Positions 1 through 64,000 of a stretch of 64,000 nt of DNA are shown in pieces. The DNA is from Candidatus Acidiferrales bacterium. Its GTDB lineage: Bacteria; Acidobacteriota; Terriglobia; Acidiferrales; UBA7541. The notes below the pieces were generated by a model. That model had not been told where the DNA came from, searched no databases, and saw nothing but the letters and a program-made list of their open reading frames with translations. The position numbers and the translations under genes are program-made. The DNA lies in contig DATEKA010000141.1 in the NCBI GenBank assembly GCA_035277685.1, forward strand, positions 2,280-66,279. Reading direction: 5' to 3'. How positions within the stretch are numbered: position 1 is the stretch's first letter; every line of letters starts with the position of its first letter.

Positions 1-873
1 AAACTTCCAGCCGCGAAGCTGAGCGCGATAGGAAAGATCGGTATCCTCGGTGAGCGTGTCGTGCTGCCAGCCGCCCGCGTCGTCAATGGCAGCGCGGCGC
101 CAGATGCCGGCGGTACCGTTGAAATTGAAGAAGAGGCCGCTGCGGTAGCGCGAGGAATGCTCGATAGCGAAATGGCCATCGAGAAGGATGGCTTCGACTT
201 CAGTGAGCGGAGAGTAATTGCGATTGATGTAGCTCCAGCGCGTCTGGACCATGGCGAGCGCGGGGTCCGTGAAGTACGGAACCGAGCGGCGCAGGAAGTC
301 GGCGGGCGGGATGAAGTCGGCGTCGAAGATGGCGACGAGTTCGCCGGCGGCGGAACGCAGGCCATTGTGCAGCGCGCCAGCTTTGAATCCTTGGCGGTTG
401 GCGCGGTGGATGTACGTGATGGGCAAACCGAGATCGCGGTGGCGCTGAACGCAGTTCGAGGCGATCTCCTGCGTTTCGTCGGTCGAGTCGTCGAGAACCT
501 GAATTTCGAGGAGCTCGCGGGGGTAATCAAACTGCGCGACCGCTTCGATAAGGCGCTCGATGACGTAGCGCTCGTTGAAAATGGGGAGCTGAACGGTAAC
601 CTTCGGCCACTTGTGGATTTCGGGCGGCGGAGGGGCAGTATTCTTCCGGTTTTTGAAGAAACGGTAAACGAGCGCGTAGCGGTGCATACCATAGGCTGCC
701 AGGACGATCATTACAACGAAGTACGGCAGCATAACGGCCAAATCGAAACCATTCAGCTGGTAGAGGCCGCGGAAAGGGTTCTTCAGCGGATCCATGTTCC
801 GGCGCCAGTAATCTGCCACCGGATTCGCTGCGGGAGCGAGCCAGAGCGCGAGCGCATACACCCACGACGTCAA
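1..873 (-). CDS. Family-2 glycosyltransferase, processive beta-glycan synthase-like (partial, C-terminus runs off the window)
   Basis: My reverse translation of 873->1 is open throughout: ...WPKVTVQLPIFNERYVIERLI...VLDDSTDET...VAIFDADFIPP...HDTLTEDTDLSYRAQLRGWKF. This shows the DxD and TED motifs of CesA/CslA-like GT2 enzymes. TTG at 873 has GGAGGA 8 nt upstream, with an alternative ATG at 795. The listed + ORF 61..1005 is its antisense shadow. Confidence 0.75.
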   Translation of the reverse strand, partial: MTSWVYALALWLAPAANPVADYWRRNMDPLKNPFRGLYQLNGFDLAVMLPYFVVMIVLAAYGMHRYALVYRFFKNRKNTAPPPPEIHKWPKVTVQLPIFNERYVIERLIEAVAQFDYPRELLEIQVLDDSTDETQEIASNCVQRHRDLGLPITYIHRANRQGFKAGALHNGLRSAAGELVAIFDADFIPPADFLRRSVPYFTDPALAMVQTRWSYINRNYSPLTEVEAILLDGHFAIEHSSRYRSGLFFNFNGTAGIWRRAAIDDAGGWQHDTLTEDTDLSYRAQLRGWKF

Positions 874-1507
874 GGAAATGCTCCTCCGCTATTGCATGGA
901 ACCCGGGAGATTGACCGGCGCAAACAAGCGGACCGGGTCACTCGTCGCACACCGGAGCGCGCTCGCAGAAGCCGCGTTTTGCGGGCGCACTGGAAGCGAG
1001 CATGAGTCTGCCCGCGACAGCTCTGCTGGTGACGCGGCGCCAAGCCCAATTATCCGGGCGAAATGCTCGAGTGTCAATGAGAGCGCGTAGGCGCGCCTGG
1101 TAACTGAGTGAACGGAGGATGCCGGAAATCCAGGAGTGCTTTTGGATTTGTGGCCTCCCGTTGCGCTTCGAATGTCGAATTGCGAATTGGCAAGGAGCGG
1201 ATGCTTTGCTAAAAGGCGCTTGTGCGTCAGCGGCACAAGAAGGGTTAGCAAGTGCCGCAGTGGGGCGAATTCGCAAGGGGCCGCATTTATTGTCTTTCGT
1301 CCGGGCACAAGCTTCTTGTAGGGGCGGAGCGCGGACCAAGATGCTGTTCCCGTCCAGCACTTCGCAGTTGTGGTGACGATGCCTGGCCAATTCGCAAAAT
1401 TAAAATCGAAGAGCTAATGCAGGCCGCAAAAAAGAAAAAAACGGGAACCTGCAAGAGATCTATGTTTGCGTGGCGAAACAGGGCACGACGTACTGCTACC
1501 AAAGCAG

Positions 1508-2878
1508 CTATCGCGTCAGCCACGAGCGGGCGCGGACGGTGAAGACGGCATACGGAAAAATCCAGAACATGGTGAAGAAAGCGAAATAGCTGAAGACGAT
1601 GGCGAGGAGGAATTCGGCCGAGCGTTCGCTGCGCAAGAAATAGAGCGAATAGAAAAGGCCGACGATTCCGACGGCGAGCAGAAAACGCGGGAACATGTAG
1701 GGATGTTCCCAGGTAAGAACGCCGAGCAGGACGATGGTCGCGTAGTTCACCGGGTAGCGCAGGTTCGTGACGAAGCGGTCCCAGAGCGCCAGCGACGCGG
1801 GCAGCAGCGGGCGCTTCCAGACAATCCCCATGAAACGGATTTCCTCGCGGACGTAACTGCGATCCCAGCGCAAAAACATTTTGCACATGGTTTTGTAGTT
1901 CGTGGGGACGACGGTATGCACCACGGCGGAGCGCTGGTACACAGTGGAATAGCCGAGTGAAAGGATCCAGTTCGTAAGTGCGCGGTCTTCTCCGTAAGTG
2001 CATTCGGCGCCGAGGAAGGTCTGTTTCAGCCACGGCGCAAGCACTTCGCGGACGATGCTCGCGCGATAGGCGGTAAGAGCGCCGGGGCAGCAATAGACGG
2101 TTCCGTACGACGATTCGACGGCGCGGAGTACGTCGAAAGAAAGAATGTAGCGGACGTGCAACATGCGCGGCAGCAAACCCGCGCGGCGATTGTAGGCCCC
2201 GACTTTGCCGGCGACGGCTCCCACCTTGGGATCGCGGAACGGGCCGGCGATGGCGAGCAGGGCGGCGGGCTCGAGGGCGCTGTCGGAATCGATGGTGACG
2301 ATCACGTCGCCGCGAGCAGCTTTAAAGCCGGCGGCGAGCGCGGCGCGCTTGCCTTGATTTTTTGCGAAACGGACGGCGTGAACGAGTTCGGGCCAACGCG
2401 CGGCGGCCTGCGAAATATAGTTCCACGTGTCGTCGCGACTGCCGTCGTCAACAACGAATATTTCGAGGCGGTCGCGCGGGTAGATGGCCGCCACGACAGA
2501 TTCGATCGACTTCAGCACCATCGGCCCTTCGTTGTAGGCGGGAATGACGACTGTCAGGACCGGAGCGGCATCGAGCGTGGCCGAAGGAAACGGGTGATAG
2601 GCCATCCAGACAGCTGTGCGAAAGACGAGCAGGAGTGTCCCCATGGTGATCCAGAGCATGCTGGGGAAAATCAGAAAGCGCGCCCAATGGTGCGTCTGTG
2701 CGGCGGTCACGAGCGGACGCAGAAAGACGCCGTGAATATGCGCATGGATCAGTGCGACGATGCCGGCCAGAATGGCGACATAAACGAGCCAATACCAGGG
2801 GTCTCGAAGCGCCCTGGATACGGATGGGCTCGATTCGCCCGCAAGGATAGGCGGCAGTTCGGTTCCGGTTGAGGCCAC
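1508..2878 (-). CDS. Family-2 glycosyltransferase with integral membrane segments (NodC/HasA/PgaC-like processive synthase)
   Basis: 456-aa ORF with VIPAYNEGP, VVDDGSRDDT, TIDSDS, GEDRALT and a LRWDRS (QxxRW-like) motif. It has N- and C-terminal hydrophobic helices. Confidence 0.85.
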   Translation of the reverse strand: MASTGTELPPILAGESSPSVSRALRDPWYWLVYVAILAGIVALIHAHIHGVFLRPLVTAAQTHHWARFLIFPSMLWITMGTLLLVFRTAVWMAYHPFPSATLDAAPVLTVVIPAYNEGPMVLKSIESVVAAIYPRDRLEIFVVDDGSRDDTWNYISQAAARWPELVHAVRFAKNQGKRAALAAGFKAARGDVIVTIDSDSALEPAALLAIAGPFRDPKVGAVAGKVGAYNRRAGLLPRMLHVRYILSFDVLRAVESSYGTVYCCPGALTAYRASIVREVLAPWLKQTFLGAECTYGEDRALTNWILSLGYSTVYQRSAVVHTVVPTNYKTMCKMFLRWDRSYVREEIRFMGIVWKRPLLPASLALWDRFVTNLRYPVNYATIVLLGVLTWEHPYMFPRFLLAVGIVGLFYSLYFLRSERSAEFLLAIVFSYFAFFTMFWIFPYAVFTVRARSWLTR

Positions 2879-3138
2879 GGGTGGTCTGTCCGCTCAGGTC
2901 TCTCTGTTCAAAGTGAAATGGTGAAGCTCAATAGTAAGGTTTGGTGCGGCGGGAGGCAAATTGGTTTCCAGGAGGAAAAGGGAGGTTCGACGAATATGGC
3001 ATGGAGTTGCTGAGTGGTTCGAGATTCGGGATCGGAAGCCAGATCGTAACGCAGGGGGACTTCGGAGCGGAGAGTTGTAGGTCGAAAAGTTGAAGAGCCA
3101 AAGCGAGGCGCTCCTGCGCAGGGCACGAATTCCATTTG

Positions 3139-5754
3139 TCATTCGTGGTGGAGCGCAGTTATTGGATCGACACGCATGGCGCGGCGCGCAGGGACATAGC
3201 AGGCCACGATGGCGCACAGCACGAGCAGAAGGATTACGGCGGTATATGTCAGAGGGTCCGTCGGCGTCACGGCGTAGAGCACGCCGGCCATTAGCCTCGT
3301 AAGAGCAACGCCTCCGGCCGTACCGATCACAACCCCCACGAACACAAGTTTCATACCCTGCGCGAGAATCAGGCGAAGAATGTCGCTCGGATGCGCTCCC
3401 AGTGCAAGGCGGAGGCCGATCTCGTGCGTGCGGCGGCTCACGCTGAACGCCAGAACACCGTAGATGCCCACCGCAGCGAGCGACAGGGCCAGCGCAGCGA
3501 AAAGCGCGAGCAGAACCAGATCGAACCGCTGCGGCGCGACGGACCGGCTCAAGAGCTGATCCATCGTGGCCACCTGATAGACAGGAACGCCGCGATCGAG
3601 CGCGGCAAACTGCTCGCGCAATACGGATTCCATTCGCGACGGGTCCTGGTTCGTTCGCAGAACAACAAATGCGTACCAGAAGCCGCGCAGCAGCGAATAC
3701 ATTTCGGGCTTGGGCGCGGCATCCAGGCCCAGGCCTTTCGTGTCGCCCACGATCCCGATGATCTCGAGCGGGTTCTGCTGGTCCCGATTGAGGAGCCGCT
3801 GCCCAATAGGATCGGCGTCCGGCCAGAATTTCTTCGCCATCGATTCGTTGACGATGATTGCGTTCTGCCTTTTGGCATCTGCGGGAGTGAACTCGCGTCC
3901 GCGAAGCAAGGGGATGCCGAGGGTCCGGAAATAATCCGTGCTTACACCGCGCCAATTCGCTGCAGACGCCTTCGTCCAATCCGGAGCCGAGCGGCCGGCA
4001 ATCAGGAAGGTGCCCCAGTCCGACTCGCCGCTCAGCGGGAGAGTTGATGCCGCTGCAACAGAGCGAACTCCGGGCAGCGCTTGTAAGCGGCCGAGAAGCC
4101 GGTCGAGATACACGGAAGTTTGCTCGAGTTTCGGATAGGCGCCGCTCGGCAGCGCTATTTTCATGGTGAGCAAATGCTCTGTCTGAAAGCCGGGATTCAC
4201 GCGAATCAACCGGACAAAACTGCGCAGCATCAGTCCCGCGCCGCAGAGCAGAAGCAAAGCCACGGCCACCTCCGAAACCACGAGGCTGTTTCGTAGCCGC
4301 CGTCCGCGAAGTCCGGCGCTGCCGCTGCGCCCGCCGTCGCGAAGCGCGTTCTGGGGATTCTGCCGCGACAGTTGTAGCGCGGGGACCAGCCCAACCAGAA
4401 TGGTGGTCAGCGCGGCAATGCCGCATAGAAAGGCCAGCACTGAAACGTTGAGGCGAAACGGTTCCATTCGCGGCAAATTGATTGAAGTCAGCGAGACAAC
4501 CACATCCAGGCCCCACTTGGCGAAACCGGCGGCGAGTACAAGGCTTATGAAAACGAGGATGAAAGCTTCCGTGAGATTCTGGCGCAACAGTCGCCGCGAG
4601 CCCGCGCCAAGCGCCGCGCGAATGGCGAATTCCCTTTCACGCGCCGAAGCGCGCGCGAGCATCAGATTAACGATGTTGGTACACGCGATCAGGAGAATGA
4701 AGCCGACAGCTCCCAGCAGGACAAACAGCGAAGCTTGCACGTTCCCGACAATTTCGTCCAAAAGCGGCTGCGCGCGCGCGTGCCAATCGGCGTCAGTCGC
4801 GGGAAAGGAATCGGCGAGTCGCCCCTGGATGGTCTCAATCTGTGCTTCGGCTTGAGCGAGGGTCGTTCCGGCGCGCAATCTTCCCAGCACGTGATACGGG
4901 TGAGAAATGCGGTCCTGAAATCCCCACGCGCCGAGAGTGCTGGTCGGAACCCAGATGCCGCAGCCCTTCGGAAAATCGAATCCGGCCGGCATCACGCCGG
5001 CCAGCGTGTACTGTTCTCCGTCCAGCAGATAGGACTTTCCGATAGCATGAGCGTCGGCGCCGAAAGCTGTGTGCCACAGCGCGTCGCTGACGAGAAAAAC
5101 TTTCGCGCCGCCGGGGACCTCGTCTGCCGGCGAAAAGCCATGCCCGAGGGTGGGTCGCACGCCGAGGATGCTGAAGAAACTGTTCGTCACGGTCGAATAG
5201 CGGGCGCGCTCGGTGGAGAACGGCCCGCCGAGTACGATGTCGTTCGAGGCGTTGATCAGGAAATACGCGGCCGTTTCCTCGAATACGGTGTTCTGTTGCC
5301 GCCACACGAGGTAATCGGGGAAGGAGACGCCGCCCTGGTCAACGCCTCCGGGACGATATTCGGTGAGATCAACCAGGCGATCCGCGTTCTTGAAAGGAAG
5401 CGAGCGGAGAAGAACGTCGTGGACAATGCTGAAAATCGCAGCATTGGCGCCGATGCCAAGGGCCAGAGTGAGGACGGCGACAGCAGTGAAGCCGGGAGAT
5501 TTGCGCAGGATTCGAAGACTGTAGCGAACGTCGGCAAAGAGCGATTCGAGCCAGAAGCCACGGCGTTCTTCCCGGCAGTTGGCTTTCACGCCTTCGAGAG
5601 CACCAAGCTGGGCCTGCGCCTGGCGACGGGCTTCCGCGGGCGTCATGCCGGCGGCTATGTTAGCGGCGAGTTGACTTTCAAGATGGAAGCGCAGTTCGTC
5701 CGCCATTTCCTTCTCGAATGCGCGCTTTCGACGGAGCCGGCGATTCATGTTCAT
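3139..5754 (-). CDS. ADOP-family duplicated MacB/FtsX-type permease (no cognate ATPase nearby)
   Basis: 871-aa ORF with the conserved N-terminal FEKEMADELRFHLESQLAANIAAGMTPAEARRQA...REERRGFW. It has two FtsX-like 4-TM modules separated by large periplasmic domains and is a paralogue of the next gene. Confidence 0.9.
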   Translation of the reverse strand: MNMNRRLRRKRAFEKEMADELRFHLESQLAANIAAGMTPAEARRQAQAQLGALEGVKANCREERRGFWLESLFADVRYSLRILRKSPGFTAVAVLTLALGIGANAAIFSIVHDVLLRSLPFKNADRLVDLTEYRPGGVDQGGVSFPDYLVWRQQNTVFEETAAYFLINASNDIVLGGPFSTERARYSTVTNSFFSILGVRPTLGHGFSPADEVPGGAKVFLVSDALWHTAFGADAHAIGKSYLLDGEQYTLAGVMPAGFDFPKGCGIWVPTSTLGAWGFQDRISHPYHVLGRLRAGTTLAQAEAQIETIQGRLADSFPATDADWHARAQPLLDEIVGNVQASLFVLLGAVGFILLIACTNIVNLMLARASAREREFAIRAALGAGSRRLLRQNLTEAFILVFISLVLAAGFAKWGLDVVVSLTSINLPRMEPFRLNVSVLAFLCGIAALTTILVGLVPALQLSRQNPQNALRDGGRSGSAGLRGRRLRNSLVVSEVAVALLLLCGAGLMLRSFVRLIRVNPGFQTEHLLTMKIALPSGAYPKLEQTSVYLDRLLGRLQALPGVRSVAAASTLPLSGESDWGTFLIAGRSAPDWTKASAANWRGVSTDYFRTLGIPLLRGREFTPADAKRQNAIIVNESMAKKFWPDADPIGQRLLNRDQQNPLEIIGIVGDTKGLGLDAAPKPEMYSLLRGFWYAFVVLRTNQDPSRMESVLREQFAALDRGVPVYQVATMDQLLSRSVAPQRFDLVLLALFAALALSLAAVGIYGVLAFSVSRRTHEIGLRLALGAHPSDILRLILAQGMKLVFVGVVIGTAGGVALTRLMAGVLYAVTPTDPLTYTAVILLLVLCAIVACYVPARRAMRVDPITALHHE

Positions 5755-5807
5755 GACCCGCCAGAAATCAGAGTTGATGGTTAAGAGTTGAGAGCTAAGC
5801 CCACTGC

Positions 5808-8486
5808 TTACTCATGCCGCAACGCAGCAATCGGATCAACACGCATGGCGCGGCGCGCGGGAATCCAGCAGGCGAGCAGCGCGACCGCGGCAAGCAGAAT
5901 CGCGACGCCGGAAATTGTGACCGGGTCGGTGGCCCTCACGCCGTACAACATTGGCGGTTGCTCGTATTGAACTCCATACAAGACACCAGCCGCGACACGC
6001 GCCAGTCCCAAAGCGATCGCAATGCCGGTGGCGACTCCTGCGAGCGCCAACCTTGCTCCCTGTCCCAGAATGAGCTGCAGAACATCTTTCGCCGCCGCGC
6101 CCAACGCGACGCGAATACCGATTTCATGCGTCCGTTGTGCGACGGAGTAGGAAATCACACCATAGACGCCGATCATGGCTATGAAAAGCGCGAGCCCTGC
6201 GAACACCCCAAGGAGAACGGCGCGGAAGCGCCAGTCGGTCAAAGAAGCAGAAACGGCCTGCTCCAGTGGAGCGACCTCCGAGGGTGGATTCGCCGGGTCT
6301 AGTTTGAGCAGTGTACTGCGAATTATGCCGGCGGAAAGTGCCTTGGCATTTCCGCATCGAACGAGAAAGTATCCCCACGCGACACCGTTGCGCTCTTGAT
6401 CGGATGGTATGTACATCGTTGGCCAGGGAGCCTGCGCGAGCGATACTTCGCGAGCGCTGCCCACGATGCCCACGACTTCGCGTGCCGCGGGCTCCGCGAA
6501 CTTCGGTCCCAATCCGCGGCCAATCCAGATATGTGCGCCGAGCGCATCGCCTTTGGGCCAATAGGCGCGGGCCATCGCCTGGTCAATGATGACGACAGGC
6601 TGAGAATTCTCGTTATCGGATGCCGAAAAGGTTCTACCGCGCAAGAGAGGAACACGTACCGTATCGAAAAATCCCGGGCTGATCCAGCGAATCTCAGCGC
6701 CGAGGACTTCTTTGGGGTTGTCGCGACGGCCTTCGATGTTAATGAGCGTGTCGCTACCCTGACGCAGTGGAATCGTGTCGATCATGGATGCGCTCTCGAC
6801 GCCCGGGAGCCCCGCAAGGCGATCGATTGCTTCGTGAATGAAGGCGGAGCGCTTCACCGGTGTGCCGTACTGCTTTCCCGATAACGAAAACTGGGCGGCT
6901 GTGACATTGCCGGCGTCGAAACCGGGGTGCACACGGATCAGAGACGCAAAGCTTTCCAGGGCGAGCGCTGCACCGATCAAGAGCACCACGGAAATCGCGA
7001 TTTCGCTGATTGCGAGAGTCTTGCGGAGTTTGTCCTGCCGGCCAGAGCCGGCACGAGGTCCTGCCTCCTGAAGAGACGCATTCAAATCGACGCGAGACGC
7101 GCCGAGCGCCGGAGCAAAGCCGAAGACGACACCCGTTACAACGCTGAGAACGAGCGCAAATCCGAGCACAGTTGCATCGATCTGGTAGGCGCCGACATGC
7201 GGCATATCGATATAGGCGGGAACGAATCCGAGCATCAGGCGGAAGCTCGCGTAGCAGGCGAGGACGCCAAGGATTCCTCCCAGGAGCGACAAAAGAACGC
7301 TTTCGGTGAGAAGCTGGCGCGCAATCCGCCGCCGTCCTGCGCCGATGGCGACGCGAATGGCCATTTCGTGCTGCCGCGACGTCGAGCGCGAGAGAGTGAG
7401 ATTCGCGACGTTTGCGCAGGCGATGAGCAGCACGAGTCCGACCGCGCCGAAAAGAAAGAGCGGCGCGGGGCCGGCCCAATCTCGCAGGAAGTCCCGAAGT
7501 GAGGTCAGCTGAACCCTTTCGCCCGCCCCGAACATCTTCGGAAACTGCGTCCGCAGCAGCGCGAGCGACGGAGTTAATTTCGCCGCAGCCTCCTCGGGGC
7601 TGGCCCCCTGTTTCAACAGTCCGATCGCTAGCCTTGCGCCATTGCTTGGGTCCTGGCTCGTCGCGGGAATCTGGGCCGGGAAGAAGATCTGGGCGCCGTG
7701 GGCGCCAGGGATCGGAATATCCAAACCGCGCGGCAGAACGCCAATAATGGTGTAGCCCTCGCCATCGAGGGTGATCTCGCGGCCAAGGGTGTCCGGATCG
7801 CTCGCAAAACGGTTGCGCCACAAATCATTGCTGATTAGCACGCCCCTGGGACCGCCGATGAAGCCCTCATCCGGACGAAAATCACGCCCCATGGCCGGCT
7901 GGACTCCAAGCGCGGAAAGAAACTCGGTCGAAATCACAGTGCTGGGAATCGGCTCGGGTTGGCCCGCCCCCGCGAGAATCGCATCAGAATGCCACTGAAG
8001 CAGCGCCAGATGCTCGAACATATCAGCCCGCGATCGCCATGCCAGGAAGATCGGCATCGAGATCGACTGACCGCCGAAATTGTTGCCGACACGATGGACC
8101 AGGAAGATCCGGTTAGCGTGCGGAAAGGGAAGTGGGCGCAGAAAAACAGCGTTCACGATAGAAAAAATAGCGGTGTTGGCGCCGATACCGAGAGCAAGCG
8201 TTAGCAACGCGACGCCTGTAAACCCAGGTGATTTGCGCAGCATGCGCAGGCCGTAGCGAACGTCCGTCCAAAAGGACTCGACCCAAAAGCCGCGACGCTC
8301 TTCACGGCAATTGGCCTTCACGCCTTCAACTGTGCCGAGTTGCAGCCGCGCTTGGCGTTGCGCTTCCCGCGGCGCCATGCCTGCAGCGATGTTCGCTGCG
8401 ACTTGCCGCTCGAGATGGAAGCGCAGTTCCTCGCCCATCTCCTGCTCGAACTTGCCCTTTCGCCAAGGCTTTCGCCAGAAACTCAC
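5808..8486 (-). CDS. ADOP-family duplicated MacB/FtsX-type permease
   Basis: 892-aa ORF with the same N-terminal signature (FEQEMGEELRFHLERQVAANIAAGMAPREAQRQA...REERRGFW). GTG start at 8486 is preceded by GGAGGGAG. Confidence 0.9.
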   Translation of the reverse strand: MSFWRKPWRKGKFEQEMGEELRFHLERQVAANIAAGMAPREAQRQARLQLGTVEGVKANCREERRGFWVESFWTDVRYGLRMLRKSPGFTGVALLTLALGIGANTAIFSIVNAVFLRPLPFPHANRIFLVHRVGNNFGGQSISMPIFLAWRSRADMFEHLALLQWHSDAILAGAGQPEPIPSTVISTEFLSALGVQPAMGRDFRPDEGFIGGPRGVLISNDLWRNRFASDPDTLGREITLDGEGYTIIGVLPRGLDIPIPGAHGAQIFFPAQIPATSQDPSNGARLAIGLLKQGASPEEAAAKLTPSLALLRTQFPKMFGAGERVQLTSLRDFLRDWAGPAPLFLFGAVGLVLLIACANVANLTLSRSTSRQHEMAIRVAIGAGRRRIARQLLTESVLLSLLGGILGVLACYASFRLMLGFVPAYIDMPHVGAYQIDATVLGFALVLSVVTGVVFGFAPALGASRVDLNASLQEAGPRAGSGRQDKLRKTLAISEIAISVVLLIGAALALESFASLIRVHPGFDAGNVTAAQFSLSGKQYGTPVKRSAFIHEAIDRLAGLPGVESASMIDTIPLRQGSDTLINIEGRRDNPKEVLGAEIRWISPGFFDTVRVPLLRGRTFSASDNENSQPVVIIDQAMARAYWPKGDALGAHIWIGRGLGPKFAEPAAREVVGIVGSAREVSLAQAPWPTMYIPSDQERNGVAWGYFLVRCGNAKALSAGIIRSTLLKLDPANPPSEVAPLEQAVSASLTDWRFRAVLLGVFAGLALFIAMIGVYGVISYSVAQRTHEIGIRVALGAAAKDVLQLILGQGARLALAGVATGIAIALGLARVAAGVLYGVQYEQPPMLYGVRATDPVTISGVAILLAAVALLACWIPARRAMRVDPIAALRHE

Positions 8487-8684
8487 GACTACTCCCTCCA
8501 GCCGACCTTATAGAGCGCCTCTACAGACGGCTTCTAGTCGCAAATGGTTGCGAGTAGAAATCGCGCTAACCTCATGAAAACAAAAGCTCCACGAATTTCT
8601 AGCCGCCAAAAGATCCGTGAATTTACCTTCGCTTTTTCTTCGCAAATTCCTGCATTTAGTGAACTTGACACCCGGCTCAACTCG

Positions 8685-9014
8685 TTACGCGCGCTGCAAA
8701 ATCAGAGCGACGGCTGACGACAGGCGCTCCCATTCGGCTTGCTCCTTTTCGAGTTGTTCACGCCCGGCTTTTGTCAGCGAATAGTATTTCGCGCGCCGGT
8801 TGTTCTCCGAAGCGCCCCACTCGGCCTGGATCAGTCCTTTTCTCTCAAGCCGGTATAAAGCCGGGTAAAGAGAGCCTTGCTGCACCTGAAGGACTTCTTT
8901 CGAGACCTGCTGAATGCGCTGGGCGATGCCCCAACCGTGCATCGGCTCAAGCGCGACGGTCTTCAAAATGAGCAGGTCCAGCGTTCCCTGCAAAATTTCA
9001 GCGGATGGCGGCAT
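8685..9014 (-). CDS. PadR-family transcriptional regulator
   Basis: 109 aa with [25 protein letters not shown]...[20 protein letters not shown]...[16 protein letters not shown], the canonical PadR winged helix. It lies directly upstream of the ADOP permeases on the same strand. Confidence 0.92.
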
Positions 9015-9047
9015 TTGTTCCCCTAGACACTCGACAAGTCGAAGGGG

Positions 9048-9076
9048 ATAGTCGCGCCGTTCTTGTAGAATGTCAA
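9048..9076 (-). promoter_or_regulatory. Candidate sigma-70 promoter of the PadR-ADOP operon, with a TCGACAAGTCGA dyad downstream
   Basis: Minus strand reads TTGACA (9076-9071), 17 nt, GACTAT (9053-9048). A TCGAC-AA-GTCGA palindrome at 9030-9041 lies between the -10 and the ATG. This is a motif match only. Confidence 0.3.
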
Positions 9077-9468
9077 GGGGAAAGTGAAGGATGCAAAACT
9101 AGCCCTGCAAACCGGTCGCATTGACCGCTCCTGCGAGGGACTCGGCAGTACGATTCTGCTCCAAGCGTCACTGCCGGCTTCGGTTAGCTAGTACTAATGC
9201 CAGGGTACCCACAGATTGAAACGTTCGAGCTATTTTCGCCTTCCAAGGCTCCCTTCAGGATGGCTGCACGGGTTGGAAGCGGCGATGCGGGGACGACGGC
9301 TCCGAGAGGAGTCGGGCACGCTACCCAACCCGTCCAAGCCTGCCGCCTTCCCCTTCCCCCAGCCCTGGTCAAGGCCGGCAGGCCGTTTGCCCGTCAAACT
9401 TTCCCCCGACGATTCCACCGAGTCGCGCACAACGGGTTCCAAGCTTCCCGTCTTCCGGCTAGCTGCGT

Positions 9469-11853
9469 TCAAAACGAGGTGAGAGCGAGAAACAAGTTGG
9501 CGAAGCCGTTGGTGTCGTTGGCGATGAGGTTGTTGGCGGAAGAAATGAACGCGACAACGTGGGCGGTGCCGCTGATTGCGGGCACGAGGCTATCGCCGTT
9601 GGCGGGTGGCGGAGAGGTTCCAGCCGGCTGGCTGGCCAGGGCCGTCGCGGGGGTGCAACTCGCGGTGGTACTCGAGAAACCGATGCACATTTTTCGAACG
9701 AAGATATTCTCGACTCCATTCGCGGTATTCGAACCCAGATTCGAGGCCCGCGAAGCAAATGCGACGAATTCGCCGGCAGTGGAGGACGACGTTGTCGAGC
9801 TACTGCCCAGGCTGATCGTCGGGTATTCACTTGCGGCATTGCCGGGAGTCGCCCCGTCTGGAGTGGAGATCAGGGCCGGCCCCGGAACACAGCCGCTCGC
9901 TGCATTGAGACACGTGTCGTACAAATAGGCCTGTTGCACGGGCCCCGCGCCGGTCAGCAGATTTGTGGCGGTGGACGCGAAGACGATAAAACGCCCGCCA
10001 CTGGCAATCTTCGATTCGGAACTCGATCCGTTGGCGGGTGTGACGCCATCAGGCGTCGAGACCAGCTTTGTGATGGCAGCACAGGTGGAAGCGGTCGGCA
10101 GGCACGTGGTGCGAACGAAAATTTCCTGAGCGCCGCCGGGATTCGGGGCTGTAGCGCCCAGGTTTGAGGCAGAGGATGTGAAAGAGACGTACTGGCCGTT
10201 GCTGGAGACGTTGGGAGAGGAACTAGCGGCGTCGCCGGGAGTGGCGCCGTCGGGCGTTGAAACGAGATAGGTTGCCGGGGTGCAGCCGGAAGTCACACCG
10301 TTGCAGGTGTCACGCAGAAAAATTTGCGGCGTTTTCCCGTCAAGAGTGGCAAGTCCCGAGACCAGGTTCGTGGCAAGCGAAGTGAAGGCAACGTAGCGGC
10401 CATCCGGGCTGATAGACGGATTGTAGCTGTCGCCGTTGCCGGGAGTCACATTATCTGGAGAAAGGGAAACCAACTGACCAGCCGAGCAACTCGTCGCAAC
10501 GGCGGATGCCGCGCAGATGGGCATCCAGTACACCTGGCGGCTTCCGGGGGCCAGCGAAATTCCGGCGACGAGGTTACTAGCGGTGGAGGTGAATGCGACA
10601 CGCGATGCCGCACTGTCCACTGAAGGCTCCGAACTGGAACCATTCGAGACCACCTTGTCGGGGCCGACGCTGACAACGGTAGTCGTCGGGGAGCAGGAAC
10701 CGCTGGCGACGCAGGTGGTTCGAGAGAAGATGTCGCTGCCCGTGTTTGCCTGATTCTTGATCAGATTGGTTGAAGTCGAGGCGTACACGACCACGGAACC
10801 ATCGGAACTGATAGAAGGCCCGGCGGTAGCCAGTGTCGGCGGACCTGATGAGCAGTTCGACCCACAGATCCCCTGATTGGCCTCGGAGCCGTCAAACGCG
10901 TAATCCAGGAGCACAGGCAAGCCATGGGTAAGCGTCGGATCAACAGCGTAGGTGAGTACGTTCGATGCGCCACCGCCAGGACCCGGATTGACTACCTGGA
11001 CCCGGCGAACTCCTCCGGAGGTGAAATCACCCGGGGACAACGTGGTGGCCAGCTGAGTGGAATTGCCAAAGAGCGTAGTAACGGGCGCGCCGTCGATTTG
11101 GATCTGCGACGTCGCCACGAAGCTCGAGCCGTTGACCTGGAGGTTTGTGTTGGCCGCGGTGCCCGCGGTAAAGGTGGCGGGCGCGAGAGAAGAGAGAGTA
11201 GGAACCGGGTTGGTCACGGCCAGGGACACCGGCGCGGACGTGCCCCCTGGGGAGTCCTGAGTCCCGACAGGGTTGACCACTTCGATTTGCAGGGTTCCGG
11301 CAGACACGACATCACTCGCGGGTATCTGCAGCTGAATGCTTGTCGGATTCAAGACGATGGCGGTGCGATCATCGCCGTTGACGGTGACCGTGGATGAGCC
11401 GACGAAATTCGTGCCGGTAATGAACAGCTCGAAATTTCCGCTTCCCGCAAGGACCGACGTGGGCGAAATAGCCGTGATCTGCGGAACCAGGGTTGGAGGC
11501 GGCGTAATGGTAAAGATGAGAGAGGCAGAGATGCCGCCGCCTGGCTGGGGAGTGAAGACCTGGATGGCGATGGAGCCGGGATTCGCGATCAGATTGGCGG
11601 GAACCTGGGCGCTGACTTCGTTGACGCTCGAGAAGTAAGTAATCAGAGGCGAGCCGTTCCAAGTCACCGTGGAGGCGGGGGTCAACTGGAACCCGGTGAC
11701 GGTGAGACTGAACAGCGAGCTGCCGGCCTGAACGTGGTCAGGGGCAAGCGATTTGATACGCGGGACCGGATAGTTGATGATTTGGTTGCAAGAGGACAGC
11801 AGAAGCGGAGTCGAAATCACCAGAGCGACCACCAGCCAGAACTTTCCCCGCAA
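9469..11853 (-). CDS. Secreted lipoprotein with N-terminal IPT/TIG repeats and a C-terminal PD40/TolB-like beta-propeller
   Basis: 794 aa. The signal peptide has a lipobox (LLLSSC). It has several IPT/TIG-like units (SLTVTGFQL...VTWNGSPL). About seven repeats resemble ISPDGRYVAFTSLATNLV, typical of PD40 blades. Confidence 0.75.
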   Translation of the reverse strand: MRGKFWLVVALVISTPLLLSSCNQIINYPVPRIKSLAPDHVQAGSSLFSLTVTGFQLTPASTVTWNGSPLITYFSSVNEVSAQVPANLIANPGSIAIQVFTPQPGGGISASLIFTITPPPTLVPQITAISPTSVLAGSGNFELFITGTNFVGSSTVTVNGDDRTAIVLNPTSIQLQIPASDVVSAGTLQIEVVNPVGTQDSPGGTSAPVSLAVTNPVPTLSSLAPATFTAGTAANTNLQVNGSSFVATSQIQIDGAPVTTLFGNSTQLATTLSPGDFTSGGVRRVQVVNPGPGGGASNVLTYAVDPTLTHGLPVLLDYAFDGSEANQGICGSNCSSGPPTLATAGPSISSDGSVVVYASTSTNLIKNQANTGSDIFSRTTCVASGSCSPTTTVVSVGPDKVVSNGSSSEPSVDSAASRVAFTSTASNLVAGISLAPGSRQVYWMPICAASAVATSCSAGQLVSLSPDNVTPGNGDSYNPSISPDGRYVAFTSLATNLVSGLATLDGKTPQIFLRDTCNGVTSGCTPATYLVSTPDGATPGDAASSSPNVSSNGQYVSFTSSASNLGATAPNPGGAQEIFVRTTCLPTASTCAAITKLVSTPDGVTPANGSSSESKIASGGRFIVFASTATNLLTGAGPVQQAYLYDTCLNAASGCVPGPALISTPDGATPGNAASEYPTISLGSSSTTSSSTAGEFVAFASRASNLGSNTANGVENIFVRKMCIGFSSTTASCTPATALASQPAGTSPPPANGDSLVPAISGTAHVVAFISSANNLIANDTNGFANLFLALTSF

Positions 11854-12065
11854 ATCTCACCCCTAAGTGTTTAGGTCGGCGCCAACGGCCAAAGCGCAAT
11901 CGTAGAGACTACTAGAGATGGCAGGCAGGGGCAATCGGATGCCTGGGCGCGCGACCGAGCGTTCTAAAAAAGGCAGCGCAGCAGGTTTTAACATGTCTTC
12001 GGCGGCGAGCATGATTTACTCTTACAGCGTGAAGAGCGAGGGTCCTAAACGTCTGGTTCGAAGTT

Positions 12066-13535
12066 ATGCGCTGTACCCTGATCCAACTCGGTCTGCGACT
12101 CGCCTGCCTGCTAACCATGTTTTTAACAGGGGGTTGGACGGGGATCTATGCCCAGGCCATTCAATCCCCCGCTTATTCCTTGCAATCACCGGCCGCCCAG
12201 CAAACCCCCGCTGAACAAGCGAGCACGGCAACGGAGTCTCCCAATCCCGGCGATGCATTGACGATGTTTCCCCACTCGGAGACAAGCCGCTATTGGATTT
12301 CGGGACAGGCGAACGTGGTTCTGCAATGGCACGGGGCGTTTCCGGCGAAATACAGCGGACCAAACAGCCTGCGGAGTCATGCCGAAAACGCGACGTCGAA
12401 AGTCTATACGCTCTACTTAGGCTATGAACTCACACCGACAACGGAAGTTTATCTGGACATGGAAAGCGCCGGAGGATATGGCATCAGCAATGCTTTGGGG
12501 GCCGCAGGTTTTACGAATCTGGACGTAGTGCGCGATCCCACGCTTGGCGCAGCGCCCTACGTCGCCCGCGCCATGATCCGGCAAGTGATTCCGCTATCAA
12601 ACGAACGAGCGTCCGAAGGACGCGGAGCAGAGACTTTCACGCTTGCCAACACGGTTCCGGTGCGGCGAATCGAAATTCGAGCCGGAAAATTCAGCATGGC
12701 GGACTTTTTCGACACCAACACGTATGGGTCCGACAGTCACTTGCAGTTTCTAAACTGGACTGTCGCCACCAACGGCGCATACGACTATGCGGCGAACACT
12801 CGGGGTTACACAGACGGCGTTATCGTGGAATTCGACGATCGCTGGTTCGCGGCAAGATTCGCCGAAACAATGATGCCGAAAGTAGCAAACGGAATCCATT
12901 TGGATGCAAACCTGGCGAGGTCGCGCGCGGAGAACCTCGAATTCGACTTTGGAGGAAATCGGATCGCGCATCGCGCCGGCACGCTGCGGATTCTCGGCTA
13001 CCTGAACCACGCGGACATGGGCAATTACGAACAGGCCATACAAGAGTACCTCCGGGGAGCCACACCGACCCCGGAGATAACCGCGACGAGACGAGAGGGC
13101 CGCCACAAATACGGATTCGGTTTGAATTTCGAGCAGGATATCGCGACCGACATCGGGTTGTTCGGCAGGCTTGGCTGGAGCGACGGCAGGAACGAGTCGT
13201 TCGCCTACACAGAAGTGGATCGAACAATAGAACTGGGAGGATTCGCGAAGGGAACGTTATGGAAGAGGCGAAATGACCGAGCGGGCGCGGCGTTCGTAGC
13301 GAACGGGATCGTGGCGGCGCATCAGGAGTATCTCGCGCTCGGCGGGCTGGGATTCCTGCTTGGCGATGGCAAGCTGACATATAGGCCAGAAGCAATCGTT
13401 GAGGGGTTTTATACGGCGCACCTGTGGCGTGGGCTGTTCGGTTCTTTCGATCTGCAACACCTCGAAAATCCCGGGTATAACGCGGACCGAGGGCCGGTTC
13501 TCGTGCCGGGACTGCGGCTCCACGTGGAGTTCTGA
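12066..13535 (+). CDS. OprB-family carbohydrate-selective porin-like outer-membrane protein
   Basis: 489 aa with a signal peptide ending GIYAQ. It shows the YWISGQANVVLQWHGAFPAKYSGPNSL motif, alternating beta-strand patterning and a C-terminal LRLHVEF. Confidence 0.65.
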   Translation: MRCTLIQLGLRLACLLTMFLTGGWTGIYAQAIQSPAYSLQSPAAQQTPAEQASTATESPNPGDALTMFPHSETSRYWISGQANVVLQWHGAFPAKYSGPNSLRSHAENATSKVYTLYLGYELTPTTEVYLDMESAGGYGISNALGAAGFTNLDVVRDPTLGAAPYVARAMIRQVIPLSNERASEGRGAETFTLANTVPVRRIEIRAGKFSMADFFDTNTYGSDSHLQFLNWTVATNGAYDYAANTRGYTDGVIVEFDDRWFAARFAETMMPKVANGIHLDANLARSRAENLEFDFGGNRIAHRAGTLRILGYLNHADMGNYEQAIQEYLRGATPTPEITATRREGRHKYGFGLNFEQDIATDIGLFGRLGWSDGRNESFAYTEVDRTIELGGFAKGTLWKRRNDRAGAAFVANGIVAAHQEYLALGGLGFLLGDGKLTYRPEAIVEGFYTAHLWRGLFGSFDLQHLENPGYNADRGPVLVPGLRLHVEF

Positions 13536-13541
13536 ACGCAA

Positions 13542-14636
13542 TTACGAGCGGCCAAAGAGGAAGTGCTTCAGCTTTCCCCAGAAGCCTGGCCGGGCACCCT
13601 CCATATCCGGCTGCTCTCCGTGCGCAGACTTGGATTTGACGCGGGAGCTCGCGCGCTGATCCATCGGCGGCGGGGCGACGTGCCCTGTGAATTGGAAATC
13701 GGGATCGACCTCGGCAGTCCTGATGAGAAGAATCATGTTCTCAGCCGGAAGGGGCGGCGGTGCGGGAGAGGCGGCGGAGAATGTAAGCGGCGGCACGTCA
13801 ATTTGGTAGGAGGGCGATGATTCGGGGGGAAGCGGAGGAGCGGCTTTCGTTTCCGGCTCGGTGGGGTGGGAGTCATTGGGGCGAGCGAGAATGCTGTACT
13901 CGAGGTCGGGCGGGGGCGGCTGGTCATCGCTCTTTGACTTTTCCGGCTCCGACGGTTGGGAGGAGGCGTCGGTTTGCGGCGGCGAGGTGAGAGCGAACTC
14001 AGGCCAAGGAGGCGTTGAAGGAGCTACGCGAGCCTCCTTGAGGACACACTCGCATTCCATATCGGCTCGAACCACCGGGACCAGCCTGCCCTGCGCGAAG
14101 AAGAATTGTCCGGCCTGGGGAACGACGATTTTGTCGTTCGAGAACTGGCTTTCGAGCAGAAGAGCGCCCGTGGAAGCACGAACGCAGAGAGAATCGTCGG
14201 GATCGAGACGGACGGTGATGTCGCGAGGAGCGCCATTGATGGCAAGAGGGGTTGCGAGAATTGTTGGTGTGAAGATGCGCAGATCGGTGGAGGCGGGTAG
14301 CTGGATGCGAACACGGCCGAAATCGAGAGCGAGAGTGGTGGAATCTCCGGACTGGAGAAGGGTGAGCTTGGCAGGCCCGCAGATGTCGATTTCGCCCCCT
14401 GAAACGAGCATCAGACGAGCCTGGCCGGATGGGACGTTAATTACACCGCCGTTGGGCACCGCAACAGTGGCACCGGGATTGGGGATGAGATTAACACCCG
14501 AAGAGCTGGAAGAAACCGTTACGGAGTCGCCCTCGATGTTGCCGACAGCGGCGGACGACTGCTGCGCATGAGCAGCCAAGCCGAGGAGCGAGGTCAGCAC
14601 GGAGGCGAGCAGCCCTGCCCGGCAGGTGACGCGCAT
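13542..14636 (-). CDS. Secreted hypothetical protein with a proline-rich C-terminal half
   Basis: The ORF runs to 14678, but ATG at 14636 gives a clean signal peptide (MRVTCRAGLLASVLTSLLGLAAHAQQ). A beta-rich N-domain is followed by a PPPPD...PPLPPESSP...PAPPPLP region. I recognised no family. Confidence 0.55.
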   Translation of the reverse strand: MRVTCRAGLLASVLTSLLGLAAHAQQSSAAVGNIEGDSVTVSSSSSGVNLIPNPGATVAVPNGGVINVPSGQARLMLVSGGEIDICGPAKLTLLQSGDSTTLALDFGRVRIQLPASTDLRIFTPTILATPLAINGAPRDITVRLDPDDSLCVRASTGALLLESQFSNDKIVVPQAGQFFFAQGRLVPVVRADMECECVLKEARVAPSTPPWPEFALTSPPQTDASSQPSEPEKSKSDDQPPPPDLEYSILARPNDSHPTEPETKAAPPLPPESSPSYQIDVPPLTFSAASPAPPPLPAENMILLIRTAEVDPDFQFTGHVAPPPMDQRASSRVKSKSAHGEQPDMEGARPGFWGKLKHFLFGRS

Positions 14637-14802
14637 AACCGCGCCGAAACGACGCTCGAATTGAGCAGCGGCGCTCACGGGGAGCCTATACTATACCGCA
14701 GTGGACCAGCGCTCGATATTGACAGGACTGGCGATTCGGGGGCGCGAAAACTTTTCTTCGCGGGACGGAACCGCCACTCCCAGACTCTCGCTGTGGCGCC
14801 GG

Positions 14803-15525
14803 ATGCAGATTCCGGTGATCGCCAGGGTGGTGTACTCGGCGGTTCGGCTGATCGGGCCCACGCTGCGTTTCGAGATCGTGGGCGTTCACAATGCGGTGCA
14901 AATCCGCGACCAGGGCGAGAAAGGAATCGGAGCGTTCTGGCACGGCTGCATCTTCCCCGCGGCGTGGTTCTGGCGGAATCGCGACATCGTGGTGATGAAC
15001 ACGGTGCATTTCGACGGTCAGTGGACCCGGCGCGTGATCGAGCGGCTCGGCTTCGGGACGGTGCAAGGAAGCTCGACGCGGGGCGGCGTGGAAGGGCTTG
15101 CGGGAATGTCGAAAAAACTGGAGGACGGGCATCACGTGGCTTTCACGATTGACGGACCACGCGGGCCGCGCTACGTGGCCAAACCCGGAGCGGTGATTCT
15201 GGCGCGCCGCACGGGCGCTCCCATTTCGGCATTCCACATTGCAGTGAAGAGGGGAATCACGTTCCACAGGGCGTGGGACTTGTTCCGGCTGCCATTCCCG
15301 TTTTCCCGCGCAGTAGTGTTCGTGGCTCCGCCCGTTCGCGTTCCAAGCGGCGCGGACGGCGAAATGATGAAGCGGAAACAAGAGGAATTGCAGAGGGCGT
15401 TGGACCGGGTGAGGGAGGCGGCGGAGTCGTGGTTCCAGTTATCGAAAGACGAGCGCGACGACTTATGGCACGAGTGGCGCGAGCAGGATGAGGATTTGAG
15501 AGACGCTGCGGCCGAGCCGGACTAG
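14803..15525 (+). CDS. DUF374 / lysophospholipid acyltransferase-like family protein
   Basis: Shows GAFWHGCIF...NTVHFDGQW..RVIERLGFGTVQGSSTRGG...HVAFTIDGPRGPRYVAKPGAVILARRTGAPI. The start is ambiguous: ATG 14803 is preferred over GTG 14701 because the latter leaves almost no divergent intergenic space. Confidence 0.7.
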   Translation: MQIPVIARVVYSAVRLIGPTLRFEIVGVHNAVQIRDQGEKGIGAFWHGCIFPAAWFWRNRDIVVMNTVHFDGQWTRRVIERLGFGTVQGSSTRGGVEGLAGMSKKLEDGHHVAFTIDGPRGPRYVAKPGAVILARRTGAPISAFHIAVKRGITFHRAWDLFRLPFPFSRAVVFVAPPVRVPSGADGEMMKRKQEELQRALDRVREAAESWFQLSKDERDDLWHEWREQDEDLRDAAAEPD

Positions 15526-16667
15526 CCGTCGCCGAGCGTGACCGGCACATTGATTTTGCGGGTGTTACGAACGACGGTGAGAACGACTTTTTCGCCGGGT
15601 CGCGCGCGATTGAGGAGGAGGTTCAAATCGGAGCGGCTGTTCACGTCTTCGCCATTTAAGGCGACGATGACGTCGCCGCCGATTTTGAGCTCGCGCAGGC
15701 CCGCGAGCACGACGCGATTGCCGCCACGAAGACCGGCGCTTGCCCCGGGACCGCCAGGGCTGACGCTTTCTATCAGTACGCCACGCTGCACGGGCAATCC
15801 GAGAGCTGAGGCGAGATCGGGCCATAGTGTGCGGCCTTCCGCTCCGAGGGTCGCTCGACGGACGCGGCCATGCTCGATGAGGTCCTGGGCAACGCGCTTG
15901 GCGGTGTTAATAGGAATGGCGAAGCCGATGCCGACGCTGCTTGCGCCCGTGGGCGAAAGAAGCGCGCTATTGATGCCGATGACCTGGCCGTGGGAATTCA
16001 GGAGCGGGCCGCCGGAATTGCCGCGATTGATGGCGGCGTCGGTTTGAATGGCTTCGTCAATGAAGGTGTTGTCGCCGGTCTGAACGGTGCGGCCGAGAGA
16101 GCTGACCACGCCTGTGGTTAGCGAATTCTGCAAGCCGAATGGATTGCCGATGGCGAGGACGCGCTGGCCAACCTGCAAGCTGCGTGAATCTCCCAGAGGA
16201 AGCGGCACGAGCTTGTGGCCTTTAGCGGTGATTTGTATAAGAGCTATGTCATTGACGGTGTCCGAGCCGATGAGGCGGGCCTTGTAGTTGCTGCGGTCGG
16301 AGAAGGTGACCTCGATGGTCTGCGCGCCCTGAACGACATGGAAATTTGTAAGAATATGGCCGTCGGAATCGATCAGGAAACCGGAGCCCGCGCCCTCGAC
16401 GGGGACAGGATTGAAAAAGAAATCGTACTCGACGGTTTTTGTGAGGATGTTGGCGACGGAAGGGGACGCTTGTCTGTAGATTCGGACGTTTTCGGCTTCG
16501 GCCGGATCGAGGGCAGCGGTTACATTCGTGTCCACCGGCGGCACGGCACTTACGGAGGAGGGCGTGCGATCACCGTAATGCGTGCCGGCCCAGTAGGCGC
16601 CGAGACCGATAATCAAGCCGACGGCGAGCCAGCGAAGCGTTCGCGCAGTCCTGGAGTGGCTGCTCAT
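15522..16667 (-). CDS. HtrA/DegP-family S1C serine protease with a PDZ domain
   Basis: Shows HILTNFHVV, DIALIQ and GNSGGPLLN (catalytic triad context) plus a C-terminal PDZ. It has an N-terminal TM anchor. The start is ATG 16667 or TTG 16733. Its stop overlaps the convergent DUF374 stop in a CTAG. Confidence 0.9.
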   Translation of the reverse strand: MSSHSRTARTLRWLAVGLIIGLGAYWAGTHYGDRTPSSVSAVPPVDTNVTAALDPAEAENVRIYRQASPSVANILTKTVEYDFFFNPVPVEGAGSGFLIDSDGHILTNFHVVQGAQTIEVTFSDRSNYKARLIGSDTVNDIALIQITAKGHKLVPLPLGDSRSLQVGQRVLAIGNPFGLQNSLTTGVVSSLGRTVQTGDNTFIDEAIQTDAAINRGNSGGPLLNSHGQVIGINSALLSPTGASSVGIGFAIPINTAKRVAQDLIEHGRVRRATLGAEGRTLWPDLASALGLPVQRGVLIESVSPGGPGASAGLRGGNRVVLAGLRELKIGGDVIVALNGEDVNSRSDLNLLLNRARPGEKVVLTVVRNTRKINVPVTLGDG

Positions 16668-16746
16668 CTGCAGTGACCATTCAAGAGCACGGGCCGGAGC
16701 GTGCCGGCCATATAGGCGCGGCCTCGAAAACAATTACGCACGGGCA

Positions 16747-17367
16747 TCAGGAAATGTTTCCACGAACCTCGGCCAGCTGATTCAGCCGGGCGATCAGGTT
16801 ATCGACTGCTTGCTGTGTTTGAGACAGAGACTTGGAGCAGTCAATGACATCGTCCGCCAGTTCGCGCTTATCGTCCATGGGCATTTGCGCGGAAATACGG
16901 GCTTGGGCCTGCTCCGGCGATAACCCCCGGCGCTCCAGGCGCTGAAGCTGCTGATCCGGGGGACACCAGCAGACAATGATGCGGTCGAGTTCCGTATGGT
17001 AGCCCGCCTCAAGAATAAGAGCGGCTTCCACGACGGCGAAGTGGGGACCGCCGGGACGGTCAAGGGCGTCGAACCATTTGCGGACGACATCCAGGATACG
17101 CGGATGGAGGATGGCATTGAGGCGCACTCGTTTGGCGGGGTCGGCGAAAATCACGGCAGCGAGCTTGGCGCGATCGATGGAGCCGCTGGAGGTGAGCGTT
17201 TCGCGACCGAACTCTCGCAGAACCTCGTTGTATGCCGGTTGACCGGGCTCAAGAAACCGATGGCCGATGGGATCCATTTCGAGCACGTCACATCCGCGGC
17301 TTCGCAGCATGGCGGCGACTGTGGATTTCCCCGAAGCGATGCCGCCGGTCAGGCCGACTCTCAGCAT
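16747..17367 (-). CDS. coaE: Dephospho-CoA kinase
   Basis: The sequence MLRVGLTGGIASGKSTVAAMLR (P-loop) has CoaE length and layout. Confidence 0.9.
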   Translation of the reverse strand: MLRVGLTGGIASGKSTVAAMLRSRGCDVLEMDPIGHRFLEPGQPAYNEVLREFGRETLTSSGSIDRAKLAAVIFADPAKRVRLNAILHPRILDVVRKWFDALDRPGGPHFAVVEAALILEAGYHTELDRIIVCWCPPDQQLQRLERRGLSPEQAQARISAQMPMDDKRELADDVIDCSKSLSQTQQAVDNLIARLNQLAEVRGNIS

Positions 17368-17372
17368 AGGGT

Positions 17373-18320
17373 TCAGCTGACAGACGCGCGGGCGACCGGA
17401 GTTCGAAGGCCACGGCGCAGCCGGGCAGCCTTTACGGTGTTGCTCATGAGCATGGCGATTGTGAGCGGCCCGACGCCGCCGGGAACGGGGGTAAAGGCGC
17501 CAGCGGTGTTGACGACGTCCGGATGGACGTCACCAACGAGGACTGAACGTTTAGCGCGGAATGTTTCGAGCTTTGTGGGGAAATTGGCGAAGATGCGCTC
17601 CGCCTCGATGGCGTCCGTGACCACGTTCTGGCCGACGTCGATGACGGTGGCGCCAGGACGGATGTAGCCGGAGGTGACCATTGCGGCGCGGCCCATGGCG
17701 GCGACGACGATATCAGCGCGGCGGACGGTGTCCTTCAGATCACGCGTCCTGGAGTGGCAAACGGTGACGGTGGCATTGGCGTGCATCAGCAGGATAGCCA
17801 TGGGCTTTCCGACGATGTCGCTGCGGCCCATTACGACTGCGTTGGCGCCTTCGAGTGGAATGTCGCTGCGGCGAAGAATTTCCATTACGCCCGCGGGCGT
17901 GCAGGCGACGAGATTCGGGCGTCCAGCAACGAGCTTGCCGACATTCATCGGGTGAAAGCCATCGACATCCTTGGCGGGATCAACGGCGTCGAGAATCTTT
18001 TTTGCGTCGATCTGATACGGTAAGGGCATCTGCACGAGGATGCCATCCACGTCGTCGCGACGGTTGAGGGCATCAACCGCGGCGAGCAAATCCTGAGTAG
18101 AAATCGAAGCCGGCGGGGTGAGCAGGAAACTGGCGAGGCCGAGTTTGCCGCAGGCGGCGATCTTGCTGTTTACGTAAAGCTTGGAGGCGGGATTGTCGCC
18201 AACCAGAACGGCAGCCAAACCGGGGCGTATTCCGGCGGCGGCGAGAGCGGCGATGTCAGCGGCCAACTCCGAGTAGATTTGGTCGCGGATTGCATTGCCG
18301 TCCAGAATGCGCGCGCCCAA
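17373..18320 (-). CDS. folD: Bifunctional methylenetetrahydrofolate dehydrogenase/cyclohydrolase
   Basis: Shows ILDGNAI...PGLAAVLVGDNPASKLYVNSK...DGILVQMPLP...DVDGFHP.N.G...PCTP.G...GRS.IVGKP...TVCHS..., the classic FolD pattern. TTG 18320 has AAGGAG 6 nt upstream, with an alternative ATG at 18362. The 591-aa track ORF extending to 19148 is an artefact. Confidence 0.9.
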   Translation of the reverse strand: MGARILDGNAIRDQIYSELAADIAALAAAGIRPGLAAVLVGDNPASKLYVNSKIAACGKLGLASFLLTPPASISTQDLLAAVDALNRRDDVDGILVQMPLPYQIDAKKILDAVDPAKDVDGFHPMNVGKLVAGRPNLVACTPAGVMEILRRSDIPLEGANAVVMGRSDIVGKPMAILLMHANATVTVCHSRTRDLKDTVRRADIVVAAMGRAAMVTSGYIRPGATVIDVGQNVVTDAIEAERIFANFPTKLETFRAKRSVLVGDVHPDVVNTAGAFTPVPGGVGPLTIAMLMSNTVKAARLRRGLRTPVARASVS

Positions 18321-18507
18321 GAGGAACTCCTTTTGGAAGATTTCGAGTGCTTGAAGACACATGATAGCACGCGCTATGCGCAGTTCGCGGCGACGGCGTA
18401 ACTCGAAAATATCACTTACCTGGAAAAGCTTGACAGGAGCCGCCGACATCTGCGTTATATAATATCGTTCGTTACCGAGATTGATCGCGAGGAAGGAGAT
18501 CACGCAC

Positions 18508-18735
18508 GTGCCCCGTTGTCCTGAATGCGACGCCGAAATCGACTTGGACGAAGATGAAGTGGAAGAAGGCGAAATCCTGAGCTGTCCCGAGTGCGATTCC
18601 GAGCTTGAAGTCACGCAGACCCATCCCGTGCACCTGATTCTCCTCTCCGACGAAGACGAGGAGGAAGACGAGGAAGAGGGAGACGGAGAGGAGTCGAAGG
18701 TGGAAGAAGAAGAGGAGGAGGAGGAAGAAGAGTGA
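18508..18735 (+). CDS. LysW-like zinc-ribbon protein with an unusually long poly-acidic tail
   Basis: VPRCPECDAEIDLDEDEVEEGEILSCPECDSELEV has the CPxC...CPxC ribbon and ELEV as in the amino-group carrier LysW. It is followed by about 35 residues that are almost all D/E and end in E10. GTG 18508 has GGAAGGAG 9 nt upstream, and the track start is TTG 18481. Confidence 0.6.
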   Translation: MPRCPECDAEIDLDEDEVEEGEILSCPECDSELEVTQTHPVHLILLSDEDEEEDEEEGDGEESKVEEEEEEEEEE

Positions 18736-19163
18736 CCCGTTTTCCCCAGTTCGCGCACGCAGCGCTGAATTCCAGCCGGAAACGCGGTGGCGGCGCGAAT
18801 CGTTCCTGGATGCTCATACTTGCCGCTGCGGTGACCCTTGCGTGCGTGACGCCGCCAAGCTACGCGCAGGACCAGCGGAACAGGCCTGAACTTCGAACGG
18901 TACACGGGACAGTGATCGACCAAAACGAAAATCCCGTTTCGACGAGCATCGTTTATTTGAAGAACATGAAAACGCAGGGAGTGAAGACCTATATCACGAG
19001 CGAAGATGGAATCTACCGGTTCAGCGGGCTCGATCCAAACGTGGATTATCAAGTCCACGCGGAACACAACGATCTGACTTCGTCTTCGCACACGATTTCC
19101 AGCTACGATTCCCGCCGTGACATCGACATGCCGTTGAAGCTCTCTCACAAGAAAGAGCGTTAG
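18732..19163 (+). CDS. Small secreted carboxypeptidase-regulatory-like (CarboxypepD_reg) domain protein
   Basis: Signal peptide ...MLILAAAVTLACVTPPSYAQ. The mature part is HGTVIDQNENPVSTSIVYLKNMKTQGVKTYITSEDGIYRFSGLDPNVDYQVHAEHN, a typical CarboxypepD_reg fold signature. The GTG start overlaps the upstream TGA (GTGA), and the upstream poly-Glu codons (GAGGAGGAGGAGGAA) act as its SD. Confidence 0.65.
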   Translation: MTRFPQFAHAALNSSRKRGGGANRSWMLILAAAVTLACVTPPSYAQDQRNRPELRTVHGTVIDQNENPVSTSIVYLKNMKTQGVKTYITSEDGIYRFSGLDPNVDYQVHAEHNDLTSSSHTISSYDSRRDIDMPLKLSHKKER

Positions 19164-20065
19164 CCTCGGATCGGTTCCGGCGCGACGACGCGAATTGCCG
19201 CAGGCATGACGTCCACTTCAATCGGCGACTCGCCGAGGATTTCACCGTCGCCGTGAACTATCATGGGGCGGTCGGATTGAATGCAAACGCGCCTGCAGCG
19301 GAGCCGCTCGACCTCCTCAAAGCGAAGATCACCCGAGGTTAGAAGGACTGGAATCGCCTCCAAGAAGCGCGTCCATTTCACCGGCCGGACGATCACCAGA
19401 TCGAGCCAGCCGTCGTCGAGCTTGGCGGAAGGAGCGATGCGGATTCCCGCGCCATATTCGGGAGCGTTCGCGACGACCGCCAGGAGGGCTCGACCACGCC
19501 AGGCGGCGCCGTCGATCTCCGCATAGAGATTGAATACGGCGCCTTTGAAGTAGGCCTGCGCCGCGCCCGCGAGGTAGCGAGCAAGACCCGGCCAGCGGCG
19601 GAACCGCGTGTTGGCAAGATGCGCTGCTTCAGCGTCGAGCCCGAGCCCGACGGTACACACGCAGTGGGAGATTCGGCCGCCGGAGGAACGCAGACGGATC
19701 AGATCAATCGAGCGGGGGCGTGAACGGAGGAACGTGTCGGCGGCACGCAGAGGATCTCGGGGAATACCGAGCGCCCGGGCGACGTCGTTGCCGTTTCCCG
19801 CGGGAAGAAATCCGGCGACGGCGTTGGTTCCGGCAAGGCCTTCGATGAGGTAGTGGAATGTTCCGTCGCCGCCGAGAGCAAGGATATACGGATACGCAGC
19901 GGCGGCACGCGCAGCCTGCTCGCGGAAATCGCCGACGCTCCGCGATTCAACGAAGTCGACCATCCGGCCGCGATCCCGAAGATAGCTAACCGCCTCTGGG
20001 AATAGCCGCGCTGCTCGGCCGCCCCCAGCGGCTGGGTTGACGATGATAAACAGGTCGCGCTTCAT
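19160..20065 (-). CDS. Diacylglycerol kinase-family lipid kinase (YegS/BmrU-like)
   Basis: MKRDLFIIVNPAAGGG...ILALGGDGTFHY (GGDGT motif). ATG 20065 was chosen, and the longer track ORF to 20236 adds an Arg-rich non-homologous extension. Confidence 0.85.
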   Translation of the reverse strand: MKRDLFIIVNPAAGGGRAARLFPEAVSYLRDRGRMVDFVESRSVGDFREQAARAAAAYPYILALGGDGTFHYLIEGLAGTNAVAGFLPAGNGNDVARALGIPRDPLRAADTFLRSRPRSIDLIRLRSSGGRISHCVCTVGLGLDAEAAHLANTRFRRWPGLARYLAGAAQAYFKGAVFNLYAEIDGAAWRGRALLAVVANAPEYGAGIRIAPSAKLDDGWLDLVIVRPVKWTRFLEAIPVLLTSGDLRFEEVERLRCRRVCIQSDRPMIVHGDGEILGESPIEVDVMPAAIRVVAPEPIRG

Positions 20066-20265
20066 TCGCCGGCCTTCGATAGCGCAATTCGTTCCGCGAA
20101 TTCCTCGCGCCGGCGAGTTCTTCCGCCGCCGTGCGAATCGGATGAATGACCGGTGCCGGGCACTTTGTCGAGTTCCCGCTTGGCGGATGCGGCGTCGGCA
20201 CAGAAATCGCACGCCCGCCGGACTGTCGGCCCGCAATCGGGACAGCGGATTCTACAGCAAGGCAT
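20062..20265 (-). CDS. Hypothetical small Cys-rich (zinc-ribbon-like) protein, translationally coupled to the lipid kinase
   Basis: The sequence is MPCCRIRCPDCGPTVRRACDFCADAASAKRELDKV.... It has a CPDC...CDFC pair. Its TGA overlaps the kinase ATG (ATGA). The start is uncertain (ATG 20265 or TTG 20349) and the SD is weak. Confidence 0.4.
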   Translation of the reverse strand: MPCCRIRCPDCGPTVRRACDFCADAASAKRELDKVPGTGHSSDSHGGGRTRRREEFAERIALSKAGE

Positions 20266-20491
20266 CCCGGCGCGGCAGTTTTGACGAAAATCAGCCCTTC
20301 CGTCCGTGCGGTCAGGTCCAAGGCTGCTGGTTCGGGAATGGCGTGACAAGCGACTGGTGTCGCGCTTTCAGTGAACGCGTTTTCTTGACCGTTACGGCGG
20401 CTTTTGCTAGGCTGCGCCCAGTTCCGTTCCTCCTAGCTTCAGGATGCGTCCGCTATGGGCGAGCGGGCATGTCCCCTTCTGATGGAGAGCC

Positions 20492-22918
20492 ATGGAAACA
20501 TCTTCTGCTCTCTTTGAACTAGCAACTGTGTCGCTGGCCTGCCGCGACAGGGATACCTTTCTAAAAAACTTCAGCACACGCATAGGAGGGGAGCTTGGGG
20601 CGAAGGCCGTCCTGGTGTGGACGGTGAATCCGGCGGCGGAAGAAATCGAGTTCGTCTGCGGGATTTCGTGGGCGCACCCGGGCGAACATTTCACGCCGAG
20701 CGAGGAACGGGTTCGCGACGGACTCCTCTCGGAGGCGTGCGCTTCAACGGGAGCGCGGCGAATTACCCCCGGAGACTTCGCCAACGACGATTTTTCGCAC
20801 CTGGATGAGACGAGTCGCGGGCACGTGCGCAGCGGGCTGTATGCACAGATTCCGGGTGTCGGCGGTCCGGAAGGCGTCATCGAGGTACTGAACAAGCGGA
20901 GCGGCGAGTTCACAGCGGAGGACGGCCGTTTTCTCGAGGAAGCGGCGCGTATAGCCGGCCAGGTGCTTACGAACCTTGCCGGAATCGAAAGCGAGAGGCA
21001 ATCGAACTTCGCGGCGCTCGAGCGGCTTACGTCTCTCTACGACCTGGGGCGAACGTTCACCTCGACGCTCGAACTGGAAGAACTGCTCCCAATCGTTGCC
21101 GGGAAAATAAGAGACATTTTGGGAGCGGGCGCGTGCAACCTCTGGCTCGCGGACGCAGGGGAACTTCGTTTCGCGCAACAGGCCGGCGAAGATCCCAGCG
21201 TCGAAGAGGGGGCAACGGCTCCGCTGGAGGAAGACCTTTTCGGGGAGCTGATGCGGCAGGGCGTTCCTAAACTGATCGAGGACGCCACTGAGGAGGCACA
21301 ACTCGAGAAAAGACGGAGGGCAGCAGCGGATCTGGAGATTGCGACGTGGATGGCAGCCCCGCTGCGAAAGGATGACGAAATCCTTGGAGTGGTGGAGGTC
21401 ATCAACAAGGCCGATGGAGGACGGTTCAACGACGAGGACCTGTTCTTTCTTACGAGCATCAGCGAGCAGGCAGCGACGGCGCTGCACAACGCGAAGCTAC
21501 TCGAGTCCGAGCGGAAGCTGCATACGCTGGATGCGCTGCTGAAGATTTCGCAGGAAATTACGTCAACGCTGGATCTGGATCACGTGCTGACAACGGTGGT
21601 TCAACAAGCTGGATCGATTATCCCGTTCGATCGATGCGTCATCGGGTTCTTCGACCGCGGGCGATTCGTGCTGGGCGCCGTTTCGGGCGAAGAGGAAGTG
21701 CCCAAAACACGCGAGATGCAGGAGCTGCGGGAGCGGCTGGAGTGGGCGGCCGAAGAGCAAGAGAACGTCTGGGCGGACCGGTACGAAGACGGATGGCATG
21801 TGGGACAGGAGGCGACAAACGCGCAATTCGTTCCCTTCCTGGAAGCCCATGAGTACAACGGGCTCTATATTCTGCCGTTGCGAGACGAACAAGGCACGCT
21901 GGGAGCGATGTCGCTGCTGAGCGGGGACGCGGATTTCCTTACGGCGAGCAACAAAGAAACTCTCGCGATCCTGGCAAACCAGACGACAGTCGCGATACGG
22001 AACGCGCAACTATACCAGCAGGTTCCGCTGGCGAATCTGTTGCAACCCCTGGCCCAACGAAAGCAGCGATTGCTGGCGGCGGTGCCCCAGGGACGTTGGC
22101 GGACGTACGCAGAGCGAATCGCTGCCGTCGCTGCGATCTTGTTTGTGATTCCGTGGCCGTTGCGCGTCGGTACGGACGCGACTGTTGTGCCCGCGCAGAG
22201 GCGCGTTGTCAGCTCGATTCAGGGAGGAATCGTCAGGCAGGTGTTTGTACGCGAAGGCGAAAGTGTTCGCGAGGGGCAGGTACTGGCGCAACTGGACGCG
22301 AGCGATGATCGCGTGAAATTGGCGCGAGCGGAAGCCGCTCTGGCACAAACCGAGCGTGCGCTGTCGGACGCGGAGTTTCACAACGACCCGGCGGCAGCGA
22401 GCGATGCCAAGATCCAGAGCGACGTTCACCGAGCCGAGGTGGCGTTCGAGAACCAGCGCATCGAGGAAGCGCAGTTGCGCTCTCCAATAGCGGGCACTAT
22501 CGTGACCCCGAAAGTGGAAGAGAAGGCCGGAACGATGCTCCAGCCGGGCGGAAGTTTCTGCGAAGTAGTGGCACAGGATGAGATGGCGGCGGAAATGAGC
22601 GTCCCGGAAACGGACCTGCCGCTGCTGAAGCCGGGAAATCACGTGTCCTTGAAGCTGAACGCGTATCCGGAAACGACATTCGAGGGTGTGGTCGAGCGAA
22701 TTGGGGCTCAAACAAAATCGGATAGTGGAGAACAGTATTTTCTGGTTCGCGCCATTTTCAGAAATACCGGGGATCGCGCGCGCGATGGAATGGCTGGGAG
22801 AGCGCGCGTACGCGCAGGGGGCGGATGGTTTCGGAGTCAGTGGCACCCGATCGGCTATGTAATTCTACGCGCGCCGTTCCGGTGGATTTGGGAAAAAGCC
22901 TGGTCCTGGTTGCCTTAG
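20492..22918 (+). CDS. Triple-GAF / single-TM / HlyD-type membrane-fusion (periplasmic adaptor) fusion protein
   Basis: 808 aa. It has three GAF-like blocks (e.g. GVIEVLNKRSGEFTAEDGRFLEEAA, GVVEVINKADGGRFNDEDLFFLTSISEQAA, LGAMSLLSGDADFLTASNKETLAILANQ). A TM helix (IAAVAAILFVIPWPL) follows. Then comes a barrel-sandwich/lipoyl motif (VREGESVREGQVLAQLD), a short coiled coil and a beta-barrel typical of HlyD. Confidence 0.8.
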   Translation: METSSALFELATVSLACRDRDTFLKNFSTRIGGELGAKAVLVWTVNPAAEEIEFVCGISWAHPGEHFTPSEERVRDGLLSEACASTGARRITPGDFANDDFSHLDETSRGHVRSGLYAQIPGVGGPEGVIEVLNKRSGEFTAEDGRFLEEAARIAGQVLTNLAGIESERQSNFAALERLTSLYDLGRTFTSTLELEELLPIVAGKIRDILGAGACNLWLADAGELRFAQQAGEDPSVEEGATAPLEEDLFGELMRQGVPKLIEDATEEAQLEKRRRAAADLEIATWMAAPLRKDDEILGVVEVINKADGGRFNDEDLFFLTSISEQAATALHNAKLLESERKLHTLDALLKISQEITSTLDLDHVLTTVVQQAGSIIPFDRCVIGFFDRGRFVLGAVSGEEEVPKTREMQELRERLEWAAEEQENVWADRYEDGWHVGQEATNAQFVPFLEAHEYNGLYILPLRDEQGTLGAMSLLSGDADFLTASNKETLAILANQTTVAIRNAQLYQQVPLANLLQPLAQRKQRLLAAVPQGRWRTYAERIAAVAAILFVIPWPLRVGTDATVVPAQRRVVSSIQGGIVRQVFVREGESVREGQVLAQLDASDDRVKLARAEAALAQTERALSDAEFHNDPAAASDAKIQSDVHRAEVAFENQRIEEAQLRSPIAGTIVTPKVEEKAGTMLQPGGSFCEVVAQDEMAAEMSVPETDLPLLKPGNHVSLKLNAYPETTFEGVVERIGAQTKSDSGEQYFLVRAIFRNTGDRARDGMAGRARVRAGGGWFRSQWHPIGYVILRAPFRWIWEKAWSWLP

Positions 22919-22926
22919 GCGAAAAC

Positions 22927-23880
22927 ATGAAAACGAAAAGCTCAATGTGGCTAATGGCGAGTGGCGTCCTTGCGCTCGCGGCTTGGGGGTGCGGTGGTTC
23001 GCCGGGAACGGTAAATGCAAACACCGCATCTTCCGCTCCCGCGGTGGCCGCTTCCGGTGCTCCGCCTGCGACGGTGGCGTCCGCCGATGCGAGAGTTCCA
23101 GGCGCGGGCGATATTCTCAGCGTTCTATCGGTCGAGCATCAGGTGGATCTTGCCTCGGAACGCGACGGAGTGGTCCTCTCGATCGCGAAGGACGAAGGAA
23201 GCGCGGTGAAGGCGGGGGACGTTCTGGCGCAGCTCGACGACCGCGACCTGCAGATGCAACTCGTCAAGGCGCGAGATGACCTTCAGGTAGCGCAGAACAA
23301 TGTGCGATACAAAGAAGCCGAATTAAAAGCGAAGAATGCCGCTTACAAGCGGCAACAGGAATTGCGGCACTATGGCCTTTCAAGCGAAGCTGACCTGGAG
23401 CAAGCGCAGTTCGAGGCCAAAGGCGCGGAATACGATGTGCACGGCTGGGAGGCCCTTGTTGAGAGTAGCCAGGCGGAGATCCGGAGAATTCAACTTGGAA
23501 TCGACCAGATGCGTATACATGCGCCGTTCTCGGGGGTAGTGGTGAGTCGCTTCATCCGGGAAGGCGAAGCGCTGAAGAAAGGCGACCGATGCTTCCGCGT
23601 GAGTCAGCTAGGTCCGCTGCAGGTGCGCTTTCAGATTCCGGAGTCGTCTCCGGTGCGCCCGGAACGCGGAGCGGCTGTGAGGCTTTCGCTGGTGAGCGAC
23701 GCGAACCACTCACTCAAAGCGAAAATTGTCAAAATCAGCCCGACCGTTGATCCCGCCAGCGACAGCTACGACGTGGTGGCGCAGCTCGAGCGGGCGCAGC
23801 ATTCGAGCTTGCTCCCGGGGATGGCGGTTCGCGTCCATTGGCCGGGAACAGGGGTAACGAGCGAAAGGAACAGGCCGTAA
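22927..23880 (+). CDS. HlyD-family periplasmic adaptor lipoprotein
   Basis: ATG 22927 gives MKTKSSMWLMASGVLALAAWGCGG (lipobox). It shows DEGSAVKAGDVLAQLDDRDLQ, a coiled-coil hairpin, and IHAPFSGVVVSRFIREGEALKKGD. Confidence 0.85.
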   Translation: MKTKSSMWLMASGVLALAAWGCGGSPGTVNANTASSAPAVAASGAPPATVASADARVPGAGDILSVLSVEHQVDLASERDGVVLSIAKDEGSAVKAGDVLAQLDDRDLQMQLVKARDDLQVAQNNVRYKEAELKAKNAAYKRQQELRHYGLSSEADLEQAQFEAKGAEYDVHGWEALVESSQAEIRRIQLGIDQMRIHAPFSGVVVSRFIREGEALKKGDRCFRVSQLGPLQVRFQIPESSPVRPERGAAVRLSLVSDANHSLKAKIVKISPTVDPASDSYDVVAQLERAQHSSLLPGMAVRVHWPGTGVTSERNRP

Positions 23881-23890
23881 CGGGAATCGC

Positions 23891-26035
23891 ATGCGGTTTG
23901 GGGCGACAAGGCTTCAGATTTCGAGCGTGCTGGCGAAGGGCCTGCGGCGGCCGAAATTGCGTTCCGATCTGCGAATCAGCGAGCAGACGGTGGCAGGTGA
24001 GAAAAGCTATGTCATCAAGGTTGCGGAGACCAATTCATATAACCGATATGGGGAAACGGAATACGAGCTGCTCACATTGTGCGACGGGACGCGCACAGCG
24101 GCAGAAGTTGGCGAAGAGCTGAACCGGCGACATCCGGACGAGCCGCTACCCGAATCCGAGGTGCTCGATTTTCTGGACGGCATCGAGCCCGCCATGTGGG
24201 AGCGAAGCGTCGGCGAGAAGAACCTCGCCGTGCTGGAGCGTATCCGCGATGAACGAAAGGGGCGCCTCGATCAATCAAGCGCTCTCTATATAAGTTTCAA
24301 GGCCTGGGACCCCGACAAGTTTCTGTCCCGAATCGACCCCTACCTGAGCTGGATTTTCACTCCAGGATTTGTGGCCGCTTCCTGCCTGTTGTTCATTGTG
24401 TGCGGGTACCTGCTCGCGGGTGATTGGACCAGGGTGGCGAACGACACCAGGGCCCTCTACTCGTTCCAAAACAAGACCGCGTATGACATTTGGGTCTTCT
24501 GGCTGATTCTGCTTGTGGTCGGGGGAATTCATGAGTGCGGGCACGGATTGACTTGCAAGCACTTTGGCGGCGACGTCCACCAGATGGGCTTCATGCTGAT
24601 TTATTTCACGCCGGCATTTTTCACGGACACGACCGATATCGTCTTGTTCCAGGAGGGCAGCCGCCGGCAGTGGGTAATCTTCGCGGGAATCTGGATCGAA
24701 CTGACGGTGTGCGCGATTTCGACGCTGATCTGGCATTTCACGCTTGCGGGATCGCCGATCAATGACCTGGCATACAAAGCGATGCTCCTCAGCGGAATAC
24801 AGGGGGCGCTGCTCAACCTGAATCCTTTGATCAAGGCAGACGGCTATTATGCGCTGGCGCAATTTCTGGACATAGACAACCTGCGCGAGGACTCGTTCAC
24901 ATTTTTGCGCGCTCTCGCCCGGAAGTACGCGCTGCGTGAGGACATTGACTTGCCAAAGGCCAGCCGGCGGCTGCGCCGCATCTACGTAATTTTCGGGCTC
25001 GCCGCAATCACCTACAGCACAACGCTGATTCTGCTGGTGCTGGGATTTGTGAAGAACATATTCGTCGAGAAATTCGGGGACTGGGGATACGTCCTTACGC
25101 TGGCTGTCGCCTACTTCTTCGCGCGGAAGGGGTTGAAGAAGGCGTTCCCTGCCATTCGCGCCTGGTGGCGAGAGAAGAGGGAGGTGTACATGGCGTGGAA
25201 AATGACGCGCGCACAGCAGATTGGGGCTCTGGCGATCGGATTCCTATTGGTGGTACCGCCGTTTCCGTCGCGCGTGTCCTCGGACTTCATTCTTGAACCC
25301 GGAAGCGACGCGCACGTTCGAGCGGCAGTGCCCGGGCGCGTGGACCGGGTCTTCGTGCATGAAGGAGATCATGTGGCGGCGGGCCAACTGCTTGCGATCC
25401 TGGAGAATCCAGACATCACAAAGAGTGAGCGAGTGCTCAGCCAAGAACTTGCGCTGGCGAGCGGCCTGGTCCGAACCGGCCAGCAAAGCCCGGAAAAGAA
25501 GAGTCCCGCCGGGGCAATTCGGGAGCGTAAGCGCCTCCAAGAGGAGTTCGCGGTGGCCCAGCAAAGGGCAGGCGAATTGGAGATTCGCGCACCGCATGAG
25601 GGAGTTGTTACAACACCCAACGTTGACCGAAAGGCGGGTGAGTTCTTGAGTGCGGGGGGCGAGTTCTGCCGCATCGTTGACCGCAACACGATGAAGGCCC
25701 GCATCCTGGTGCGCGATTGGGAGTTGGACAGGATACATGCCGGGGCCGGGGTTCAAATGAAGGTCGCGGCGTTTCCTTTCCACACATACTCGGGCACGGT
25801 AGAGCAGATCCTACCGGCTGCGGCTAACGACGAACCCGTCTCTCACCCTCAGCGCCAGGAGCGGCTCGGGCAGGAACTGAGCAACTATTTTGGCGTCGTG
25901 GTGGATTTCATGAATCCGGACGGATCCCTTCGCGAGGGAATGACGGGAATCGCGAAAGTTTACTGCGGAAGGTCGCCGTTGGCGTGGAAAGCCGTCCGGG
26001 GCGCGTGGAGATGGATGCGATCTCAAGTTTGGTGA
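23891..26035 (+). CDS. PqqD-like (RRE-like) domain / M50 site-2-type zinc metalloprotease / HlyD-domain fusion protein
   Basis: 714 aa. The N-terminal 100 aa (PKLRSDLRISEQTVAGEKSYVIKVAETNSYNRYGETEYELLTLCDGTRTAAEVGEELNRRH...VLDFLDGIE) fits the PqqD pattern. The polytopic core carries HECGHGLTCKHFGG (HExxH). The C-terminus is an HlyD module (VHEGDHVAAGQLLAILENPD, IRAPHEGVVTTP). Confidence 0.8.
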   Translation: MRFGATRLQISSVLAKGLRRPKLRSDLRISEQTVAGEKSYVIKVAETNSYNRYGETEYELLTLCDGTRTAAEVGEELNRRHPDEPLPESEVLDFLDGIEPAMWERSVGEKNLAVLERIRDERKGRLDQSSALYISFKAWDPDKFLSRIDPYLSWIFTPGFVAASCLLFIVCGYLLAGDWTRVANDTRALYSFQNKTAYDIWVFWLILLVVGGIHECGHGLTCKHFGGDVHQMGFMLIYFTPAFFTDTTDIVLFQEGSRRQWVIFAGIWIELTVCAISTLIWHFTLAGSPINDLAYKAMLLSGIQGALLNLNPLIKADGYYALAQFLDIDNLREDSFTFLRALARKYALREDIDLPKASRRLRRIYVIFGLAAITYSTTLILLVLGFVKNIFVEKFGDWGYVLTLAVAYFFARKGLKKAFPAIRAWWREKREVYMAWKMTRAQQIGALAIGFLLVVPPFPSRVSSDFILEPGSDAHVRAAVPGRVDRVFVHEGDHVAAGQLLAILENPDITKSERVLSQELALASGLVRTGQQSPEKKSPAGAIRERKRLQEEFAVAQQRAGELEIRAPHEGVVTTPNVDRKAGEFLSAGGEFCRIVDRNTMKARILVRDWELDRIHAGAGVQMKVAAFPFHTYSGTVEQILPAAANDEPVSHPQRQERLGQELSNYFGVVVDFMNPDGSLREGMTGIAKVYCGRSPLAWKAVRGAWRWMRSQVW

Positions 26036-26054
26036 AGTAGCTCGACTGGGGATC

Positions 26055-26089
26055 AAAAAAAGAGGTCGCCGCGGTGGAACGGCGACCTC
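26055..26089 (-). terminator. Rho-independent terminator closing the minus-strand micro-ORF cluster
   Basis: There is a perfect 9-bp stem GAGGTCGCC/GGCGACCTC (26062-26070 / 26081-26089) with a 10-nt loop. On the minus strand it is followed by T7 (26061-26055). On the plus strand no T-run follows. Confidence 0.65.
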
Positions 26090-26186
26090 GGGGTGGGTGG
26101 TTCCTTTGTAAATATCCTCAGAAGACCGTAGAAGACCTTCCGAGGAAAATCAGGGTACGGTCTCCGCTCGGGCGCCGCTAAGCTGC

Positions 26187-26300
26187 TCAGGGCACGCGGC
26201 GAAGCATTTGAACCGTGAGCGGTTGCTTCTTTTCGAGCTTCTTTCCGGCTTTCAACTTCCTTGCCGGTTTGACGGGTTTTGATTTGGCTTTCATGCTCAT
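26187..26300 (-). CDS. Lys-rich micro-protein P1 (37 aa), paralogue of P2/P3
   Basis: My translation is MSMKAKSKPVKPARKLKAGKKLEKKQPLTVQMLRRVP*. It shares the GKKLEKKQ core with P2/P3. GAGAGA lies upstream, and the second ATG at 26294 is an alternative start. It is below the 60-aa cutoff, so it is absent from the track. Confidence 0.5.
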   Translation of the reverse strand: MSMKAKSKPVKPARKLKAGKKLEKKQPLTVQMLRRVP

Positions 26301-26468
26301 CTCTCTGCAAACGGCCCCAAGGCCCACGGCGAAAACCCGTGGACCTCGCCTCATCATCGCACAGCTCTGAGGGCAACAAAACCTCAGAGCTTACAGTTTC
26401 CGCCGCTATTAGGCCAAGCGGCAGAGGGTACAAGCCGCGAAGGGGTCCCTAGGGACCCTCCGGCAGCT

Positions 26469-26582
26469 TCAGTTGAACGGAGTCACTTTCGGGGCCCACT
26501 TGCTCTGCAGGGTCTGCTTCTTTTCGAGCTTCTTGCCCGAGGCCAGCTTCTTTCCCGACTTCACTGCTTTGCTCTTCGTCAT
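26469..26582 (-). CDS. Lys-rich micro-protein P2 (37 aa)
   Basis: My translation is MTKSKAVKSGKKLASGKKLEKKQTLQSKWAPKVTPFN*. The SD GAGGGAG lies 6 nt upstream. The listed ORF 26449..26631 is in a different frame. Confidence 0.55.
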   Translation of the reverse strand: MTKSKAVKSGKKLASGKKLEKKQTLQSKWAPKVTPFN

Positions 26583-26725
26583 TTTCGTCTCCCTCGCTTG
26601 GATTGTCGCGCCCTGGGGCGCGGTCAGTCATGACGTCGGTTATAAGTCCGATTCGGGCGGAACGTCGGGCCCGGACCAGGCCCGCTGCGGAATGTAGGGC
26701 AGCGAGCGCTCAAAAAAACAAAGGC

Positions 26726-26830
26726 CTAATTGAAGGTCATCAACGGCGTCTTGCTCTGCAGGGTCTGCTTCTTTTCAAGCTTCTTGCCAGCCGCCTTCCC
26801 GGACTTGATTGCCTTCGCTTTGCTTGCCAT
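26726..26830 (-). CDS. Lys-rich micro-protein P3 (34 aa)
   Basis: My translation is MASKAKAIKSGKAAGKKLEKKQTLQSKTPLMTFN*. It forms the C-terminal part of track ORF 26726..26968. The SD GAGGGG lies 7 nt upstream. A sigma-54-type promoter sits about 75 nt upstream. Confidence 0.6.
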   Translation of the reverse strand: MASKAKAIKSGKAAGKKLEKKQTLQSKTPLMTFN

Positions 26831-26904
26831 TTCGTTGCCCCTCGCGTTTGATGTCGCGCTTGAGAAGCGCGCCAGAGTAGCCTTTGCGGCTCTGCGGGTG
26901 TAAG

Positions 26905-26920
26905 TGCAATCGGGGAGCCA
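26905..26920 (-). promoter_or_regulatory. Candidate sigma-54 (-24/-12) promoter
   Basis: The minus strand reads TGGCTC-CCCGA-TTGCA against the consensus TGGCAC-N5-TTGCW. The GG-N10-GC spacing is exact. It lies about 75 nt upstream of the P3 ATG and about 140 nt downstream of the bEBP stop codon. Confidence 0.6.
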
Positions 26921-26971
26921 AACGAACAGTGTGCGCAGGGAAGGCCCGCTCCGTTGAGGCGAAAGCACTTA

Positions 26972-27012
26972 GCGCACGTCCCCTGTGCCACGACGAAGAA
27001 GCGGCGCACGTC
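26972..27012 (-). promoter_or_regulatory. Candidate enhancer (UAS): direct repeat GCGCACGTC x2
   Basis: The identical 9-mer GCGCACGTC (plus-strand reading) occurs at 26972-26980 and 27004-27012, 32 bp apart (about 3 helical turns). This is 55-95 bp upstream of the -24 element. An AT-rich tract follows at 27018-27055. Confidence 0.35.
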
Positions 27013-27057
27013 ACACGTTGAGTTTTTTATCGAGAATATTTAATTTTTCAACGCCTG

Positions 27058-28410
27058 CTACAGGCCGTGCTTCCGGCAAAGATAGTTCAGGCGGTTGCGA
27101 TCGATTCCGAGCAAGCGTGCGGCTTCGGTCTTCGTCTGTTTGGTCTGCAGGAGGGCTTCCTGGAGCCAGCGTTTCTCGAAATTCTCCAGTTCCTTATCCA
27201 GATCGATTCCGCCGGGAGGCAGCCGAAAGTGGCTTCGGGAATCGCGTGCATCGGCCTCGACGATTTCTCCCGGCAGATCTTTCAGGGCGATGTGCTCGCC
27301 ATCGGTCATGATGACCATTCTTTGAACAGCGTTCTCAAGCTCACGAACGTTCCCTGGCCATGTGTAATTTTTCAACGCTTGCATGGCATCGTCGCCGATG
27401 CGCTTGAGCGCCAAGCCGTTCGCGGCGCAATAAACGCTTACGAAATACTCCACCAGCAGGGGGATGTCGTCCACCCGGTCACGTAAGGCGGGAACGAAGA
27501 TGGGGACAACGTGAATGCGGTAGTAGAGGTCTTCGCGGAAGTGCCCGTCCCTCGTCATCTGCTCCAGATCCTCGTTTGTCGCGCTGATCAGGCGGAAATC
27601 AACTTTGATCTGCCTTTTACCGCCCAGCCGCGTGAGGGACCGCTCTTCGAGAACACGGAGCAGTTTGCTTTGCAAGGCGGGAGTGAGGGTGGCGATTTCG
27701 TCGAGGAAGAGTGTTCCAGTGTGGGCCAGTTCGATCCGCCCTTCCTTCATGGCAACGGCGCCGGTGAAGGCTCCCTTTTCATAGCCGAATAGCTCGGCTT
27801 CCATCAAACCTTCCGGCAGGGCGGCACAGTTCACACTGATAAAAGGACGGACCCGGCGAGGCCCCTGATCGTGCAGCGCGCGGGCGACGAGTTCTTTGCC
27901 AACGCCGCTTTCGCCGCGAATGATGACATTGGTCGTGGCGCGAGCCATGCGTTTGACCGAATCGAAAACATGGCGCATCGAATCCGTGGCGCCGATCAGA
28001 TCACCGAGGGCATGTTTGCGGCTGATCTCGTCGCGCAGGATGCGATTTTCGCGCTGGATGCGCAGCTTTTCGATGGCGCGTTCGAGAAGGTGACGCAGAA
28101 CGTCGGTATCGATGGGCTTGATAAAGTAATCGTACGAGCCGGCGTCGATGACTTTCAGGGCGCTGGATTTCCTGTCGTCAGAACTGAGGACGATGACCAG
28201 TGTGTCGATTTCGCTCCCTTGAAGGCGAGAAAGCAGCTCGGTGCACTCCTTGACGCCGCCAGAAGCGATGGGCAGGCCCAATAGAAGGACATCGAGCTCC
28301 GATTCCTGCAGGAGTTTATAGGCGGCGTTGTAGTCGTCGCCCTCGAGGATTTCGAAATCTGCTTTGAGGGCAGAACAGACCTTGGACCGCAGGTCCGCGT
28401 CGTCGTCCAC
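27058..28410 (-). CDS. Sigma-54-dependent transcriptional activator (NtrC-family bEBP) with a degenerate receiver domain
   Basis: The AAA+ core has GESGVGKE, GAFTGA (EKGAFTGA) and a Fis-type HTH (EAARLLGIDRNRLNYLCRKHGL). In the receiver, the phospho-acceptor position reads LDVLLLGLPIA, with Gly where Asp is expected. The annotated GTG start truncates beta-1, so the real start may be ATC 28446 (see findings). Confidence 0.85.
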   Translation of the reverse strand: MDDDADLRSKVCSALKADFEILEGDDYNAAYKLLQESELDVLLLGLPIASGGVKECTELLSRLQGSEIDTLVIVLSSDDRKSSALKVIDAGSYDYFIKPIDTDVLRHLLERAIEKLRIQRENRILRDEISRKHALGDLIGATDSMRHVFDSVKRMARATTNVIIRGESGVGKELVARALHDQGPRRVRPFISVNCAALPEGLMEAELFGYEKGAFTGAVAMKEGRIELAHTGTLFLDEIATLTPALQSKLLRVLEERSLTRLGGKRQIKVDFRLISATNEDLEQMTRDGHFREDLYYRIHVVPIFVPALRDRVDDIPLLVEYFVSVYCAANGLALKRIGDDAMQALKNYTWPGNVRELENAVQRMVIMTDGEHIALKDLPGEIVEADARDSRSHFRLPPGGIDLDKELENFEKRWLQEALLQTKQTKTEAARLLGIDRNRLNYLCRKHGL

Positions 28411-28662
28411 AATAGCAATCCTGGGATTCGAAGAGCCGGCGCCGATGGGTGACCTCCGGCAAGGGACACGCTGGATTCGTTCAAGCGATGGAGTGCCCCA
28501 AAGCTGCGGGGATTCTAGGTGCGCGTCCGGGAAGTGTCAACGGCGCTCGCGCCTGAGCGCATCAAGGGACAAATCGGAGCTGGCACTTGATTGAGAAGAA
28601 CAATTCGGCTAGCTTTTGAGCGGCGATTGATCGAATCTGTCCTGGTTTGCGCCGGAGCGCAT

Positions 28663-28998
28663 GTGAACATCGGAATCCGTAAAGCGGGTCGCGCTACGAT
28701 TCTCGATTTGAACGGCGCGTTGAAGCTCGGAGAGGCCGAAGAGGCGTTCCGGAGTCAAATCCAACAACTTGTCGATGCCGGAACGCCGCAGGTGGCGATC
28801 AACATGTCTGGAGTGACGGATCTGGACAGTTCTGGAATTGGCGCTCTTGTGCGTTCGTTTACGCTGCTGAAGAAATCCGGCGGCAAGTGCATCGTTTTCG
28901 CCCCGAACAAGCGCGTCCTGATGCTGCTCAAGATGGTGCGGCTGGACGCTGTGCTGTCCATCGTGGAAGATGAAGCGACTGCGCTGACTCGGATCTAG
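28663..28998 (+). CDS. STAS-domain anti-sigma-factor antagonist (SpoIIAA/RsbV-like)
   Basis: Shows ILDLNGALKLGEAEEAFRSQIQQLV...INMSGVTDLDSSGIGALV...GGKCIVFAPNKRVLMLLKMVRLDAVL, with the conserved DSSG serine present. GTG 28663 has GGAG 5 nt upstream, and the track ORF begins at 28591. Confidence 0.8.
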   Translation: MNIGIRKAGRATILDLNGALKLGEAEEAFRSQIQQLVDAGTPQVAINMSGVTDLDSSGIGALVRSFTLLKKSGGKCIVFAPNKRVLMLLKMVRLDAVLSIVEDEATALTRI

Positions 28999-29058
28999 TT
29001 CCTTCCGACCACATTCTCGGGGCTGAGGCGCCGAGCCGAAGTCCCACCCGTTGGTTCT

Positions 29059-31110
29059 TCATTCGGCTGCGAGCGTGCGAGTATTCTCGAGCTTTTCGGC
29101 CGGTCTATAGGCCGTTCCTGGCAACGTGACGACAACCCTTGTTCCCTTCCCGTCGGCGGAAATGAGCTCCATCTGTCCATGAAGTTGCACCACGCGCTCA
29201 CGAATACCTTGCAGGCCAACGCCCGGCGCCGGCCGCGCGGAATCCGAAGCGGGAGAATTGACAGGAATTCCAACGCCCTGATCGCATACCTCAAGCTGGA
29301 GGTCGCCGCTTGCGAGGCGGGATAAACGAACGCTGGCGGTGCTGCTCGCGGCGTGCCGATGAACATTCGTCAAGCATTCCTGGACAACGCGGAAGAGAGC
29401 GGTTTCGACATCCGTGGGAAGGCGGCCGATGGAGGGAGCTATGTCGACGTTGACGGCAATATTACTGCGTTTGGCGAAACCCTCCGCATACCAGACCACA
29501 GCCGACTCGAGACCGACTTCATCGAGCAGGGGAGGATGCAGGAGATGGGAAATCGTGCGAGTTTCGCTGATGGCAGTTTCGATCTGTTTGGTGGCATCCG
29601 CGAGGCGTTCCGTCACTTGAAAGTCGCCGGAGAGAGTCATGCTCAACAAGTCCAGACTCATTTTGGCGGCCACCAGATACTGGCCGAGACCGTCGTGAAG
29701 TTCCCGAGCGATCCTACGTCGCTCGTCATCCTGGCTCTGCATAAGGCGTCCAGACAGCCTGCGCAGCCGATCTTCTGCAACGCGTAGCTCGGAGGTTCGA
29801 GCGAAGACGCGAGTCTCAAGATCGTCGTGGGCGCGTTTGAGATCTTCCTCGGCGCGCTTCGTGCGTGTGATGTCGATGTTCAGACCGAAGATGCGGGCCA
29901 GCTTGCCAGTCGAATCGCGGTGGACACGGCCTCGGCTGTTGATCCAGCGAATTTCTCCGCTATCGATTCTCCGGATGCGAAATTCGATATCAAACGCGGG
30001 CCCTTCGGGCGGCAGACCGATAACTTCCGCCCCTTTGCGGTCCTCGGGCAGGACAAGATCGATCCAAGCCTGATAGGTTTTCGGGAATGTTCCGGGAACG
30101 AACCCGTATATCTGTTCAAGCTCCTCCGACCAAAAGTTGACTCCCGTCACGGCATTAAAATCGAATGCGCCGCAACGAGCGACTTTCTGAGCGAGGACCA
30201 GGCGCTCCTTCGTTTCCTCGAGGGCGCGGCGTATTTCGCGCTGCTCGTGGATATTGGTGCGCGCGCCGAACCAATGCTTGATGGCTCCGTTCGCATCGTG
30301 GATCGGCGTCACCTGGGTGAGAAACCAGCGGTAGACGCCATCAGCACCGCGCAGGCGGAATTCCATTTCGAAGGGACGTCCGGCCGCGATCGAAGCATCC
30401 CAAGCTTCGAAGACAACGCTTCTGTTTTCTGGAGCGACGTGGGACTTCCAGGTGGAACCGTTCGTCTCTTCCTTGGTGAGGCCAGTGTATTCATACCAGC
30501 GGTCGCTGTACCAGAGTATGGAGCCGGCGGGATCGGCCATCCACGTGAGTTGCGGGATCGAGTTGGCGAGGGTGCGGAACTGGGTCTCGCTCTGCTGCAA
30601 TTCGAGCGTACGTTCGCGGACACGCGATTCCAGTTCGAGATTCAGGCGCTCGAGCTGGCGGCTGGCGCGGTGCAAGTCGATGAAGACGCTAACGCGAGCG
30701 CGGAGGAGCTCGGGATTCACGGGCACGGAGATGTAGTCAACGGCGCCGCGTTCGTAACCCTTGACGCGATCGAGATCGGTCAAATGAATGGCGGAGATGA
30801 AAATAATGGCGGTACGCTGAAAGCGGGGATGGTCGCGGATCAGGCGGGCGGTCTCGAAGCCATCCATTTCGGGCATGCTGACGTCGAGCAGAATCACCGC
30901 GACATCGCTTAATTTCAGAAGTTTTTCGAGAGCCTCTCGACCCGACGTAGCCTGGATCAGATTCTCGTCCAGCTCTTCGAGCATGGCTTCGTAAGTGATG
31001 AGTTTCGAGGGCTGATCGTCAACGAGCAAGATGTTCATCTTTTGCTTTTGCGATGAATCCGTTCCCACTAGAACATCTTTGAAAACATTCCCGGTTTCAA
31101 TCATCGGCAT
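29059..31110 (-). CDS. REC-PAS-PAS-HisKA_3/HATPase sensor histidine kinase (NarX/LiaS-type DHp)
   Basis: It has an N-terminal receiver (ILLVDDQPS...ILLDVSMPEMDG...K), two PAS-like blocks and an H-box RRRIARELHDGLGQ (HisKA_3). The ATPase domain follows. Its ATG lies 1 nt after the upstream TGA (TGAcATG). Confidence 0.85.
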   Translation of the reverse strand: MPMIETGNVFKDVLVGTDSSQKQKMNILLVDDQPSKLITYEAMLEELDENLIQATSGREALEKLLKLSDVAVILLDVSMPEMDGFETARLIRDHPRFQRTAIIFISAIHLTDLDRVKGYERGAVDYISVPVNPELLRARVSVFIDLHRASRQLERLNLELESRVRERTLELQQSETQFRTLANSIPQLTWMADPAGSILWYSDRWYEYTGLTKEETNGSTWKSHVAPENRSVVFEAWDASIAAGRPFEMEFRLRGADGVYRWFLTQVTPIHDANGAIKHWFGARTNIHEQREIRRALEETKERLVLAQKVARCGAFDFNAVTGVNFWSEELEQIYGFVPGTFPKTYQAWIDLVLPEDRKGAEVIGLPPEGPAFDIEFRIRRIDSGEIRWINSRGRVHRDSTGKLARIFGLNIDITRTKRAEEDLKRAHDDLETRVFARTSELRVAEDRLRRLSGRLMQSQDDERRRIARELHDGLGQYLVAAKMSLDLLSMTLSGDFQVTERLADATKQIETAISETRTISHLLHPPLLDEVGLESAVVWYAEGFAKRSNIAVNVDIAPSIGRLPTDVETALFRVVQECLTNVHRHAASSTASVRLSRLASGDLQLEVCDQGVGIPVNSPASDSARPAPGVGLQGIRERVVQLHGQMELISADGKGTRVVVTLPGTAYRPAEKLENTRTLAAE

Positions 31111-31111
31111 G

Positions 31112-34100
31112 TCACCTGTGCAGCCACATGCGCAAGACGGCGAGCAATTGTTCCGTGTTCACCGGCTTGGCCAGATATTCCGACGCACCCGCTTCGAGGC
31201 ACTTCTCGCGGTCGCCTTTCATCGCCTTGGCGGTCAGAGCGATGATAGGCAATCGGCGAAAGAGGCGATTCTGCCGAATGACCTGCATCGTCTCGTAGCC
31301 ATCCATCTGGGGCATCATGATGTCCATCAGAACGATTGCGATCTCCGGAGTTTGCTCGAGAGTTTCAACGGCTTCGCGCCCCGTCCCCGCGGTGAGGATC
31401 TCCATCCCGCGACGCTCAAGAACGCTGCTCAAAGCGAAAATATTCCGCACGTCGTCATCCACGATCAGGACTTTTCGTCCGACCAGGGCTTCGTCGGAAC
31501 CATGCAGGCGATCCAGCATCTTGCGCTTCTCCGGAGGCAGGTCCGCCATCACCCGGTGAAGGAACAGGGCCGTTTCGTCGAGCAAGCGCTCGGGCGACTC
31601 AACGCCCTTTACGACGACGCTTCGCGCAAGCGAGCGAATCCGGGCGTCCTCCTCGGGAGATAATTCTCTTCCCGTGAAAACAACAACGGGTAAATCGTTG
31701 AGGGCGGGGGTCTCGCGAAGCCGTTCAAGAACATCAAAACCGGACATATCCGGCAAGCTCAGATCGAGCACCACGCAATCGAAGCGATCTTTGCGCAGAG
31801 TATTCAGCGCTTCTTCTCCGGTTGATACGGCGGAGATGACGATGTCGTCGTGAGCCAGCAATTCCCGCACGCTGAATTGCTCGGCTGGATTGTCTTCGAC
31901 GATGAGAAGGTGCTTCTGCCGTGAAGCGGAATAGTCTTTGAGGCACTTTAGCGCGGCATCCAGTCCCTCTTTCGTGGCTGGCTTAGTCATGAAAGAGAAG
32001 GCGCCGCACGCCAGGCCATGTTGGCGATCTTCGTCGAGAGTCAGCACTTGTACGGGAATGTGTCGAGTGGCAGGGTCCTGTTTCAAATGATTCAAGATGG
32101 TCCAGCCGAGCATATCGGGCAGAAAAACGTCGAGAGAAACAGCGCTTGGGCGGAACTTGGCGGCAAATGCAAGGGCGTCCGCGCCACGCTGGGCGACTAC
32201 GGCCCTGAACCCTTTATCGCGAGCGAGATCGCGGAGAACGCGGGCATAGTGAGGGTCATCCTCGACGATCAGCAAGACCGAATCGGCAGGCTGCAAGTTG
32301 TCGCGGTCATCGTCTATCGACTCCCCGGCGCTGTTCTGCCCGGCGCTAGCGAGTTCCACCGGATGAACGGAAACAGAAACGGAACTGCTCTTTTCGGGAA
32401 TCGTAATCGCGGGGCCAACGTATCGCTGAGGCAGATAGAGCGTGAAGGTGCTGCCCTTGCCGGGAGCGCTGAACAACTGAATCTCGCCTCCGAGCAGATT
32501 CGCGAGCTCCCGGCTGATGGCCAAGCCGAGACCCGTCCCGCCGTACTTGCGGCTCGTACCGGCGTCAGCTTGCTGGAAAGCCTCGAAGATGCTGCGTTGC
32601 TTATCGAAGGGGATGCCGATGCCGGTATCCGCAACAGCGAAGGCAATGACCGACGGCGAACCGTTCAGGATGGAATGATCGTTGCTCCAACCGCTCTCCG
32701 CGGCCGAGACCGACAGGCGCACGCCTCCTTTTTCCGTGAATTTAAAAGCGTTGGACAGCAAGTTCTTCAGCACCTGCTGCAGCCGCTTCGAATCTGTGAT
32801 CAGGCTGCGCGAAAGGCGCGGTTGGGCTGATACCTCGAAAGAGAGTTTTTTGCTCTCTGCTTCGTGCCGGAAAGGACGCGCGACAGCCTCGAGCAAGCTT
32901 GCGAGGGAAACATTTTCGGCTTCGACCGAAACCGTGCCGGACTCGATTTTGGACAGATCGAGAATATCGCTGATCAGGTTCAGAAGGTCGGTGCCTGCAG
33001 CGTGAATGGTCCTGGCGAATTCGACCTGCTTGGGAGAGAGGCGGCCGTCGGGATTCTCGCTGAGTTGTTGCCCGAGTACAAGAATGCTGTTCAGCGGCGT
33101 CCGTAGTTCGTGGGACATGTTGGCCAGGAATTCGGACTTGTACTTGGAGGTCAGCGCGAGTTCCTTGGCTTTTTCCTCCAAAGCGCGACGAGCCTGCTCA
33201 ATTTCCTGGTTCTTGCGCTCGACTTCCACGTTCTGCTCGGCAAGCTGGTGTGCCTTCAGCGCCAACTCATCGTTCGTCTGTTGCAACTCCTTCTGCTGGG
33301 CTTGAAGTTCGGCGGCCAACTGCTGCGATTGCTTCAGCAGACCTTCCGTTTGCATCGTGGCCTCGATACTGTTGAGCACGATTCCAATGCTGTCGGTCAA
33401 CTGCTCGAGGAAGGCCAGGTGGGGCGCGGTGAAGTTGCTCAGAGACGCGAGCTCGATCACCGCCTTCAGGCGGCCTTCGAAAACGACGGGGAGTACGATG
33501 ACGCTGCGCGGCACAGCCTGAAACAGGCCGGAGCGGATCGGAGCAGTGTTTGAGGGAAGATCTGTAATCAGCATTCGCCGTTTTTCTACCCCGCATTGTC
33601 CGATCAGGCCCTCGCCGAGATACAGATGAGGCGGGTGCCCGTCTTCAGCGGTCTCTGCGAAACTGGAGAGCAGAGACAAGCCCCCGAGGTCGCCGGAATC
33701 CATCCGGTACATGACGGCCTGCTGCGCGTTGACCAGCGACGCAAGCTCGGAAAGGAGCATCCGGGCAACTTCCGCCAGATCGCGGCGGCCCTGTAGCATG
33801 CCGGTGAAACGAGCGAGATTCGTTTTCAGCCAGTCCTGTTCGGTGTTGCGTTCGGTGGTAAGGCGAAGGTTTCCGATCATCGTGTTGATGTTGTCTTTCA
33901 ATTCAGCGACTTCCCCGCGCGCTTCCACCTGAATCGAGCGCGTCAGATCGCCTTTGGTAACAGCGGTAGCGACCTCCGCAATAGCGCGGACCTGATTGGT
34001 CAAGTTATCGGCAAGAAGGTTGACGTTCCCTGTGAGATCTTTCCACGTACCAGCGGCTCCGGGAACATTCGCCTGGCCTCCGAGACGGCCCTCGACGCCG

Positions 34101-36862
34101 ACTTCGCGAGCGACAGTCGTTACCTGGTCGGCGAAAATGTCCAGAGTGCCGGTCATGTTGTTGATAGTTTCGGCGAGGGCGGCAACTTCGCCCTTGGCCT
34201 GCACTGTGAGCTTTTGAGTTAGATCGCCATTGGCCACGGCGGTGACTACTTTCACGATGCCGCGAACCTGCTCGGTCAGATTGGCCGCCATGACGTTCAC
34301 GTTATCGGTGAGGTCCTTCCACGTTCCGGCCACACCCGGGACTTGCGCCTGCCCGCCCAATTTGCCTTCCGTGCCGACTTCGCGAGCGACGCGCGTGACT
34401 TCCGAGGCAAAGGCGTTTAGCTGATCGACCATCGTGTTGATCGTGTTCTTCAGCTCGAGAATCTCGCCTTTCACATCCACCGTGATCTTGCGGGAAAGGT
34501 CGCCGCGAGCCACAGCCGTCGTCACCTCGGCGATGTTGCGAACCTGGGCCGTGAGGTTGCTGGCCATCGAATTCACGTTATCCGTGAGATCTTTCCATGT
34601 CCCGGCCACTCCGGGGACTGTCGCCTGGCCACCCAGACGTCCTTCTGTGCCGACCTCACGGGCCACTCGAGTGACTTCCGACCCGAACGAGCGCAACTGA
34701 TCCACCATTGTGTTGATGGTCTCTTTGAGCGCAAGAATCTCGCCGCTTACGTTGACGGTGATTTTTTTCGAGAGGTCGCCGGTGGCAATAGCAGTTGAGA
34801 CTTCCGCAATATTTCGGACCTGCCCCGTAAGATTGCTTGCCATCGAGTTTACAGAATCCGTAAGGTCTTTCCACGTGCCGCCGACGCCGGGGACCACCGC
34901 TTGCCCGCCCAGCTTGCCGTCTGTTCCCACTTCGCGGGCCACGCGTGTGACTTCCGAAGCGAACGACCGCAACTGGTCCACCATAGTATTCAGGGTGTCT
35001 TTGAGGTCGAGAATCTCGCCCCGGACATTCACGGTAATCTTTCGGGACAGGTCGCCACGCGCGACTGCGGTTGCCACTTCGGCAATGTTGCGCACTTGAG
35101 CCGTTAAGTTGCTGGCCATCGAATTGACGTTGTCGGTTAAATCCTTCCACGTGCCGGCGACGCCGGAGACCTGCGCTTGGCCGCCAAGCTGCCCCTCGGT
35201 TCCGACCTCGCGAGCCACGCGGGAAACCTCGCCGGCGAAAGCGTTCAACTGATCGACCATCGTGTTGATCGTATTCTTGAGCTCGAGAATCTCGCCCTGC
35301 ACGTCGACAGCGATCTTGTGAGACAGGTCGCCGCGGGCCACGGCCGTCGTGACTTCCGCGATGTTGCGCACCTGGGCCGTCAGATTGCCGGCCATCGAAT
35401 TCACGTTGTCGGTAAGGTCTTTCCAGACGCCGGCGACCCCCGGTACCTTGGCTTGGCCGCCCAAACGCCCTTCGGTGCCGACTTCGCGGGCGACGCGCGT
35501 CACTTCACCCGCGAAGCGGTTGAGCTTATCCACCATCGTGTTCAATGTTTCTTTGAGCTGCAGTATTTCGCCGCGAACGTCTACGGTGATCTTTTTCGAG
35601 AGGTCGCCGTTGGCAATCGCCGTCGCTACTTCGGCAATGTTGCGCACTTGAGCCGTCAAGTTGCTGGCCATCGAATTGACGTTGTCGGTTAAATCCTTCC
35701 ACGTGCCAGCGACACCGGAAACCTGCGCTTGGCCGCCGAGGCGGCCTTCGGTACCGACTTCACCGGCGACGCGCGTCACTTCACCAGCGAACGCGTTGAG
35801 TTGGTCAACCATCGTGTTGATGGTGTCCTTCAGCTCCAGGATCTCGCCCTTGACGTCCACGGTGATCTTGCGTGAAAGGTCGCCACGGGCCACGGCCGTC
35901 GTGACTTCGGCGATGTTGCGAACCTGTGCCGTAAGGTTGCTGGCCATAGCATTCACGGAATCGGTGAGGTCTTTCCAGGTGCCGGCGACCCCTGGGGCGA
36001 CGGCTTGGCCGCCGAGCTTTCCGTCGGTGCCCACTTCGCGGGCTACGCGAGTAACTTCCGATGCGAAGGAACGCAGTTGGTCAACCATCGTGTTGATGGC
36101 TTCCTTGAGCTGAAGGATCTCGCCGCGCACATCAACCGTAATTTTTCGCGAAAGATCGCCGCTCGCAACCGCAGTAGCCACTTCGGCGATGTTGCGCACC
36201 TGAGACGTCAGATTACTGGCCATGAGGTTCACGGAATCTGTCAAATCCTTCCAGGTACCGGCAACGCCGGGGACAACGGCTTGGCCGCCGAGTTTTCCGT
36301 CGGTGCCCACTTCGCGGGCCACGCGAATCACTTCCGACGCGAACACGCCGAGTTGCAGGATCATCGCGTTGACGATATTCGCGGAGCGCAGGAATTCGCC
36401 TTCGAGCGGGCGGCCGTCAACATCCATGCGCACCTGCTGCGCGAGGTCGCCTTGCGCCACCGCCGCGATCGCGCGTGTAACCTCCGTGGTAGGACGAAGC
36501 AGGTCTTCGATCAGCGTGTTCAGCGAATTTTGGGTTTCTCCCCAAGCTCCTCTTGACTGGCTGAATTTGGCGCGCTCGCGAGTGCGGCCTTCCTTCCCTA
36601 CCACTTGAACGGTGCGCTTCAGTTCTTGCGCCAATTGTTGGTTTGCCGATGCGATTTCGTTGAATGTGTCGGCAATTTTTCCCGGAACGCCCGTCCAGAA
36701 ACCCGGGAGCCGCACGGAGAAGTCGCCGTCGCGCATGGTCTGGAGAGCGAGCAGAATGCCGGTCAAATCCGCCGCATCATGGTGCTCGACCGCAAACGCC
36801 GTTCCGTTCCCTCCACCGGCTGTTTGCGCCCTTGCAGTCCGTGGACTACGAGCGCTTTTCAT
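31112..36862 (-). CDS. Cytoplasmic poly-HAMP / GAF / HisKA-HATPase hybrid histidine kinase with three C-terminal receiver domains
   Basis: The ORF is about 1,916-1,924 aa. There is no TM segment. It has nine near-identical 92-aa di-HAMP units (each with [27 protein letters not shown]) plus degenerate ones. These are followed by GAF, the H-box ([11 protein letters not shown]), the ATPase and three REC domains. The start is ATG 36862 (GAGGAG upstream) or ATG 36886. Confidence 0.9.
33990..36370 (-). repeat. Tandem ~276-bp coding repeats (di-HAMP units) inside the giant kinase gene
   Basis: The protein has a 92-aa periodicity. The antisense track ORFs repeat the same strings ([10 protein letters not shown]...[13 protein letters not shown]) about every 276 nt. 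The boundaries are approximate. Confidence 0.8.
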
Positions 36863-37211
36863 CGCATTCTCTCTCCTCGACAACATGAAGATTCGACTCG
36901 GTCCGCAAAGAAGCGCCTTTGCGGCAGGCGGAGATCAGCGGCTCGCAGACGACCGAAAATACGTGAAGGTAGGGGCGCTTGGCCCGCCTGACTCCCGTAC
37001 GTCCGCTGGCCGATAATTCACAGGGAAATACTTTCCTAGCGGGCGACAGCACAATCGGCTTGAATAGCACAATCAGCTGGCGAAGACTCTACAGGGTTAC
37101 CTGTATTTGCTCCGATGGAGTTACCTGATCGAATTCTTACGATACAGCCCGAAATGGAATCCAACGGGTCGGCAATCGCTGGACAAATAGCAATCCTGAG
37201 CTAAGGTCAGG

Positions 37212-38372
37212 TTATAGCGTTATAGCGCGGAGCGTTTCGTCGATGGCGTCAAACGCGAAATCGATTTCTTCATCCTTATTGTAGAAGTGCGGCGAAATTC
37301 TGACGCCGGCGCCTGGCCGCCAGTCTACGAGAATGTCGCGCTTAAGCAGCGCCGCGCTGACCTCCTTCGAATGCGGCATATCCACCGCTACGGTGCCGCC
37401 GCGGCGTTCGGGATCCCGCGGCGCGCTCACGTGCCAGCCGCGCTGGTCGGCGAGCCAGATAATCCGGGCGCTCAGCCGTTTGGATTTTTCGCGCACTGCA
37501 CGCATATCGAGTTCGCGCAGAATCTTCAAACCAGGCCCGGCTGCGTACAAGGCCGGAATATTCGGCGTGCCATTCAGGAAGCGGTACGGCCCTTGCGCAT
37601 AGCGCGTTGGCCCGATTTCGAAAGCAAACGGTTCCTCATGCGCGACCCAACCCGTAAATTTCGGTTCCAGCTCCCGAGCGAGATCGGGACGCACGTACAG
37701 GTAGGCTGTTCCCGGTCCTCCGCAGAGCCACTTCAGAACGCCTCCGCAGGCAAAATCCGCGTTCCAGGCTTGCACGTCAACCGCAACTCCCGAGCCGAGC
37801 GATTGAAAGGTGTCGAGAATCACGTGCGCGCCGACGCGATGGGCCTTTTCGCAAATCGCCTGCGCGTCATTGATGTAAGAGCTGCGGAAAATCACGTGCG
37901 AGACGGGGACGAGTAACGTTTCATCGTCAATGGCATCGAGCAGACGTTCCGTAGGTACTTCGATTCCGTTCTCGCTGTGCACCATCTGGACGCGCGCTCC
38001 GCGCGACCGCTGCGCCTCCCAGAAGTACATGACGGAGGGGAAATTCAGATCGCTATATACGATCTTGTTGCGCTTCCCGCCAAAATCGAAGCAGGACGCG
38101 ACCACCTGCTGGCACTGCGTAACATTGCCGTGAATCGCCACTGAATTCGCCGGCGCGTTCATCAGGCCGCCAATCTGATTCCCGACGTCCAACGCCAGCA
38201 TCCACCATTTCTCCTCCCAGGCGCGAACGCCGCGCGCGGCCCACATCCCTGCGTAATTTTTGAGAGAGTCGCTGACTCCGCGCGGCATTGCGCCCAGAGA
38301 GTTGCTGATGAGATAGGTCGTCTGTTCAAGGATTGTAAACTCCGGGCGATACCGGAGGAACGAGTCCGTCAC
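37212..38372 (-). CDS. kynU: Kynureninase-family PLP-dependent hydrolase
   Basis: Shows YLISNSLGAMP, DFACGGVLKWLCGGPGTAYLYV (PLP-Lys context), TGWVAHEEPFAFE...RFLNGTP and VDWRPGAGVRISPHFY, which parallel the kynureninase motifs. The GTG start overlaps the permease TGA (GTGA). Confidence 0.7.
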   Translation of the reverse strand: MTDSFLRYRPEFTILEQTTYLISNSLGAMPRGVSDSLKNYAGMWAARGVRAWEEKWWMLALDVGNQIGGLMNAPANSVAIHGNVTQCQQVVASCFDFGGKRNKIVYSDLNFPSVMYFWEAQRSRGARVQMVHSENGIEVPTERLLDAIDDETLLVPVSHVIFRSSYINDAQAICEKAHRVGAHVILDTFQSLGSGVAVDVQAWNADFACGGVLKWLCGGPGTAYLYVRPDLARELEPKFTGWVAHEEPFAFEIGPTRYAQGPYRFLNGTPNIPALYAAGPGLKILRELDMRAVREKSKRLSARIIWLADQRGWHVSAPRDPERRGGTVAVDMPHSKEVSAALLKRDILVDWRPGAGVRISPHFYNKDEEIDFAFDAIDETLRAITL

Positions 38373-39721
38373 ACGAGCACCTTTCTGCGAGCGCGGTATC
38401 TCTCGACCATCAGATAGAAGAAGGTGAGCAGAAACAGATACGGCGCGGCGGTCAGAATAGTAATCCGAAGCTGCGGCGCCCACCATGTCAACCCGATGGC
38501 GATGACGATTCCAACCAGCGCAACGAGGGACATTACGGCGCCACCGGGCGCGCGCATCGGAAGAGATGCGATTTCTTCGCGCGACAACTTTTTGCGCATC
38601 GCAATGTGCGAAGCCAGCGCGATGCACCACGCCAGCATTCCGCCGACAAGAGAAGCGCCGATGATGTACAGGAAGGCGTTCTCGGGAGTCAGATACTGAA
38701 CGATAAGGGCGATCACGATTCCCGAAGCGGAGACCAGGAGGGCATTCCTCGGCGAACCCGTCTTCGACAATTCGGCGAGTTTGGCGGGCGCATAGCCGGA
38801 TTCGGCCAGCGAGTACAGCATGCGCGACGTCACGTAGAGGCTGGCGTTCGCTCCCGAAAGAGCCGCAGTCAACACGACAAAGTCCATAATGCTCGATATC
38901 GCCGGGATGTGTGCCACCTGAAAGACGGTCACAAATGGACTCTGCGCGACGCCTACTTTATTCCACGGCACAACGCCCACCAGGACGGCCGACGCGCACA
39001 CGTACACGAATGTTAGAACCCCGAACGTTATGTACGTGGCGCGCACGATCTCCCGCGTTGAACGAGCCTCGCCTGAGGAGATGGCTACCATTTCGGTTCC
39101 GAGATAACTGAACAGAGCAAACGAAAGCGCGAGAAACGGACCTGCGGCGCCCCGCGCGAAAAAGCCGCCGTCGTTGGTGTAGTGCGAGGGGACCTTGCCC
39201 CCAAGCAAAAGTCCTGCCCCAATAAGAACGAAGGCAGCAATGATGACGACCTTGATCATCGCGAACCAATATTCGAAACTGCCGAAATCGTGGACGTCAC
39301 GCAGATTTATGAACAAAAGTACCGCAGCGAAACCAGCGATCCATGCGGGAGCGGGAATCCGCGGAAACCAGTAGCGCATATAAATGGCGGACGCCACGAA
39401 CTCCGCGCTGATTGCAATCACCAGCGAAAACCAGTATCCGTATCGAGAAACGAACCCAGCCCAGCGATTAAGATACTTGTCGGCGTAGACGCCAAACGAG
39501 CCGGCGGCCGGGTGCAGGCTCGACATTTCGCCAAGCGCCATCGTCACCGCAAAGGCGATCACGGCGCCCAAAATGTAGGTCAGGACGACGGCCGGTCCGG
39601 CTACGTCAACGGCAGCTCCGGACCCGAGAAGAAGACCCGTTCCGATCGATCCGCCGATGGCGACCATCGCCATTTGGCCAGCGGTCAGCTCGTGACGTAA
39701 CTGTTCGCTTTTCTGCGCCAT
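38369..39721 (-). CDS. APC-superfamily amino acid permease (AAT/AroP-LysP-like)
   Basis: 450 aa with 12 predicted helices. It shows MVAIGGSIGTGLLLGSG and SLHPAAGSFGVYADKYLNRWAGFVSRYGYWF. Confidence 0.88.
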   Translation of the reverse strand: MAQKSEQLRHELTAGQMAMVAIGGSIGTGLLLGSGAAVDVAGPAVVLTYILGAVIAFAVTMALGEMSSLHPAAGSFGVYADKYLNRWAGFVSRYGYWFSLVIAISAEFVASAIYMRYWFPRIPAPAWIAGFAAVLLFINLRDVHDFGSFEYWFAMIKVVIIAAFVLIGAGLLLGGKVPSHYTNDGGFFARGAAGPFLALSFALFSYLGTEMVAISSGEARSTREIVRATYITFGVLTFVYVCASAVLVGVVPWNKVGVAQSPFVTVFQVAHIPAISSIMDFVVLTAALSGANASLYVTSRMLYSLAESGYAPAKLAELSKTGSPRNALLVSASGIVIALIVQYLTPENAFLYIIGASLVGGMLAWCIALASHIAMRKKLSREEIASLPMRAPGGAVMSLVALVGIVIAIGLTWWAPQLRITILTAAPYLFLLTFFYLMVERYRARRKVLV

Positions 39722-39978
39722 GGACGAAGGAGAGTAGCGCAGTCCGCCCCGCGTCTGCCAGCAGGATTAGGTCAATCTCCCGCATTCGCTCCGCTTCGGG
39801 CAAGACGCAGTGCGTCATTCTGGGCAGCAAGGTCGCCGGCGAGCGCGGCCATGTGAGACTCCCGCTGCGGAAGCCTCACGGTTCTTCCCGCAGCGTGGTT
39901 TCGCCTAAACCCGCGCCGAAGACTTGAAAAATGCCACGTTTCTGTGAGCCATTATCTCGGGGCTGGACCGGTAAGGGG

Positions 39979-40053
39979 TGGTGCCGGCGGCTGGACTCGA
40001 ACCAGCGACCTAGGGATTATGAGACCCTCGCTCTACCTCTGAGCTACACCGGC
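39979..40053 (-). tRNA. tRNA with CAU anticodon (elongator tRNA-Met, or tRNA-Ile2 if lysidinylated), CCA encoded
   Basis: I folded the cloverleaf by hand. The acceptor stem is GCCGGTG/CGCCGGC and the D-stem is GCTC/GAGC. The anticodon loop is CT-CAT-AA and the T-arm is GCTGG-TTCGAGT-CCAGC. The discriminator A is followed by CCA. It is not an initiator, because it has a G1-C72 pair and no GGG/CCC at 29-31/39-41. Confidence 0.85.
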
Positions 40054-40097
40054 ACGAAGGGATCAGTCTCTTGGATTGAAGAAAGCTCGCAAATTTG

Positions 40098-40126
40098 ATG
40101 CTACGGATGGCGTCGCAACGTGTCAA
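40098..40126 (-). promoter_or_regulatory. Candidate sigma-70 promoter for the tRNA gene
   Basis: The minus strand reads TTGACA (40126-40121), 17 nt, TAGCAT (40103-40098). This is about 45 nt upstream of the tRNA 5' end. Confidence 0.4.
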
Positions 40127-40437
40127 GCGAGGCCGGGAAACGTACCCCAGGGCAACGGACCTTCAATTTCGAATTCGATGCAGACCGCGACCCGCACGGT
40201 GCCCCTGGGGATTGCGCAGAAACAAAGCCGTTTATTTCGCGCGCCCGAGCAGGGCGACCAGAACCTCCATCGCGCGCGCATCGATCTCCCGCAATGTCCG
40301 ATAGGCCGCCGCGAGCGTACGCGCAGCCTTGGCGACTTTTTCTCCGAAAATTCGGAAGCCTGTTCGCATGGACGCCGAATCTTCTCAAGCCCCCCACTCG
40401 AGGATCAAGCATTTTCCGTCCTCGCGCTGCTTACGAG

Positions 40438-40869
40438 TCAGCGTTTGGCTAGAGGAATCACCAAACGCAGGGCTGTATGCGTTTCCGAAAAGCGGCAAAC
40501 CTTGTTGTCCACGAGTCCAGCCGCCTTCCCCGCCGCGATGACGTCCGCTTCCCGGATATGAGCTTGCCCCTTTGGATAAACCGCCCAGATCGTGCCGTTC
40601 CTGCGAATCATCTCCGCGAGTGATTTCAGGCGAGGCAAGTCGTCAACTCCGCTCATGCCAACCAAAATCATGTCCAGACCGTTCACCACCGAATCGCGCA
40701 AAACGTTTGGGACGCGAAAGGAAAGCTCGCCGAGAAACGACGTGTCCTCGATACACAGAACCGCGATGGACTGTCCCATCTTGATTCCGAGCTTGTCGAG
40801 CAACGACCGATGCGAATAGTCGCGCTCGGCGGGACGCGCACTCTTGCCCTTAGTTCTCGAGAGCGGCAC
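40438..40869 (-). CDS. DUF3052-family protein
   Basis: Shows YSHRSLLDKLGIKMGQSIAVL...MILVGMSGVDDL...GTIWAVYPKG.... GTG 40869 has GGAGGA 6 nt upstream, and the track start is TTG 40875. Confidence 0.7.
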   Translation of the reverse strand: MPLSRTKGKSARPAERDYSHRSLLDKLGIKMGQSIAVLCIEDTSFLGELSFRVPNVLRDSVVNGLDMILVGMSGVDDLPRLKSLAEMIRRNGTIWAVYPKGQAHIREADVIAAGKAAGLVDNKVCRFSETHTALRLVIPLAKR

Positions 40870-40964
40870 GAGCAATCCTCCGCAGCGCAGCGCCGCGAAT
40901 TATACGCGTGTTTACGCGCCGGCCATGCGCCATAATCCGGGCTCCAGGAATCCGAGGAGGTCCC

Positions 40965-41435
40965 GTGCATATCCTGCCCGGCCTGAAAGCTGCCCTGAAC
41001 GCTCACCCGATCTTCGTGCACTTCCCGATCGTACTGTGGCTCACCGCGCTGCTTTTCGAGCTGCTCGCGGTCTGGCGCGGAAGCGACGAAATGCAGCGCA
41101 CTGCATCGCGCATGCTTTACCTCGGAACGCTCGCCGCGGCAGTGGCGATCGCAACCGGACTCGCCGCAGAAAATTCTCTTCCACCAGGGGGCGCGCAGCG
41201 GGTGGTCGGTATTCACGAGACGCTGATGCTGGTTGCCTCGAGCCTGGCCCTGATTCTTTGCATATTCGCGTTCGTCCGGCGCGGGAGTTTCACGACGGAA
41301 TTGCGCAAGTGGATGCTGCTCGGGCTGTTTATTCTTGCCGTTCTGTTGACGTTGGGCGCGGATCGCGGAGCGGAACTCGTGTACGGCTACGGTGCGAACG
41401 TGACTTGGTCCATGGCGCAGCCCCAAAAGAAGTGA
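40965..41435 (+). CDS. DUF2231-like integral membrane protein
   Basis: Starts VHILPGLKAALNAHPIFVHFPIVLWLTALLFELLAVW and has four hydrophobic helices. GTG 40965 is preceded by GAGGAGG, and the track start is 40908. Confidence 0.65.
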   Translation: MHILPGLKAALNAHPIFVHFPIVLWLTALLFELLAVWRGSDEMQRTASRMLYLGTLAAAVAIATGLAAENSLPPGGAQRVVGIHETLMLVASSLALILCIFAFVRRGSFTTELRKWMLLGLFILAVLLTLGADRGAELVYGYGANVTWSMAQPQKK

Positions 41436-41456
41436 TTCGCGACAGGAGTTATCAGC

Positions 41457-42014
41457 ATGAAAAACCCGAAACAGCGGGGCCGGATGAGCGAGGAAACGAT
41501 CAGGGAGAAGACCCGCAAAAAGAGCGCCGAGTGGTTCCAGATCCTCGACAAAGCAGGCGCGAGCGCGTGGGAGCACCGCCAGATTGCAGCATTTCTCGGT
41601 AAAGAAGAAAAAGTGTCGCCGTGGTGGGCGCAGATGCTGTCGGTCGCTTACGAGCGCGAGCGCGGCATCCGGCAAAGGTTTCAAAAGTGCGATGGCCGGT
41701 TTTCAGCGTCGGCGAGCCGGACAATGAACGTACCCCTATCGAAGCTGTTCGCGGCCTGGGCCGAGGAGAAGTTGCGGCGCAAGTGGTTGGCCGGCGCTGA
41801 TCTGGAAGTCACCACCATTACAAAGGACAAATATTTCCGGGCGAAATGGGACGGCGGAAAAAGCCGGCTGAGCGTCGGCTTCTACGCGAAAGGAACTGCG
41901 AAGAGCCAGGTTGCGGTGGATCACGAAGCGCTGGTGGATTCAGCTCAATGCTTGCGGATGAAGAGGTATTGGTCCGACGCCCTGGACCGCCTGCAGGTTA
42001 AGCTCAAAGGCTAG
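41457..42014 (+). CDS. DUF4287 plus SRPBCC-like domain protein
   Basis: The N-terminal part is IREKTRKKSAEWFQILDKAGA...HRQIAAFL.... The C-terminal part is an AHSA1/SRPBCC-like beta-rich segment. AGGAG lies 8 nt upstream of the ATG. Confidence 0.55.
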   Translation: MKNPKQRGRMSEETIREKTRKKSAEWFQILDKAGASAWEHRQIAAFLGKEEKVSPWWAQMLSVAYERERGIRQRFQKCDGRFSASASRTMNVPLSKLFAAWAEEKLRRKWLAGADLEVTTITKDKYFRAKWDGGKSRLSVGFYAKGTAKSQVAVDHEALVDSAQCLRMKRYWSDALDRLQVKLKG

Positions 42015-42057
42015 CCGTCCCGATTCGGCGCGGCTGTGCCGCTGCGGAAGAGTGGAA

Positions 42058-43779
42058 CTAATATTCGCCCGCAGTGCCTTCCAGGAAAGCGCGGAGCTTG
42101 CGCGACCGCGACGGATGCCGCAGCTTGCGCAGTGCTTTGGCCTCGATCTGCCGGATGCGCTCGCGAGTGACGGCGAAGGACTGGCCGACTTCCTCGAGCG
42201 TATGCTCGCTGCCGTCGTCCAGACCGAAACGCATCTTGATCACCTTTTCTTCCCGCGGCGTAAGCGTCTTGAGCACCGATGAAGTCTGTTCCTTCAAGCT
42301 CAGGTTGATCACAGCATCGGACGGCGACACGACCGCTTTGTCCTCGATGAAGTCGCCAAGGTGCGAGTCTTCCTCTTCGCCGATCGGAGTTTCCAGAGAA
42401 ATCGGCTCCTGCGCAATCTTCAAAATCTTGCGGACCTTCGCGACGGGAATATCCATCCGCTTGGCAATTTCCTCGGAAGTAGGCTCGCGCCCGAGCTCCT
42501 GGACCAGTTGCCGCTGCGTGCGGACGAGCTTGTTGATCGTCTCGATCATGTGTACGGGGATGCGGATCGTTCGAGCTTGATCGGCGATCGCCCGCGTGAT
42601 CGCCTGGCGAATCCACCACGTGGCGTACGTCGAAAACTTGTACCCGCGGCGCCATTCGAATTTGTCCACTGCCTTCATCAGGCCGATGTTGCCTTCCTGG
42701 ATCAGGTCCAGGAACTGCAAGCCGCGATTCGTGTATTTCTTCGCGATCGACACGACGAGACGAAGATTGGCCTCGATCAATTCCTTTTTCGCCTGCTCCG
42801 CTTCCACTTCGCCGCGAACGATCACCTGAATCGCGCGCTTCAGCTCGGTCGGGCTGATTTCGATCGCGCGCTCGATTTCCTCAAGTTCCTGGCGCCGGGT
42901 TTTCAGTTCCTTGCGCGCTTCCGCCTGCACCTCCGCTTTCGACGCTTCGACGCGGCGCTCCAGCTTGACGATTTCACGCTCTAGAAACTGAACGCGCTCC
43001 ACCGTCTGCCGAATCTTGTCGATTAGCCGCTTCTTCTCGAACGGGTTGAAATCGATCTCGCGCACCAATTGCGACATCTGCACGCGCGTGCGAGCCAGCG
43101 CAGTCCTCACGTGGATGTACGGCCGTTTCTTGGATCGCGGGGTCCTGTCCAGCTTGATCGCAAGCTTCAGGCCCTGCTCGTAAAGCTTGGCGATGCGATC
43201 GATCTGCTTGAGCGTCTCCTTGGTTTTCTGCTCGATCTTGTCTTCCGTCAGTTCCTCGTCGTCGAACTGGACGATTTCCTTGATCGAGCGGGCGCGGTTG
43301 CGCAGATCGTCGCCAATCTGCAGAATTTCTTTCAAAATCAGCGGGGCGCGCGAGATCGTTTTCAGAACCAGCAACTGCCCGCGCTCGATGCGCTTGGCGA
43401 TAGCCACTTCGCCTTCGCGCGTAAGCAGCGGAACGGTGCCCATTTCGCGCAAGTACATGCGCACCGGATCGTTTGTCTTTTCCAGAGCGCCGGGGGTCAG
43501 GTCAAGATCTACCTCGGTCTCGGTGCTCGACTCTTCCTTGATGATCTCGCCGCCGTCGCCCTCCGCGCTGGCCAGCGCGGCTTTCGCGCTCGACAGGTCT
43601 TCGTAAACATCAATCCCGTAGCGCTCGAACGTCGAGAGCAGGTCGTCAATCTCCTCCGAGGAGTGCACCTCGGCAGGCAGGATATCGTTCACCTCATCGT
43701 AGAGCAGATATCCCCGCTCCTTGCCCATGGCGATGAGCTGCCGAACCTGATCGTATTTTTCCTCAAGAGCCAACGTCAC
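42058..43779 (-). CDS. rpoD: Primary RNA polymerase sigma factor (sigma-70)
   Basis: Shows region 1.1/1.2, [46 protein letters not shown], and region 4 [30 protein letters not shown]. Confidence 0.97.
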
Positions 43780-44056
43780 TCTTTGTCTCCCTCAAAAAAG
43801 TGGATTGCGCGAAGGACTTCCCTGCTCGCCTCGACCGGACTCGTACACTCGGCCGGCTTCCTGTTTCATATTTTGACGGATAAGACTTAAGAAGGTCCCT
43901 CAAAACCGCTCTGCTCAAGAAGCCAAGCACAGTCCCCCGCGCCGACGCACGTTCTATAAGATGCTGAATCCGCGCGCTTCGTTTCGCCCGAAACCCTCTA
44001 AGAATACAACAGCAAATCTCAAAGCGTCAACGCGAATGCCGTAAGTGCCACCCTCT

Positions 44057-45817
44057 TCAATGGGTTACGTTGCCCCGGCTTTTGGCCAGTTCCAGTTGCA
44101 GAATCCTCTTCTGCCGGAGAAGCTCGCCAAGTTCGTTCCTCGGCGGTTGAAGCTGAATCCGGCGCTCTAAATCTTGAAGTTCGGAAGCGATTTTGCGGCT
44201 GCGTAACACCTCCAGGCAGCTTTCCGCGGTCTCCCAAGTCTGTTCCGGTGTGGATTCGAAAAGGACCTCGAATAGAATTTGACGATCCCGTTCTCCCAGG
44301 GCCGCCGCCAGCGATACCGGGTCCGCATCCTCCGACGCTTTGGCAACCAAGGATTCGAAAATCCGTTCCGTTTCGAGCCCCTGGTAAAGCGCGCCTGCTA
44401 TCAACTCGTTCGCCAGTTGCTGGCGAAAGCCGTTTCGTTCTGCCAGCATTCGAATCAACTGGCGTTCAGCCGGCTTCACGGCTGGGGCCAGTAGTTCCGC
44501 TTTCGGCTTCACTTCTCCGCGCCGATCGGCGGCCGCGCGTCGTAGCGCTTCCCGCAACACTGGCTCGTCCACCTTGAGTTCGGACGCGATCCGCGTCGCC
44601 CATTCGGATCGCACCAAACGGTTCGGCAATTTTTGGACGTAGGGCATCAGAAAGTTCAGCGCGGCAAGCCTTCCCTCCGCCGTGCTGCGATCCATCCGCC
44701 GTGCCCGCCCGATCAGATAATCAACATACGGAGGCGCTTGCGCCAGCGCTTTGCGATACGCTTCGGCGCCATCTTTCCGCAGGAACAGATCCGGGTCGGC
44801 GCCTCCTGGAAGTCGCAACACGCGAACGTCGAATTCCCTTTCCAGTAATAATCCAATCGAGCGCTCCGTCGCCGTTTGCCCGGCCGCGTCTGGGTCATAG
44901 TTCACGACCACCCGTCGCGTGAAGCGCGACAGCAGCTTGATCTGCGCCTCAGCCAGGCTCGTTCCGCAACTCGCAACCACGTTGGGAAAGCCTGCGCGCG
45001 CGACGGCGATCGCGTCCATGTAACCTTCGACCAGAATCCCGAAATCGCTTTGCCGCAGCGCCTCCTTCGCCTGATCAAGGTGATAAAGCACGTTGCTCTT
45101 CGAATAGATCGGGGTCTCGGGCGAGTTCAGATATTTCGGCATATCGTCGCCCATCGCGCGTCCGCCGAAGGCGATCACTTTTCCGGATTCGTTGGAGATC
45201 GGAAAAATGATGCGGCGGCGGAAGCGGTCGTACAGTCGCCCGCTCTGGTCGCGCACGAATAGGCCAGAAGCCTCCAGCAACTTGTCGGCGGCCTTCGGCC
45301 TGAGTCGGCGGAGCAGCGCATCCCCGGACGAAGGCGCGAAACCGAGGCCGAAGCGAATCAACGCCTCCCGATCAAGGCCTCGGTCCTCAAGGTAGGCCAG
45401 CCCCACCTTGCCCTCGGCGCTCTCGTGAAGGTGCTTTCCGAAGAACGCAGCGGCATCGCGATGCAGATCGATAAGCGCACTCCGCTGCTGATTCTCACGG
45501 CGCTCTTCTGGAGATCGTTCGCGAGGACGTGGAATCGGTATCCCGCATTTTTCCGCGACCGTGCGGACAGCTTCGGGAAAGCTGCACTTCTCGAGCTCCA
45601 TGACAAACTGGAAGACGTCTCCGCCAACCCCGCAGCCGAAGCAGTGGTATATTTGCTTCACCGGATGTACCGCGAATGAAGGCGTCTTTTCCGGATGGAA
45701 TGGGCACAATCCGGTGAAGTTGGCGCCGGTCTTCTTGAGGCGGACGTATTCGCCGACAACGCGGACAATGTCCGCCTGCTGTTTGACGCGTTCCGCGAAT
45801 GATCCGGCTTCAGCCAT
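44057..45817 (-). CDS. dnaG: DNA primase
   Basis: Has the zinc finger CPFHPEKTPSFAVHPVKQIYHCFGCGVGGD and the TOPRIM region ILVEGYMDAIAV...VVVNYDPDAAG. It lies immediately upstream of rpoD, as in the classical arrangement. Confidence 0.95.
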   Translation of the reverse strand: MAEAGSFAERVKQQADIVRVVGEYVRLKKTGANFTGLCPFHPEKTPSFAVHPVKQIYHCFGCGVGGDVFQFVMELEKCSFPEAVRTVAEKCGIPIPRPRERSPEERRENQQRSALIDLHRDAAAFFGKHLHESAEGKVGLAYLEDRGLDREALIRFGLGFAPSSGDALLRRLRPKAADKLLEASGLFVRDQSGRLYDRFRRRIIFPISNESGKVIAFGGRAMGDDMPKYLNSPETPIYSKSNVLYHLDQAKEALRQSDFGILVEGYMDAIAVARAGFPNVVASCGTSLAEAQIKLLSRFTRRVVVNYDPDAAGQTATERSIGLLLEREFDVRVLRLPGGADPDLFLRKDGAEAYRKALAQAPPYVDYLIGRARRMDRSTAEGRLAALNFLMPYVQKLPNRLVRSEWATRIASELKVDEPVLREALRRAAADRRGEVKPKAELLAPAVKPAERQLIRMLAERNGFRQQLANELIAGALYQGLETERIFESLVAKASEDADPVSLAAALGERDRQILFEVLFESTPEQTWETAESCLEVLRSRKIASELQDLERRIQLQPPRNELGELLRQKRILQLELAKSRGNVTH

Positions 45818-46096
45818 ATCGGTGCGATGCCGTTGAATTTAAAGGCGATTCGCGAGATTCAAAGGAGCCAGCTGCCCGAGTCAAGAGCGAATCAAAAGCG
45901 AATAAAAGAAGCAGCAAAGACATCAAGAATCTTGATATCAGCCCCCAAGGATACCCAACCCGTCCGCGCTGATCGCCACCCCGTCCGCCGTAGGCGCGTT
46001 CGGTGCGGCCCCGTTTGCGCCAGCAGGGTAACCAGCCGCCTGCGCCCGCGCCTTGTTCGACGCATCCGAGAGTGGAGCACGTTTAACACCTTGCGG

Positions 46097-48520
46097 TCAG
46101 CTTTTCAACTCCGCGACGGTAATGGCAGTGCCGCCGCGATCCTCGGCCTCGGCGTGAATGCGCTCGACGAGGGGATGCGCTGAAAGAAACTCAGCCAACC
46201 CGCGACGGAGCGCGCCGGTACCATGACCATGAATGATGCGCACGCTGGGTTTAGCGGAAAGAGCGGCTTGGTCGAGGAACTTGTCAACGCGCTCGGTGGC
46301 TTGTTCGACCGTGCAGCCGATTACATTTATTTCATCGGGAATGGTTGAACCCTCGCTGCCGGTATGGACGGTCACGGCGGGAGCTCTGGCTGCAGCAACC
46401 GCGGCCTGCACTCGCGAGCCTGCCGGGGGGACGGCGAAGCCGACGATATCCGGGAGCGGAACCTTCAGCCGCATGGGGCCCGCTTCGACTTCCGCATCGC
46501 GACCGTCATGACGACGGAAAATCAGGGGCTGCTTCCATCCCTTCACCATGACGTGCGCTCCAGGCGAGAGCGACTCCGCAGGTACGGGTCTGAGCGGCGC
46601 GTCCGCCTGGACACCGAGGTCTGGTTGTGATTCCGACAAGGTTTGGACGACCGCCGCATCGGCTTCGGCGCGAGCCTCGGATGCCAGCTTGGTCATGCGG
46701 CGGGAGCTTTGCTTTTCGATCTGGGCGCGGAGCGCACGATCTTTGACGCCGGAAGATAAACGAGCCACCTCGGCTTCGAGGCGTTTCAGAGTTTCCTGGA
46801 ATTCCCTCTCCAATTCAGCGATCCGTTTTTTCTGACGATCGATCCATTCCGTCTGCAGAGCGCGGCGTTCGGATTCGAGTTGAGCGAGCTCTTCGCGGGC
46901 CTGACGCTTGAGCGAGTCCATTTCGTCGCGGCCCCGATGAAGATAGGCGATGAGGTCGCGAGCCTCGCGCGATTCGGGAGAAAGGCTCGCGCGCGCATGG
47001 TCCACAACGCGAGAGGGCAAGCCGAGCCGGCGGGCAATTTCAATCCCGCTCGATGTTCCGGGGACGCCGACAAGGAGGCGATACGTGGGACGCAGATTCG
47101 TTTCGTCGAATTCCATAGCGCCGTTGATGATTCCCGGCGTGGTCGAGGCGTAGGCTTTCAGACGATCGTGATGCGTCGTAGCGAAAGTGAGTGCGCGGCG
47201 GCCTCGAAACTCTTCAAGGAGCGCGACGGCCAAGGCGGCACCCTCCTCCGGCGCCGTTCCCGTGCCCATTTCATCCACGAGGATTAACGAGCGGTCCGTC
47301 GCGAGTTCGAGCATCGCTTTGAGATTCAGCATGTGCGCGGAGAATGTGGATAGATCTGCCGCAATCGATTGCTCGTCTCCAATATCGGCGAGCACGAAGT
47401 CGAACAAAGGCAGTTCAGCGGTTTCGGCGGCGACGGGGATGGCGGATTGGGCGGAAAGCGCGGCCAGACCAACGGTTTTTAGGGAAACCGTCTTGCCGCC
47501 GGTGTTGGGTCCGCTGACCACCATCACGGTTTCGTCGCCGCCGAGCGCGAGGGAAAGAGGCACGGCCTTGCGGCCCTGGGGGCGAAGCGTGGCCTCAAGC
47601 ACCGGGTTGCGGGCAGACTCAAGCCTCAGGGAATTGCCTGACGAAAACCGAGGCGAGGCGCAGTCGAATTCCCGGGCGAAGCGGGCCCGAGCGAATATCG
47701 AATCAAGGTGCGCAATAGCCGCCGAGGACGTCTCGAGGGGGACGCGTTCGGCGCGGAGGCGTTCGGTCAATTCTTCAAGAATGCGAGCGATTTCCGCGAG
47801 CTCGTCTTCGCCCAGTTGGACGAGACGGTTATTCAGGTCAATGGTTTCGAGGGGTTCGACGAACACGGTCTGGCCGGTACCACTGGCGCCGTGAACCACG
47901 CCGGGGACGGAGCGGCGCTCCGACGCGCGGACTGGAATCACGAAGCGGTCATTGCGCAGCGTGACGTAGTCTTCGCCGGCAGGCTCGCCGCGGGCGCGAA
48001 GGATGGCTTCCAGAGAATGCCGGATTCTTTCGCGCGCCTGCGCGATTCCCGCACGAATGCGTTTGAGCTGAGGCGAGGCGTCGTCGCTGATTTCGCCGTT
48101 TGGCAGCACGGCGCGGCGAATCGCGATGGAAAGGTCTCGAAGGCCGGGAAGCGCGGATGTGCGTTCCGCGAGCAACGGGAATTTCGCGGCGATGCCTTTG
48201 AAGGCCTGGCGCAGTCCGGTGGCGGTCTCGATCAGAGAAACTGCATCGAGAAGTTCCGCGCTCGAGAGGACGGCGGAGGGGATGGCAAGCCGCGAGAGCC
48301 AGCCCTGCGGGTCGGCAAGCGCGCCAAATCCAAGCTCGGAACCGGAGCGCAGGTACTCGACGGCTTCACGGATCAGGGAAAACTCGGCGGCAAGAGCCTC
48401 GGGGTCCAGTTGCGGTTCGAGGGCTTGAATCACCCGGCGTCCTGGCGCACAAGTGGCGAAGCCGCCGACGATTTCTCTCAGCTTATCGAATTCGAGGACT
48501 TCCTGAGCAGGGCGAGACAT
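46097..48520 (-). CDS. mutS2: Endonuclease MutS2 (MutS ATPase plus C-terminal Smr domain)
   Basis: Shows the Walker A GPNTGGKTVSLKT, a long coiled coil, and the Smr motif RIIHGHGTGALRRGLAEFL. Confidence 0.93.
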   Translation of the reverse strand: MSRPAQEVLEFDKLREIVGGFATCAPGRRVIQALEPQLDPEALAAEFSLIREAVEYLRSGSELGFGALADPQGWLSRLAIPSAVLSSAELLDAVSLIETATGLRQAFKGIAAKFPLLAERTSALPGLRDLSIAIRRAVLPNGEISDDASPQLKRIRAGIAQARERIRHSLEAILRARGEPAGEDYVTLRNDRFVIPVRASERRSVPGVVHGASGTGQTVFVEPLETIDLNNRLVQLGEDELAEIARILEELTERLRAERVPLETSSAAIAHLDSIFARARFAREFDCASPRFSSGNSLRLESARNPVLEATLRPQGRKAVPLSLALGGDETVMVVSGPNTGGKTVSLKTVGLAALSAQSAIPVAAETAELPLFDFVLADIGDEQSIAADLSTFSAHMLNLKAMLELATDRSLILVDEMGTGTAPEEGAALAVALLEEFRGRRALTFATTHHDRLKAYASTTPGIINGAMEFDETNLRPTYRLLVGVPGTSSGIEIARRLGLPSRVVDHARASLSPESREARDLIAYLHRGRDEMDSLKRQAREELAQLESERRALQTEWIDRQKKRIAELEREFQETLKRLEAEVARLSSGVKDRALRAQIEKQSSRRMTKLASEARAEADAAVVQTLSESQPDLGVQADAPLRPVPAESLSPGAHVMVKGWKQPLIFRRHDGRDAEVEAGPMRLKVPLPDIVGFAVPPAGSRVQAAVAAARAPAVTVHTGSEGSTIPDEINVIGCTVEQATERVDKFLDQAALSAKPSVRIIHGHGTGALRRGLAEFLSAHPLVERIHAEAEDRGGTAITVAELKS

Positions 48521-48573
48521 GGAGTTCTCAACGGATTGTACTTTGATGCTTCGGAATCCGGAAATTAGCCGAT

Positions 48574-49161
48574 CTAGGCGTTCTTCTTCAGTTCTGCGAG
48601 GACAAGCTTGGCGACTTCCTTGAGAGTATCGAAGACTCCCTGCCCTTGCACGGCGACGGCCTCGAGGGCGGGCTCGCCTTTTACCGAAAGATGCTTTTTG
48701 AGGTCCTCGATTGGCAGAACGTTGGGCAGGTCACGCTTGTTGAGCTGCAGGACGTATGGGATCGTGTTGAAGTCGAGATTATGATCCCTCAGGTGCTCGC
48801 GCAGGTTGTCGAGCGTCTCGAGATTGGCGTCCATCCGTTCTTCCTGGGAATCGGCGACGAAAACCACCCCGTCGGCGCCCTTGAGGATGAGGCGGCGGCT
48901 GGCTTCGTAGAAGACCTGGCCGGGAACGGTATAAAGGTGAAAACGCGTCTTGAAACCGCGCACGGTGCCGAGGTCCAGCGGAAGAAAATCGAAGAACAGG
49001 GTGCGATCGGTTTCGGTGGCCAGCGAGACCATTTTCCCTTTTTGATTCGTGCCGGTGTGTTCGTAAATCCACTGCAAGTTCGCGGTTTTCCCGCCGAGTC
49101 CGGGACCATAGTAGACAAGTTTGCAGTTGATTTCCCGAGCGGGAAAATTGATAAAGGGCAC
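48574..49161 (-). CDS. mglA: MglA-family Ras-like small GTPase
   Basis: Over most of its length it reads like Myxococcus MglA, as I recall that sequence. Matching segments are [32 protein letters not shown]...[13 protein letters not shown]...[16 protein letters not shown]...[15 protein letters not shown]...LNKRDLP. GTG start with GAGGA upstream. Confidence 0.88.
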
Positions 49162-49390
49162 AAATTCCTCAGCGAGTTGGCTAGCGGCTAGTTATAACAC
49201 ACGCATCTTGCACAGGCCAACGCAGCGCGGCACCCGTCGTGCTTAAGTAACAATCGCGACTAGCGCCTCGGCCCGAGGTTCGACGAACAGCGTCCAGCGG
49301 CCCGAGATGACTCAGACGGCTATTTCGGCAAAACAGGGATGGCTTTTTTTCGGGCAAAATTTCTCTCTTGACAGGCCGGAGGCGCTAATG

Positions 49391-49403
49391 CTACATATTG
49401 TAG
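49391..49403 (+). promoter_or_regulatory. Candidate BlaI/MecI-type operator (TACA/TGTA dyad) overlapping the blaI-like promoter
   Basis: CTACA-TAT-TGTAG is a perfect dyad 8 nt upstream of the ATG at 49411. TTGACA lies at 49368-49373. The geometry implies a very short or absent 5' leader. Confidence 0.45.
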
Positions 49404-49410
49404 CGTTACA

Positions 49411-49851
49411 ATGCATAGCGACAAACCAACGCGACCAAAAGGCCTGGGACAAGTCGAACAAATGGTTATGGACTTTGTCTGGGCGCATGGACCTTGTTCG
49501 GCGGAATCCTGCCGTGAGGCCCTGAAGCCGGCCCGGCCGCTTAAAGAATCGACGGTGCGAACCATTCTGCGGCGGCTGGAACAAAAGGGTTTCGTCACGC
49601 ACGACATCGAGGGGCGGACGTACATCTATCGAGCCGCAGAGGCGCGGCGCAACGTGGCCGTGCGCGCGGTGCGGAATATAATCGAGCGTTTCTGCGGGGG
49701 TTCGGCGGAAGAGCTCGTGATCGGGATGGTGGACAACGCAATGATCGGACGCGACCAGCTCGAACGGCTGGCGCGAAAGATCGCCCAGCAGAAGATCCAA
49801 GAGAAATCGGAAGCCGGAGTTCGGCCTTCGTCTCATACGAAAGAAGAATAG
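49411..49851 (+). CDS. BlaI/MecI/CopY-family transcriptional repressor
   Basis: Shows LGQVEQMVMDFVWAHGPCSAESCREAL...STVRTILRRLEQKGFVTHDIEGRTYIYRA. It is followed 3 nt later by an M56 protease gene. Confidence 0.9.
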   Translation: MHSDKPTRPKGLGQVEQMVMDFVWAHGPCSAESCREALKPARPLKESTVRTILRRLEQKGFVTHDIEGRTYIYRAAEARRNVAVRAVRNIIERFCGGSAEELVIGMVDNAMIGRDQLERLARKIAQQKIQEKSEAGVRPSSHTKEE

Positions 49852-49853
49852 TT

Positions 49854-52109
49854 ATGTGGACCGCCGCTCTTTCCGCGAGTAGCACGGTTCTGAGGTACGT
49901 GGCAGAACCTGCGGTTCGCTCGATCGTGCTGGCTTGCTTCGCGGCGGCCGCTATCATAGCGGTGCGAGTGCGAATCGTTTCTCTGAGGGTGACGGTCTGG
50001 CGAGGGGTGCTGGCGGCAGCTTTGGCGATGCCATTCCTCAGTTTAGTCTCGCCGCCGATTCGCGTTCCGGTGCCGCTTCCTAAAATCGGTTCGCACGCGG
50101 AGGCAGTAGCCGGGCCACCCGCGCCGCATGAATTCGCCCCGCAAGCCCGAACCGCCCCTGCTCTTCCACCGGCGAGCGAGCCGAATGGGGACCTTCGTTC
50201 CGAGCCAGCCGTTTCATCGTCTGCGGCGACCCGCCACTCCGGGCCAATTCCGTGGGCTTTGATTCTGGCGGCAACTTACCTGGCAGGCGCTTTCCTGCTG
50301 CTTGGGCGCATCTTGGCAGGGACCGTGATGGGGGCGCACATCGTGCGCGCGGCGAACGCGATCGGCGATGCTCGGGCAGTGGAGGAACTTGCAGCTTCGA
50401 CGCGCCACTCGGGATTGAAGAAGCAGCCCTTTCTCGGTGAATCCGCGGCGCTGGCAGTGCCAGTGACCATCGGCATAAAAAATCCCGCGATTCTGCTCCC
50501 GGCAACGTGGCGCAATTGGGACGAGGACAAACTCGGCGCCGTGCTCGCACACGAAGTTTGTCATGTGACCCGCCGCGATGCGCTGGTGCAACGACTAGCT
50601 TTGATTCATCGGGCTGCCTTCTGGTTCAGCCCGCTGGGCTGGTGGCTCGAGCGACACCTGGCGGATTTGGCGGAGCAGGCGTGCGATGAAGCGGCTCTAG
50701 CGAGCGGGGCGGAGCGATCGCGTTACGCGGAGACGCTTCTCGGTTTCTTTTCAGCTTTGGAGGACTCGCGCTCGCGCGTGTGGTGGGAGGGAGTTTCTAT
50801 GGCGAACTTCGGGCAGGCGGAAAAAAGAGTCGATCGAATTCTCGCGTGGAGGAGTGCAATGCCAAACCGGCTGAAGAAGTCCGTTCTCGTGGGTGTTGTG
50901 GCGCTTGCGGCTCCCGTGGTTGCGTTCACTGCATCCGTACATCCGCAGTTCTTCCAGTTTCCGGAATTGGCACAGGAGCCTGCGGTGCCGCAGGTTCCTT
51001 CCGCCCCGAGCGCACGTCCAGCGGTAGCTCGAGGCACTATGCCGCAATCGCCCGCAGCGACGCCGGAGCCCGCGGTAGCTCCGCTCACGCCCGTTGCGCC
51101 CGCTTCAGGTACGCCGGCGGCCGCTCCGGCTGCGCCCGTGGGCCCGTCAGAGCAGGCCGCGCCCGGAGCGCCCGCACTGCCTGGCCAGCCGAGCATGGGC
51201 GAGGCGCGAGAAGCGTTGTTGCGCGCCCGGAAATCGGTTGAAACGGCTTCGCGGCGGCTGGCCGCGGCGAAGGCGGGTTCGGCGAGTCGAGCGACCGAAG
51301 AGCAAGCAAGAGCCATCAGCAAAGCGATCGAGGCATACAAAGGCGCGATGGAGAAGTACAACAGCGCGATCGAGCGCTATCGAGCTTTTGCGGACGCGCA
51401 GGCAGCCGGCGGAATAGACGACGGTGTTCCGGGAGGCGTTAGCGGCGGAGTTCTTGGCGGAGTCACAGAGCGTTACGGCGACTCGGGACCGCGGTTCGTG
51501 ATCGTCACGAAGGACTCCGATTCGGTCATAATGTCGGGATCTTCAGAGGACGAGGATCACGCAAAAACGCTGCGAAGCAAGATTTCGGGAAATTTTATCT
51601 GGTTCGAGAAGGACGAAAAGCCATACGTGATCCGGGATCAGGCGACCGTGGACCGCGCCAGGAAGCTCTGGGAGCCGGAACAGGAGCTTGGCAAGAAACA
51701 GGAGGCGCTCGGGAGGCAGCAGGAGGCGCTCGGAAAACAGCAAGAGGAGCTCGGGGAAAGAATGGAACAGGTGCGGGTGAAGATTCCCGACCTCTCCGCG
51801 CAAATGGAAAAGCTTGAGGCTGAGATGAAGCAGCTCAGCGCGAAGGGCGGGACGGTGGAACAGATCGGCGATTTGCAGAGCCAGATCGGCGAACTACAAA
51901 GCCGAATCGGAGAAATTCAATCGGATGCTGGACGACAACAGGGTGAAGTCGGCAGGCAGCAGGGGGAACTTGGCCGCAAACAAGGCGAGCTCGGGCGGCA
52001 ACAGGGCGAACTCGGGCGACAGCAAGGAGAACTGGCGCGGCAGGCTTCGCGTGAAATGAAGAAGTTGCTCGATGATGCGGTCGCCAGCGGCATCGCAAAG
52101 CCTGAATGA
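49854..52109 (+). CDS. BlaR1-like M56 membrane metalloprotease with a non-canonical Pro/Ala-rich and coiled-coil C-terminal region
   Basis: It has an N-terminal TM helix region, then the HExxH in AVLAHEVCHVTRRDALV. After about residue 330 it turns into PAVPQVPSAPSARPA... low complexity. It then has heptad repeats (QQGELGR x5). I see no PBP-like sensor domain. Confidence 0.85.
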   Translation: MWTAALSASSTVLRYVAEPAVRSIVLACFAAAAIIAVRVRIVSLRVTVWRGVLAAALAMPFLSLVSPPIRVPVPLPKIGSHAEAVAGPPAPHEFAPQARTAPALPPASEPNGDLRSEPAVSSSAATRHSGPIPWALILAATYLAGAFLLLGRILAGTVMGAHIVRAANAIGDARAVEELAASTRHSGLKKQPFLGESAALAVPVTIGIKNPAILLPATWRNWDEDKLGAVLAHEVCHVTRRDALVQRLALIHRAAFWFSPLGWWLERHLADLAEQACDEAALASGAERSRYAETLLGFFSALEDSRSRVWWEGVSMANFGQAEKRVDRILAWRSAMPNRLKKSVLVGVVALAAPVVAFTASVHPQFFQFPELAQEPAVPQVPSAPSARPAVARGTMPQSPAATPEPAVAPLTPVAPASGTPAAAPAAPVGPSEQAAPGAPALPGQPSMGEAREALLRARKSVETASRRLAAAKAGSASRATEEQARAISKAIEAYKGAMEKYNSAIERYRAFADAQAAGGIDDGVPGGVSGGVLGGVTERYGDSGPRFVIVTKDSDSVIMSGSSEDEDHAKTLRSKISGNFIWFEKDEKPYVIRDQATVDRARKLWEPEQELGKKQEALGRQQEALGKQQEELGERMEQVRVKIPDLSAQMEKLEAEMKQLSAKGGTVEQIGDLQSQIGELQSRIGEIQSDAGRQQGEVGRQQGELGRKQGELGRQQGELGRQQGELARQASREMKKLLDDAVASGIAKPE
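51931..52035 (+). repeat. Five tandem 21-bp repeats encoding GRQQGE(L/V) heptads
   Basis: The units are ggacgacaacagggtgaagtc, ggcaggcagcagggggaactt, ggccgcaaacaaggcgagctc, gggcggcaacagggcgaactc and gggcgacagcaaggagaactg. More diverged IG(D/E)LQS(Q/R) heptads lie just upstream. Confidence 0.8.
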
Positions 52110-52259
52110 CGGGCCGTCCACCTGAAGACAACAACCGAGGGATCGAGCCAGCCTTTCCCGGCGTGCAAGTCCGAAGACTCGCTTGACGGGGGCAGACAGC
52201 AGTTGCTTGCGCATTCCGGGCGCGGCAATCGAGCGCGTTACTGGCGCCAGGCGGTTCGA

Positions 52260-53606
52260 CTATCCTCGCCGATCCAACGGGATGTAGCTGCGCAGGTCGT
52301 GGCCCAGATACACCTGGCGGGGCCGCGAAATCTTCTGCTCCGGGTCGAGCAGCAATTCCTCCCACTGCGCCACCCAGCCGGACGTTCGCGGAATCGCGAA
52401 CAGCACCGGAAACATGGTCATGGGAAAACCCATCGACTGGTAGATAAGGCCCGTATAGAAGTCCACATTGGGATAAAGTTTCCGGCTGACGAAGTAATCA
52501 TCTTCGAGGGCGATGCGTTCGCATTCGAGCGCGATGTCAATCAAGGGATTGCGCCCCATCACATCGAATACTTCATAGGCGATGCGCTTGACGATCTTGG
52601 CCCGAGGATCGTAATTCTTGTACACGCGATGACCGAAGCCCATTAACTTCTTTTCACCGGCTTTCACATTCTTGATGTAGGCCGCAACGTTATTCACGGA
52701 ACCGATTTCGAGAAGCATGCGCAGCACCGCTTCGTTGGCTCCTCCGTGAAGAGGCCCGTAGAGCGCGGCCGTGGCGGCAGCCGTGGCGGAGTAAGGATCG
52801 ACATGCGAGCTGCCGACTCCGCGCATGGCGGAAGACGAGCAGTTCTGCTCGTGGTCGGCGTGCAGAATAAAGAGAATGTCGAGGGCGTGTTCGAGCGTGG
52901 GATTCGGCCGATATTTGAGTTCGGTCGTGCGGAACAGCATGTTGAGGAAGTTTCCGCAGTAGCTCAGATCATTGTCCGGATAAGCGAACGGCATTCCAAG
53001 GCTATGCCGGTAGGCAAACGCCGCCAGCGTAGGCATCTTCCCGATCAGCCGGTATGTTTGCTTGCGCCGGGAGTCGGCGTTGAAGATGTCTTTGGCGTCC
53101 GGATAAAAGGTCGAAAGAGCAGCGACTGTTGAGATCAGCATGCCCATCGGATGGGCGTCGTAATGGAATCCGTCGAGAAACTTCTTGATGCTTTCGTGGA
53201 TAAACGTGTGATGGCTGACGTTGTAGGTCCATTCGGATAATTGCGAGGCGGAGGGCAGCTCGCCCTGCAAAATCAGGTAGGCTGTTTCGAGATAGCTGCT
53301 CTTCTCGGACAGTTCCTCGATGGAGTAGCCGCGATACCGGAGGATTCCCTTGTCGCCGTCAATGAAGGTGATCCGGCTGGTGCAGGCAGCGGTGTTGGTG
53401 AGAGCCGGATCATAACTCATCATCCCGAAATCGGCATCGTCCACTTTGATCTGACGCAAATCGAGCGCCCGGATGGTGTCGTGCGTTATGGGCAGTTCGT
53501 ACTGTCGTCCCGTGCGATTGTCGATGACGGTGAGAGAATCGCGCCGTGTTCCCGAAATTGGCTCGTTATTCACCAGCGAACTGGATTTCGTCGGGTTCAT
53601 CGACAC
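52260..53606 (-). CDS. gltA: Citrate synthase (type II, hexameric-type length)
   Basis: Shows ILHADHEQNCSSSAMR, GPLHGGANEAV and MGFGHRVYKNYDPRA. Confidence 0.95.
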   Translation of the reverse strand: MSMNPTKSSSLVNNEPISGTRRDSLTVIDNRTGRQYELPITHDTIRALDLRQIKVDDADFGMMSYDPALTNTAACTSRITFIDGDKGILRYRGYSIEELSEKSSYLETAYLILQGELPSASQLSEWTYNVSHHTFIHESIKKFLDGFHYDAHPMGMLISTVAALSTFYPDAKDIFNADSRRKQTYRLIGKMPTLAAFAYRHSLGMPFAYPDNDLSYCGNFLNMLFRTTELKYRPNPTLEHALDILFILHADHEQNCSSSAMRGVGSSHVDPYSATAAATAALYGPLHGGANEAVLRMLLEIGSVNNVAAYIKNVKAGEKKLMGFGHRVYKNYDPRAKIVKRIAYEVFDVMGRNPLIDIALECERIALEDDYFVSRKLYPNVDFYTGLIYQSMGFPMTMFPVLFAIPRTSGWVAQWEELLLDPEQKISRPRQVYLGHDLRSYIPLDRRG

Positions 53607-53787
53607 TCCTCTCCCGAAAAGCCCGCAAGCGCAGTGCTTTGATTACACTTAAGACTCTACACCAGTTGAAGGCGCGAACGGAAACGCGTTTCCGCAAGCG
53701 CGATTTGGCGACGCGGCGGAGTTCGTCGAAGATGACAGCGCAGTAGACGCGCGAACGCGAAGACGGCCAATCGGCGGGGTCGATCTG

Positions 53788-54756
53788 TCAGGGATGAGAC
53801 GAGAAGATGGTGGGAATGCTCGTCGTCTGCTCAGCCAGTTCGCAACGATTTCTTCCATTGCTCTTAGCGCGGTAGAGGGCGTCATCGGCGGAGTGAAGGA
53901 GAGTCTGGGGAAGAGGAGACTCCGCGCGGGCGCTGGCGGCAATCCCAAAGCTCGCCGTCACCTGAATGCGGCGATCGCGGCAGGGGATGACCAGGGACTC
54001 GATCGCTTTCCTGATTCGTTCGGCGATCCCAACAGCGGTTGAGGTGTCCGCCTCCGGCACAATGACGAGGAACTCTTCGCCGCCGTAACGTCCTACGGTA
54101 TCGTATGAGCGGACCGATTCCCTCATGGCGCCGGCAACCTGCCGCAGCACGTCGTCTCCGCAGAGGTGACCGTAGTTGTCGTTGACCTCTTTGAAATGGT
54201 CGATGTCGGCGAGAATTATGGCGAATTTTCCCTTTTCGCGCTTCTGGCGCGCGTACTCGCGATTCAAGTTTTCCAGAATGACCGAGCGGTTCGCAAGACC
54301 GGTGAGCGCATCGTGCGTGGCTCCAAAGCGCAGGGCTTCACGAGCGGCGATCAGTTTGTCCTGCAATTCGATAATGCGCTGGCCCGTACGGAGGCGGGCG
54401 TCAAGTTCTGGCGGATCGAAGGGCTTGCGAACGTAATCGTCCGCTCCGGACTGAAGGCCCTGAAGCAGGTCTTCCCTTTCTGTGCGAGCGGTCAGCAACA
54501 GCAAGTAAGCGTATGGCCGCTCGGCCGACTGCTCGCGAACCCGGCGGCAGACTTCGGTTCCCTCCATGCCAGGCATCACCCAATCCAGGATTGCCAGACG
54601 AGGACCTCCGTCTTCGGAGAGGCACTGAAGCGCCTCTTCGCCATTACCCGCTGTAATCACTTCGTATCCTCGCTTCAAGACGAAGGCCTCGAGCAAACGG
54701 CGGGAAACGACATCGTCCTCTGCGATAAGAATCTTCGGTTTTGGGCTGTCGGTCAT
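53788..54756 (-). CDS. Response regulator / GGDEF diguanylate cyclase (PleD/WspR-like)
   Basis: ATG 54756 gives MTDSPKPKILIAEDDVV...ILDWVMPGMEG (REC). It shows RYGGEEFLVI, with an RSYD I-site 5 residues upstream. The longer track ORF to 54981 overlaps the upstream kinase gene. Confidence 0.88.
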   Translation of the reverse strand: MTDSPKPKILIAEDDVVSRRLLEAFVLKRGYEVITAGNGEEALQCLSEDGGPRLAILDWVMPGMEGTEVCRRVREQSAERPYAYLLLLTARTEREDLLQGLQSGADDYVRKPFDPPELDARLRTGQRIIELQDKLIAAREALRFGATHDALTGLANRSVILENLNREYARQKREKGKFAIILADIDHFKEVNDNYGHLCGDDVLRQVAGAMRESVRSYDTVGRYGGEEFLVIVPEADTSTAVGIAERIRKAIESLVIPCRDRRIQVTASFGIAASARAESPLPQTLLHSADDALYRAKSNGRNRCELAEQTTSIPTIFSSHP

Positions 54757-54779
54757 GAGTCGGACCAAGTCTCCGGTCG

Positions 54780-57700
54780 TCAGGATGGAACCTGCGGGAA
54801 AAGGGACCCCATCTCCTCCACCAGGTGCTCCACTTCTTTCTTGACGCTGTCCCATTGCTGCTGAGCGTCCTCGTGGCTGCCGGCTCGTCCCAGTTTCTCG
54901 AGCTGGAACGCGCAGTCGGAAACTTTGCGGGCTCCAAAATGAGCCGAGGCGCCTTTGAGCCCGTGGGCAAGGCGTTCGCATGCCCTTAAGTCGCGCGTTT
55001 GAAGGGACAACTCAAGAGATGCTTTCGTTTTTGGCCATTCCGCCACGAACAGCCGGGCTACCTCCTCGAGCAGCTCTCTATCGCCGTCCATTCTTTCCAG
55101 GGCCGCGGCCAGATCGAACGTTCCCATCGCGGGCCCGTCCGCGGTCTCTTTCGAGATAGGAGGACCCCCGAAGTTGGTTTCTCGCTTGGTAACACGATCC
55201 AGTGCCTGCAAAAGATCGGCGGAGTCGAGCGGCTTGGTTACATAGTCATCCGCGCCGGCAGCGAGACAGTTCTCGCGGTCGCCTTTCATCGCGTGGGCGG
55301 TTAAAGCGATGATTGGCACATGGCGTCTGCTATCCTGCTCGCGGGCGCGGATGGTTTGAATGGCGGTGAGACCGTCCATCTCAGGCATCTGGATGTCCAT
55401 CAGGACGACGTCAATCGCGCTCTTCTCGCGCTCCACAGCTGCGATCGCATCTAACCCGTTTCCGGCCGTGAGTACCGTGTGTCCGTGTCTTTCGAGGAGT
55501 TTTTGGGCCAGCAGAGAGTTGACGGCATTATCTTCGGCCAGAAGCACTGTCAGTCCCGGCCGGATCGTGCGCCCGTTCCCTGCCGCGAGCGGTTCAGCCG
55601 ATAAGCACGCATCGGGCGGTCCCGAAAATGCCGTCAGGATTGCGTCACGAAGCTCCCACGCTTGCACAGGCTTCAACAGGTGGGCGGCAACGCGCAGTTC
55701 CCGCAGGCGCTGGAGGCTCGGGCCTCCCATCGAACTCAAGATCAGGACCGGAAGAGCGCGGTATTCCGGAATGGCGCGAACGGCCGCGATCAAGGCGATC
55801 CCATCCTGGCCCGGCATCTGCATGTCCGTGATCATCAGAGAAATCCGTTCGTGGTCCGTTCGCGCATTTCGCAAAACGATGAGCGCATCGTCGAATCCGA
55901 CAGCCGTCTCGGCCCGCAATCCCAAATGGCCGAGCATCTCGATGAGAATCTTTCGATTGGTTTCGTTGTCGTCCACAACAAGAACGCGTTGTCCTCGCAG
56001 GAGGAGCTCCGCCGCCGGATCCCCGTTCTCGCCAGGCGCCGCCAAGCCAAACTCGACCGTAAAGTGAAATGTGCTCCCTCGCCCCAATTCACTCTCGACC
56101 CAGATCTTTCCTCCCATCATTTGGACCAGGCGCTCGCTGATGCCCAGACCAAGGCCGGTACCGCCATACTGCCGAGTAGTTGAGCTGTCCCCCTGTGTGA
56201 ACGGTTCAAAGATCAATCTCCGCTTACCGGGTGGTATGCCGATTCCGGTGTCCCGAACGGCGAAGTGCAGAATCGCCGAGCCCGGTGGCCCGTCTTCCTG
56301 CTCCACCTCGACGCCAACTTCTCCTTTTTCCGTGAACTTCAGCGCATTGCCCACCAAATTGACCAAAACCTGTCTCAAACGGCCAACATCGCCCGCCAAA
56401 CTGTCGGGGACGTCCTTGCCCACGCGCCAAGTCAGTTCCAATCCCTTCTGATGGGCGCGGTAGCTCAACGTTTTGAGCGTATCGCCCACGCTTTGCCTGA
56501 GCCCAAAGCTCACGGGTTGCAGGTCGAGCTTTCCCGCTTCGATTTTGGAGAAGTCGAGAATATCGTTCAGGACCACGAGCAGAGAATGCGCCGACGATTC
56601 CACCATGGTTAGATATTCCCGTTGTTCAGGGCTGAGAGCGGTATCGAGGGCCAGTTCCGTCATTCCGATGATCCCGTTCATAGGAGTGCGGATTTCGTGG
56701 CTCATGTTTGCGAGGAACTCGCTTTTTGCACGGCTCGCCGCCTCGGCCGCTTCCTTGGCGTGTACCAGGGTTTCTTGTGCGCGGATTCGCTCCGTAATGT
56801 CCTGATACATTCCCAATGCGCCGGCGACCTTTCCCTCGCTTATGAGGGGGACGGCGTACAATTCGACATCCACAGGGGAGTCATCGCTGCGTTTGCGCCG
56901 GGTAATGAGATGCAGCTGCTTCCCATGCATGATCTGTTCAATGATCTGTGTGGCTTCCTGGACAGAAGAGCCGACGACCTCCTCAATGGGATGGCCCAGG
57001 GCATCATCTCGACGACACCCGAAAAGGACTTCGAAAGCGGGGTTGCACAATTGAACCTGGCGGTTGGGCCCGGCAACGATGATTGCGAGCGGGCTGTTCT
57101 GAATCAGGGAGTTCAGGAAGTCTGTGCGCTCCGCGAGATCTTGCTGTGCTTGCTCCCGGTCTGCGACTTCCTTTTGCAGTTCCTTAGTCCGTTCGTCGAC
57201 TCGCAGTTCCAGGTCATTGCGGGCCTGCTGGAGCGCTTGTTCGTGCCGCTGTATCTGGCCCATCATTTCATTGAAGCGATCGAACAAAAATCCGATCTCG
57301 TCGCTATTCCGCTTGGCAGCGCGGATCGAGTAATCCTTGTGCACAGAAACGGTGAACGCGGCTCGGGCGAGATCCAGGATGGGCTCGGAAATGTTGCGCT
57401 GGAGGCTCGACGAGAGCAGATAGGCGGTGCCAAGAGAGAGAAAAACCACGACGACGAAGATCTCGGCGAAGCCGGCCCCGCGCGCGCGGAGAGCTCCCAG
57501 ATCGGACTTCAAGTAGATCGTCCCGAGGGACTCGCCGCCGAGCTTGATCTGCCGGAACAGAATGAGGTGGCCCTTGCGGATCTTCTCGCGATCCGGCTCC
57601 GCTTTCGGAAAGGCGCTGTTTCTCTGATCCTGGCGAATGTAGCGGGCGAGAATGGACCCATCTTTTCTGTAAACACACGCTTCTACGATGTGCTCTTGCG

Positions 57701-57938
57701 CACTCAGTGAGGCAAGAGTTTCTTGCGCCGCCTCCGCATCTCCGAACGTCAACGCGGCTGTTGTGTTCGAACCCGTTATTTCGGCCACGGTGACCAGCTC
57801 GCTTTTAAGCCGCGCTTCCGACGAAAGAATGTCATCAACCGCGAAGACGAGACACGCCAGCAATATGGCCGCGCCGCAGGTGACGAACATGATGAGCGTC
57901 AGTTTGTGACGGATCGAAAGAGCGCTCGTTCCGAACAT
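54780..57938 (-). CDS. Hybrid sensor histidine kinase: TM / CHASE8-like sensor / HAMP / PAS / HisKA-HATPase / REC / REC / HPt
   Basis: ATG 57938 gives MFGTSALSIRHKLTLIMFVTCGAAILLACLVFAV, and its A is shared with the last base of the upstream gene's TGA stop. The periplasmic segment ...VAEITGSNTTAALTFGDAEAAQETLASLSAQEHIVEACVYRKDG... resembles CHASE8 from memory. The H-box is MSHEIRTPMNG. It has two REC domains and a C-terminal HPt (AHGLKGASAHFGA). Confidence 0.85.
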   Translation of the reverse strand: MFGTSALSIRHKLTLIMFVTCGAAILLACLVFAVDDILSSEARLKSELVTVAEITGSNTTAALTFGDAEAAQETLASLSAQEHIVEACVYRKDGSILARYIRQDQRNSAFPKAEPDREKIRKGHLILFRQIKLGGESLGTIYLKSDLGALRARGAGFAEIFVVVVFLSLGTAYLLSSSLQRNISEPILDLARAAFTVSVHKDYSIRAAKRNSDEIGFLFDRFNEMMGQIQRHEQALQQARNDLELRVDERTKELQKEVADREQAQQDLAERTDFLNSLIQNSPLAIIVAGPNRQVQLCNPAFEVLFGCRRDDALGHPIEEVVGSSVQEATQIIEQIMHGKQLHLITRRKRSDDSPVDVELYAVPLISEGKVAGALGMYQDITERIRAQETLVHAKEAAEAASRAKSEFLANMSHEIRTPMNGIIGMTELALDTALSPEQREYLTMVESSAHSLLVVLNDILDFSKIEAGKLDLQPVSFGLRQSVGDTLKTLSYRAHQKGLELTWRVGKDVPDSLAGDVGRLRQVLVNLVGNALKFTEKGEVGVEVEQEDGPPGSAILHFAVRDTGIGIPPGKRRLIFEPFTQGDSSTTRQYGGTGLGLGISERLVQMMGGKIWVESELGRGSTFHFTVEFGLAAPGENGDPAAELLLRGQRVLVVDDNETNRKILIEMLGHLGLRAETAVGFDDALIVLRNARTDHERISLMITDMQMPGQDGIALIAAVRAIPEYRALPVLILSSMGGPSLQRLRELRVAAHLLKPVQAWELRDAILTAFSGPPDACLSAEPLAAGNGRTIRPGLTVLLAEDNAVNSLLAQKLLERHGHTVLTAGNGLDAIAAVEREKSAIDVVLMDIQMPEMDGLTAIQTIRAREQDSRRHVPIIALTAHAMKGDRENCLAAGADDYVTKPLDSADLLQALDRVTKRETNFGGPPISKETADGPAMGTFDLAAALERMDGDRELLEEVARLFVAEWPKTKASLELSLQTRDLRACERLAHGLKGASAHFGARKVSDCAFQLEKLGRAGSHEDAQQQWDSVKKEVEHLVEEMGSLFPQVPS

Positions 57939-58498
57939 CAGCTCTTCCCGCCGTTCTGTCCGTCGCGGACGATCGTCGCCAGGGCCAAAAGCTTCGAACT
58001 TATCTCCAGCCCGGCTCGCCGAATCGCCTCGGGATTGATGGCGAAACGCACATGGTTCGCTTCGAGAGTGAACTGGATCGCTCCGCCGCCGGCGGCGAAG
58101 CCGTCGGTTTCGCCTACGAGCAAGGTATGAGCGCCGCGCATGGCGCCGAAAATTGCCGATAGGCGTGATTTCTCTGACGAGCTCACGAAGAGGATCTGAC
58201 AATGCCAGCCGGCATCGGCGTCCTTGATTCGCCAAACGGCGACAGGCCGATTCGTAATGAACTTTCCGCGAAGGGTATTCAGCGCATCTCCGAAGGGATC
58301 TTCGCCCAGGACGCAAATCGAGAACGGCGCTCCTTCGCCTATATAGCTGCTCTGGGGCCATTCGACAAACTTGGCGAAGTTGAATAAAAAAGCGGCCTTC
58401 ACCTGATACTCGGTCGGAGAAGGCTGTTGACTCCAAACCGCAGGCGTACCCAGCCACGCGGCTGCGATGAGAGTCATTCCGGCGCGGGCGGCAAGCAT
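57938..58498 (-). CDS. YfiR-like (DUF4154) periplasmic protein
   Basis: ATG 58498 gives the signal peptide MLAARAGMTLIAAAWLGTPAVWS. It shows EYQVKAAFLFNFAKFVEWP...FSICVLGEDPFG...ILFVSSSE...HTLLVGET.GF...GGAIQFTLEANHVRFAINP.A, matching the YfiR pattern. Confidence 0.8.
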   Translation of the reverse strand: MLAARAGMTLIAAAWLGTPAVWSQQPSPTEYQVKAAFLFNFAKFVEWPQSSYIGEGAPFSICVLGEDPFGDALNTLRGKFITNRPVAVWRIKDADAGWHCQILFVSSSEKSRLSAIFGAMRGAHTLLVGETDGFAAGGGAIQFTLEANHVRFAINPEAIRRAGLEISSKLLALATIVRDGQNGGKS

Positions 58499-58580
58499 CG
58501 GGCATCCGGCTCGCCAACTGCGGCGAATCGTCGAACAAGCTCCTATGCCGCGCGGAGGATTCAAGAGGCACTCAGGCACA

Positions 58581-60560
58581 TCAGAATTTCCATCTCCACT
58601 GGATATACGCGCTGCGTTTGACCAGGGTCGTCCCCGCGCTTCCCGTTGTGTCGACAAATTCTTCGTGGCGGTCCTTCAACAGGTTCTGACCGATGAAGCT
58701 GACATCGAAATTCCCGTTCCAGCGCCAGGTCAGCGCCGTATCAAGCCGTGTATACGACGGGATCTCCGGGTCGTTGAGCCGGCCCGAAAAGTATGTGGAT
58801 GTGTCCAACGAAAGACGGTATGGCAGAGAAATATGCGAGCGGAGCTGTGCTGAATTTACCGGACTGCTGCCCTCGGCATCCGAGACGGAGGTGGTGTCGT
58901 GGCTCGACAGTCTCAGATGCATGTGGATCTGCTCGAACGCGTACCCGGGACTCAACGTCCACCAGTTTGCGATTTTCCAGTTCGCGTAGATTTCAGTTCC
59001 GTGGGATTCTCCATAGCTCAGGTTCCGATAAACCAGTGGCAGCACCATGTGGGGAGGGGTGGGCGCCGATTCGAAGAACGGGGCGGCTGGTTCGGCCGTT
59101 TCTTGGTCTCCGTACTTGTTGTAGTAGGCCGTGAAATCCACTGAGAGCTGCTCTGCGAGAGAGAACCTGTAGCCCGCCTCGTAGGTATCAGTCGTCTCGT
59201 TCTTTAGGTTCGGACTGCCGGTCAGGCGAAGTGCAACCGGCCCGTTCGGTCCGGCGAATCCGCCCAGAGCCGCGCGAATATATTCGTCCGTATCCGAAGG
59301 AGTACGGTCCGCCTTCGATGCCGCCGCCCAAAACGCTTGGCGCGCGCCAGGCGTCCACACCAACCGGACGCTGGGCATCGCGTCAAAACCCGTGTAATCG
59401 TTGTGCTCGAGTTTCGTCCCAATCGTCAGAAAAAGCCGGTCCGGTGCCAGCACGATTTCGCCCTGGGCGAAGGCGCCGAACAGTTTCGTATCAGGGTTCG
59501 GCGGATCAAGGCTGATAAGCGCGCTGCCGACGCTGCGCGACTGTGAGAAGCGGACTTCCGCTCCCCAAATCAGGTTCTGCCGGCTACCCCAGGAGAAGTG
59601 GTGCTGAAAGGCTACATCAACCGTCCCCCTGGTCTCGCCCAGGTAGTCGTTGCGTTCATACTCATCGTAGGAGGCCTGAAGGCTCGTGCCGGCACGAGCG
59701 GAGGTCGTGTGTTCCCAGGTTGCCTGAATGAAGCCGCCCCCCAGATTAACTTGCTTCTCAACATCGGGAACAAGCGGAGCAACGATGCTGTCGAGCGCCT
59801 GCGCGGGATTCCCCTCGCGCCCCCGATATAGATCTCCCTCGAAGGTCAGCGTGTCCCTACTCGAGAGATCGGTGTCGGCGCGAAACCCGGCTCGCGAAAC
59901 GCTCCAGCCGTCGCCTCCATCCATACCGTTAAGATTCGGAAAGTGGTCTTCATTGAGGTACTTCATGAAGGCGCGGAAGGCAGTTTTTCCGGCTTTTGCA
60001 CCGTACTGCACGGTTCCAAATCCCTGGTTCGCAGTCCCACCGCCCGCGACCACTAACCCGCCCTGCGTGTCCGACGCTTTCTTCGTGATGATGTTGATCA
60101 CGCCATTGACGGCGTTTGCGCCCCAAACCGATGCGCCCGGCCCGCGAATCACCTCGATTCGCTCGATGTCATCGAGTGGCACGTCCAAGACGTCCCAGAA
60201 AACTCCGCCTGTCGTCTGCGTATAAACGCTGCGGCCGTCCAACAGAACCAGCAACTCATTCGCGAAGCGACCGTTGAGACCGCGCGCACTGATCGCCCAC
60301 GTGTTCGCGTTAATCTGTGCCACATCCATTCCCGGCACCATCCGCAAAAGGTCCGGGATATTCGTGGCTCCCGAACGCCGAATGTCTTCCTGCTTAATCA
60401 CGAAGACCGCTGACGCTGTTTGCGAAAGCCTTTGTTCTCGTTTTGAAACCGAGGTGACCTCGACGTTCATCAGGCTTTCCAGGCTCTCGCTGGTGAGGTC
60501 GACCTGTTTCTCCTGCGCCCGAACAGGAATGGCCAGCGCGATCGTCAAACCAAGAACCAT
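58581..60560 (-). CDS. TonB-dependent outer-membrane receptor
   Basis: The plug is VTSVSKREQRLSQTASAVFVIKQEDIRRSGATNIPDLLRMVPGMDV and IERIEVIRGPGASVWGANAVNGVINIITK. It has a 22-strand-type barrel with terminal ...YIQWRWKF. The start is uncertain (ATG 60560 chosen, and the ORF is open to 60785). Confidence 0.88.
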   Translation of the reverse strand: MVLGLTIALAIPVRAQEKQVDLTSESLESLMNVEVTSVSKREQRLSQTASAVFVIKQEDIRRSGATNIPDLLRMVPGMDVAQINANTWAISARGLNGRFANELLVLLDGRSVYTQTTGGVFWDVLDVPLDDIERIEVIRGPGASVWGANAVNGVINIITKKASDTQGGLVVAGGGTANQGFGTVQYGAKAGKTAFRAFMKYLNEDHFPNLNGMDGGDGWSVSRAGFRADTDLSSRDTLTFEGDLYRGREGNPAQALDSIVAPLVPDVEKQVNLGGGFIQATWEHTTSARAGTSLQASYDEYERNDYLGETRGTVDVAFQHHFSWGSRQNLIWGAEVRFSQSRSVGSALISLDPPNPDTKLFGAFAQGEIVLAPDRLFLTIGTKLEHNDYTGFDAMPSVRLVWTPGARQAFWAAASKADRTPSDTDEYIRAALGGFAGPNGPVALRLTGSPNLKNETTDTYEAGYRFSLAEQLSVDFTAYYNKYGDQETAEPAAPFFESAPTPPHMVLPLVYRNLSYGESHGTEIYANWKIANWWTLSPGYAFEQIHMHLRLSSHDTTSVSDAEGSSPVNSAQLRSHISLPYRLSLDTSTYFSGRLNDPEIPSYTRLDTALTWRWNGNFDVSFIGQNLLKDRHEEFVDTTGSAGTTLVKRSAYIQWRWKF

Positions 60561-61039
60561 TAAGCCTCGGCGTCGTCGAATCGTTTGCGCTTGCCTAACG
60601 GCACGCGCGCCGCCAAGAACGCCTAGATTCGTAGGTCGTTCCGTGCGTTCGCCTTCAGAGAGGCCGGCGTGAACCGGCAATGCCGTGTGAATGCTGATGC
60701 CCCTGCCAACCTGCTTCGTCGCGATTCCACGCTGCACTCCGCTCTTGCCGGCGGTCACAAGTGCCGGGGGATCCCCAGGACGCATGACGCATGCGAAGCA
60801 AAGAGACGGCCAAGCCGTGCTGTTCGCGCAGCTTGCAATTATTTTGTTTCCATTGATTTACAGGAAGGGGTGAGCGCGCACCTCAGCCGATTATTCCCGA
60901 AATGCTCCCCGGACAGACTCCGCCGCCCCAATATGAAACCCAGGTAAATATTCCGTTACACCGTCTCCTGCGAGCCTAACCGCCTTGCTTCCGGTAGTCT
61001 TTTTCCGTATGGTGTGCTTGGCAAATTCCGAGCGAGGCG

Positions 61040-61735
61040 ATGAAACGAGTTCTGCTGATCGAAGACGATAAAGACATCGTCGAGCTGGTGAGGTACAACC
61101 TGGACAAGGAAGGTTTCCAGTGCGCCAGCGCGAGCGATGGAGCCACGGGTCTGGCACAGGTCCGTAAGGCGCCCCCCGATCTGCTGATTCTCGATCTCAT
61201 GCTCCCCAAAGTCGCGGGGCTCGAAATTTGCAAAGAAGTCCGTAAAGACGCGAGTCTCAATCGCCTGCCGATTCTGATCCTGACGGCCAAGGGCGAAGAA
61301 GCGGATCGCGTCGTGGGCCTCGAACTGGGGGCCGACGATTACGTGACAAAGCCGTTCAGCCCGCGAGAGCTTGTCGCGCGGATCAAGGCTTTGCTCAGGC
61401 GATCCGAACCCGGAACGCCTTCGGAAAAGCTCATTGAGATTGGCGCACTGCGTATCGATCCCGCGGCGTACCGGGTGACGCGCGGCGGGAAGCCGGTCCC
61501 GATGAGCACTTTGGAGTTCCGGTTGCTGTATTTCCTGGCATCGAGGCCCAACCGCGTCTTTTCGCGCGATCAATTGCTGGACGCCGTTTGGGGAACGGAA
61601 CGGTTCGTCACGCCTCGCAGCGTAGACGTTTACGTTCGCCGTCTCCGCGAAAAAATCGAGATGGATCCGCAACGCCCGGCCTACATGAAGACGATGCGTG
61701 GAGCCGGGTACCTCTTCGAAACTCGTGCGAGCTAA
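61040..61735 (+). CDS. phoB: OmpR/PhoB-family response regulator
   Basis: Shows [17 protein letters not shown]...[15 protein letters not shown]...[30 protein letters not shown] plus a winged helix ([27 protein letters not shown]). The context is phoR and phoU. Confidence 0.85.
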
Positions 61736-63512
61736 GCTCTTTTGGAAGCTCGGTCTGAGCTACGTCGTCCTCCTTCTGGGCGTGCTGTTTGCCGTCGATC
61801 TGTACTGGGCGCGCGTCCTTCGCCGTGACTACATTCGCGAGGCAAACGACAGACTGGCTGCGTTGACGAAGCTGGCCATAGCTCAACGCCCGCAGCCCGA
61901 TGCCAAATCCGGCCTACACACATGGGTGCAGCAGATGGCGAGCGGCGGAGCGCGAGTTACCGTATTCGCGGCGGATGGCGCGGTTCTTGCAGATTCGGCC
62001 CCGGTCAGCGAAGGCTCTGCCGGCTCGATGGATGCAGAGGTTCGGAAAGCGCTGCTCACCGGCGAGGGAGACGCGGTGCGGCCCGACCCTGGGCTTGGTA
62101 CCGACGCCGTCTACCGGGCCGTGCGCTATCAGCGGCCGCCCGGCGTTCCCATAGTCATTCGCATGGCGATTCCGATCATCCAGGCCGATGTCCAGCGCGC
62201 ACAAATGCGCCGGAGCTTGCTGGCCGGGTCGTTAGCAATTCTTGTCGCCGGTATTGGTGTGTCGTTCATCTTTTCACGCAGGTTCGCCAGCCGGATCGAG
62301 GAGCTAAAATATTTTTCACGGCGCGTCGCGGGCGGGGATTTTCGTCCGCTCCAATTTGCAGGACCTCGAGATGAAATCGCCGACCTCGCGGATGCTCTGA
62401 ACGAAACCGCTGCGCGGCTTGACGCCACGATCGAATCGCTCAGCAGCGAGCGCAATCGTTCGAGCGCGATTCTGCGCAGCATGGCCGAGGGTGTCGGCGT
62501 GATTGACGCTCACGAGCGGCTCATCTTCTTCAACCGCGCCTTCGGCCAGATTCTGAACCTCGACGCCGGGACGGGCCAAGGGCGTCCCGTGATTGAAATC
62601 GTCCGCAATTCGCAACTGTTGGCGCTAATTCGCAAAGCACTCGCCGGCGAGGAAGGATTGCAGGAAGATATCGCGATGGGCTTCGTTCAGCAGCGCAGTT
62701 TTTCCGTGACTGCCGCTCCTGTGAATCCTTTCGACGCCGCGGGCGTCTCAGGAAAACCAACGGACGCAGGAAAGCCGTCCGGCGCTGTCGTGGTGCTGCA
62801 CGATGTGTCGGAACTGCGTCGCCTGGAGCGCGTTCGACAGGACTTTGCCGCCAACGTGTCCCACGAGTTCAAAACGCCCCTCACCGCCATCCGGGGGTTT
62901 GCCGAGACCCTCCTGGGCGGGGCCATCGATGATCCCGCGAACAACCGGCGATTTCTGGAAATCATTCGCGATCATGCCACCCGTCTCGGTCGCCTTACAG
63001 ACGACCTCATGAAACTGGCGCGCATCGAGGCGGGAAAACTCGAAGTGCAGTTTTCTCCGGTGAATTTGGCCGATGTAGCGGGCGCATGCGAAGAAACTGC
63101 TCTGCTGAAGGCCGGACGCAAGCAAATTGCTCTCGAACTGGACGTTCCCGCTTCGCTGCCGGCGGTGCGGGGAGACACACACCTCCTGCACGAAGTTCTG
63201 CAGAATCTTCTCGACAATGCGGTCCAGTACACGCATCCGGGCGGAAAGATTCAGATCACCGCAAGATCGCGTGAACGCGACGCGGTGGTCACGGTGGCGG
63301 ACACGGGAATTGGAATTCCACTGGCGGAACAGGAGCGGATTTTCGAGCGCTTTTACCGCGTGGATGCCGCGCGGTCTCGCGAGGCCGGCGGAACGGGCCT
63401 TGGCCTCTCGATCGCGCGGCACATCGTCGAAGCGCACGGGGGTCGCATCTGGGTAGAAAGCGAAGTTGGCACTGGCTCGAAGTTTTCCTTTTCCGTTCCT
63501 CTTGCGTCCTGA
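61725..63512 (+). CDS. phoR: PhoR-like sensor histidine kinase (TM-HAMP-PAS-HisKA-HATPase)
   Basis: Starts [24 protein letters not shown]. The H-box is [19 protein letters not shown], and the N/G boxes are [10 protein letters not shown] and [18 protein letters not shown]. The start is GTG 61725 or GTG 61698, and it overlaps the phoB end. Confidence 0.85.
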
Positions 63513-63628
63513 CTATTTCCGGCCGAGTTTCGCAAGATTCATCCGGCATTCATCTACTTGCAATCTCCAAGACTCAATGTGGAATGGGAGATAAGAGAGA
63601 TAGAGCGAAGCTCCCGGGAGAACACTAC

Positions 63629-64000
63629 ATGGGAACGGCAAAAAGCGGCTCAGAAACAGTGTTGCAGAGCGTTCTGGTGAACTACCTGGTCTCGCAGGCT
63701 CGAACCGTGGAGGCGTCGCTGAACCGGGCACTATGGGCGCTTCTCGAGCGCAACGAGAAGGTCGCCAGTGAAGTATTCCTGACGGAGCCTCGTATCAACG
63801 AGATGGAGATCGTGATCGACGAGCACGCCATCCGCTTGCTCAAAGACAAGAATCTGCTGGAATCCGACCTTCGCCTGATTGTGGCAGCCCTGAAGGTCAA
63901 CAATGACTTGGAGCGCATGGGCGACCTCGCTGTGAATCTGAGCCAGAGCGCAATTTCCCTGGCCGGCATGAACGATGTGACGCCGCCGACAGAGCTCGAG
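63629..64000 (+). CDS. phoU: Phosphate signalling complex protein PhoU (partial, runs off window end)
   Basis: My translation is MGTAKSGSETVLQSVLVNYLVSQARTVEASLNRALWALLERNEKVASEVFLTEPRINEMEIVIDEHAIRLL...SDLRLIVAALKVNNDLERMGDLAVNLSQ. GGGAGA lies 7 nt upstream. It is not in the track because no stop is reached. Confidence 0.8.
   Translation, partial: MGTAKSGSETVLQSVLVNYLVSQARTVEASLNRALWALLERNEKVASEVFLTEPRINEMEIVIDEHAIRLLKDKNLLESDLRLIVAALKVNNDLERMGDLAVNLSQSAISLAGMNDVTPPTELE

Follow-up and report, generated by a model that had tools for sequence, protein, structure and literature searches.

How can three membrane adaptor proteins serve the cell envelope when no pump is encoded beside them? This question was raised by three consecutive plus-strand genes in the window, a 64,000-nucleotide stretch of contig DATEKA010000141.1 (assembly GCA_035277685.1) from a Candidatus Acidiferrales bacterium. 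The sequence-only reading described these genes as an operon of three HlyD-type adaptors, namely a protein with three GAF domains fused to HlyD, a lipoprotein HlyD, and a fusion of a PqqD-like domain, an M50 protease and HlyD, and suggested that they form a heteromeric periplasmic assembly around an intramembrane protease rather than around a transporter. The genes and their domain architecture were confirmed by the present analysis, whereas the interpretation was only partly supported, and the neighboring genes that give the system a possible function had been missed. These are three small leader-bearing peptide genes just downstream, their sigma-54-type promoter, a sigma-54 activator and a STAS gene (Table 1), which together point to an uncharacterized way of cutting, and probably exporting, peptides without the usual pump.

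Domain architecture of the three adaptor genes

Open reading frame calls gave products of 808 aa (gene 1) and 714 aa (gene 3), and an internal ATG at 22927 yields a 317-aa product for gene 2, so that the intergenic gaps are 8 and 10 nt as first described. Pfam searches of gene 1 found three GAF stretches (GAF_2, E 3.8e-33) and the HlyD_D23 and HlyD_3 families (E 1.5e-17 and 1.6e-16), and hydropathy analysis found a single hydrophobic segment preceded by a basic stretch. Gene 2 matched HlyD_D23/HlyD_3 at E about 1e-17 and the NCBIfam model TIGR01730 (RND_mfp) at 149 bits against a cutoff of 94.9; its N-terminus, MKTKSSMWLMASGVLALAAWGC, looks like a lipoprotein signal when read by eye. The HlyD module of gene 3 matched at E 3.4e-16. 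A PDB profile search with the adaptor part gave E-values down to 3.8e-30, with the TriA-TriB fusion (6vej) as the top match, and all three proteins match the HlyD adaptor family by Pfam and NCBIfam. The Trp-rich C-terminal tails of genes 1 and 3 were also as first described; the tail is conserved across the family and modelled as a helix.

The protease part of gene 3 is a divergent M50 member. The window protein scored only 19.9 bits against Peptidase_M50 (PF02163), below the Pfam gathering score of 27.2; however, 28 of 30 diverse relatives matched at E<0.01 (best E 9.6e-8), and H214, E215, H218, N309, P312, L313, D317 and G318, comprising the HExxH motif and the second zinc-ligand motif, are invariant in these 30 relatives and lie in predicted transmembrane helices. 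The best NCBIfam match was the daptide RRE-M50 protease NF041824, with 187 bits over residues 32-416, below the family cutoff of 300.

The PqqD-like assignment of the N-terminus remained below threshold in profile searches, with 20.8 bits against a cutoff of 46 for TIGR03859 (E 2.6e-4) and Pfam PqqD hits in only 2 of 30 relatives, but was supported by structure prediction. An AlphaFold (AF2) model of residues 1-135 (pLDDT about 90 over residues 21-100) has the three-stranded sheet (28-34, 37-44 and 49-54) followed by three helices (55-63, 70-80 and 88-97) that is expected of an RRE. In a Foldseek search, the six best hits, and 10 of the top 12, were RRE-containing proteins, led by PqqD (5sxy, prob 1.0) and by TbiB1 and other lasso-peptide B1 RREs bound to leaders, although the best E-value was only 6.7e-3 with a TM(target) of 0.63. 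The full-length model (pLDDT 82.8) places the RRE in the cytoplasm, followed by 7 TM helices and then the adaptor module. The latter matched MacA, MexA and AcrA with a Foldseek prob of 1.0 and superposed best on a MacA chimera carrying the MexA alpha-hairpin (4dk1, rmsd 2.7 A), suggesting that its hairpin is probably of MexA-like length. The Foldseek search of the full model returned only adaptor proteins, giving no independent structural check of the M50 fold, and no solved structure covers M50 plus an adaptor.

Table 1. Features of the adaptor locus and its flank, with positions in the 64,000-nucleotide window.
Position	Strand	Feature	Support
20492..22918	+	Gene 1: three cytoplasmic GAF domains, one TM helix (residues 543-561), periplasmic HlyD-type adaptor module, Trp-rich C-terminal tail	Pfam; TIGR01730 99 bits (cutoff 94.9); hydropathy; orthologue in 72 of 81 loci
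22927..23880	+	Gene 2: small lipoprotein-like HlyD/RND_mfp adaptor (317 aa)	Pfam and NCBIfam; orthologue in 69 loci; reciprocal best hit of the small adaptor in proteobacterial modules
23891..26035	+	Gene 3: cytoplasmic RRE (PqqD-like, about residues 28-96), 7-TM M50 metalloprotease (HExxH 214-218, NPLxxxDG 309-318), periplasmic HlyD module (about 458-695), amphipathic C-terminal helix	Pfam and NCBIfam; alignment; hydropathy; predicted structures
26062..26089	-	Intrinsic terminator-like hairpin with a T-run, which would end the peptide transcript(s)	11-bp stem, 8 G-C pairs, followed by TTTTTTT
26187..26294	-	pep1, 35 aa: MKAKSKPVKPARKLKAGKKLEKKQPLTVQMLRRVP	Member of the leader family found only in this gap across loci
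26469..26582	-	pep2, 37 aa: MTKSKAVKSGKKLASGKKLEKKQTLQSKWAPKVTPFN; GAGGGAG ribosome-binding site upstream	Leader family, as for pep1
26726..26830	-	pep3, 34 aa: MASKAKAIKSGKAAGKKLEKKQTLQSKTPLMTFN	Open reading frame and comparison across loci
26905..26920	-	Sigma-54-type -24/-12 element TGGCTCCCCGATTGCA, 74 nt upstream of the pep3 start codon	1 mismatch; equivalent element in 66 of 72 related loci
27058..28410	-	Sigma-54 enhancer-binding protein: receiver-like N-terminal domain (phospho-acceptor Asp replaced by Gly in this clade), AAA+ domain with GAFTGA (residue 213), HTH_8	Sigma54_activat E 2.4e-68; conserved downstream of gene 3 and convergent with it in 68 loci
28512..28540	-	Sigma-70-like promoter (TTGACA-17-TAGAAT) upstream of the activator gene	11 of 12 matches; consensus match only
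28591..28998	+	STAS-domain protein (anti-sigma-antagonist type), divergent from the activator gene	Pfam STAS E 4.6e-16; a STAS gene accompanies the module in 45 loci

Conservation of the gene set and absence of a conserved pump

Among 81 related loci, the three adaptor genes are conserved in order in roughly 70, even though the flanks otherwise differ, and the set comprised of the trio, the peptide gene(s) and the convergent sigma-54 activator likewise recurs in about 70 of the 81, down to about 30% identity (29-33% for the trio with its activator). No ABC, RND or MFS gene is conserved within 10 kb on either side: the ABC ATPase hits were 11 PstB and 5 scattered others, RND genes were seen in 5 loci and FtsX in 4, although loci of 20 kb cannot exclude a pump that is always paired with the trio from elsewhere in the genome. 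A profile search for TolC within the same distance gave no hits in the acidobacterial loci, with a model of limited sensitivity built from only five TolC sequences. Within the window, no ABC, RND, MFS or outer-membrane factor (OMF) gene adjoins the operon; two orphan MacB/FtsX-type permeases at 3139-8486, about 12 kb away and with no adjacent ATPase, are not conserved neighbors. The neighboring genes are housekeeping or regulatory, and no tailoring enzyme or immunity gene is present; an RsbW-like kinase accompanies the module in 9 loci.

The small lysine-rich peptide genes are convergent with gene 3 and are confined to the gap between gene 3 and the activator: the leader motifs gave 82 matches in 3.4 Mb of strand, all of them in this gap and on the minus strand. 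The -24/-12 elements were found in 66 of 72 gaps at a density of 1.25 per kb, against 0.14 per kb in the background and on the opposite strand (about 9-fold above background), and each is followed after about 40-80 nt by a ribosome-binding site and a peptide ORF. In the window itself, only one good element is seen for the three peptide genes, and the rpoN gene is not in the window. Few such elements were found upstream of gene 1, so the trio itself is probably not sigma-54-dependent. Codon-position entropy in the leader was 0.40 bits at positions 1+2 and 1.05 bits at position 3, as expected for a translated ORF. Whereas the window has three short paralogues, distant relatives have one peptide gene, which keeps a conserved leader (MSIQKKSLI...) followed by 6-20 hypervariable tandem repeats, and the leader class tracks the clade of gene 3; besides the leaders of pep1-3, the leaders considered include MSIQKKSLISTLKTTKKA, which has its own cognate RRE. 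When look-ups were started from the peptides, 2 of 3 peptide homologues landed between the activator and an M50-HlyD gene, while one weak homologue sits away from any M50-HlyD gene. The peptide homologues are all annotated as hypothetical, and an NCBIfam scan of the peptides gave nothing significant, a weak TigB hit (E 0.01) being a repeat artefact.

Two further classes of the family were identified. In a Nitrospira genome and two metagenome contigs, a solitary RRE-M50-HlyD protein (about 810 aa) is directly preceded by arrays of 51-67 aa ORFs with an 'EELEERIAP' leader. In five proteobacterial modules, including plasmid-borne ones, the order is TolC, small adaptor, HlyD and M50-HlyD, again without a pump, and the three adaptor classes are reciprocal best hits of those studied here. 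These modules sit next to giant proteins with an LEPR-XLL motif near the N-terminus (NF012209; 16.2 and 15.2 bits against a cutoff of 17), and no small leader-type ORFs were found beside them. A BLASTP comparison of the N-terminal domain of the middle proteobacterial HlyD protein with the third GAF domain of gene 1 found nothing, and a GAF-adaptor fusion conserved across phyla is therefore not claimed. The leaders of the present family (LEKKQTL, IQKKSLI) and the Nitrospira-type 'LEERIAP' share a loose [IL]-[EQ]-x-[KR] core with LEPR-XLL, but the resemblance of the acidobacterial leaders is a short pattern with no statistical support, and no function is published for the motif.

A proposed leader-guided processing module

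The best reading of these results, which we hold at a probability of about 0.5, is that the locus is a sigma-54-controlled, leader-guided peptide processing and (probably) export module built around an intramembrane protease. In this view, the activator would turn on the -24/-12 promoters in front of the small precursor genes, the cytoplasmic RRE of gene 3 would bind the conserved leader, and the fused M50 metalloprotease would cut the precursor. The HlyD modules of all three genes would form a mixed periplasmic adaptor assembly seated on the protease, handing the product towards an OMF encoded elsewhere, with the GAF domains of gene 1 providing a cytoplasmic input that gates the assembly. The analysis itself establishes the domain content, the predicted membrane topology, the conserved gene set, the promoters, and that the peptide ORFs are under selection at the amino-acid level; the binding of the leader by the RRE, cleavage, the heteromeric ring, export, its energy source, and the role of the peptides (signal or cationic antimicrobial) are inferred from what is entirely comparative or predictive evidence. 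Several points weigh against this reading in addition to the sub-threshold RRE and M50 scores. Without an energizing transporter, export of hydrophilic polycationic peptides against the membrane potential has no obvious driving force, and M50 proteases classically cut transmembrane helices, which these peptides lack. The failure to detect a TolC-like gene within 10 kb in the acidobacterial loci, the lack of a tailoring enzyme or immunity gene, the weak peptide homologue located away from any M50-HlyD gene, and the single good -24/-12 element for the three peptide genes of the window also count against it.

RRE-M50 fusions have a precedent as the peptidase associated with daptide gene clusters (10.1101/2023.03.08.531785), and the daptide protease MpaP (NF041824) and YydH/LiaK (NF058609) share with gene 3 an N-terminal RRE, a polytopic HExxH M50 protease and several adjacent small precursor genes. 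A daptide cluster was nevertheless rejected, because the score is below the family cutoff, decarboxylase, aminotransferase and methyltransferase genes are absent, and the peptides end in P, N and N rather than Thr; moreover, the protease here is fused to an adaptor, accompanied by two others, and has no ABC exporter nearby. A RiPP cluster in the strict sense was likewise rejected, as no tailoring enzyme occurs among the conserved neighbors. In class II microcin and bacteriocin type I secretion (the PCAT CvaB with the adaptor CvaA and TolC), a small unmodified precursor also carries an N-terminal leader removed by a peptidase built into the inner-membrane component, and an adaptor bridges to a TolC-type duct; the present locus has no ABC transporter, C39 peptidase or double-glycine leader, uses an M50 metalloprotease with an RRE, has three different adaptors instead of one, and in Acidobacteria has no OMF gene detected locally. 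TriABC-OpmH provides a precedent for a hetero-oligomeric adaptor ring, but TriAB surround an RND pump, whereas here no pump is present and one adaptor is fused to a protease. Peptide pheromones made by site-2 proteases of the Eep/RseP type are also small secreted peptides generated by an M50 intramembrane protease, but those substrates are lipoprotein signal peptides already in the membrane, are exported by a separate ABC transporter, and involve no RRE and no adaptor. Searches of the literature on M50 proteases with HlyD, GAF, RiPP or TolC components, on RREs with HlyD proteins, on sigma-54 in Acidobacteria, and on DUF4347 and LEPR-XLL proteins found no description of the system, although the literature searched was incomplete and this is not proof of absence.

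Alternative explanations were considered less likely. The module may be a regulated-proteolysis signalling device in which the protease destroys or matures the peptides inside the cell, for example to tune the activator or the STAS partner-switching proteins, with the adaptor modules acting as periplasmic or envelope sensors or as scaffolds. M50/S2P proteases are classic signalling proteases, regulators are conserved neighbors, the activator in this clade needs an input other than phosphorylation of the missing Asp, gene 1 carries GAF sensor domains, and no energy source for export was found; this possibility is nonetheless considered unlikely, because three adaptor modules, one with a probably MexA-like hairpin, would be an odd choice for a sensor, the orthologous proteobacterial module is in an operon with a TolC-family gene and adjoins giant, repeat-rich proteins that look like surface or secreted proteins, and hypervariable multi-repeat cores behind a conserved leader are typical of exported products rather than intracellular regulators.

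Less likely still is that the trio are ordinary accessory adaptors of a conventional pump and OMF encoded elsewhere, with the M50 part acting only as a leader peptidase, as YydH does next to YydIJ. The adaptor modules are bona fide, hetero-adaptor pumps exist, Acidobacteria carry many orphan MacB-type permeases, and only 10 kb on each side were inspected, but no pump is conserved near about 80 acidobacterial loci or in the five proteobacterial modules, although the latter keep TolC, and the 7-TM protease fused to the adaptor occupies the membrane position where a pump would sit. Similarly improbable is that the small ORFs are merely adjacent members of the sigma-54 regulon and that the real substrates are other proteins, such as the large surface proteins of the proteobacterial modules. 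The peptide genes are convergent with the trio rather than co-transcribed with it, the proteobacterial modules lack similar ORFs, and any similarity between the leaders and LEPR-XLL rests on a short pattern only; on the other hand, the strict confinement of the peptide family to this gap, the change of leader class together with the gene 3 clade, the leader-peptide arrays beside the Nitrospira-type class, and the presence of an RRE, which implies a peptide ligand, all speak for a link.

Conclusions

A more far-reaching and doubtful possibility is that RRE-M50-HlyD proteins, alone or with two further adaptors and TolC, define a previously unrecognized trans-envelope secretion route lacking an ABC, RND or MFS motor, in which cargo would be selected by an N-terminal leader of the LEPR-XLL, LEERIAP or KKLEKKQTL kind, bound by the RRE and clipped by the intramembrane protease, and would range from 25-residue peptides (this window) to 4,000-8,000-residue adhesins (E. 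coli and Burkholderia plasmids). Two tractable systems carry the module: the cultured isolate Granulicella sp. S190 (L037 among the related loci) has it in full, and IncF plasmids of E. coli, as in NZ_CP104683, carry the TolC variant with an LEPR-XLL/DUF4347 giant protein.

If the proposed reading is right, a large and widespread protein family, with at least 1,277 50%-identity clusters at E<=1e-30 and annotated today only as 'efflux adaptor' or 'site-2 protease', would mark a new way to mature and move peptides and proteins across the Gram-negative envelope without a known motor. It would give a testable role to the unexplained LEPR-XLL motif of giant proteins, and it would reveal a hidden class of sigma-54-controlled, hypervariable, often multi-copy peptides in Acidobacteria, a dominant but poorly understood soil phylum, where they could be signals or cationic antimicrobials.

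Confirmation of the three-gene operon

The re-examination confirmed the observation made in the sequence-only reading, namely that three consecutive plus-strand genes separated by gaps of 8 and 10 nt each end in an HlyD-type adaptor module. The gene 1 product contains three GAF stretches together with matches to HlyD_D23/HlyD_3/Biotin_lipoyl_2 and a single hydrophobic helix at residues 543-561, whereas the gene 2 product is an RND_mfp-type adaptor (TIGR01730, 149 bits) whose signal sequence ends in AWGC. The gene 3 product carries the adaptor module in its C-terminal part. Its Pfam M50 match is weak (19.9 bits), while its match to NF041824, the RRE-fused daptide M50 protease, is strong but below the family cutoff (187 bits over residues 32-416). 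In an alignment of 30 relatives spanning 26-67% identity, the HExxH and NPLxxxDG motifs are invariant, and 28 of the 30 hit Pfam M50.

The PqqD-like domain that had been proposed for the N-terminus of gene 3 is only sub-threshold by HMM; however, a structural model of residues 1-135 shows three strands followed by three helices, and the best PDB matches of this model are PqqD and leader-bound lasso-peptide RREs. Hydropathy and the positive-inside rule place the RRE in the cytoplasm, followed by seven TM segments, with the adaptor module in the periplasm. The similar Trp-rich tails that had been noted at the ends of genes 1 and 3 read as claimed, and the tail is conserved in the family as a basic/aromatic terminal helix.

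Coordinates of the features in the window and in related loci (loci fetched for comparison are designated by L numbers)
Sequence	Coordinates	Strand	Feature
Window	3139-5754	minus	First of two tandem duplicated MacB_PCD/FtsX permeases (871 and 892 aa)
Window	5808-8486	minus	Second of the two tandem permeases
Window	17373-19148	minus	FolD ORF, 591 aa as called
Window	20492-22918	plus	Gene 1, 808 aa
Window	22927-23880	plus	Gene 2, 317-aa product from the ATG at 22927
Window	23891-26035	plus	Gene 3, 714 aa
Window	26062-26089		Terminator-like hairpin following the peptide genes
Window	26187-26294	minus	pep1, MKAKSKPVKPARKLKAGKKLEKKQPLTVQMLRRVP
Window	26364-26390		Perfect 9-bp stem (GCTCTGAGG…CCTCAGAGC) between pep2 and pep1
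Window	26432-26469		Palindrome (GGGTCCCTAGGGACCC) right after the pep2 stop
Window	26469-26582	minus	pep2, MTKSKAVKSGKKLASGKKLEKKQTLQSKWAPKVTPFN
Window	26726-26830	minus	pep3, MASKAKAIKSGKAAGKKLEKKQTLQSKTPLMTFN
Window	27058-28410	minus	Sigma-54 enhancer-binding protein (activator)
Window	28591-28998		STAS-domain gene, divergent from the activator
Window	29059-31110		Receiver-PAS-HisKA_3 kinase following the hybrid sensor kinase
Window	31112-36886	minus	Hybrid sensor kinase, 1,924 aa
L001 (closest relative)	14978-18886		Transposase genes inserted between the activator and the STAS gene
L094	8056-8864		Array of 51-67 aa leader ORFs
L095	1775-2650 and 8094-8778		Arrays of 51-67 aa leader ORFs, two arrays 6 kb apart
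L096	8343-8783		Array of 51-67 aa leader ORFs

Peptide genes and inferred sigma-54 control downstream of gene 3

The 1-kb stretch downstream of gene 3, which the sequence-only reading had passed over, is not empty. Three small genes with good ribosome-binding sites (pep1, pep2 and pep3) lie there convergent with gene 3, and a sigma-54-type element, TGGCTCCCCGATTGCA, sits 74 nt upstream of pep3. The stem between pep2 and pep1 and the palindrome after pep2 may be processing or attenuation signals within a pep3-pep2-pep1 transcript. Immediately upstream on the same strand is the sigma-54 enhancer-binding protein, with Sigma54_activat matching at E 2.4e-68, GAFTGA at residue 213 and HTH_8. In its receiver-like domain, Gly occupies the position where the phospho-acceptor Asp should be (…LDVLLLGLP…), as judged against an approximate NtrC reference sequence; the clade of the window has Gly or Ala at this position, whereas about half of the orthologues (36 of 70) keep Asp, suggesting that the input to the activator in this clade is probably not phosphorylation.

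The other flanks consist of housekeeping genes (DAGK/YegS, FolD, CoaE, a DegP-like protease) and large sensor kinases. The hybrid sensor kinase contains nine HAMP domains, a GAF domain, HisKA/HATPase and three receiver domains, and similar kinases flank only a few related loci. In the called FolD ORF the FolD domains start only at residue 282; the long N-terminal extension is either an over-called GTG start or an unrecognised fused domain. The two tandem permeases are of the "acidobacterial duplicated orphan permease" type; they have no ABC ATPase gene next to them, lie about 12 kb from the trio, and are not conserved neighbours.

Conservation of the gene set

A search with residues 1-450 of gene 3 against 1.84 billion representatives found 9,423 relatives, 1,277 of them at E<=1e-30; most of the best hits are 680-840 aa long and are therefore RRE-M50-HlyD fusions. 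Eighty loci were fetched from species-representative genomes, almost all of them Acidobacteriota and including the isolate Granulicella sp. S190. According to tblastn, gene 1, gene 2 and gene 3 occur in the same order with a convergent activator 0.4-2.5 kb downstream in nearly every locus long enough to show it, both in the 45-85% identity tier and in a second tier at about 30% identity. In the closest relative (L001, 85% identity), transposase genes are inserted between the activator and the STAS gene; therefore, the order of peptide, activator and STAS genes tolerates insertions.

Clustering of the neighbouring genes showed that the only widely conserved partners are gene 3 (79 loci), gene 1 (72), gene 2 (69), the activator (68) and a STAS protein (45), while an RsbW-like kinase occurs in 9 loci. 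No transporter is conserved among these loci: the ABC ATPases are 11 PstB orthologues of a neighbouring pst operon plus 5 scattered ones, RND appears in 5 loci and FtsX permeases in 4, and no TolC-like ORF was detected within 10 kb with an HMM of limited sensitivity built from five TolC sequences. In one subclade (loci L002, L006, L007, L010-L015, L018 and L023), a complete pst-phoU phosphate-uptake operon sits immediately upstream of the STAS gene and the trio.

A peptide family tied to the gap between gene 3 and the activator

Elements of the -24/-12 type were found on the minus strand of the gap in 66 of 72 loci, amounting to 92 sites in 73.7 kb as compared with 0.14 per kb in the background and 10 sites on the opposite strand. 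In the closer tier, the ORFs downstream of these promoters are 23-40 aa peptides of the form MAKKTLKKSKKLEATKPL plus a short variable tail. In the distant tier, they are 64-149 aa proteins with a conserved leader (M-S/A-I-Q-K-K-S-L-I-x-x-L-x-x-x-K-K-A) followed by 6-20 tandem repeats of 3-8 residues. Nearly all repeat units contain one Lys or Arg, and the units differ from species to species (LAKGT, NLATK, PGAFK, ARVTPG, KLGTHG, GLKGGA, APGGRGVS and others). The most repeat-rich members seen are the unusually long precursors of 146 and 149 aa in loci L031 and L032, which carry 14-20 copies of APGGRGV(S/N) or GLKGGA after a Lys-rich leader.

Regular expressions for the leaders match 82 times in 3.4 Mb of strand, and every match lies in this gap on this strand. 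The third codon positions of the leader vary 2.6 times more than positions 1 and 2 while the residues stay fixed, as expected for a translated ORF. When the search was instead started from the peptides, two of three homologues fell between an activator and an M50-HlyD/MFP/GAF-HlyD/STAS set. The peptides match no curated family, and their database homologues are unnamed. Combined, these results show a real peptide family tied to this position.

The wider family of gene 3

On proteobacterial plasmids and chromids (E. coli IncF, Citrobacter, Kosakonia, Burkholderia, Azospirillum, Magnetospirillum), the homologous M50-HlyD gene ends a four-gene run of a TolC-family protein, a small MFP (about 250-290 aa), an HlyD (about 430-480 aa) and RRE-M50-HlyD, with no pump present (loci L083, L084, L085, L086 and L087, of which L086 is the E. 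coli IncF plasmid NZ_CP104683). Reciprocal BLASTP pairs gene 1 with the mid-size HlyD, gene 2 with the small MFP and gene 3 with M50-HlyD; the three adaptors are therefore three old orthologous classes. In three of the five modules examined (E. coli, Kosakonia and Burkholderia), the gene just upstream encodes a giant Ig-like or DUF4347 protein (over 2,300 to about 4,450 aa), with DUF4347 carried by the E. coli and Burkholderia proteins. The N-terminus of these proteins carries ALEPRxLFDGA, which is the LEPR-XLL motif of NCBIfam, hit just under its cutoff.

A third class (about 810 aa, with a long hairpin) was seen in Nitrospira, Rokubacteria and Methylomirabilales relatives. Its gene stands alone but is directly preceded by arrays of three or four 51-67 aa ORFs that share the leader M..L.L.VEELEERIAP and have Gly/Asn/Pro-rich cores, as observed in a Nitrospira genome and two metagenome contigs (L094, L095 and L096). 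Across the family, the common denominator is RRE-M50-HlyD plus neighbouring genes with a conserved N-terminal leader. The leaders share a loose [IL]-[EQ]-x-[KR] core (LEKKQTL in the window, IQKKSLI, LEPRxLL, LEERIAP), although this is a resemblance only, with no statistic behind it.

Predicted structure of the gene 3 product

The full-length model of gene 3 (pLDDT 82.8) shows the RRE, a linker helix and a helical membrane domain with a beta-hairpin at 232-245, followed by the adaptor with hairpin helices 507-532 and 539-561 and then a terminal helix. A Foldseek search with this model found only adaptors, the best superposition (rmsd 2.7 A) being on a MacA chimera that carries the MexA hairpin, and nothing in the PDB covers both the protease and the adaptor (TM on the query <=0.30). 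By sequence profile, the adaptor is closest to TriAB, MacA, EmrA and HlyD, whereas the M50 part barely touches MjS2P.

Interpretation and comparison with known systems

The analysis establishes the parts of the locus, the conserved gene set, the promoters, and that the peptide ORFs are under selection; how these parts work together is inferred. In the favored reading, to which a probability of about 0.5 is assigned, the activator would drive the peptide genes, the RRE would bind their leader and the M50 domain would cut them. The three adaptor modules would then assemble on the protease and pass the product to an OMF encoded elsewhere, with the GAF domains of gene 1 providing a cytoplasmic gate. 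The weak points of this reading are that no energy source was found, that the substrates are hydrophilic rather than membrane-embedded, and that no OMF was detected locally. A proteolytic signalling device without export is a possible but less likely alternative; an ordinary adaptor set whose pump lies elsewhere is considered unlikely, and slightly less likely still is that the peptides are unrelated neighbours.

In function, the proposed system resembles leader-dependent peptide secretion by PCAT/MFP/TolC systems as well as the RRE-M50 leader peptidases of daptide and epipeptide clusters. It is not a member of either. It lacks the ABC/C39 component, the double-glycine leader, the tailoring enzymes and the family-level HMM score. 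Hetero-adaptor rings have a precedent in TriABC. Literature searches, which covered the published record only in part, found no paper describing an M50-adaptor system or the function of LEPR-XLL.

The earlier interpretation, that three different adaptors suggest a heteromeric periplasmic assembly around an intramembrane protease rather than around a transporter, is supported in part, the heteromeric assembly itself being inferred, and it is extended by the peptide genes, their inferred sigma-54 control and the cross-phylum module. On the favored reading, the locus would be leader-guided peptide maturation merged with a tripartite-type adaptor assembly, two kinds of system that are each already known. 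There is in addition a substantial chance, although short of an even one, that it marks a new, motor-less secretion route.

Follow-up and report, generated by a model that had tools for sequence, protein, structure and literature searches.

At positions 20,492–28,998 of a 64-kb stretch of DNA from a soil acidobacterium of the Candidatus Acidiferrales (the whole stretch is hereafter the window), we found a module that combines three tiny genes for lysine-rich peptides with a gene for a membrane protease carrying a docking domain and an adaptor. The protease, the peptides, their promoter and activator, and a neighbouring STAS protein all lie where an earlier note, made from the sequence alone, had placed them.

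The protease gene (23891–26035, plus strand) encodes a 714-residue fusion of an RRE (PqqD-like) domain, an M50 site-2-type metalloprotease and a HlyD module, as assigned from NCBIfam matches and an AlphaFold2 model with a pLDDT of 84.6. The NCBIfam family daptide_HExxH matches it over profile positions 10–370 of 379 with an E-value of 5e-55; as the score of 187 bits falls below the cutoff of 300, the protein is a homologue of this family and not a member. Homology to the YydH/LiaK family is weak (E 7e-12; score 45.5 bits, cutoff 225). The RRE domain comprises roughly residues 25–100 (23963–24190, plus strand), identified by NCBIfam, Pfam and the model. NCBIfam PqqD matches residues 55–103 (E 2.6e-4), and Pfam PqqD matches 14 of 66 diverse members of the protease family, with a best E-value of 7.5e-7. 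The model gives a β3-α3 topology at residues 28–96, with strands at 28–34, 37–44 and 49–54 followed by helices at 55–63, 70–80 and 88–96, at pLDDT values of 81–89. In 80 species, this region and the first 20 residues of the protease hardly vary.

The M50 catalytic core, recognised by its conserved motifs, runs from HECGH (residues 214–218) to NPLIKADG (residues 311–318) at 24530–24844 on the plus strand, and retains both H214-E215-x-x-H218 and N311-P312...D317-G318. Across 71 sequences of 25–85% identity, H214, E215, H218, P312, D317 and G318 are invariant and N311 occurs in at least 90% of them; Pfam Peptidase_M50 matches 63 of 66 family members. The C-terminal 250 residues share the lipoyl, α-hairpin and β-barrel fold of MacA, MexA and AcrA. 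For this periplasmic adaptor domain (25280–25978, plus strand), Foldseek returned MacA (9qgy_G, E 6e-15) as well as MexA and AcrA, in a range of 1e-12 to 6e-15, and a profile search of the PDB returned the MacA-MexA chimeric protein 4dk1 (E 3e-16). The fusion protein has at least five strongly hydrophobic transmembrane segments; an odd number would leave the RRE domain on the cytoplasmic side of the membrane and the adaptor on the periplasmic side, a topology that fits the reading we favour below, in which the peptides are cut and exported.

Two further HlyD proteins, also mentioned in the earlier note, are both encoded 5′ of the protease. The first gene of the operon (20492–22918, plus strand) specifies an 808-residue protein in which three GAF domains are joined through a single transmembrane segment (residues 543–561) to a HlyD/MFP region (Pfam GAF_2, E 3.8e-33; HlyD_D23, E 1.5e-17; NCBIfam RND_mfp, 99 bits). 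The second (22927–23880, plus strand) specifies a 317-residue HlyD/MFP lipoprotein with a signal peptide and the lipobox LAAWGC (NCBIfam RND_mfp, E 1.4e-43). Unlike MacA, MexA and AcrA, these adaptors are encoded with no inner-membrane pump partner; the fusion partner of one is a protease, and that of another is a set of three cytoplasmic GAF domains. Across 80 loci, the conserved module includes no ABC, RND or MFS transporter and no outer-membrane factor, which counts against export, and an insensitive search of the window for an outer-membrane factor gave no match.

Facing the protease gene on the minus strand is the peptide operon, which the earlier note had placed some 150 bp beyond the protease stop; the stop codon of the protease ends at 26035 and that of the last peptide gene lies at 26187, leaving a gap of 151 nt. 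From the promoter onwards, the operon encodes P1 (MASKAKAIKSGKAAGKKLEKKQTLQSKTPLMTFN; 26726–26830, HMM E 8.7e-13), P2 (MTKSKAVKSGKKLASGKKLEKKQTLQSKWAPKVTPFN; 26469–26582, E 4.2e-14) and P3 (MSMKAKSKPVKPARKLKAGKKLEKKQPLTVQMLRRVP; 26187–26300, E 3.5e-16), the last with a tail of the '...MLRRVP' type. Shine-Dalgarno sequences precede P1 (GAGGGG) and P2 (GAGGGAG), and a terminator scan found an intrinsic terminator with an 11-bp stem and a T7 tail closing the operon (26062–26089, minus strand). The three peptides are paralogues of 34–37 residues with a net charge of +8 to +12 and an invariant GKKLEKKQ. They are hydrophilic, with no hydrophobic or transmembrane segment and no GG motif. Their family has 84 homologues spread over many metagenomes, among them one 98% identical to P3 (P0001) and one nearly identical to P1 (P0002); orthologues with the tail type of P3 occur at three loci (L009, L010 and L078). 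The earlier description of a recognition sequence plus a variable tail holds in part: the tails can be sorted into a small number of conserved types, and the members of one subfamily are conserved over their full length; the peptide may function as a whole. Some tails have only 3–4 residues (...KKQTLTVR) and the peptides carry no recognisable cleavage motif, both of which count against processing. A mismatch of substrate is counted on the same side, as classical M50 substrates are membrane helices and P1–P3 are hydrophilic.

A sigma-54 (−24/−12) promoter, TGGCTCCCCGATTGCA, with one mismatch to consensus, lies at 26905–26920 on the minus strand and starts 90 nt before the ATG of P1. In most loci such an element occurs 61–92 nt before the first peptide ORF, and the promoter pattern has a density of 0.89 per kb in the interval between protease and activator versus 0.091 per kb elsewhere. 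An activator site, GTTGAA/TTCAAC, lies about 100–135 nt upstream of peptide promoters: 82 of 119 promoter-upstream regions contain ATTCAAC/GTTGAAT, with a positional peak at −100 to −135, and 38 of the 61 palindrome matches in 80 loci fall no more than 200 nt upstream of a peptide promoter. The putative bEBP-binding site of the window, at 27017–27052 and thus about 100–130 nt upstream of the promoter, is a variant with split half-sites, GTTGAA(AAATT) ... (AAAAAA)CTCAAC, also seen in L009, L010, L013 and L014. The fixed spacing of the conserved promoter and the conserved upstream palindrome support sigma-54 control of the peptides. The protease operon is not sigma-54 dependent, given that only 2 of 72 regions upstream of it match the promoter pattern.

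Next to the site is the gene for a 450-residue sigma-54 enhancer-binding protein (bEBP; 27058–28410, minus strand; Pfam Sigma54_activat, E 2.4e-68), with a pseudo-receiver, an AAA+ domain and an HTH_8 domain. It is atypical, as the earlier note had said: in 75 of 75 sequences the receiver lacks the phospho-acceptor aspartate (NtrC D54) but retains the DD pocket. The GAFTGA loop of the window protein is intact. The divergent neighbour that the note had named, a single-domain, SpoIIAA-like STAS protein with a DSSG motif (Pfam STAS, E 4.6e-16), is encoded at 28591–28998 on the plus strand. The STAS gene is usually divergent from the GAF-HlyD gene and adjoins the bEBP gene in the window and in L009 and L010; it has moved within the module and stayed attached.

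Three tandem paralogous short units beside a bEBP gene and behind a sigma-54 promoter recall the layout of LuxO and the Qrr RNAs, and a hairpin-like sequence follows each unit. That the units are sigma-54-dependent small RNAs and not peptide genes is nevertheless scarcely credible. Codons of the invariant KKLEKK vary synonymously (entropy 1.29 at position 3 versus 0.87 and 0.82 at positions 1 and 2), and nearly all the peptide ORFs are preceded by a Shine-Dalgarno sequence, at the correct spacing, which together indicate that they are protein-coding. The DNA of the subfamilies diverges while the peptide motifs are kept, the promoter stands before the first unit only, and an Rfam search gave no match.

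To assess linkage, we compared 80 species-level Candidatus Acidiferrales genomes, all of one order, with an orthologous 714-residue protease of 62–85% identity; the design of the search thus guarantees its presence in 80 of 80 loci. A sigma-54 promoter and a small basic ORF occupy the interval between protease and bEBP in 77 of 80 loci, the ORF always just past the protease stop and on the opposite strand. The peptide HMM is positive in 70 loci, and each of its matches runs convergently to the protease gene, no more than about 1.25 kb beyond the stop codon. Orthologues of the lipoprotein are found in 79 loci, of the GAF-HlyD protein in 77, of the bEBP (75–90% identity) in 74 and of the STAS protein in 65. 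Four loci (L005, L013, L014 and L049) keep peptides and protease adjacent with no local bEBP gene, so the link between the two is independent of the activator. The earlier proposal that the peptides are substrates of the protease is thus supported in its genomic part, where a loss of synteny might have been seen and was not. The peptide and protease genes never share one operon, which we count against it.

A single order with proteases this similar might simply have inherited its gene order, leaving the adjacency with no functional meaning, and unrelated neighbours (pst genes, phoU) do accompany the module in about 45–50 of 80 loci by loose single-linkage clustering. The window's outer flanks, however, are common to only 2 of 80 loci, as against 65–80 for the module genes, and the STAS gene remained attached despite its relocation. 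Distant loci largely refute inherited order, which we regard as very improbable: protease homologues at 32–58% identity show the same layout in unrelated contexts and with different peptides. Those at 32–35% identity face convergent small genes for sequence-unrelated peptides or leader-plus-repeat precursors. These comprise four identical 31-residue ORFs (L210), two 29-residue ORFs (L214), a leader followed by (ADTSIES)n (L211), (KAPFGGGAEEAR)n (L215) and a leader followed by (SKGLSV)x12 (L213), the last accompanied by a STAS gene, both adaptors and a bEBP gene.

Peptides of the GKKLEKKQ type also occur away from the module. Such satellites make up about 40% of the loci in a peptide-first scan and share the promoter and upstream site of the module; in 11 of 26 informative loci, the flank that was available contains no protease, which is counted against the substrate reading. 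The earlier statement that tailoring genes are absent is correct for the window, with no tailoring enzyme in the 20492–28998 interval and no SET-domain gene in the full 64 kb, but does not extend to its relatives: a SET lysine methyltransferase gene lies among the peptide genes in 26 of 80 loci, and an ATP-grasp-like gene and a class I methyltransferase gene do so in a few. Prokaryotic SET enzymes are known to methylate basic chromatin proteins. The embedded SET genes, the satellites far from any protease and a charge of +8 to +12 with no hydrophobic segment would all suit intracellular stress peptides that act on polyanions (DNA, RNA, ribosomes or polyphosphate), lysine-methylated where the SET enzyme is present, and co-regulated with the envelope module but not handled by it. 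We hold this to be distinctly unlikely. The peptide genes keep their tight convergent position beside the protease in 77 of 80 species, even with no local bEBP gene, and no other client for the RRE domain is apparent. Moreover, the partners of the most distant proteases are acidic or neutral repeats, so basic charge is not a conserved feature of the partnership.

The closest characterised relative of the fusion protein is the RRE-fused site-2 protease of daptide systems, a class discovered through the co-occurrence of RRE-peptidases with short precursor ORFs. Like the window protein, DapP/MpaP begins with an RRE joined to an M50 intramembrane metalloprotease, and its gene lies beside several short ORFs for precursors that share a conserved N-terminal region. 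Unlike it, daptide proteases have no C-terminal periplasmic adaptor. MpaB, MpaC, MpaD and MpaM (a DUF-RRE protein, an oxidative decarboxylase, an aminotransferase and a methyltransferase) are absent from the window, P1–P3 lack the ELExMEAP leader, aliphatic core and invariant C-terminal threonine of daptide precursors, and the window module differs further in its Gram-negative acidobacterial hosts and sigma-54-dependent expression. M50 proteases that process ribosomal peptides include EpeP, TglG and TmoG, of which EpeP is thought both to cleave and to export. In epipeptide systems (YydFGHIJ/EpeXEPAB), a membrane M50 protease (YydH/EpeP) likewise matures a small ribosomal peptide; there, a radical-SAM epimerase and an ABC exporter are present, in place of which the window has three adaptors and a sigma-54 circuit.

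Leader removal is coupled to envelope passage in systems that pair a peptidase-ABC transporter with a HlyD-type protein (for example colicin V CvaAB-TolC and class II microcins). These share with the window small unmodified precursors and, if export occurs as proposed below, a membrane-fusion protein route across the Gram-negative envelope. They employ a C39 cysteine peptidase and a double-glycine leader, whereas the window has a zinc M50 enzyme, for which RRE recognition would serve, and no ABC ATPase, the adaptor being fused directly to the protease. In Firmicutes, the Eep/RseP route yields SHP/XIP and the enterococcal sex pheromones, with export by PptAB: an M50 site-2 protease frees a short C-terminal signal from a small precursor with a positive N-terminus. 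Those precursors, unlike P1–P3, are hydrophobic and membrane-inserted, Eep has neither an RRE nor an adaptor domain, and its systems have a separate receptor (Rgg/PrgX-type) and exporter and no sigma-54 control. We found no published work on the system.

From these observations we infer RRE binding, cleavage and export, and with them what the product is and what it does. A sigma-70-type promoter would drive the GAF-sensor adaptor, the lipoprotein adaptor and the RRE-M50-adaptor fusion, and the dedicated bEBP, its receiver not phosphorylatable on the usual aspartate, would drive the opposite-strand peptide operon, probably by binding the GTTGAA/TTCAAC site and activating the sigma-54 promoter. 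The cytoplasmic RRE domain would dock the conserved cationic N-terminal part of a peptide (KPVK...GKKLEKKQ), the M50 active site would cut it, and the product would leave through the three-adaptor assembly, presumably towards an outer-membrane channel encoded elsewhere. In a third of the related species, the SET enzyme probably methylates the peptide lysines first.

The same parts could also make up a circuit for envelope signalling in which the peptides provide a feedback loop: they would be not cargo but ligands or regulators that bind the RRE, GAF or STAS domains and gate the protease, whose substrate would lie elsewhere. One such substrate might be a membrane-bound regulator that acts back on the pseudo-receiver bEBP. 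M50 proteases such as RseP and SpoIVFB classically cleave signalling proteins by regulated intramembrane proteolysis. Signalling parts are abundant (three GAF domains, a STAS protein with DSSG, a bEBP with no phospho-acceptor), no transporter or outer-membrane factor is linked, and the near invariance of the protease N-terminus and RRE region is also in keeping with such a role. We consider it doubtful, as the (SKGLSV)x12 and (ADTSIES)n partners look like multi-unit precursors, several paralogues and identical tandem copies fit product dosage better, and no conserved member of the module is a candidate for an alternative substrate. The best explanation is a self-contained module for peptide production, and we give the mechanism as a whole a probability of about 55%. 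The locus looks like one for the cutting and export of small unmodified peptides by an undescribed route. If so, the product of the window would be a short unmodified peptide, serving as a signal or an antimicrobial.

Gene and domain annotation placed eight genes within 20492–28998 of the window. On the plus strand, an 808-residue GAF-HlyD protein (20492–22918), with three GAF domains, one transmembrane segment (residues 543–561) and a periplasmic adaptor domain, is followed by a 317-residue lipoprotein adaptor (22927–23880) and by the 714-residue fusion protein (23891–26035), which joins a PqqD-like RRE, an M50 protease and an HlyD-type adaptor. Convergent to these, on the minus strand, are three peptide genes, P3 (26187–26300), P2 (26469–26582) and P1 (26726–26830), which start 151 nt beyond the stop codon of the fusion protein, and the gene for a sigma-54 activator, or bEBP (27058–28410). 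A STAS protein is encoded divergently from the activator (28591–28998, plus strand). A sigma-54 -24/-12 element, TGGCTCCCCGATTGCA, occupies 26905–26920 on the minus strand, its start 90 nt before the P1 ATG, and a strong terminator (26062–26089, minus strand) lies 3′ of P3. The four observations of the earlier note, a protease with adaptors, a peptide cluster, a sigma-54 promoter with a bEBP and a STAS neighbour, were all confirmed in the window. The sole terminator in the 151-nt spacer (26036–26186) is oriented for the peptide operon, the T-run being on the minus strand. No terminator is evident for the protease operon, whose transcription could read through antisense to the peptide genes. 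Elsewhere in the window, 18481–18735 (plus strand) encodes an 84-residue LysW-like zinc-ribbon protein (Pfam Zn_ribbon_LysW, E 7e-13) with a long Asp/Glu tail ending EEEEEEEEEE, followed by the gene for a CarboxypepD_reg-domain protein. A 1,924-residue hybrid histidine kinase (31112–36886, minus strand), with at least nine tandem HAMP/HAMP_2 units, a GAF domain, HisKA/HATPase and three receiver domains, adjoins an RR-PAS-HisKA_3 kinase (29059–31110).

Residues 32–416 of the fusion protein match the NCBIfam daptide intramembrane metalloprotease (NF041824) over nearly the whole profile (E 5e-55), at 187.1 bits against an equivalog cutoff of 300. The M50 zinc-binding motifs are present as HECGH (residues 214–218) and NPLIKADG (residues 311–318); H214, E215, H218, P312, D317 and G318 are invariant in 71 sequences spanning 25–85% identity, and at least 90% of them keep N311. 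On Pfam M50 the window protein alone scores 19.9, under the gathering threshold of 27.2, yet 63 of 66 family members match. The PqqD-like RRE is weak for the window protein alone (NCBIfam PqqD, E 2.6e-4) and is better supported at the family level, with Pfam PqqD matches in 14 of 66 diverse members (best E 7.5e-7). An AlphaFold2 model built on a 71-sequence alignment that included 25–35% relatives reached a pLDDT of 84.6; an earlier model on 13 close orthologues was unreliable (pLDDT 58.7). The N-terminal part of the model comprises strands at residues 28–34, 37–44 and 49–54, then helices at 55–63, 70–80 and 88–96 (pLDDT 81–89), and this predicted β3-α3 arrangement over residues 28–96 is that of an RRE. 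Residues 464–700 of the model fold like MacA and MexA by Foldseek. A Foldseek search with the whole model returned adaptor proteins alone among its top 50, without picking out the RRE and M50 folds, and a PDB sequence profile search with the fusion protein found adaptors only. There are three adaptors in the module, the first two scoring 99 and 149 bits on RND_mfp, above the 94.9-bit cutoff, and the fusion protein 72 bits, below it. At least five strongly hydrophobic segments were detected in the fusion protein; an odd number of membrane crossings would imply a cytoplasmic RRE and a periplasmic adaptor.

P1–P3 are lysine-rich peptides of 34–37 residues with a net charge of +8 to +12, a common invariant GKKLEKKQ, and N, N and P as their C-terminal residues. 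A profile of P1–P3, aligned using a 56-residue ORF version, retrieved 84 small proteins from metagenomes and genomes, often several on one contig, with the consensus M-x-x-KSKPVKSGKKLASGKKLEKKQTL and a short tail. Invariant residues are encoded by varying synonymous codons (five for Leu, two for Glu and two for Lys), and codon-position entropy in conserved residues is 1.29 at the third position versus 0.87 at the first and 0.82 at the second. Nearly every peptide ORF is preceded by a Shine-Dalgarno sequence, and no Rfam RNA family matched the peptide region. On these three grounds a small-RNA reading (Qrr/LuxO-like) was rejected; a defence-system reading was also rejected, PADLOC having matched the generic bEBP only. 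Neither Pfam nor NCBIfam holds a family for P1–P3. Judged by their sequences, P1–P3 are real genes of a real family.

The earlier note had named the co-occurrence of peptides and protease as a check on its hypothesis. In a protease-first sample, for which one genome per species was searched, we obtained 80 loci with orthologues of the fusion protein at 62–85% identity, nearly all labelled Acidobacteriota and mostly Candidatus Acidiferrales. An iterated peptide HMM found one to four peptide ORFs in 70 of these loci, and every match lay on the opposite strand, roughly 100–1,250 nt past the protease stop codon; the rest of each 22-kb locus gave no match. In 77 loci the protease–bEBP interval contains a small basic ORF preceded by a sigma-54 promoter pattern. 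The exceptions are L011, in which peptide ORFs are present and the contig ends before any promoter, and L025 and L058, whose intervals measure only 250 and 55 nt. Short precursor-like ORFs beside the protease are therefore conserved in 77 of the 80 species, and co-occurrence held. The remaining genes are also retained (GAF-HlyD in 77 loci, lipoprotein adaptor in 79, activator in 74 at 75–90% identity, STAS in 65), and the window's outer neighbours, coaE, folD, a lipid kinase and histidine kinases, recur in only two. The STAS gene is usually divergent from GAF-HlyD; it has moved beside the activator, without leaving the module, in the window and in its two nearest relatives. As background synteny, loose clustering placed pst genes and phoU near the module in about 45–50 loci, well below the retention of the module itself. 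Four loci with modules of 64–68% identity (L025, on DATKEV010000146, and L046, L072 and L074) come from MAGs labelled Udaeobacter, Cybelea, Dormiibacterota or Verrucomicrobiia; as they resemble the Acidobacteriota loci, mis-binning of these contigs is more probable than transfer.

Five groups of peptides are distinguished within the order: KSKPVKSGKKLASGKKLEKKQTL with a tail; MKPTAKPVKKGKTLGAKKLEKKVPL with a tail; MEKKSKPVKGKKTAPVKPLMKRADLPAVKPLIKF, which is conserved over its whole length and occurs together with MAKKTLKKSKKLEATKPL-type peptides that have promoters of their own; MAKAKTVKKGKKLGSVKPL with a tail; and peptides of the form MADKPKPIKQGEKKAGIQKP.... Tail types recur in the window's subfamily (...MLRRVP, ...PLMTF, ...LRQF and ...TVR) and follow a conserved gene order, so the tail is not freely variable. 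The proposed layout of a recognition sequence plus a variable tail thus stands for its conserved motif and fails for the free variability of its tail. The window peptides also contain a SGKKLA-SGKKLE tandem hexapeptide, which may be a two-unit version of the precursor repeats in distant loci.

Searching metagenome contigs with a DNA pattern for GKKLEKKQ gave a peptide-first sample of 120 stretches, 28 of them with true family members. Fifteen of these 28 loci are in module context (11 with a convergent protease, and four with an upstream activator and a truncated flank), 11 are without a protease over more than 1 kb of downstream sequence, and two are uninformative. Satellite loci without a protease in the available flank are L003 (9740–10114, plus strand), L007 (9843–10247, plus strand), L090, L097, L163, L168, L173 and L184; those of L003 and L007 sit between Ser/Thr kinase or MacB-like genes and OsmC/FabH. 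One 3.1-Mb contig holds both a satellite and the module's protease gene, and the same protease has the full module around it in L216 and L217. Several satellites carry a TGGCGC-N5-TTGCA promoter with a GTTGAA-N3-TTCAAC site about 130 nt upstream. The occurrence of satellites with this shared promoter and palindrome beside a main module indicates that the peptides form a small regulon whose main locus is at the module.

The promoter at the peptide genes in the window is of the -24 GG/-12 GC type. No separate promoter precedes P2 or P3 there, and the single promoter before P1 together with the strong terminator after P3 makes one sigma-54 operon of all three peptides. In most loci the promoter-proximal peptide gene has TGGCGC-N5-(G)ATTGCA 61–92 nt before its start, and downstream paralogues are usually without a promoter; the pattern is tenfold denser in the protease–bEBP interval than elsewhere in the loci (0.89 versus 0.091 per kb). 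An inverted repeat, GTTGAA-N3-5-TTCAAC, often in two copies, lies about 100–135 nt upstream of peptide sigma-54 promoters. Of 119 promoter-upstream regions, 82 contain its ATTCAAC half-site, and 38 of the 61 palindrome matches across all loci lie no more than 200 nt upstream of a peptide promoter. The putative upstream activator site in the window (27017–27052) is a split-half-site variant with an A/T-rich spacer, as in the closest relatives. The repeat is probably the activator's binding site, and we infer that this particular bEBP binds it. Sigma-54 control of the protease operon was unsupported, with two of 72 upstream regions matching the promoter pattern; in the window, a TTGACC-17-TAGGCT element precedes that operon. 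A second promoter-like site (61976–61991, plus strand) lies inside a histidine-kinase gene and was discarded as a chance match.

The bEBP matches Pfam Sigma54_activat (E 2.4e-68) and HTH_8 and conserves GAFTGA. Its receiver domain keeps the DD pocket and Ser/Thr and, mostly, the conserved Ser and Lys. The position aligned with NtrC D54 is a gap in all 75 bEBP sequences (LDVLL--LGLP); as this leaves no phospho-acceptor aspartate, the activator's input is not canonical phosphorylation. The STAS protein, GAF-HlyD and the peptides themselves are candidate inputs. The STAS protein (Pfam STAS, E 4.6e-16) has a DSSG motif; no RsbW/SpoIIAB-like kinase or PP2C was found in the conserved module among the neighbour genes of the 80 loci. 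A HATPase gene follows the bEBP in L211, one of the distant loci.

That tailoring genes are absent, as first proposed, holds for this genome, with no post-translational modification enzyme in 20492–28998 and no SET homologue in the 64-kb window, and breaks down among its relatives. Of the 80 loci, 26 have a SET-domain gene (Pfam E 1e-19) interspersed with, and on the same strand as, the peptide genes; some have two copies. Examples of such genes are found in L001 (9116–9601, plus strand), where the gene comes after a 30-residue peptide, MAKKALKKGKKLTKTTTMKLAGIKKIPAIQ, in L217 (6717–7205, minus strand) and in L028 (12777–13484, minus strand). This arrangement suggests lysine methylation of the peptides in SET-bearing species, and we give some probability to a reading in which they are basic peptides that stay inside the cell and are methylated by SET. 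Other optional enzymes occur in the protease–bEBP interval, an ATP-grasp-like gene in six loci (weak GSP_synth/CP_ATPgrasp_2 matches) and a class I SAM methyltransferase in seven; examples of optional enzyme genes are those in L053 (12952–14352, minus strand) and L072 (12643–13497, plus strand). In L005, a UbiE-type methyltransferase is directly upstream of the peptides.

An exhaustive search for the RRE-M50-HlyD family gave 2,620 representative clusters (50% identity library) at E ≤ 1e-30. Homologues from outside the Acidiferrales clade are only 24–35% identical and still align over residues ~20–714. We sampled seven contexts of distant homologues (L209–L215). At 58% identity, L214 has the full module with two identical 29-residue peptides. 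In L213 (33%), genes for STAS, a GAF-adaptor, an adaptor and the fusion protein are followed by a convergent repeat ORF (6171–6464, minus strand), encoding a leader and (SKGLSV)x12 behind a sigma-54-like promoter, and then by a bEBP. L211 (32%) has two convergent ORFs with leaders and repeats (4537–4977 and 5256–5693, both minus strand), (ADTSIES)x13 and a (DTSVEAA)n variant, and then a bEBP, and L215 (32%) a convergent ORF (3611–3706, minus strand) ending in (KAPFGGGAEEAR)n. Four identical tandem 31-residue ORFs, MAKKSTKKVVKLNVERLEKRIAPTRAAIAMG, lie convergent to the protease in L210 (~35%; 8260–8738, minus strand), each with a GGAGG-like ribosome-binding site; the M50-HlyD homologue there is low-GC, no sigma-54 promoter is evident, and a TTGACA-17-TATGGT element lies about 230 nt upstream. 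L212 (34%) has a convergent 63-residue ORF at the contig end, and L209 (24%) has no obvious partner ORF and a TolC-like (OEP) gene beside its GAF-adaptor. No homologues of the L213 repeat precursor were retrievable. From their sequences, the repeat ORFs of L213, L211 and L215 look like multi-unit precursor proteins. The conserved feature across the sampled contexts is a convergent, lineage-specific small or repetitive ORF. Adjacency of peptides and protease might reflect nothing more than inherited gene order; distant loci, however, keep such ORFs in place, as expected of substrates for a conserved processing machine, which argues against that explanation.

The best reading of these sequences is that a peptide would dock through its leader on the cytoplasmic RRE and be cleaved by the M50 site, and that the product would pass outward through the adaptor assembly, with production gated by the sigma-54 activator. 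As precedents, the daptide protease has an RRE fused N-terminally to a site-2 protease (daptide paper), and the M50 proteases EpeP, TglG and TmoG are further examples, EpeP being believed to combine cleavage with export. The module nevertheless differs from daptide systems: the fusion protein falls below the NF041824 cutoff, the lysine-rich P1–P3, with their N, N and P ends, lack the precursor motif of the daptide paper, and further daptide biosynthesis genes are absent from the window genes and the conserved module. It also differs from epipeptide systems (YydH/LiaK), as the fusion protein scores 45.5 bits against the NF058609 cutoff of 225 and the locus has no radical-SAM gene. With RRE-dependent RiPP clusters it shares precursor ORFs beside a protease and a PqqD-like RRE, but a modification enzyme is lacking in the window. 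Periplasmic adaptors are shared with tripartite efflux and type I secretion systems; no ABC, RND or MFS transporter gene was found in the module or conserved beside it in the 80 loci. An apparent conserved ABC ATPase cluster in 52 loci was a single-linkage clustering artefact of unrelated transporters. The module has no outer-membrane factor, and tblastn with a distant OEP, an insensitive search, found none in the window or the 80 loci. The S2P system of the TMcin preprint is a different one. Hydrophilic substrates, some very short tails, the satellite loci and the failure to find a linked pump or outer-membrane channel are weak points for docking, cleavage and export. Some probability goes to the peptides being regulators of the protease.

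The M50-adaptor fusion, these peptides and this module are undescribed in searchable papers. RRE-guided proteases, membrane-fusion proteins and sigma-54 circuits are all known kinds of part. New are the protease-adaptor fusion, a three-adaptor module without a transporter, a pseudo-receiver activator, and unmodified lysine-rich or repeat-type precursors. Tentatively, at a probability of about 0.3, RRE-M50-adaptor fusions would be a large class, so far undescribed, of machines that mature and secrete peptides in Gram-negative bacteria; the intramembrane protease would itself supply the inner-membrane part of an envelope-spanning assembly with no transporter and cut genetically adjacent precursors into short unmodified peptides. 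If this is true, precursors would range from lysine-rich peptides of 30 residues to polyproteins made of a leader and repeats, such as (SKGLSV)x12, the system would be the bacterial equivalent of prohormone processing and possibly, in Acidobacteriota, a means of producing peptide pheromones, and the sigma-54 activator gating production would sense something other than phosphorylation. A protease-adaptor fusion that both cuts and exports would be a new architecture for crossing the Gram-negative envelope without an ABC, RND or MFS pump.

Ribosomal peptide systems are usually found via their tailoring enzymes; as the module of this genome has none, standard mining would miss it. A defined promoter, an upstream site, a pseudo-receiver activator, catalytic residues and three synthesisable peptides make the hypothesis directly testable. 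From the SET-bearing loci, bacterial peptides may be subject to lysine methylation. The module is conserved across a whole order of abundant soil and peat Acidobacteriota, and related fusions are very numerous in metagenomes. To our knowledge, almost nothing is known of cell-cell communication in Acidobacteriota, and the module, if it works in this way, would offer a route to their peptide signals or antimicrobials.

What the first reader, a model, noticed from the sequence alone, without database searches (positions are those of the whole stretch)
26905..27055. Near-consensus sigma-54 promoter plus a 9-mer direct repeat between the bEBP gene and the first micro-ORF
The minus strand reads TGGCTC-CCCGA-TTGCA at 26920-26905. 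This is one mismatch from TGGCAC-N5-TTGCA, with exact GG-N10-GC spacing. It lies about 75 nt upstream of the P3 ATG. Upstream of it, 55-95 bp away, GCGCACGTC occurs twice exactly 32 bp apart (26972-26980 and 27004-27012). That geometry is typical of bEBP upstream activating sequences. An AT-rich tract (27018-27055) follows the bEBP stop. The simplest reading is that the neighbouring sigma-54 activator drives the micro-ORF cluster. I found no equally good -24/-12 element in front of P2 or P1, so the three may be co-transcribed, with the inter-ORF hairpins acting in processing or stability.
Basis: partly seen in the sequence, partly recalled or inferred. Interest (0 to 1): 0.62.

Follow-up and report, generated by a model that had tools for sequence, protein, structure and literature searches.

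The report
Conserved sigma-54 promoter for tiny peptide genes
The predicted sigma-54 promoter is real, is conserved in about 75 related soil Acidobacteria and sits at the start of an abundant RNA covering three tiny lysine-rich peptide genes, but its activator-binding site is the AT-rich palindrome pair after the activator gene, not the 9-mer repeat.

Summary

**Promoter (26920-26905, minus strand).** It is genuine.
- The same -24/-12 element occurs in the forward orientation in 75 of 76 syntenic Acidiferrales loci: 146 forward hits against 7 reverse.
- Each element lies about 45-65 nt before a Lys-rich micro-ORF.
- A matrix trained only on the other loci ranks the window's site first in its 3.89-Mb genome.
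- rpoN and a GAFTGA-bearing activator are both present.
- In eight soil metatranscriptomes a discrete RNA covers only the three micro-ORFs (26041-26882), with depth up to about 217 against 0-4 on the flanks. It starts 12-17 nt below the predicted +1 (about 26894) and ends at a strong terminator. This supports co-transcription.

**9-mer repeat (GCGCACGTC).** It is not the activator-binding site.
- It is absent from all 75 other loci, including relatives at 85-90% identity.
- It lies in the least conserved stretches and is polymorphic in one sample.
- Such repeats are common in the window (27).

**The conserved site.** It is the "AT-rich tract": two sites of the type GTTGA-N5-TCAAC, 21 bp apart (27052-27038 and 27031-27017). 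They sit at fixed distances upstream of 131 of 146 promoters.

**Verdict.** This is canonical sigma-54 logic with a new binding motif. It drives an undescribed, highly expressed peptide family.

The parts
27058..28410 (-). Sigma-54 activator (bEBP): receiver-like domain, AAA+ sigma-54 interaction domain with GAFTGA, and a Fis-type HTH
   Evidence: Pfam hits: Response_reg, Sigma54_activat (2.4e-68) and HTH_8. GAFTGA lies at residue 212. The phospho-acceptor position is Ala or Gly in 63 of 63 orthologues. The orthologue is convergent with the M50-HlyD gene in about 75 of 80 loci.
27038..27052 (-). Binding site 1, GTTGAAAAATTAAAT. This is a degenerate copy of the family palindrome GTTGA-N5-TCAAC, centred about -151 from the predicted +1.
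   Evidence: Sites sit at a fixed distance of 126-130 nt upstream of the TGG at 131 of 146 promoters. The block is invariant in the WIN/L002/L003 alignment.
27017..27031 (-). Binding site 2, GATAAAAAACTCAAC (family consensus TGAnnAATTCAAC). It lies 21 bp from site 1, centred about -130.
   Evidence: The modal distance upstream of the TGG is 107-109 nt. AATTCAAC occurs at 0.62 per kb in these intergenic regions against 0.013 per kb in the background. It is conserved.
27004..27012 (-). It is lineage-specific and probably not functional.
   Evidence: It is absent from all other loci. It falls in an unconserved alignment block. A 27004 G>T variant occurs in run X20.
26972..26980 (-). Proximal copy of the 9-mer. 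It is lineage-specific and abuts the conserved TAAGTGCTTT box.
26953..26971 (-). Conserved box TAAGTGCTTTCGCCTCAAC between the binding sites and the promoter. Its role is unknown; it may be a DNA-bending or accessory site.
   Evidence: AAG[TC]NCTTT occurs at -50 to -48 from the TGG in 19 of 54 promoters of the same class. The block is conserved in WIN/L002/L003.
26905..26920 (-). Sigma-54 -24/-12 promoter TGGCTC-CCCGA-TTGCA. GG is at 26919-26918 and GC at 26907-26906.
   Evidence: Flanking bases that were not used to select the sites also match the consensus: T at -1 in 92%, C after GG in 80%, A after TTGC in 96%.
26831..26894 (-). Predicted transcription start (about 26894, +/-1) and the 5' UTR with its Shine-Dalgarno sequence GAGGGG
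   Evidence: Invariant sequence resumes exactly at 26894 (CAGAGCCGCAAAGG...) after 4-6 variable bases. RNA contigs end at 26877-26882.
26726..26830 (-). Micro-ORF P3 (34 aa, MASKAKAIKSGKAAGKKLEKKQTLQSKTPLMTFN)
   Evidence: The family HMM finds 208 hits on the forward strand and 0 on the reverse.
26469..26582 (-). Micro-ORF P2 (37 aa), with no promoter of its own
26187..26294 (-). Micro-ORF P1 (35 aa from the ATG at 26294), with no promoter of its own
26320..26460 (-). Three stable hairpins between P2 and P1, at about 26460-26441, 26391-26363 and 26346-26320
   Evidence: They are present in both the MFE and the centroid fold. The whole transcript folds with z = -2.5. Their role is untested.
26055..26089 (-). 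Intrinsic terminator: an 11-bp GC-rich stem followed by T7
   Evidence: RNA contig 3' ends fall at 26093, 26093, 26099 and 26041.

Best explanation
The element at 26920-26905 (minus strand) is a working sigma-54 (RpoN) promoter. RNA polymerase carrying sigma-54 binds the GG/GC element and waits as a closed complex.

The activator is encoded immediately upstream (27058-28410). It has REC-like, AAA+ (with GAFTGA) and HTH domains, and its receiver lacks the phospho-acceptor Asp. It binds two phased palindrome-type sites directly after its own stop codon: GTTGAAAAATTAAAT at 27052-27038 and GATAAAAAACTCAAC at 27031-27017. The sites lie 21 bp apart, centred about -151 and -130. The activator then loops onto the promoter and uses ATP hydrolysis to open it.

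Transcription starts near 26894. It yields one tricistronic mRNA of about 0.83 kb (P3-P2-P1) that ends at the terminator at 26089-26055.

The 9-mer repeat is a lineage-specific coincidence and is not the enhancer.

Shown here:
- conservation of the promoter, of the binding-site pair and of their spacing;
- presence of rpoN and a GAFTGA-bearing activator;
- a discrete, abundant RNA with matching boundaries.

Inferred, not shown:
- that this particular activator binds these sites;
- that expression depends on rpoN;
- the exact +1.
For: 1. Conservation.
- TGG-N8-TTGC occurs 146 times forward and 7 times reverse in 76 syntenic intergenic regions, 12-fold over the flanks.
- Nearly every hit is followed 45-65 nt later by a Lys-rich micro-ORF.
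- 142 of 208 micro-ORFs have their own promoter. The rest are downstream cistrons.

2. Bases not used to select the sites match the sigma-54 consensus TTGGC...TTGCA.

3. A matrix trained without the window ranks its site first in the 3.89-Mb genome, at 24.2 bits against 19.3 for the next hit. It is the only high-scoring hit with the upstream palindromes.

4. Binding sites.
- TGA-N5-TCAA lies at about 108 and about 128 nt upstream of the TGG at 131 of 146 promoters.
- The window's AT-rich tract occupies those positions, at -109 and -130.

5. Footprinting among close relatives. The binding sites, the TAAGTGCTTT box, the promoter and the 5' UTR from 26894 onward are all conserved. The stretches holding the 9-mers are not.

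6. Machinery.
- rpoN is intact.
- The activator has Sigma54_activat, GAFTGA and HTH_8.

7. RNA.
- Eight metatranscriptome runs give contigs only within 26041-26882.
- Five contig 5' ends fall at 26877, 26877, 26877, 26880 and 26882.
- No contig lies between 26883 and 27219.
- Depth is 38-217 on the transcript against 0-4 on the bEBP and M50 genes.
- DNA runs cross the boundary without a break.
- In relative L049, RNA contigs start 11 and 9 nt below the predicted +1 of two other promoters.

8. No sigma-70-like promoter was found in 25900-27200, and there is a strong terminator at 26089-26062.
Against: - The RNA evidence comes from assembled contigs without strand information. It is not read-level 5' mapping.
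- The contig ends are 12-17 nt short of the predicted +1, so a start or processing site near 26880 is not excluded.
- Contig ends in metatranscriptomes can also mark assembly-graph branch points. This was seen at L048, position 8362.
- The window's two binding sites each carry a core mismatch: TAAA for TCAA, and TAA for TGA.
- The -24 box has T instead of A (TGGCTC).
- The genome encodes about 17 bEBPs. Assigning the neighbouring one as the activator rests on conserved adjacency only.
- Some runs show about 10-fold higher depth over the P1-proximal segment (X37, X32). Processing or an unrecognised internal start could cause this.
Confidence: 0.85

Rival explanations
1. One reading: the promoter is real, and the activator binds the GCGCACGTC direct repeat (26972-26980 and 27004-27012) as its upstream activating sequence.
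For: - The repeat is exact and 32 bp apart, about three helical turns. It lies 52-92 bp upstream of the -24 element.
- This geometry is possible for a bEBP.
Against: - GACGTGCGC occurs in no other of the 75 syntenic intergenic regions.
- It is not present in L002 or L003, and both copies sit in the least conserved alignment blocks.
- A natural variant, 27004 G>T, breaks the distal copy.
- The window holds 27 such repeats, about one per 2.4 kb.
- The activator's HTH is conserved across loci, so its site should be conserved too. The palindrome pair is conserved.
Confidence: 0.04
2. The conserved palindrome pair and the promoter are real, but another regulator binds the sites. This could be one of the other roughly 16 bEBPs or a non-bEBP factor. 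The neighbouring bEBP would then control something else.
For: - The genome has about 17 bEBP genes.
- No binding data exist.
- The AT-rich sites could in principle serve an architectural protein.
Against: - The bEBP orthologue sits immediately upstream in about 75 of 80 loci, with the first palindrome within about 10 nt of its stop codon.
- Every additional promoter in a locus carries its own palindrome pair at the same distance.
- The family-trained matrix finds no other target promoter with these sites in the genome.
- Few such sites occur outside the intergenic region, and those that do fall in coding sequence.
Confidence: 0.08
3. The -24/-12 match is not the start point. The abundant RNA would be a stable processed 3' product of read-through from the bEBP gene, or it would start from an unrecognised non-sigma-54 promoter near 26880-26900.
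For: - Contig 5' ends cluster at 26877-26882, not at 26894.
- There is no terminator between the bEBP stop and the micro-ORFs.
- Low-depth read-through contigs occur in relatives.
Against: - No RNA contig lies at 26883-27219 in any of eight runs, while depth downstream is 38-217.
- The -24/-12 element is conserved with strict orientation and spacing.
- No sigma-70-type match was found.
- The same 9-17 nt shortfall is seen at two further predicted starts in L049.
- As general knowledge, not tested here: standard RNA-seq and assembly usually lose the extreme 5' end.
Confidence: 0.04

Closest known systems
NtrC-activated glnAp2 promoter of enteric bacteria (textbook sigma-54 and bEBP enhancer architecture; from general knowledge)
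   Same: - A GG-N10-GC -24/-12 promoter.
- Two phased dyad-type activator sites more than 100 bp upstream.
- An activator with REC, AAA+ (GAFTGA) and Fis-type HTH domains.
- Activation by DNA looping.
   Different: - The site sequence is GTTGA-N5-TCAAC, not the NtrC site TGCACC-N5-GGTGCA.
- The sites are 21 bp apart rather than 32 bp, and lie at about -151 and -130.
- The receiver lacks the phospho-acceptor Asp (Ala or Gly in 63 of 63 orthologues), so control cannot be by classical phosphorylation.
- The target is a set of micro-ORFs rather than a metabolic gene.
PrsR, the PEP-CTERM-box response regulator (NCBIfam TIGR02915)
   Same: It is the best-scoring named bEBP family for the activator, aligned over its full length (E = 9.9e-124). 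It also has the REC-AAA+-HTH architecture and is common in soil bacteria.
   Different: - The score of 413.6 bits is below the family cut-off of 502.6.
- No PrsK partner, exosortase or PEP-CTERM context was seen next to it.
- The targets here are Lys-rich micro-ORFs.
LuxO-activated qrr sRNA promoters of Vibrio (sigma-54 promoters driving very short genes; from general knowledge)
   Same: - A bEBP and sigma-54 drive small, abundant transcripts.
- These arise from compact cassettes of binding site plus promoter that occur in multiple paralogous copies.
- The binding site is a short AT-rich palindrome of TTGCA-N3-TGCAA style.
   Different: - The products here are translated Lys-rich peptides. The family HMM finds 208 forward and 0 reverse hits, and Rfam finds nothing.
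- The activator gene is adjacent to its target.
- The receiver is phospho-dead.
Daptide-type RiPP clusters (precursor peptides plus an RRE-fused intramembrane HExxH protease)
   Same: The convergent neighbour (23891-26035) matches the daptide HExxH protease model (E = 5.2e-55) and carries a PqqD-like domain. Short precursor-like peptides are encoded in tandem beside it.
   Different: - The score of 187 bits is below the cut-off of 300.
- No daptide tailoring enzymes are present.
- The protease is fused to an HlyD domain.
- Regulation by a dedicated sigma-54 activator did not turn up in two full-text searches.

Membership tests
Sigma-54 (RpoN)-dependent promoter | Invariant GG (-24) and GC (-12) dinucleotides exactly 10 nt apart | tested here: met
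   TGGCTCCCCGATTGCA at 26920-26905. The same spacing holds in 146 forward hits across 76 loci.
Sigma-54 (RpoN)-dependent promoter | Match to the extended consensus TGGCAC-N5-TTGCW beyond GG/GC | tested here: met
   One mismatch, A to T at the fifth base. Across the family, positions not used for selection match the consensus: T before TGG in 92%, C after GG in 80%, A after TTGC in 96%.
Sigma-54 (RpoN)-dependent promoter | rpoN is encoded in the genome | tested here: met
   Sigma54_DBD hit at 7.3e-59 in a 502-aa open frame on contig C252.
Sigma-54 (RpoN)-dependent promoter | A bEBP with an AAA+ domain and a GAFTGA loop is available | tested here: met
   Sigma54_activat hit at 2.4e-68. GAFTGA lies at residue 212. 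The gene is directly upstream.
Sigma-54 (RpoN)-dependent promoter | Transcription starts about 11-13 nt downstream of the -12 GC | tested here: inconclusive
   RNA contig 5' ends fall at 26877-26882, 12-17 nt below the predicted +1 of 26894, with nothing upstream. These are contigs, not reads. Sequence conservation resumes exactly at 26894.
Sigma-54 (RpoN)-dependent promoter | Expression depends on rpoN and on ATP hydrolysis by the bEBP | not testable with these tools
   This needs genetics or in vitro transcription. The organism is known only from metagenome-assembled genomes.
bEBP upstream activating sequence (enhancer) | Conserved dyad-symmetric sites, usually paired and helically phased, about 80-150 bp upstream of the promoter | tested here: met
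   GTTGA-N5-TCAAC and TGAnnAATTCAAC lie at about -128 and -108 from the TGG at 131 of 146 promoters. In the window they are at 27052-27038 and 27031-27017, 21 bp apart.
   It is found in 0 of 75 other loci, is unconserved, is polymorphic, and occurs at a chance-level frequency.
bEBP upstream activating sequence (enhancer) | Physical binding by the cognate activator | not testable with these tools
   This needs an EMSA or footprinting.
NtrC-type two-component response regulator | REC domain with a phospho-acceptor Asp | tested here: not met
   The position is Gly in the window (LDVLLLGLP) and Ala or Gly in 63 of 63 orthologues.
PrsR (TIGR02915) equivalog | Score above the curated cut-off | tested here: not met
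   413.6 bits against a cut-off of 502.6.

The most novel reading that the evidence does not exclude
The unit of binding-site pair, sigma-54 promoter and micro-ORF is a self-contained cassette of about 250-500 bp. It duplicates and diversifies within Acidiferrales loci, with 1-3 promoters and 1-6 peptides per locus.

A bEBP subfamily whose receiver can never be phosphorylated commands every cassette. Its input would then be something other than a kinase. Candidates are the exported or processed peptide itself, or the state of the RRE-M50-HlyD envelope machine. That would make this a sigma-54-gated autoinducing peptide circuit, for signalling or as a bacteriocin, specific to soil Acidobacteria and strongly switched on in situ.
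Probability: 0.25. Interest if true: 0.75.

Novelty: new member of a known kind. Interest (0 to 1): 0.5.

Why it matters
- It turns a one-mismatch motif into a well-supported regulatory module for an uncharacterised peptide system. The system is widespread in soil and peat Acidobacteria and is among the more abundant transcripts of these organisms in situ.
- It supplies a defined promoter, a defined candidate activator site (GTTGA-N5-TCAAC, two copies 21 bp apart) and a transcript model. These can be tested directly in a heterologous host, although the organisms themselves are uncultured.
- It corrects the binding-site assignment, so footprinting or mutagenesis would be aimed at 27017-27052 rather than 26960-27012.
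- The composite motif of binding sites plus promoter is a specific search handle for further members of the peptide family. Gene callers miss these peptides.

Tried and rejected
- **Generic consensus counting.** In the window this cannot separate signal from chance: 28 two-mismatch hits against 26.6 expected, and 2 one-mismatch hits against 1.67. The second one-mismatch hit (61976-61991) lies inside a 604-aa ORF.
- **Promoters for P2 and P1.** I looked for weaker -24/-12 elements before each. There are none; the best score is 2.7 bits, and it lies inside P3.
- **Sigma-70-type promoter scan** of 25900-27200: 0 hits.
- **Co-regulation of the M50-HlyD operon or the bEBP gene.** I asked whether either carries the same binding sites or promoter.
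  - The only recurrent TTGA-N5-TCAA hits are at fixed positions inside coding sequence.
  - Only 5 stray promoter hits appear across 76 loci.
  - Co-regulation by this module is therefore not supported.
- **IHF site.** I compared the conserved TAAGTGCTTT...TCAAC box by eye with the IHF consensus WATCAANNNNTTR. There is no convincing match, so its role is left open.
- **Rfam scan** of 25900-27200 at E<=1: no match.
- **RNA at relative L048.** Depth was low (2-5), read-through contigs were present, and some contigs ended at assembly-graph branch points (8362). I judged it inconclusive.
- **Full-text searches.** Two searches for sigma-54-regulated precursor peptides, RiPPs or Acidobacteria found nothing relevant.
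- **First palindrome patterns.** My first patterns (TTGAAA-N3-TTCAA) used the wrong spacing and found nothing. They were corrected to TTGA-N5-TCAA.

Full report
**1. The observation**

The minus strand reads TGGCTC-CCCGA-TTGCA at 26920-26905. GG is at 26919-26918 and GC at 26907-26906, the exact GG-N10-GC spacing. It has one mismatch to TGGCAC-N5-TTGCW. The motif ends 75 nt before the ATG of the first micro-ORF (P3, ATG at 26830). GCGCACGTC occurs at 26972-26980 and 27004-27012. The stop codon of the upstream gene is at 27060-27058, and an AT-rich stretch follows it. All stated coordinates are correct.

**2. Chance**

The motif alone is not informative.
- The 64-kb window has 2 one-mismatch matches where 1.67 are expected, and 28 two-mismatch matches where 26.6 are expected.
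- The other one-mismatch match (61976-61991) lies inside a 604-aa ORF.

The 9-mer repeat is also unremarkable.
- Exact 9-mer direct repeats spaced 9-50 bp apart occur 27 times in the window.
- A first-order Markov model expects 14.6 +/- 4.7.

**3. Context**

- The upstream gene (27058-28410, minus strand) is a bEBP (bacterial enhancer-binding protein, the sigma-54 activator). It has Response_reg, Sigma54_activat (2.4e-68) and HTH_8 domains, and its GAFTGA loop is at residue 212.
- Its best named family is PrsR (TIGR02915), but it scores below the cut-off: 413.6 against 502.6 bits.
- The genome has an intact rpoN and about 17 bEBP genes.
- Downstream lie three paralogous Lys-rich micro-ORFs: P3 at 26830-26726, P2 at 26582-26469 and P1 at 26294-26187.
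- A strong intrinsic terminator follows at 26089-26062 plus T7.
- Convergent with them is a PqqD-like/HExxH-protease/HlyD fusion that resembles the daptide protease, again below cut-off.

**4. Comparative test of the promoter**

The search for related loci, queried with the protease-HlyD protein, returned 80 loci. Nearly all are from Candidatus Acidiferrales or other Acidobacteriota MAGs.

About 75 of them have the bEBP orthologue (68-90% identical) convergent with the protease gene, separated by a spacer of 0.5-5 kb.

In the 76 usable spacers, window included (127 kb in total):
- TGG-N8-TTGC occurs 146 times in the micro-ORF orientation and 7 times on the other strand.
- That is 1.15 per kb against 0.094 per kb in the flanking 1.8 Mb of strand sequence.
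- 75 of 76 loci have at least one hit.

Almost every hit is followed 45-65 nt later by the ATG of a Lys-rich micro-ORF; in the window the distance is 76 nt.

A family HMM finds 208 micro-ORFs on that strand and none on the opposite strand.
- 142 have a promoter within about 110 nt.
- The other 66 sit 130-800 nt behind a promoter-proximal micro-ORF, so polycistronic arrangements are common.

Positions not used to select the sites agree with the canonical sigma-54 consensus: T at -1 in 92%, C after GG in 80%, A after TTGC in 96%.

A matrix built from 138 promoters of the other loci scores the window's site at 24.2 bits. That is the top hit of the entire 3.89-Mb genome on both strands; the next scores 19.3. 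It is also the only high hit with the upstream palindromes.

Within the window's spacer the next best score is 2.7 bits, so P2 and P1 have no sigma-54 promoter of their own.

**5. The real upstream activating sequence**

Anchoring all promoters on the TGG revealed two positionally fixed AT-rich blocks at -125 to -117 and -104 to -97.

The sequences show a 15-bp palindrome GTTGAAAWWTTCAAC, followed 21 bp later by TGAnnAATTCAAC.
- TGA-N5-TCAA is found 107-109 nt and/or 126-130 nt upstream of the TGG at 131 of 146 promoters.
- TTGA-N5-TCAA is 22-fold enriched over the flanks.

In the window the corresponding sites are GTTGAAAAATTAAAT (27052-27038) and GATAAAAAACTCAAC (27031-27017). Each has one core mismatch. 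They sit at -130 and -109 from the TGG, so their centres are about -151 and -130 from the predicted +1. This is the "AT-rich tract" of the finding.

By contrast:
- GACGTGCGC occurs in no other spacer.
- In the alignment with the two closest relatives (L002 and L003, proteins 85-90% identical), both 9-mer copies fall in the least conserved stretches.
- The palindromes, a TAAGTGCTTT...TCAAC box (26971-26953), the promoter and the 5' UTR are all conserved in that alignment.
- One environmental variant carries 27004 G>T inside the distal copy.

The TAAGTGCTTT box recurs at -50 to -48 in 19 of 54 promoters of the same class. Its role is unknown, and it does not match the IHF consensus.

**6. RNA evidence**

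Many soil and rhizosphere metagenomes hold the region at near identity, and several metatranscriptomes hold it too. Eight RNA runs from five studies gave contigs only within the micro-ORF block:

| Run | Contig span(s) | Depth |
|---|---|---|
| X28 | 26206-26877 | 86 |
| X29 | 26174-26516 and 26518-26877 | 8 and 5 |
| X30 | 26205-26834 | 100 |
| X31 | 26099-26251 and 26286-26880 | 3 and 19 |
| X27 | 26041-26877 (837 nt) | 38 |
| X33 | 26348-26882 | 115 |
| X32 | 26093-26734 | 217 |
| X37 | 26093-26311 | 217 |

- In X33 the bEBP and protease genes have depth of only 3-4.
- X37 also gave two fragments, at 26374-26510 (depth 18) and 26635-26789 (depth 22).
- No RNA contig covers 26883-27219 in any run.
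- DNA metagenome contigs of 9-10 kb pass through without a break, so the boundary belongs to the RNA and not to the assembly.

The predicted +1 is 26894, 12 nt below the C at 26906. The five 5' ends therefore fall 12-17 nt short of it. Loss of the terminal bases is usual for RNA-seq and assembly (general knowledge), but contigs cannot fix the +1. Independently, invariant sequence among the three closest genomes resumes exactly at 26894, after 4-6 variable bases that follow the promoter.

Single contigs span P3, P2 and most of P1, and the 3' ends fall at the terminator. This supports one tricistronic mRNA of about 0.83 kb.

In relative L049, RNA contigs begin 11 nt (8398 against 8409) and 9 nt (8891 against 8900) below the predicted starts of two further promoters. 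L048 was low-depth and inconclusive.

**7. Mechanism**

The most likely mechanism is canonical enhancer-dependent sigma-54 activation.
- The neighbouring activator binds the paired palindromes just beyond its own stop codon.
- It contacts the closed complex at 26920-26905 by DNA looping. The conserved 26971-26953 box may assist.
- It opens the promoter, and transcription of P3-P2-P1 runs to the terminator.

The activator's receiver has Ala or Gly at the phospho-acceptor position in 63 of 63 orthologues. The input is therefore not classical phosphorylation, and what it is remains unknown.

The binding of this particular activator, the dependence on rpoN and the exact +1 are all inferences.

**8. 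Inter-ORF hairpins**

The transcript is predicted to be more structured than shuffles (z = -2.5), with three stable hairpins between P2 and P1. In X37 the P1-proximal piece has about 10-fold higher depth than the P2 and P3 pieces. In X32 the deep contig stops at 26734, just short of P3. X31 shows the opposite trend. Differential stability or processing is possible but unproven. Contig depth is also a poor measure.

**9. Comparison and novelty**

The regulatory logic is textbook, of the NtrC/glnAp2 type. New here are:
- the binding-site motif GTTGA-N5-TCAAC, present as two copies 21 bp apart;
- the phospho-dead bEBP subfamily;
- the target, an unannotated Lys-rich micropeptide family beside an RRE-protease-HlyD gene.

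Two full-text searches found no description of this system, and Rfam has no match.

As a regulatory element this is a new member of a known kind. The system it controls appears to be undescribed. Earlier notes of this scan made the same claim; I tested the regulatory part independently here.

**10. Verdict**

- Promoter: confirmed and strongly supported.
- Co-transcription of the three micro-ORFs: supported.
- Neighbouring bEBP as the activator: likely.
- The 9-mer repeat as the activator-binding site: rejected, and replaced by the palindrome pair at 27052-27017.

Noticed in passing
window 27058-28410 (residue 45 of the bEBP): The receiver domain's phospho-acceptor position is Gly here and Ala or Gly in all 63 full-length orthologues. 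This is a conserved pseudo-receiver. The HTH recognition region (AARLLG[IV]DRNRLNYLCRK) is almost invariant.
   Followed up: partly
window 26953-26971 (minus strand): A conserved box TAAGTGCTTT-N4-(A/C)TCAAC lies between the binding sites and the promoter. It is seen at -50 to -48 in 19 of 54 same-class promoters and is conserved in L002 and L003. It does not match the IHF consensus, and its function is unknown.
   Followed up: partly
window 26093-26311 versus 26374-26789: In metatranscriptome X37 the P1-proximal RNA segment has about 10-fold higher contig depth (217) than the P2 and P3 segments (18-22). In X32 the deep contig (depth 217) stops at 26734, just short of P3. X31 shows the opposite trend. 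This may reflect processing or differential stability at the inter-ORF hairpins, or it may be an assembly artefact.
   Followed up: no
window 27004: Run X20 is labelled RNA-Seq but behaves like DNA, with uniform coverage. It carries G>T at 27004, inside the distal copy of the 9-mer repeat.
   Followed up: no
window 61976-61991 (+): This is the second one-mismatch match to the sigma-54 consensus (TGGCGCGGTTCTTGCA). It lies inside a 604-aa ORF (61698-63512) and is probably a chance match.
   Followed up: partly
L002-L081 spacers between the bEBP and the M50-HlyD gene: Loci carry 1-6 micro-ORFs and 1-3 promoters, and each promoter has its own palindrome pair at the same distance. The binding sites, promoter and micro-ORF therefore seem to duplicate as one cassette. 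Two promoter flavours (TTTGGCGCGnnGATTGCAcTA and acTTTGGCGnnnGCTTTGCATATAA) go with different peptide subfamilies.
   Followed up: partly
L008 and L017, about 4.2-4.4 kb upstream of the M50-HlyD gene start; L010 and L036, 1.7-2.0 kb beyond the bEBP start: Extra high-scoring promoters of the same type (19-28 bits) lie outside the main spacer in a few loci. They may mark further micro-ORF cassettes.
   Followed up: no
window region 26041-26882 in public runs: This organism's locus is present at near identity in at least 19 soil or rhizosphere metagenome runs from about a dozen studies. The micro-ORF RNA is detectable in at least 8 metatranscriptomes. The system is therefore geographically widespread and expressed in situ.
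   Followed up: partly
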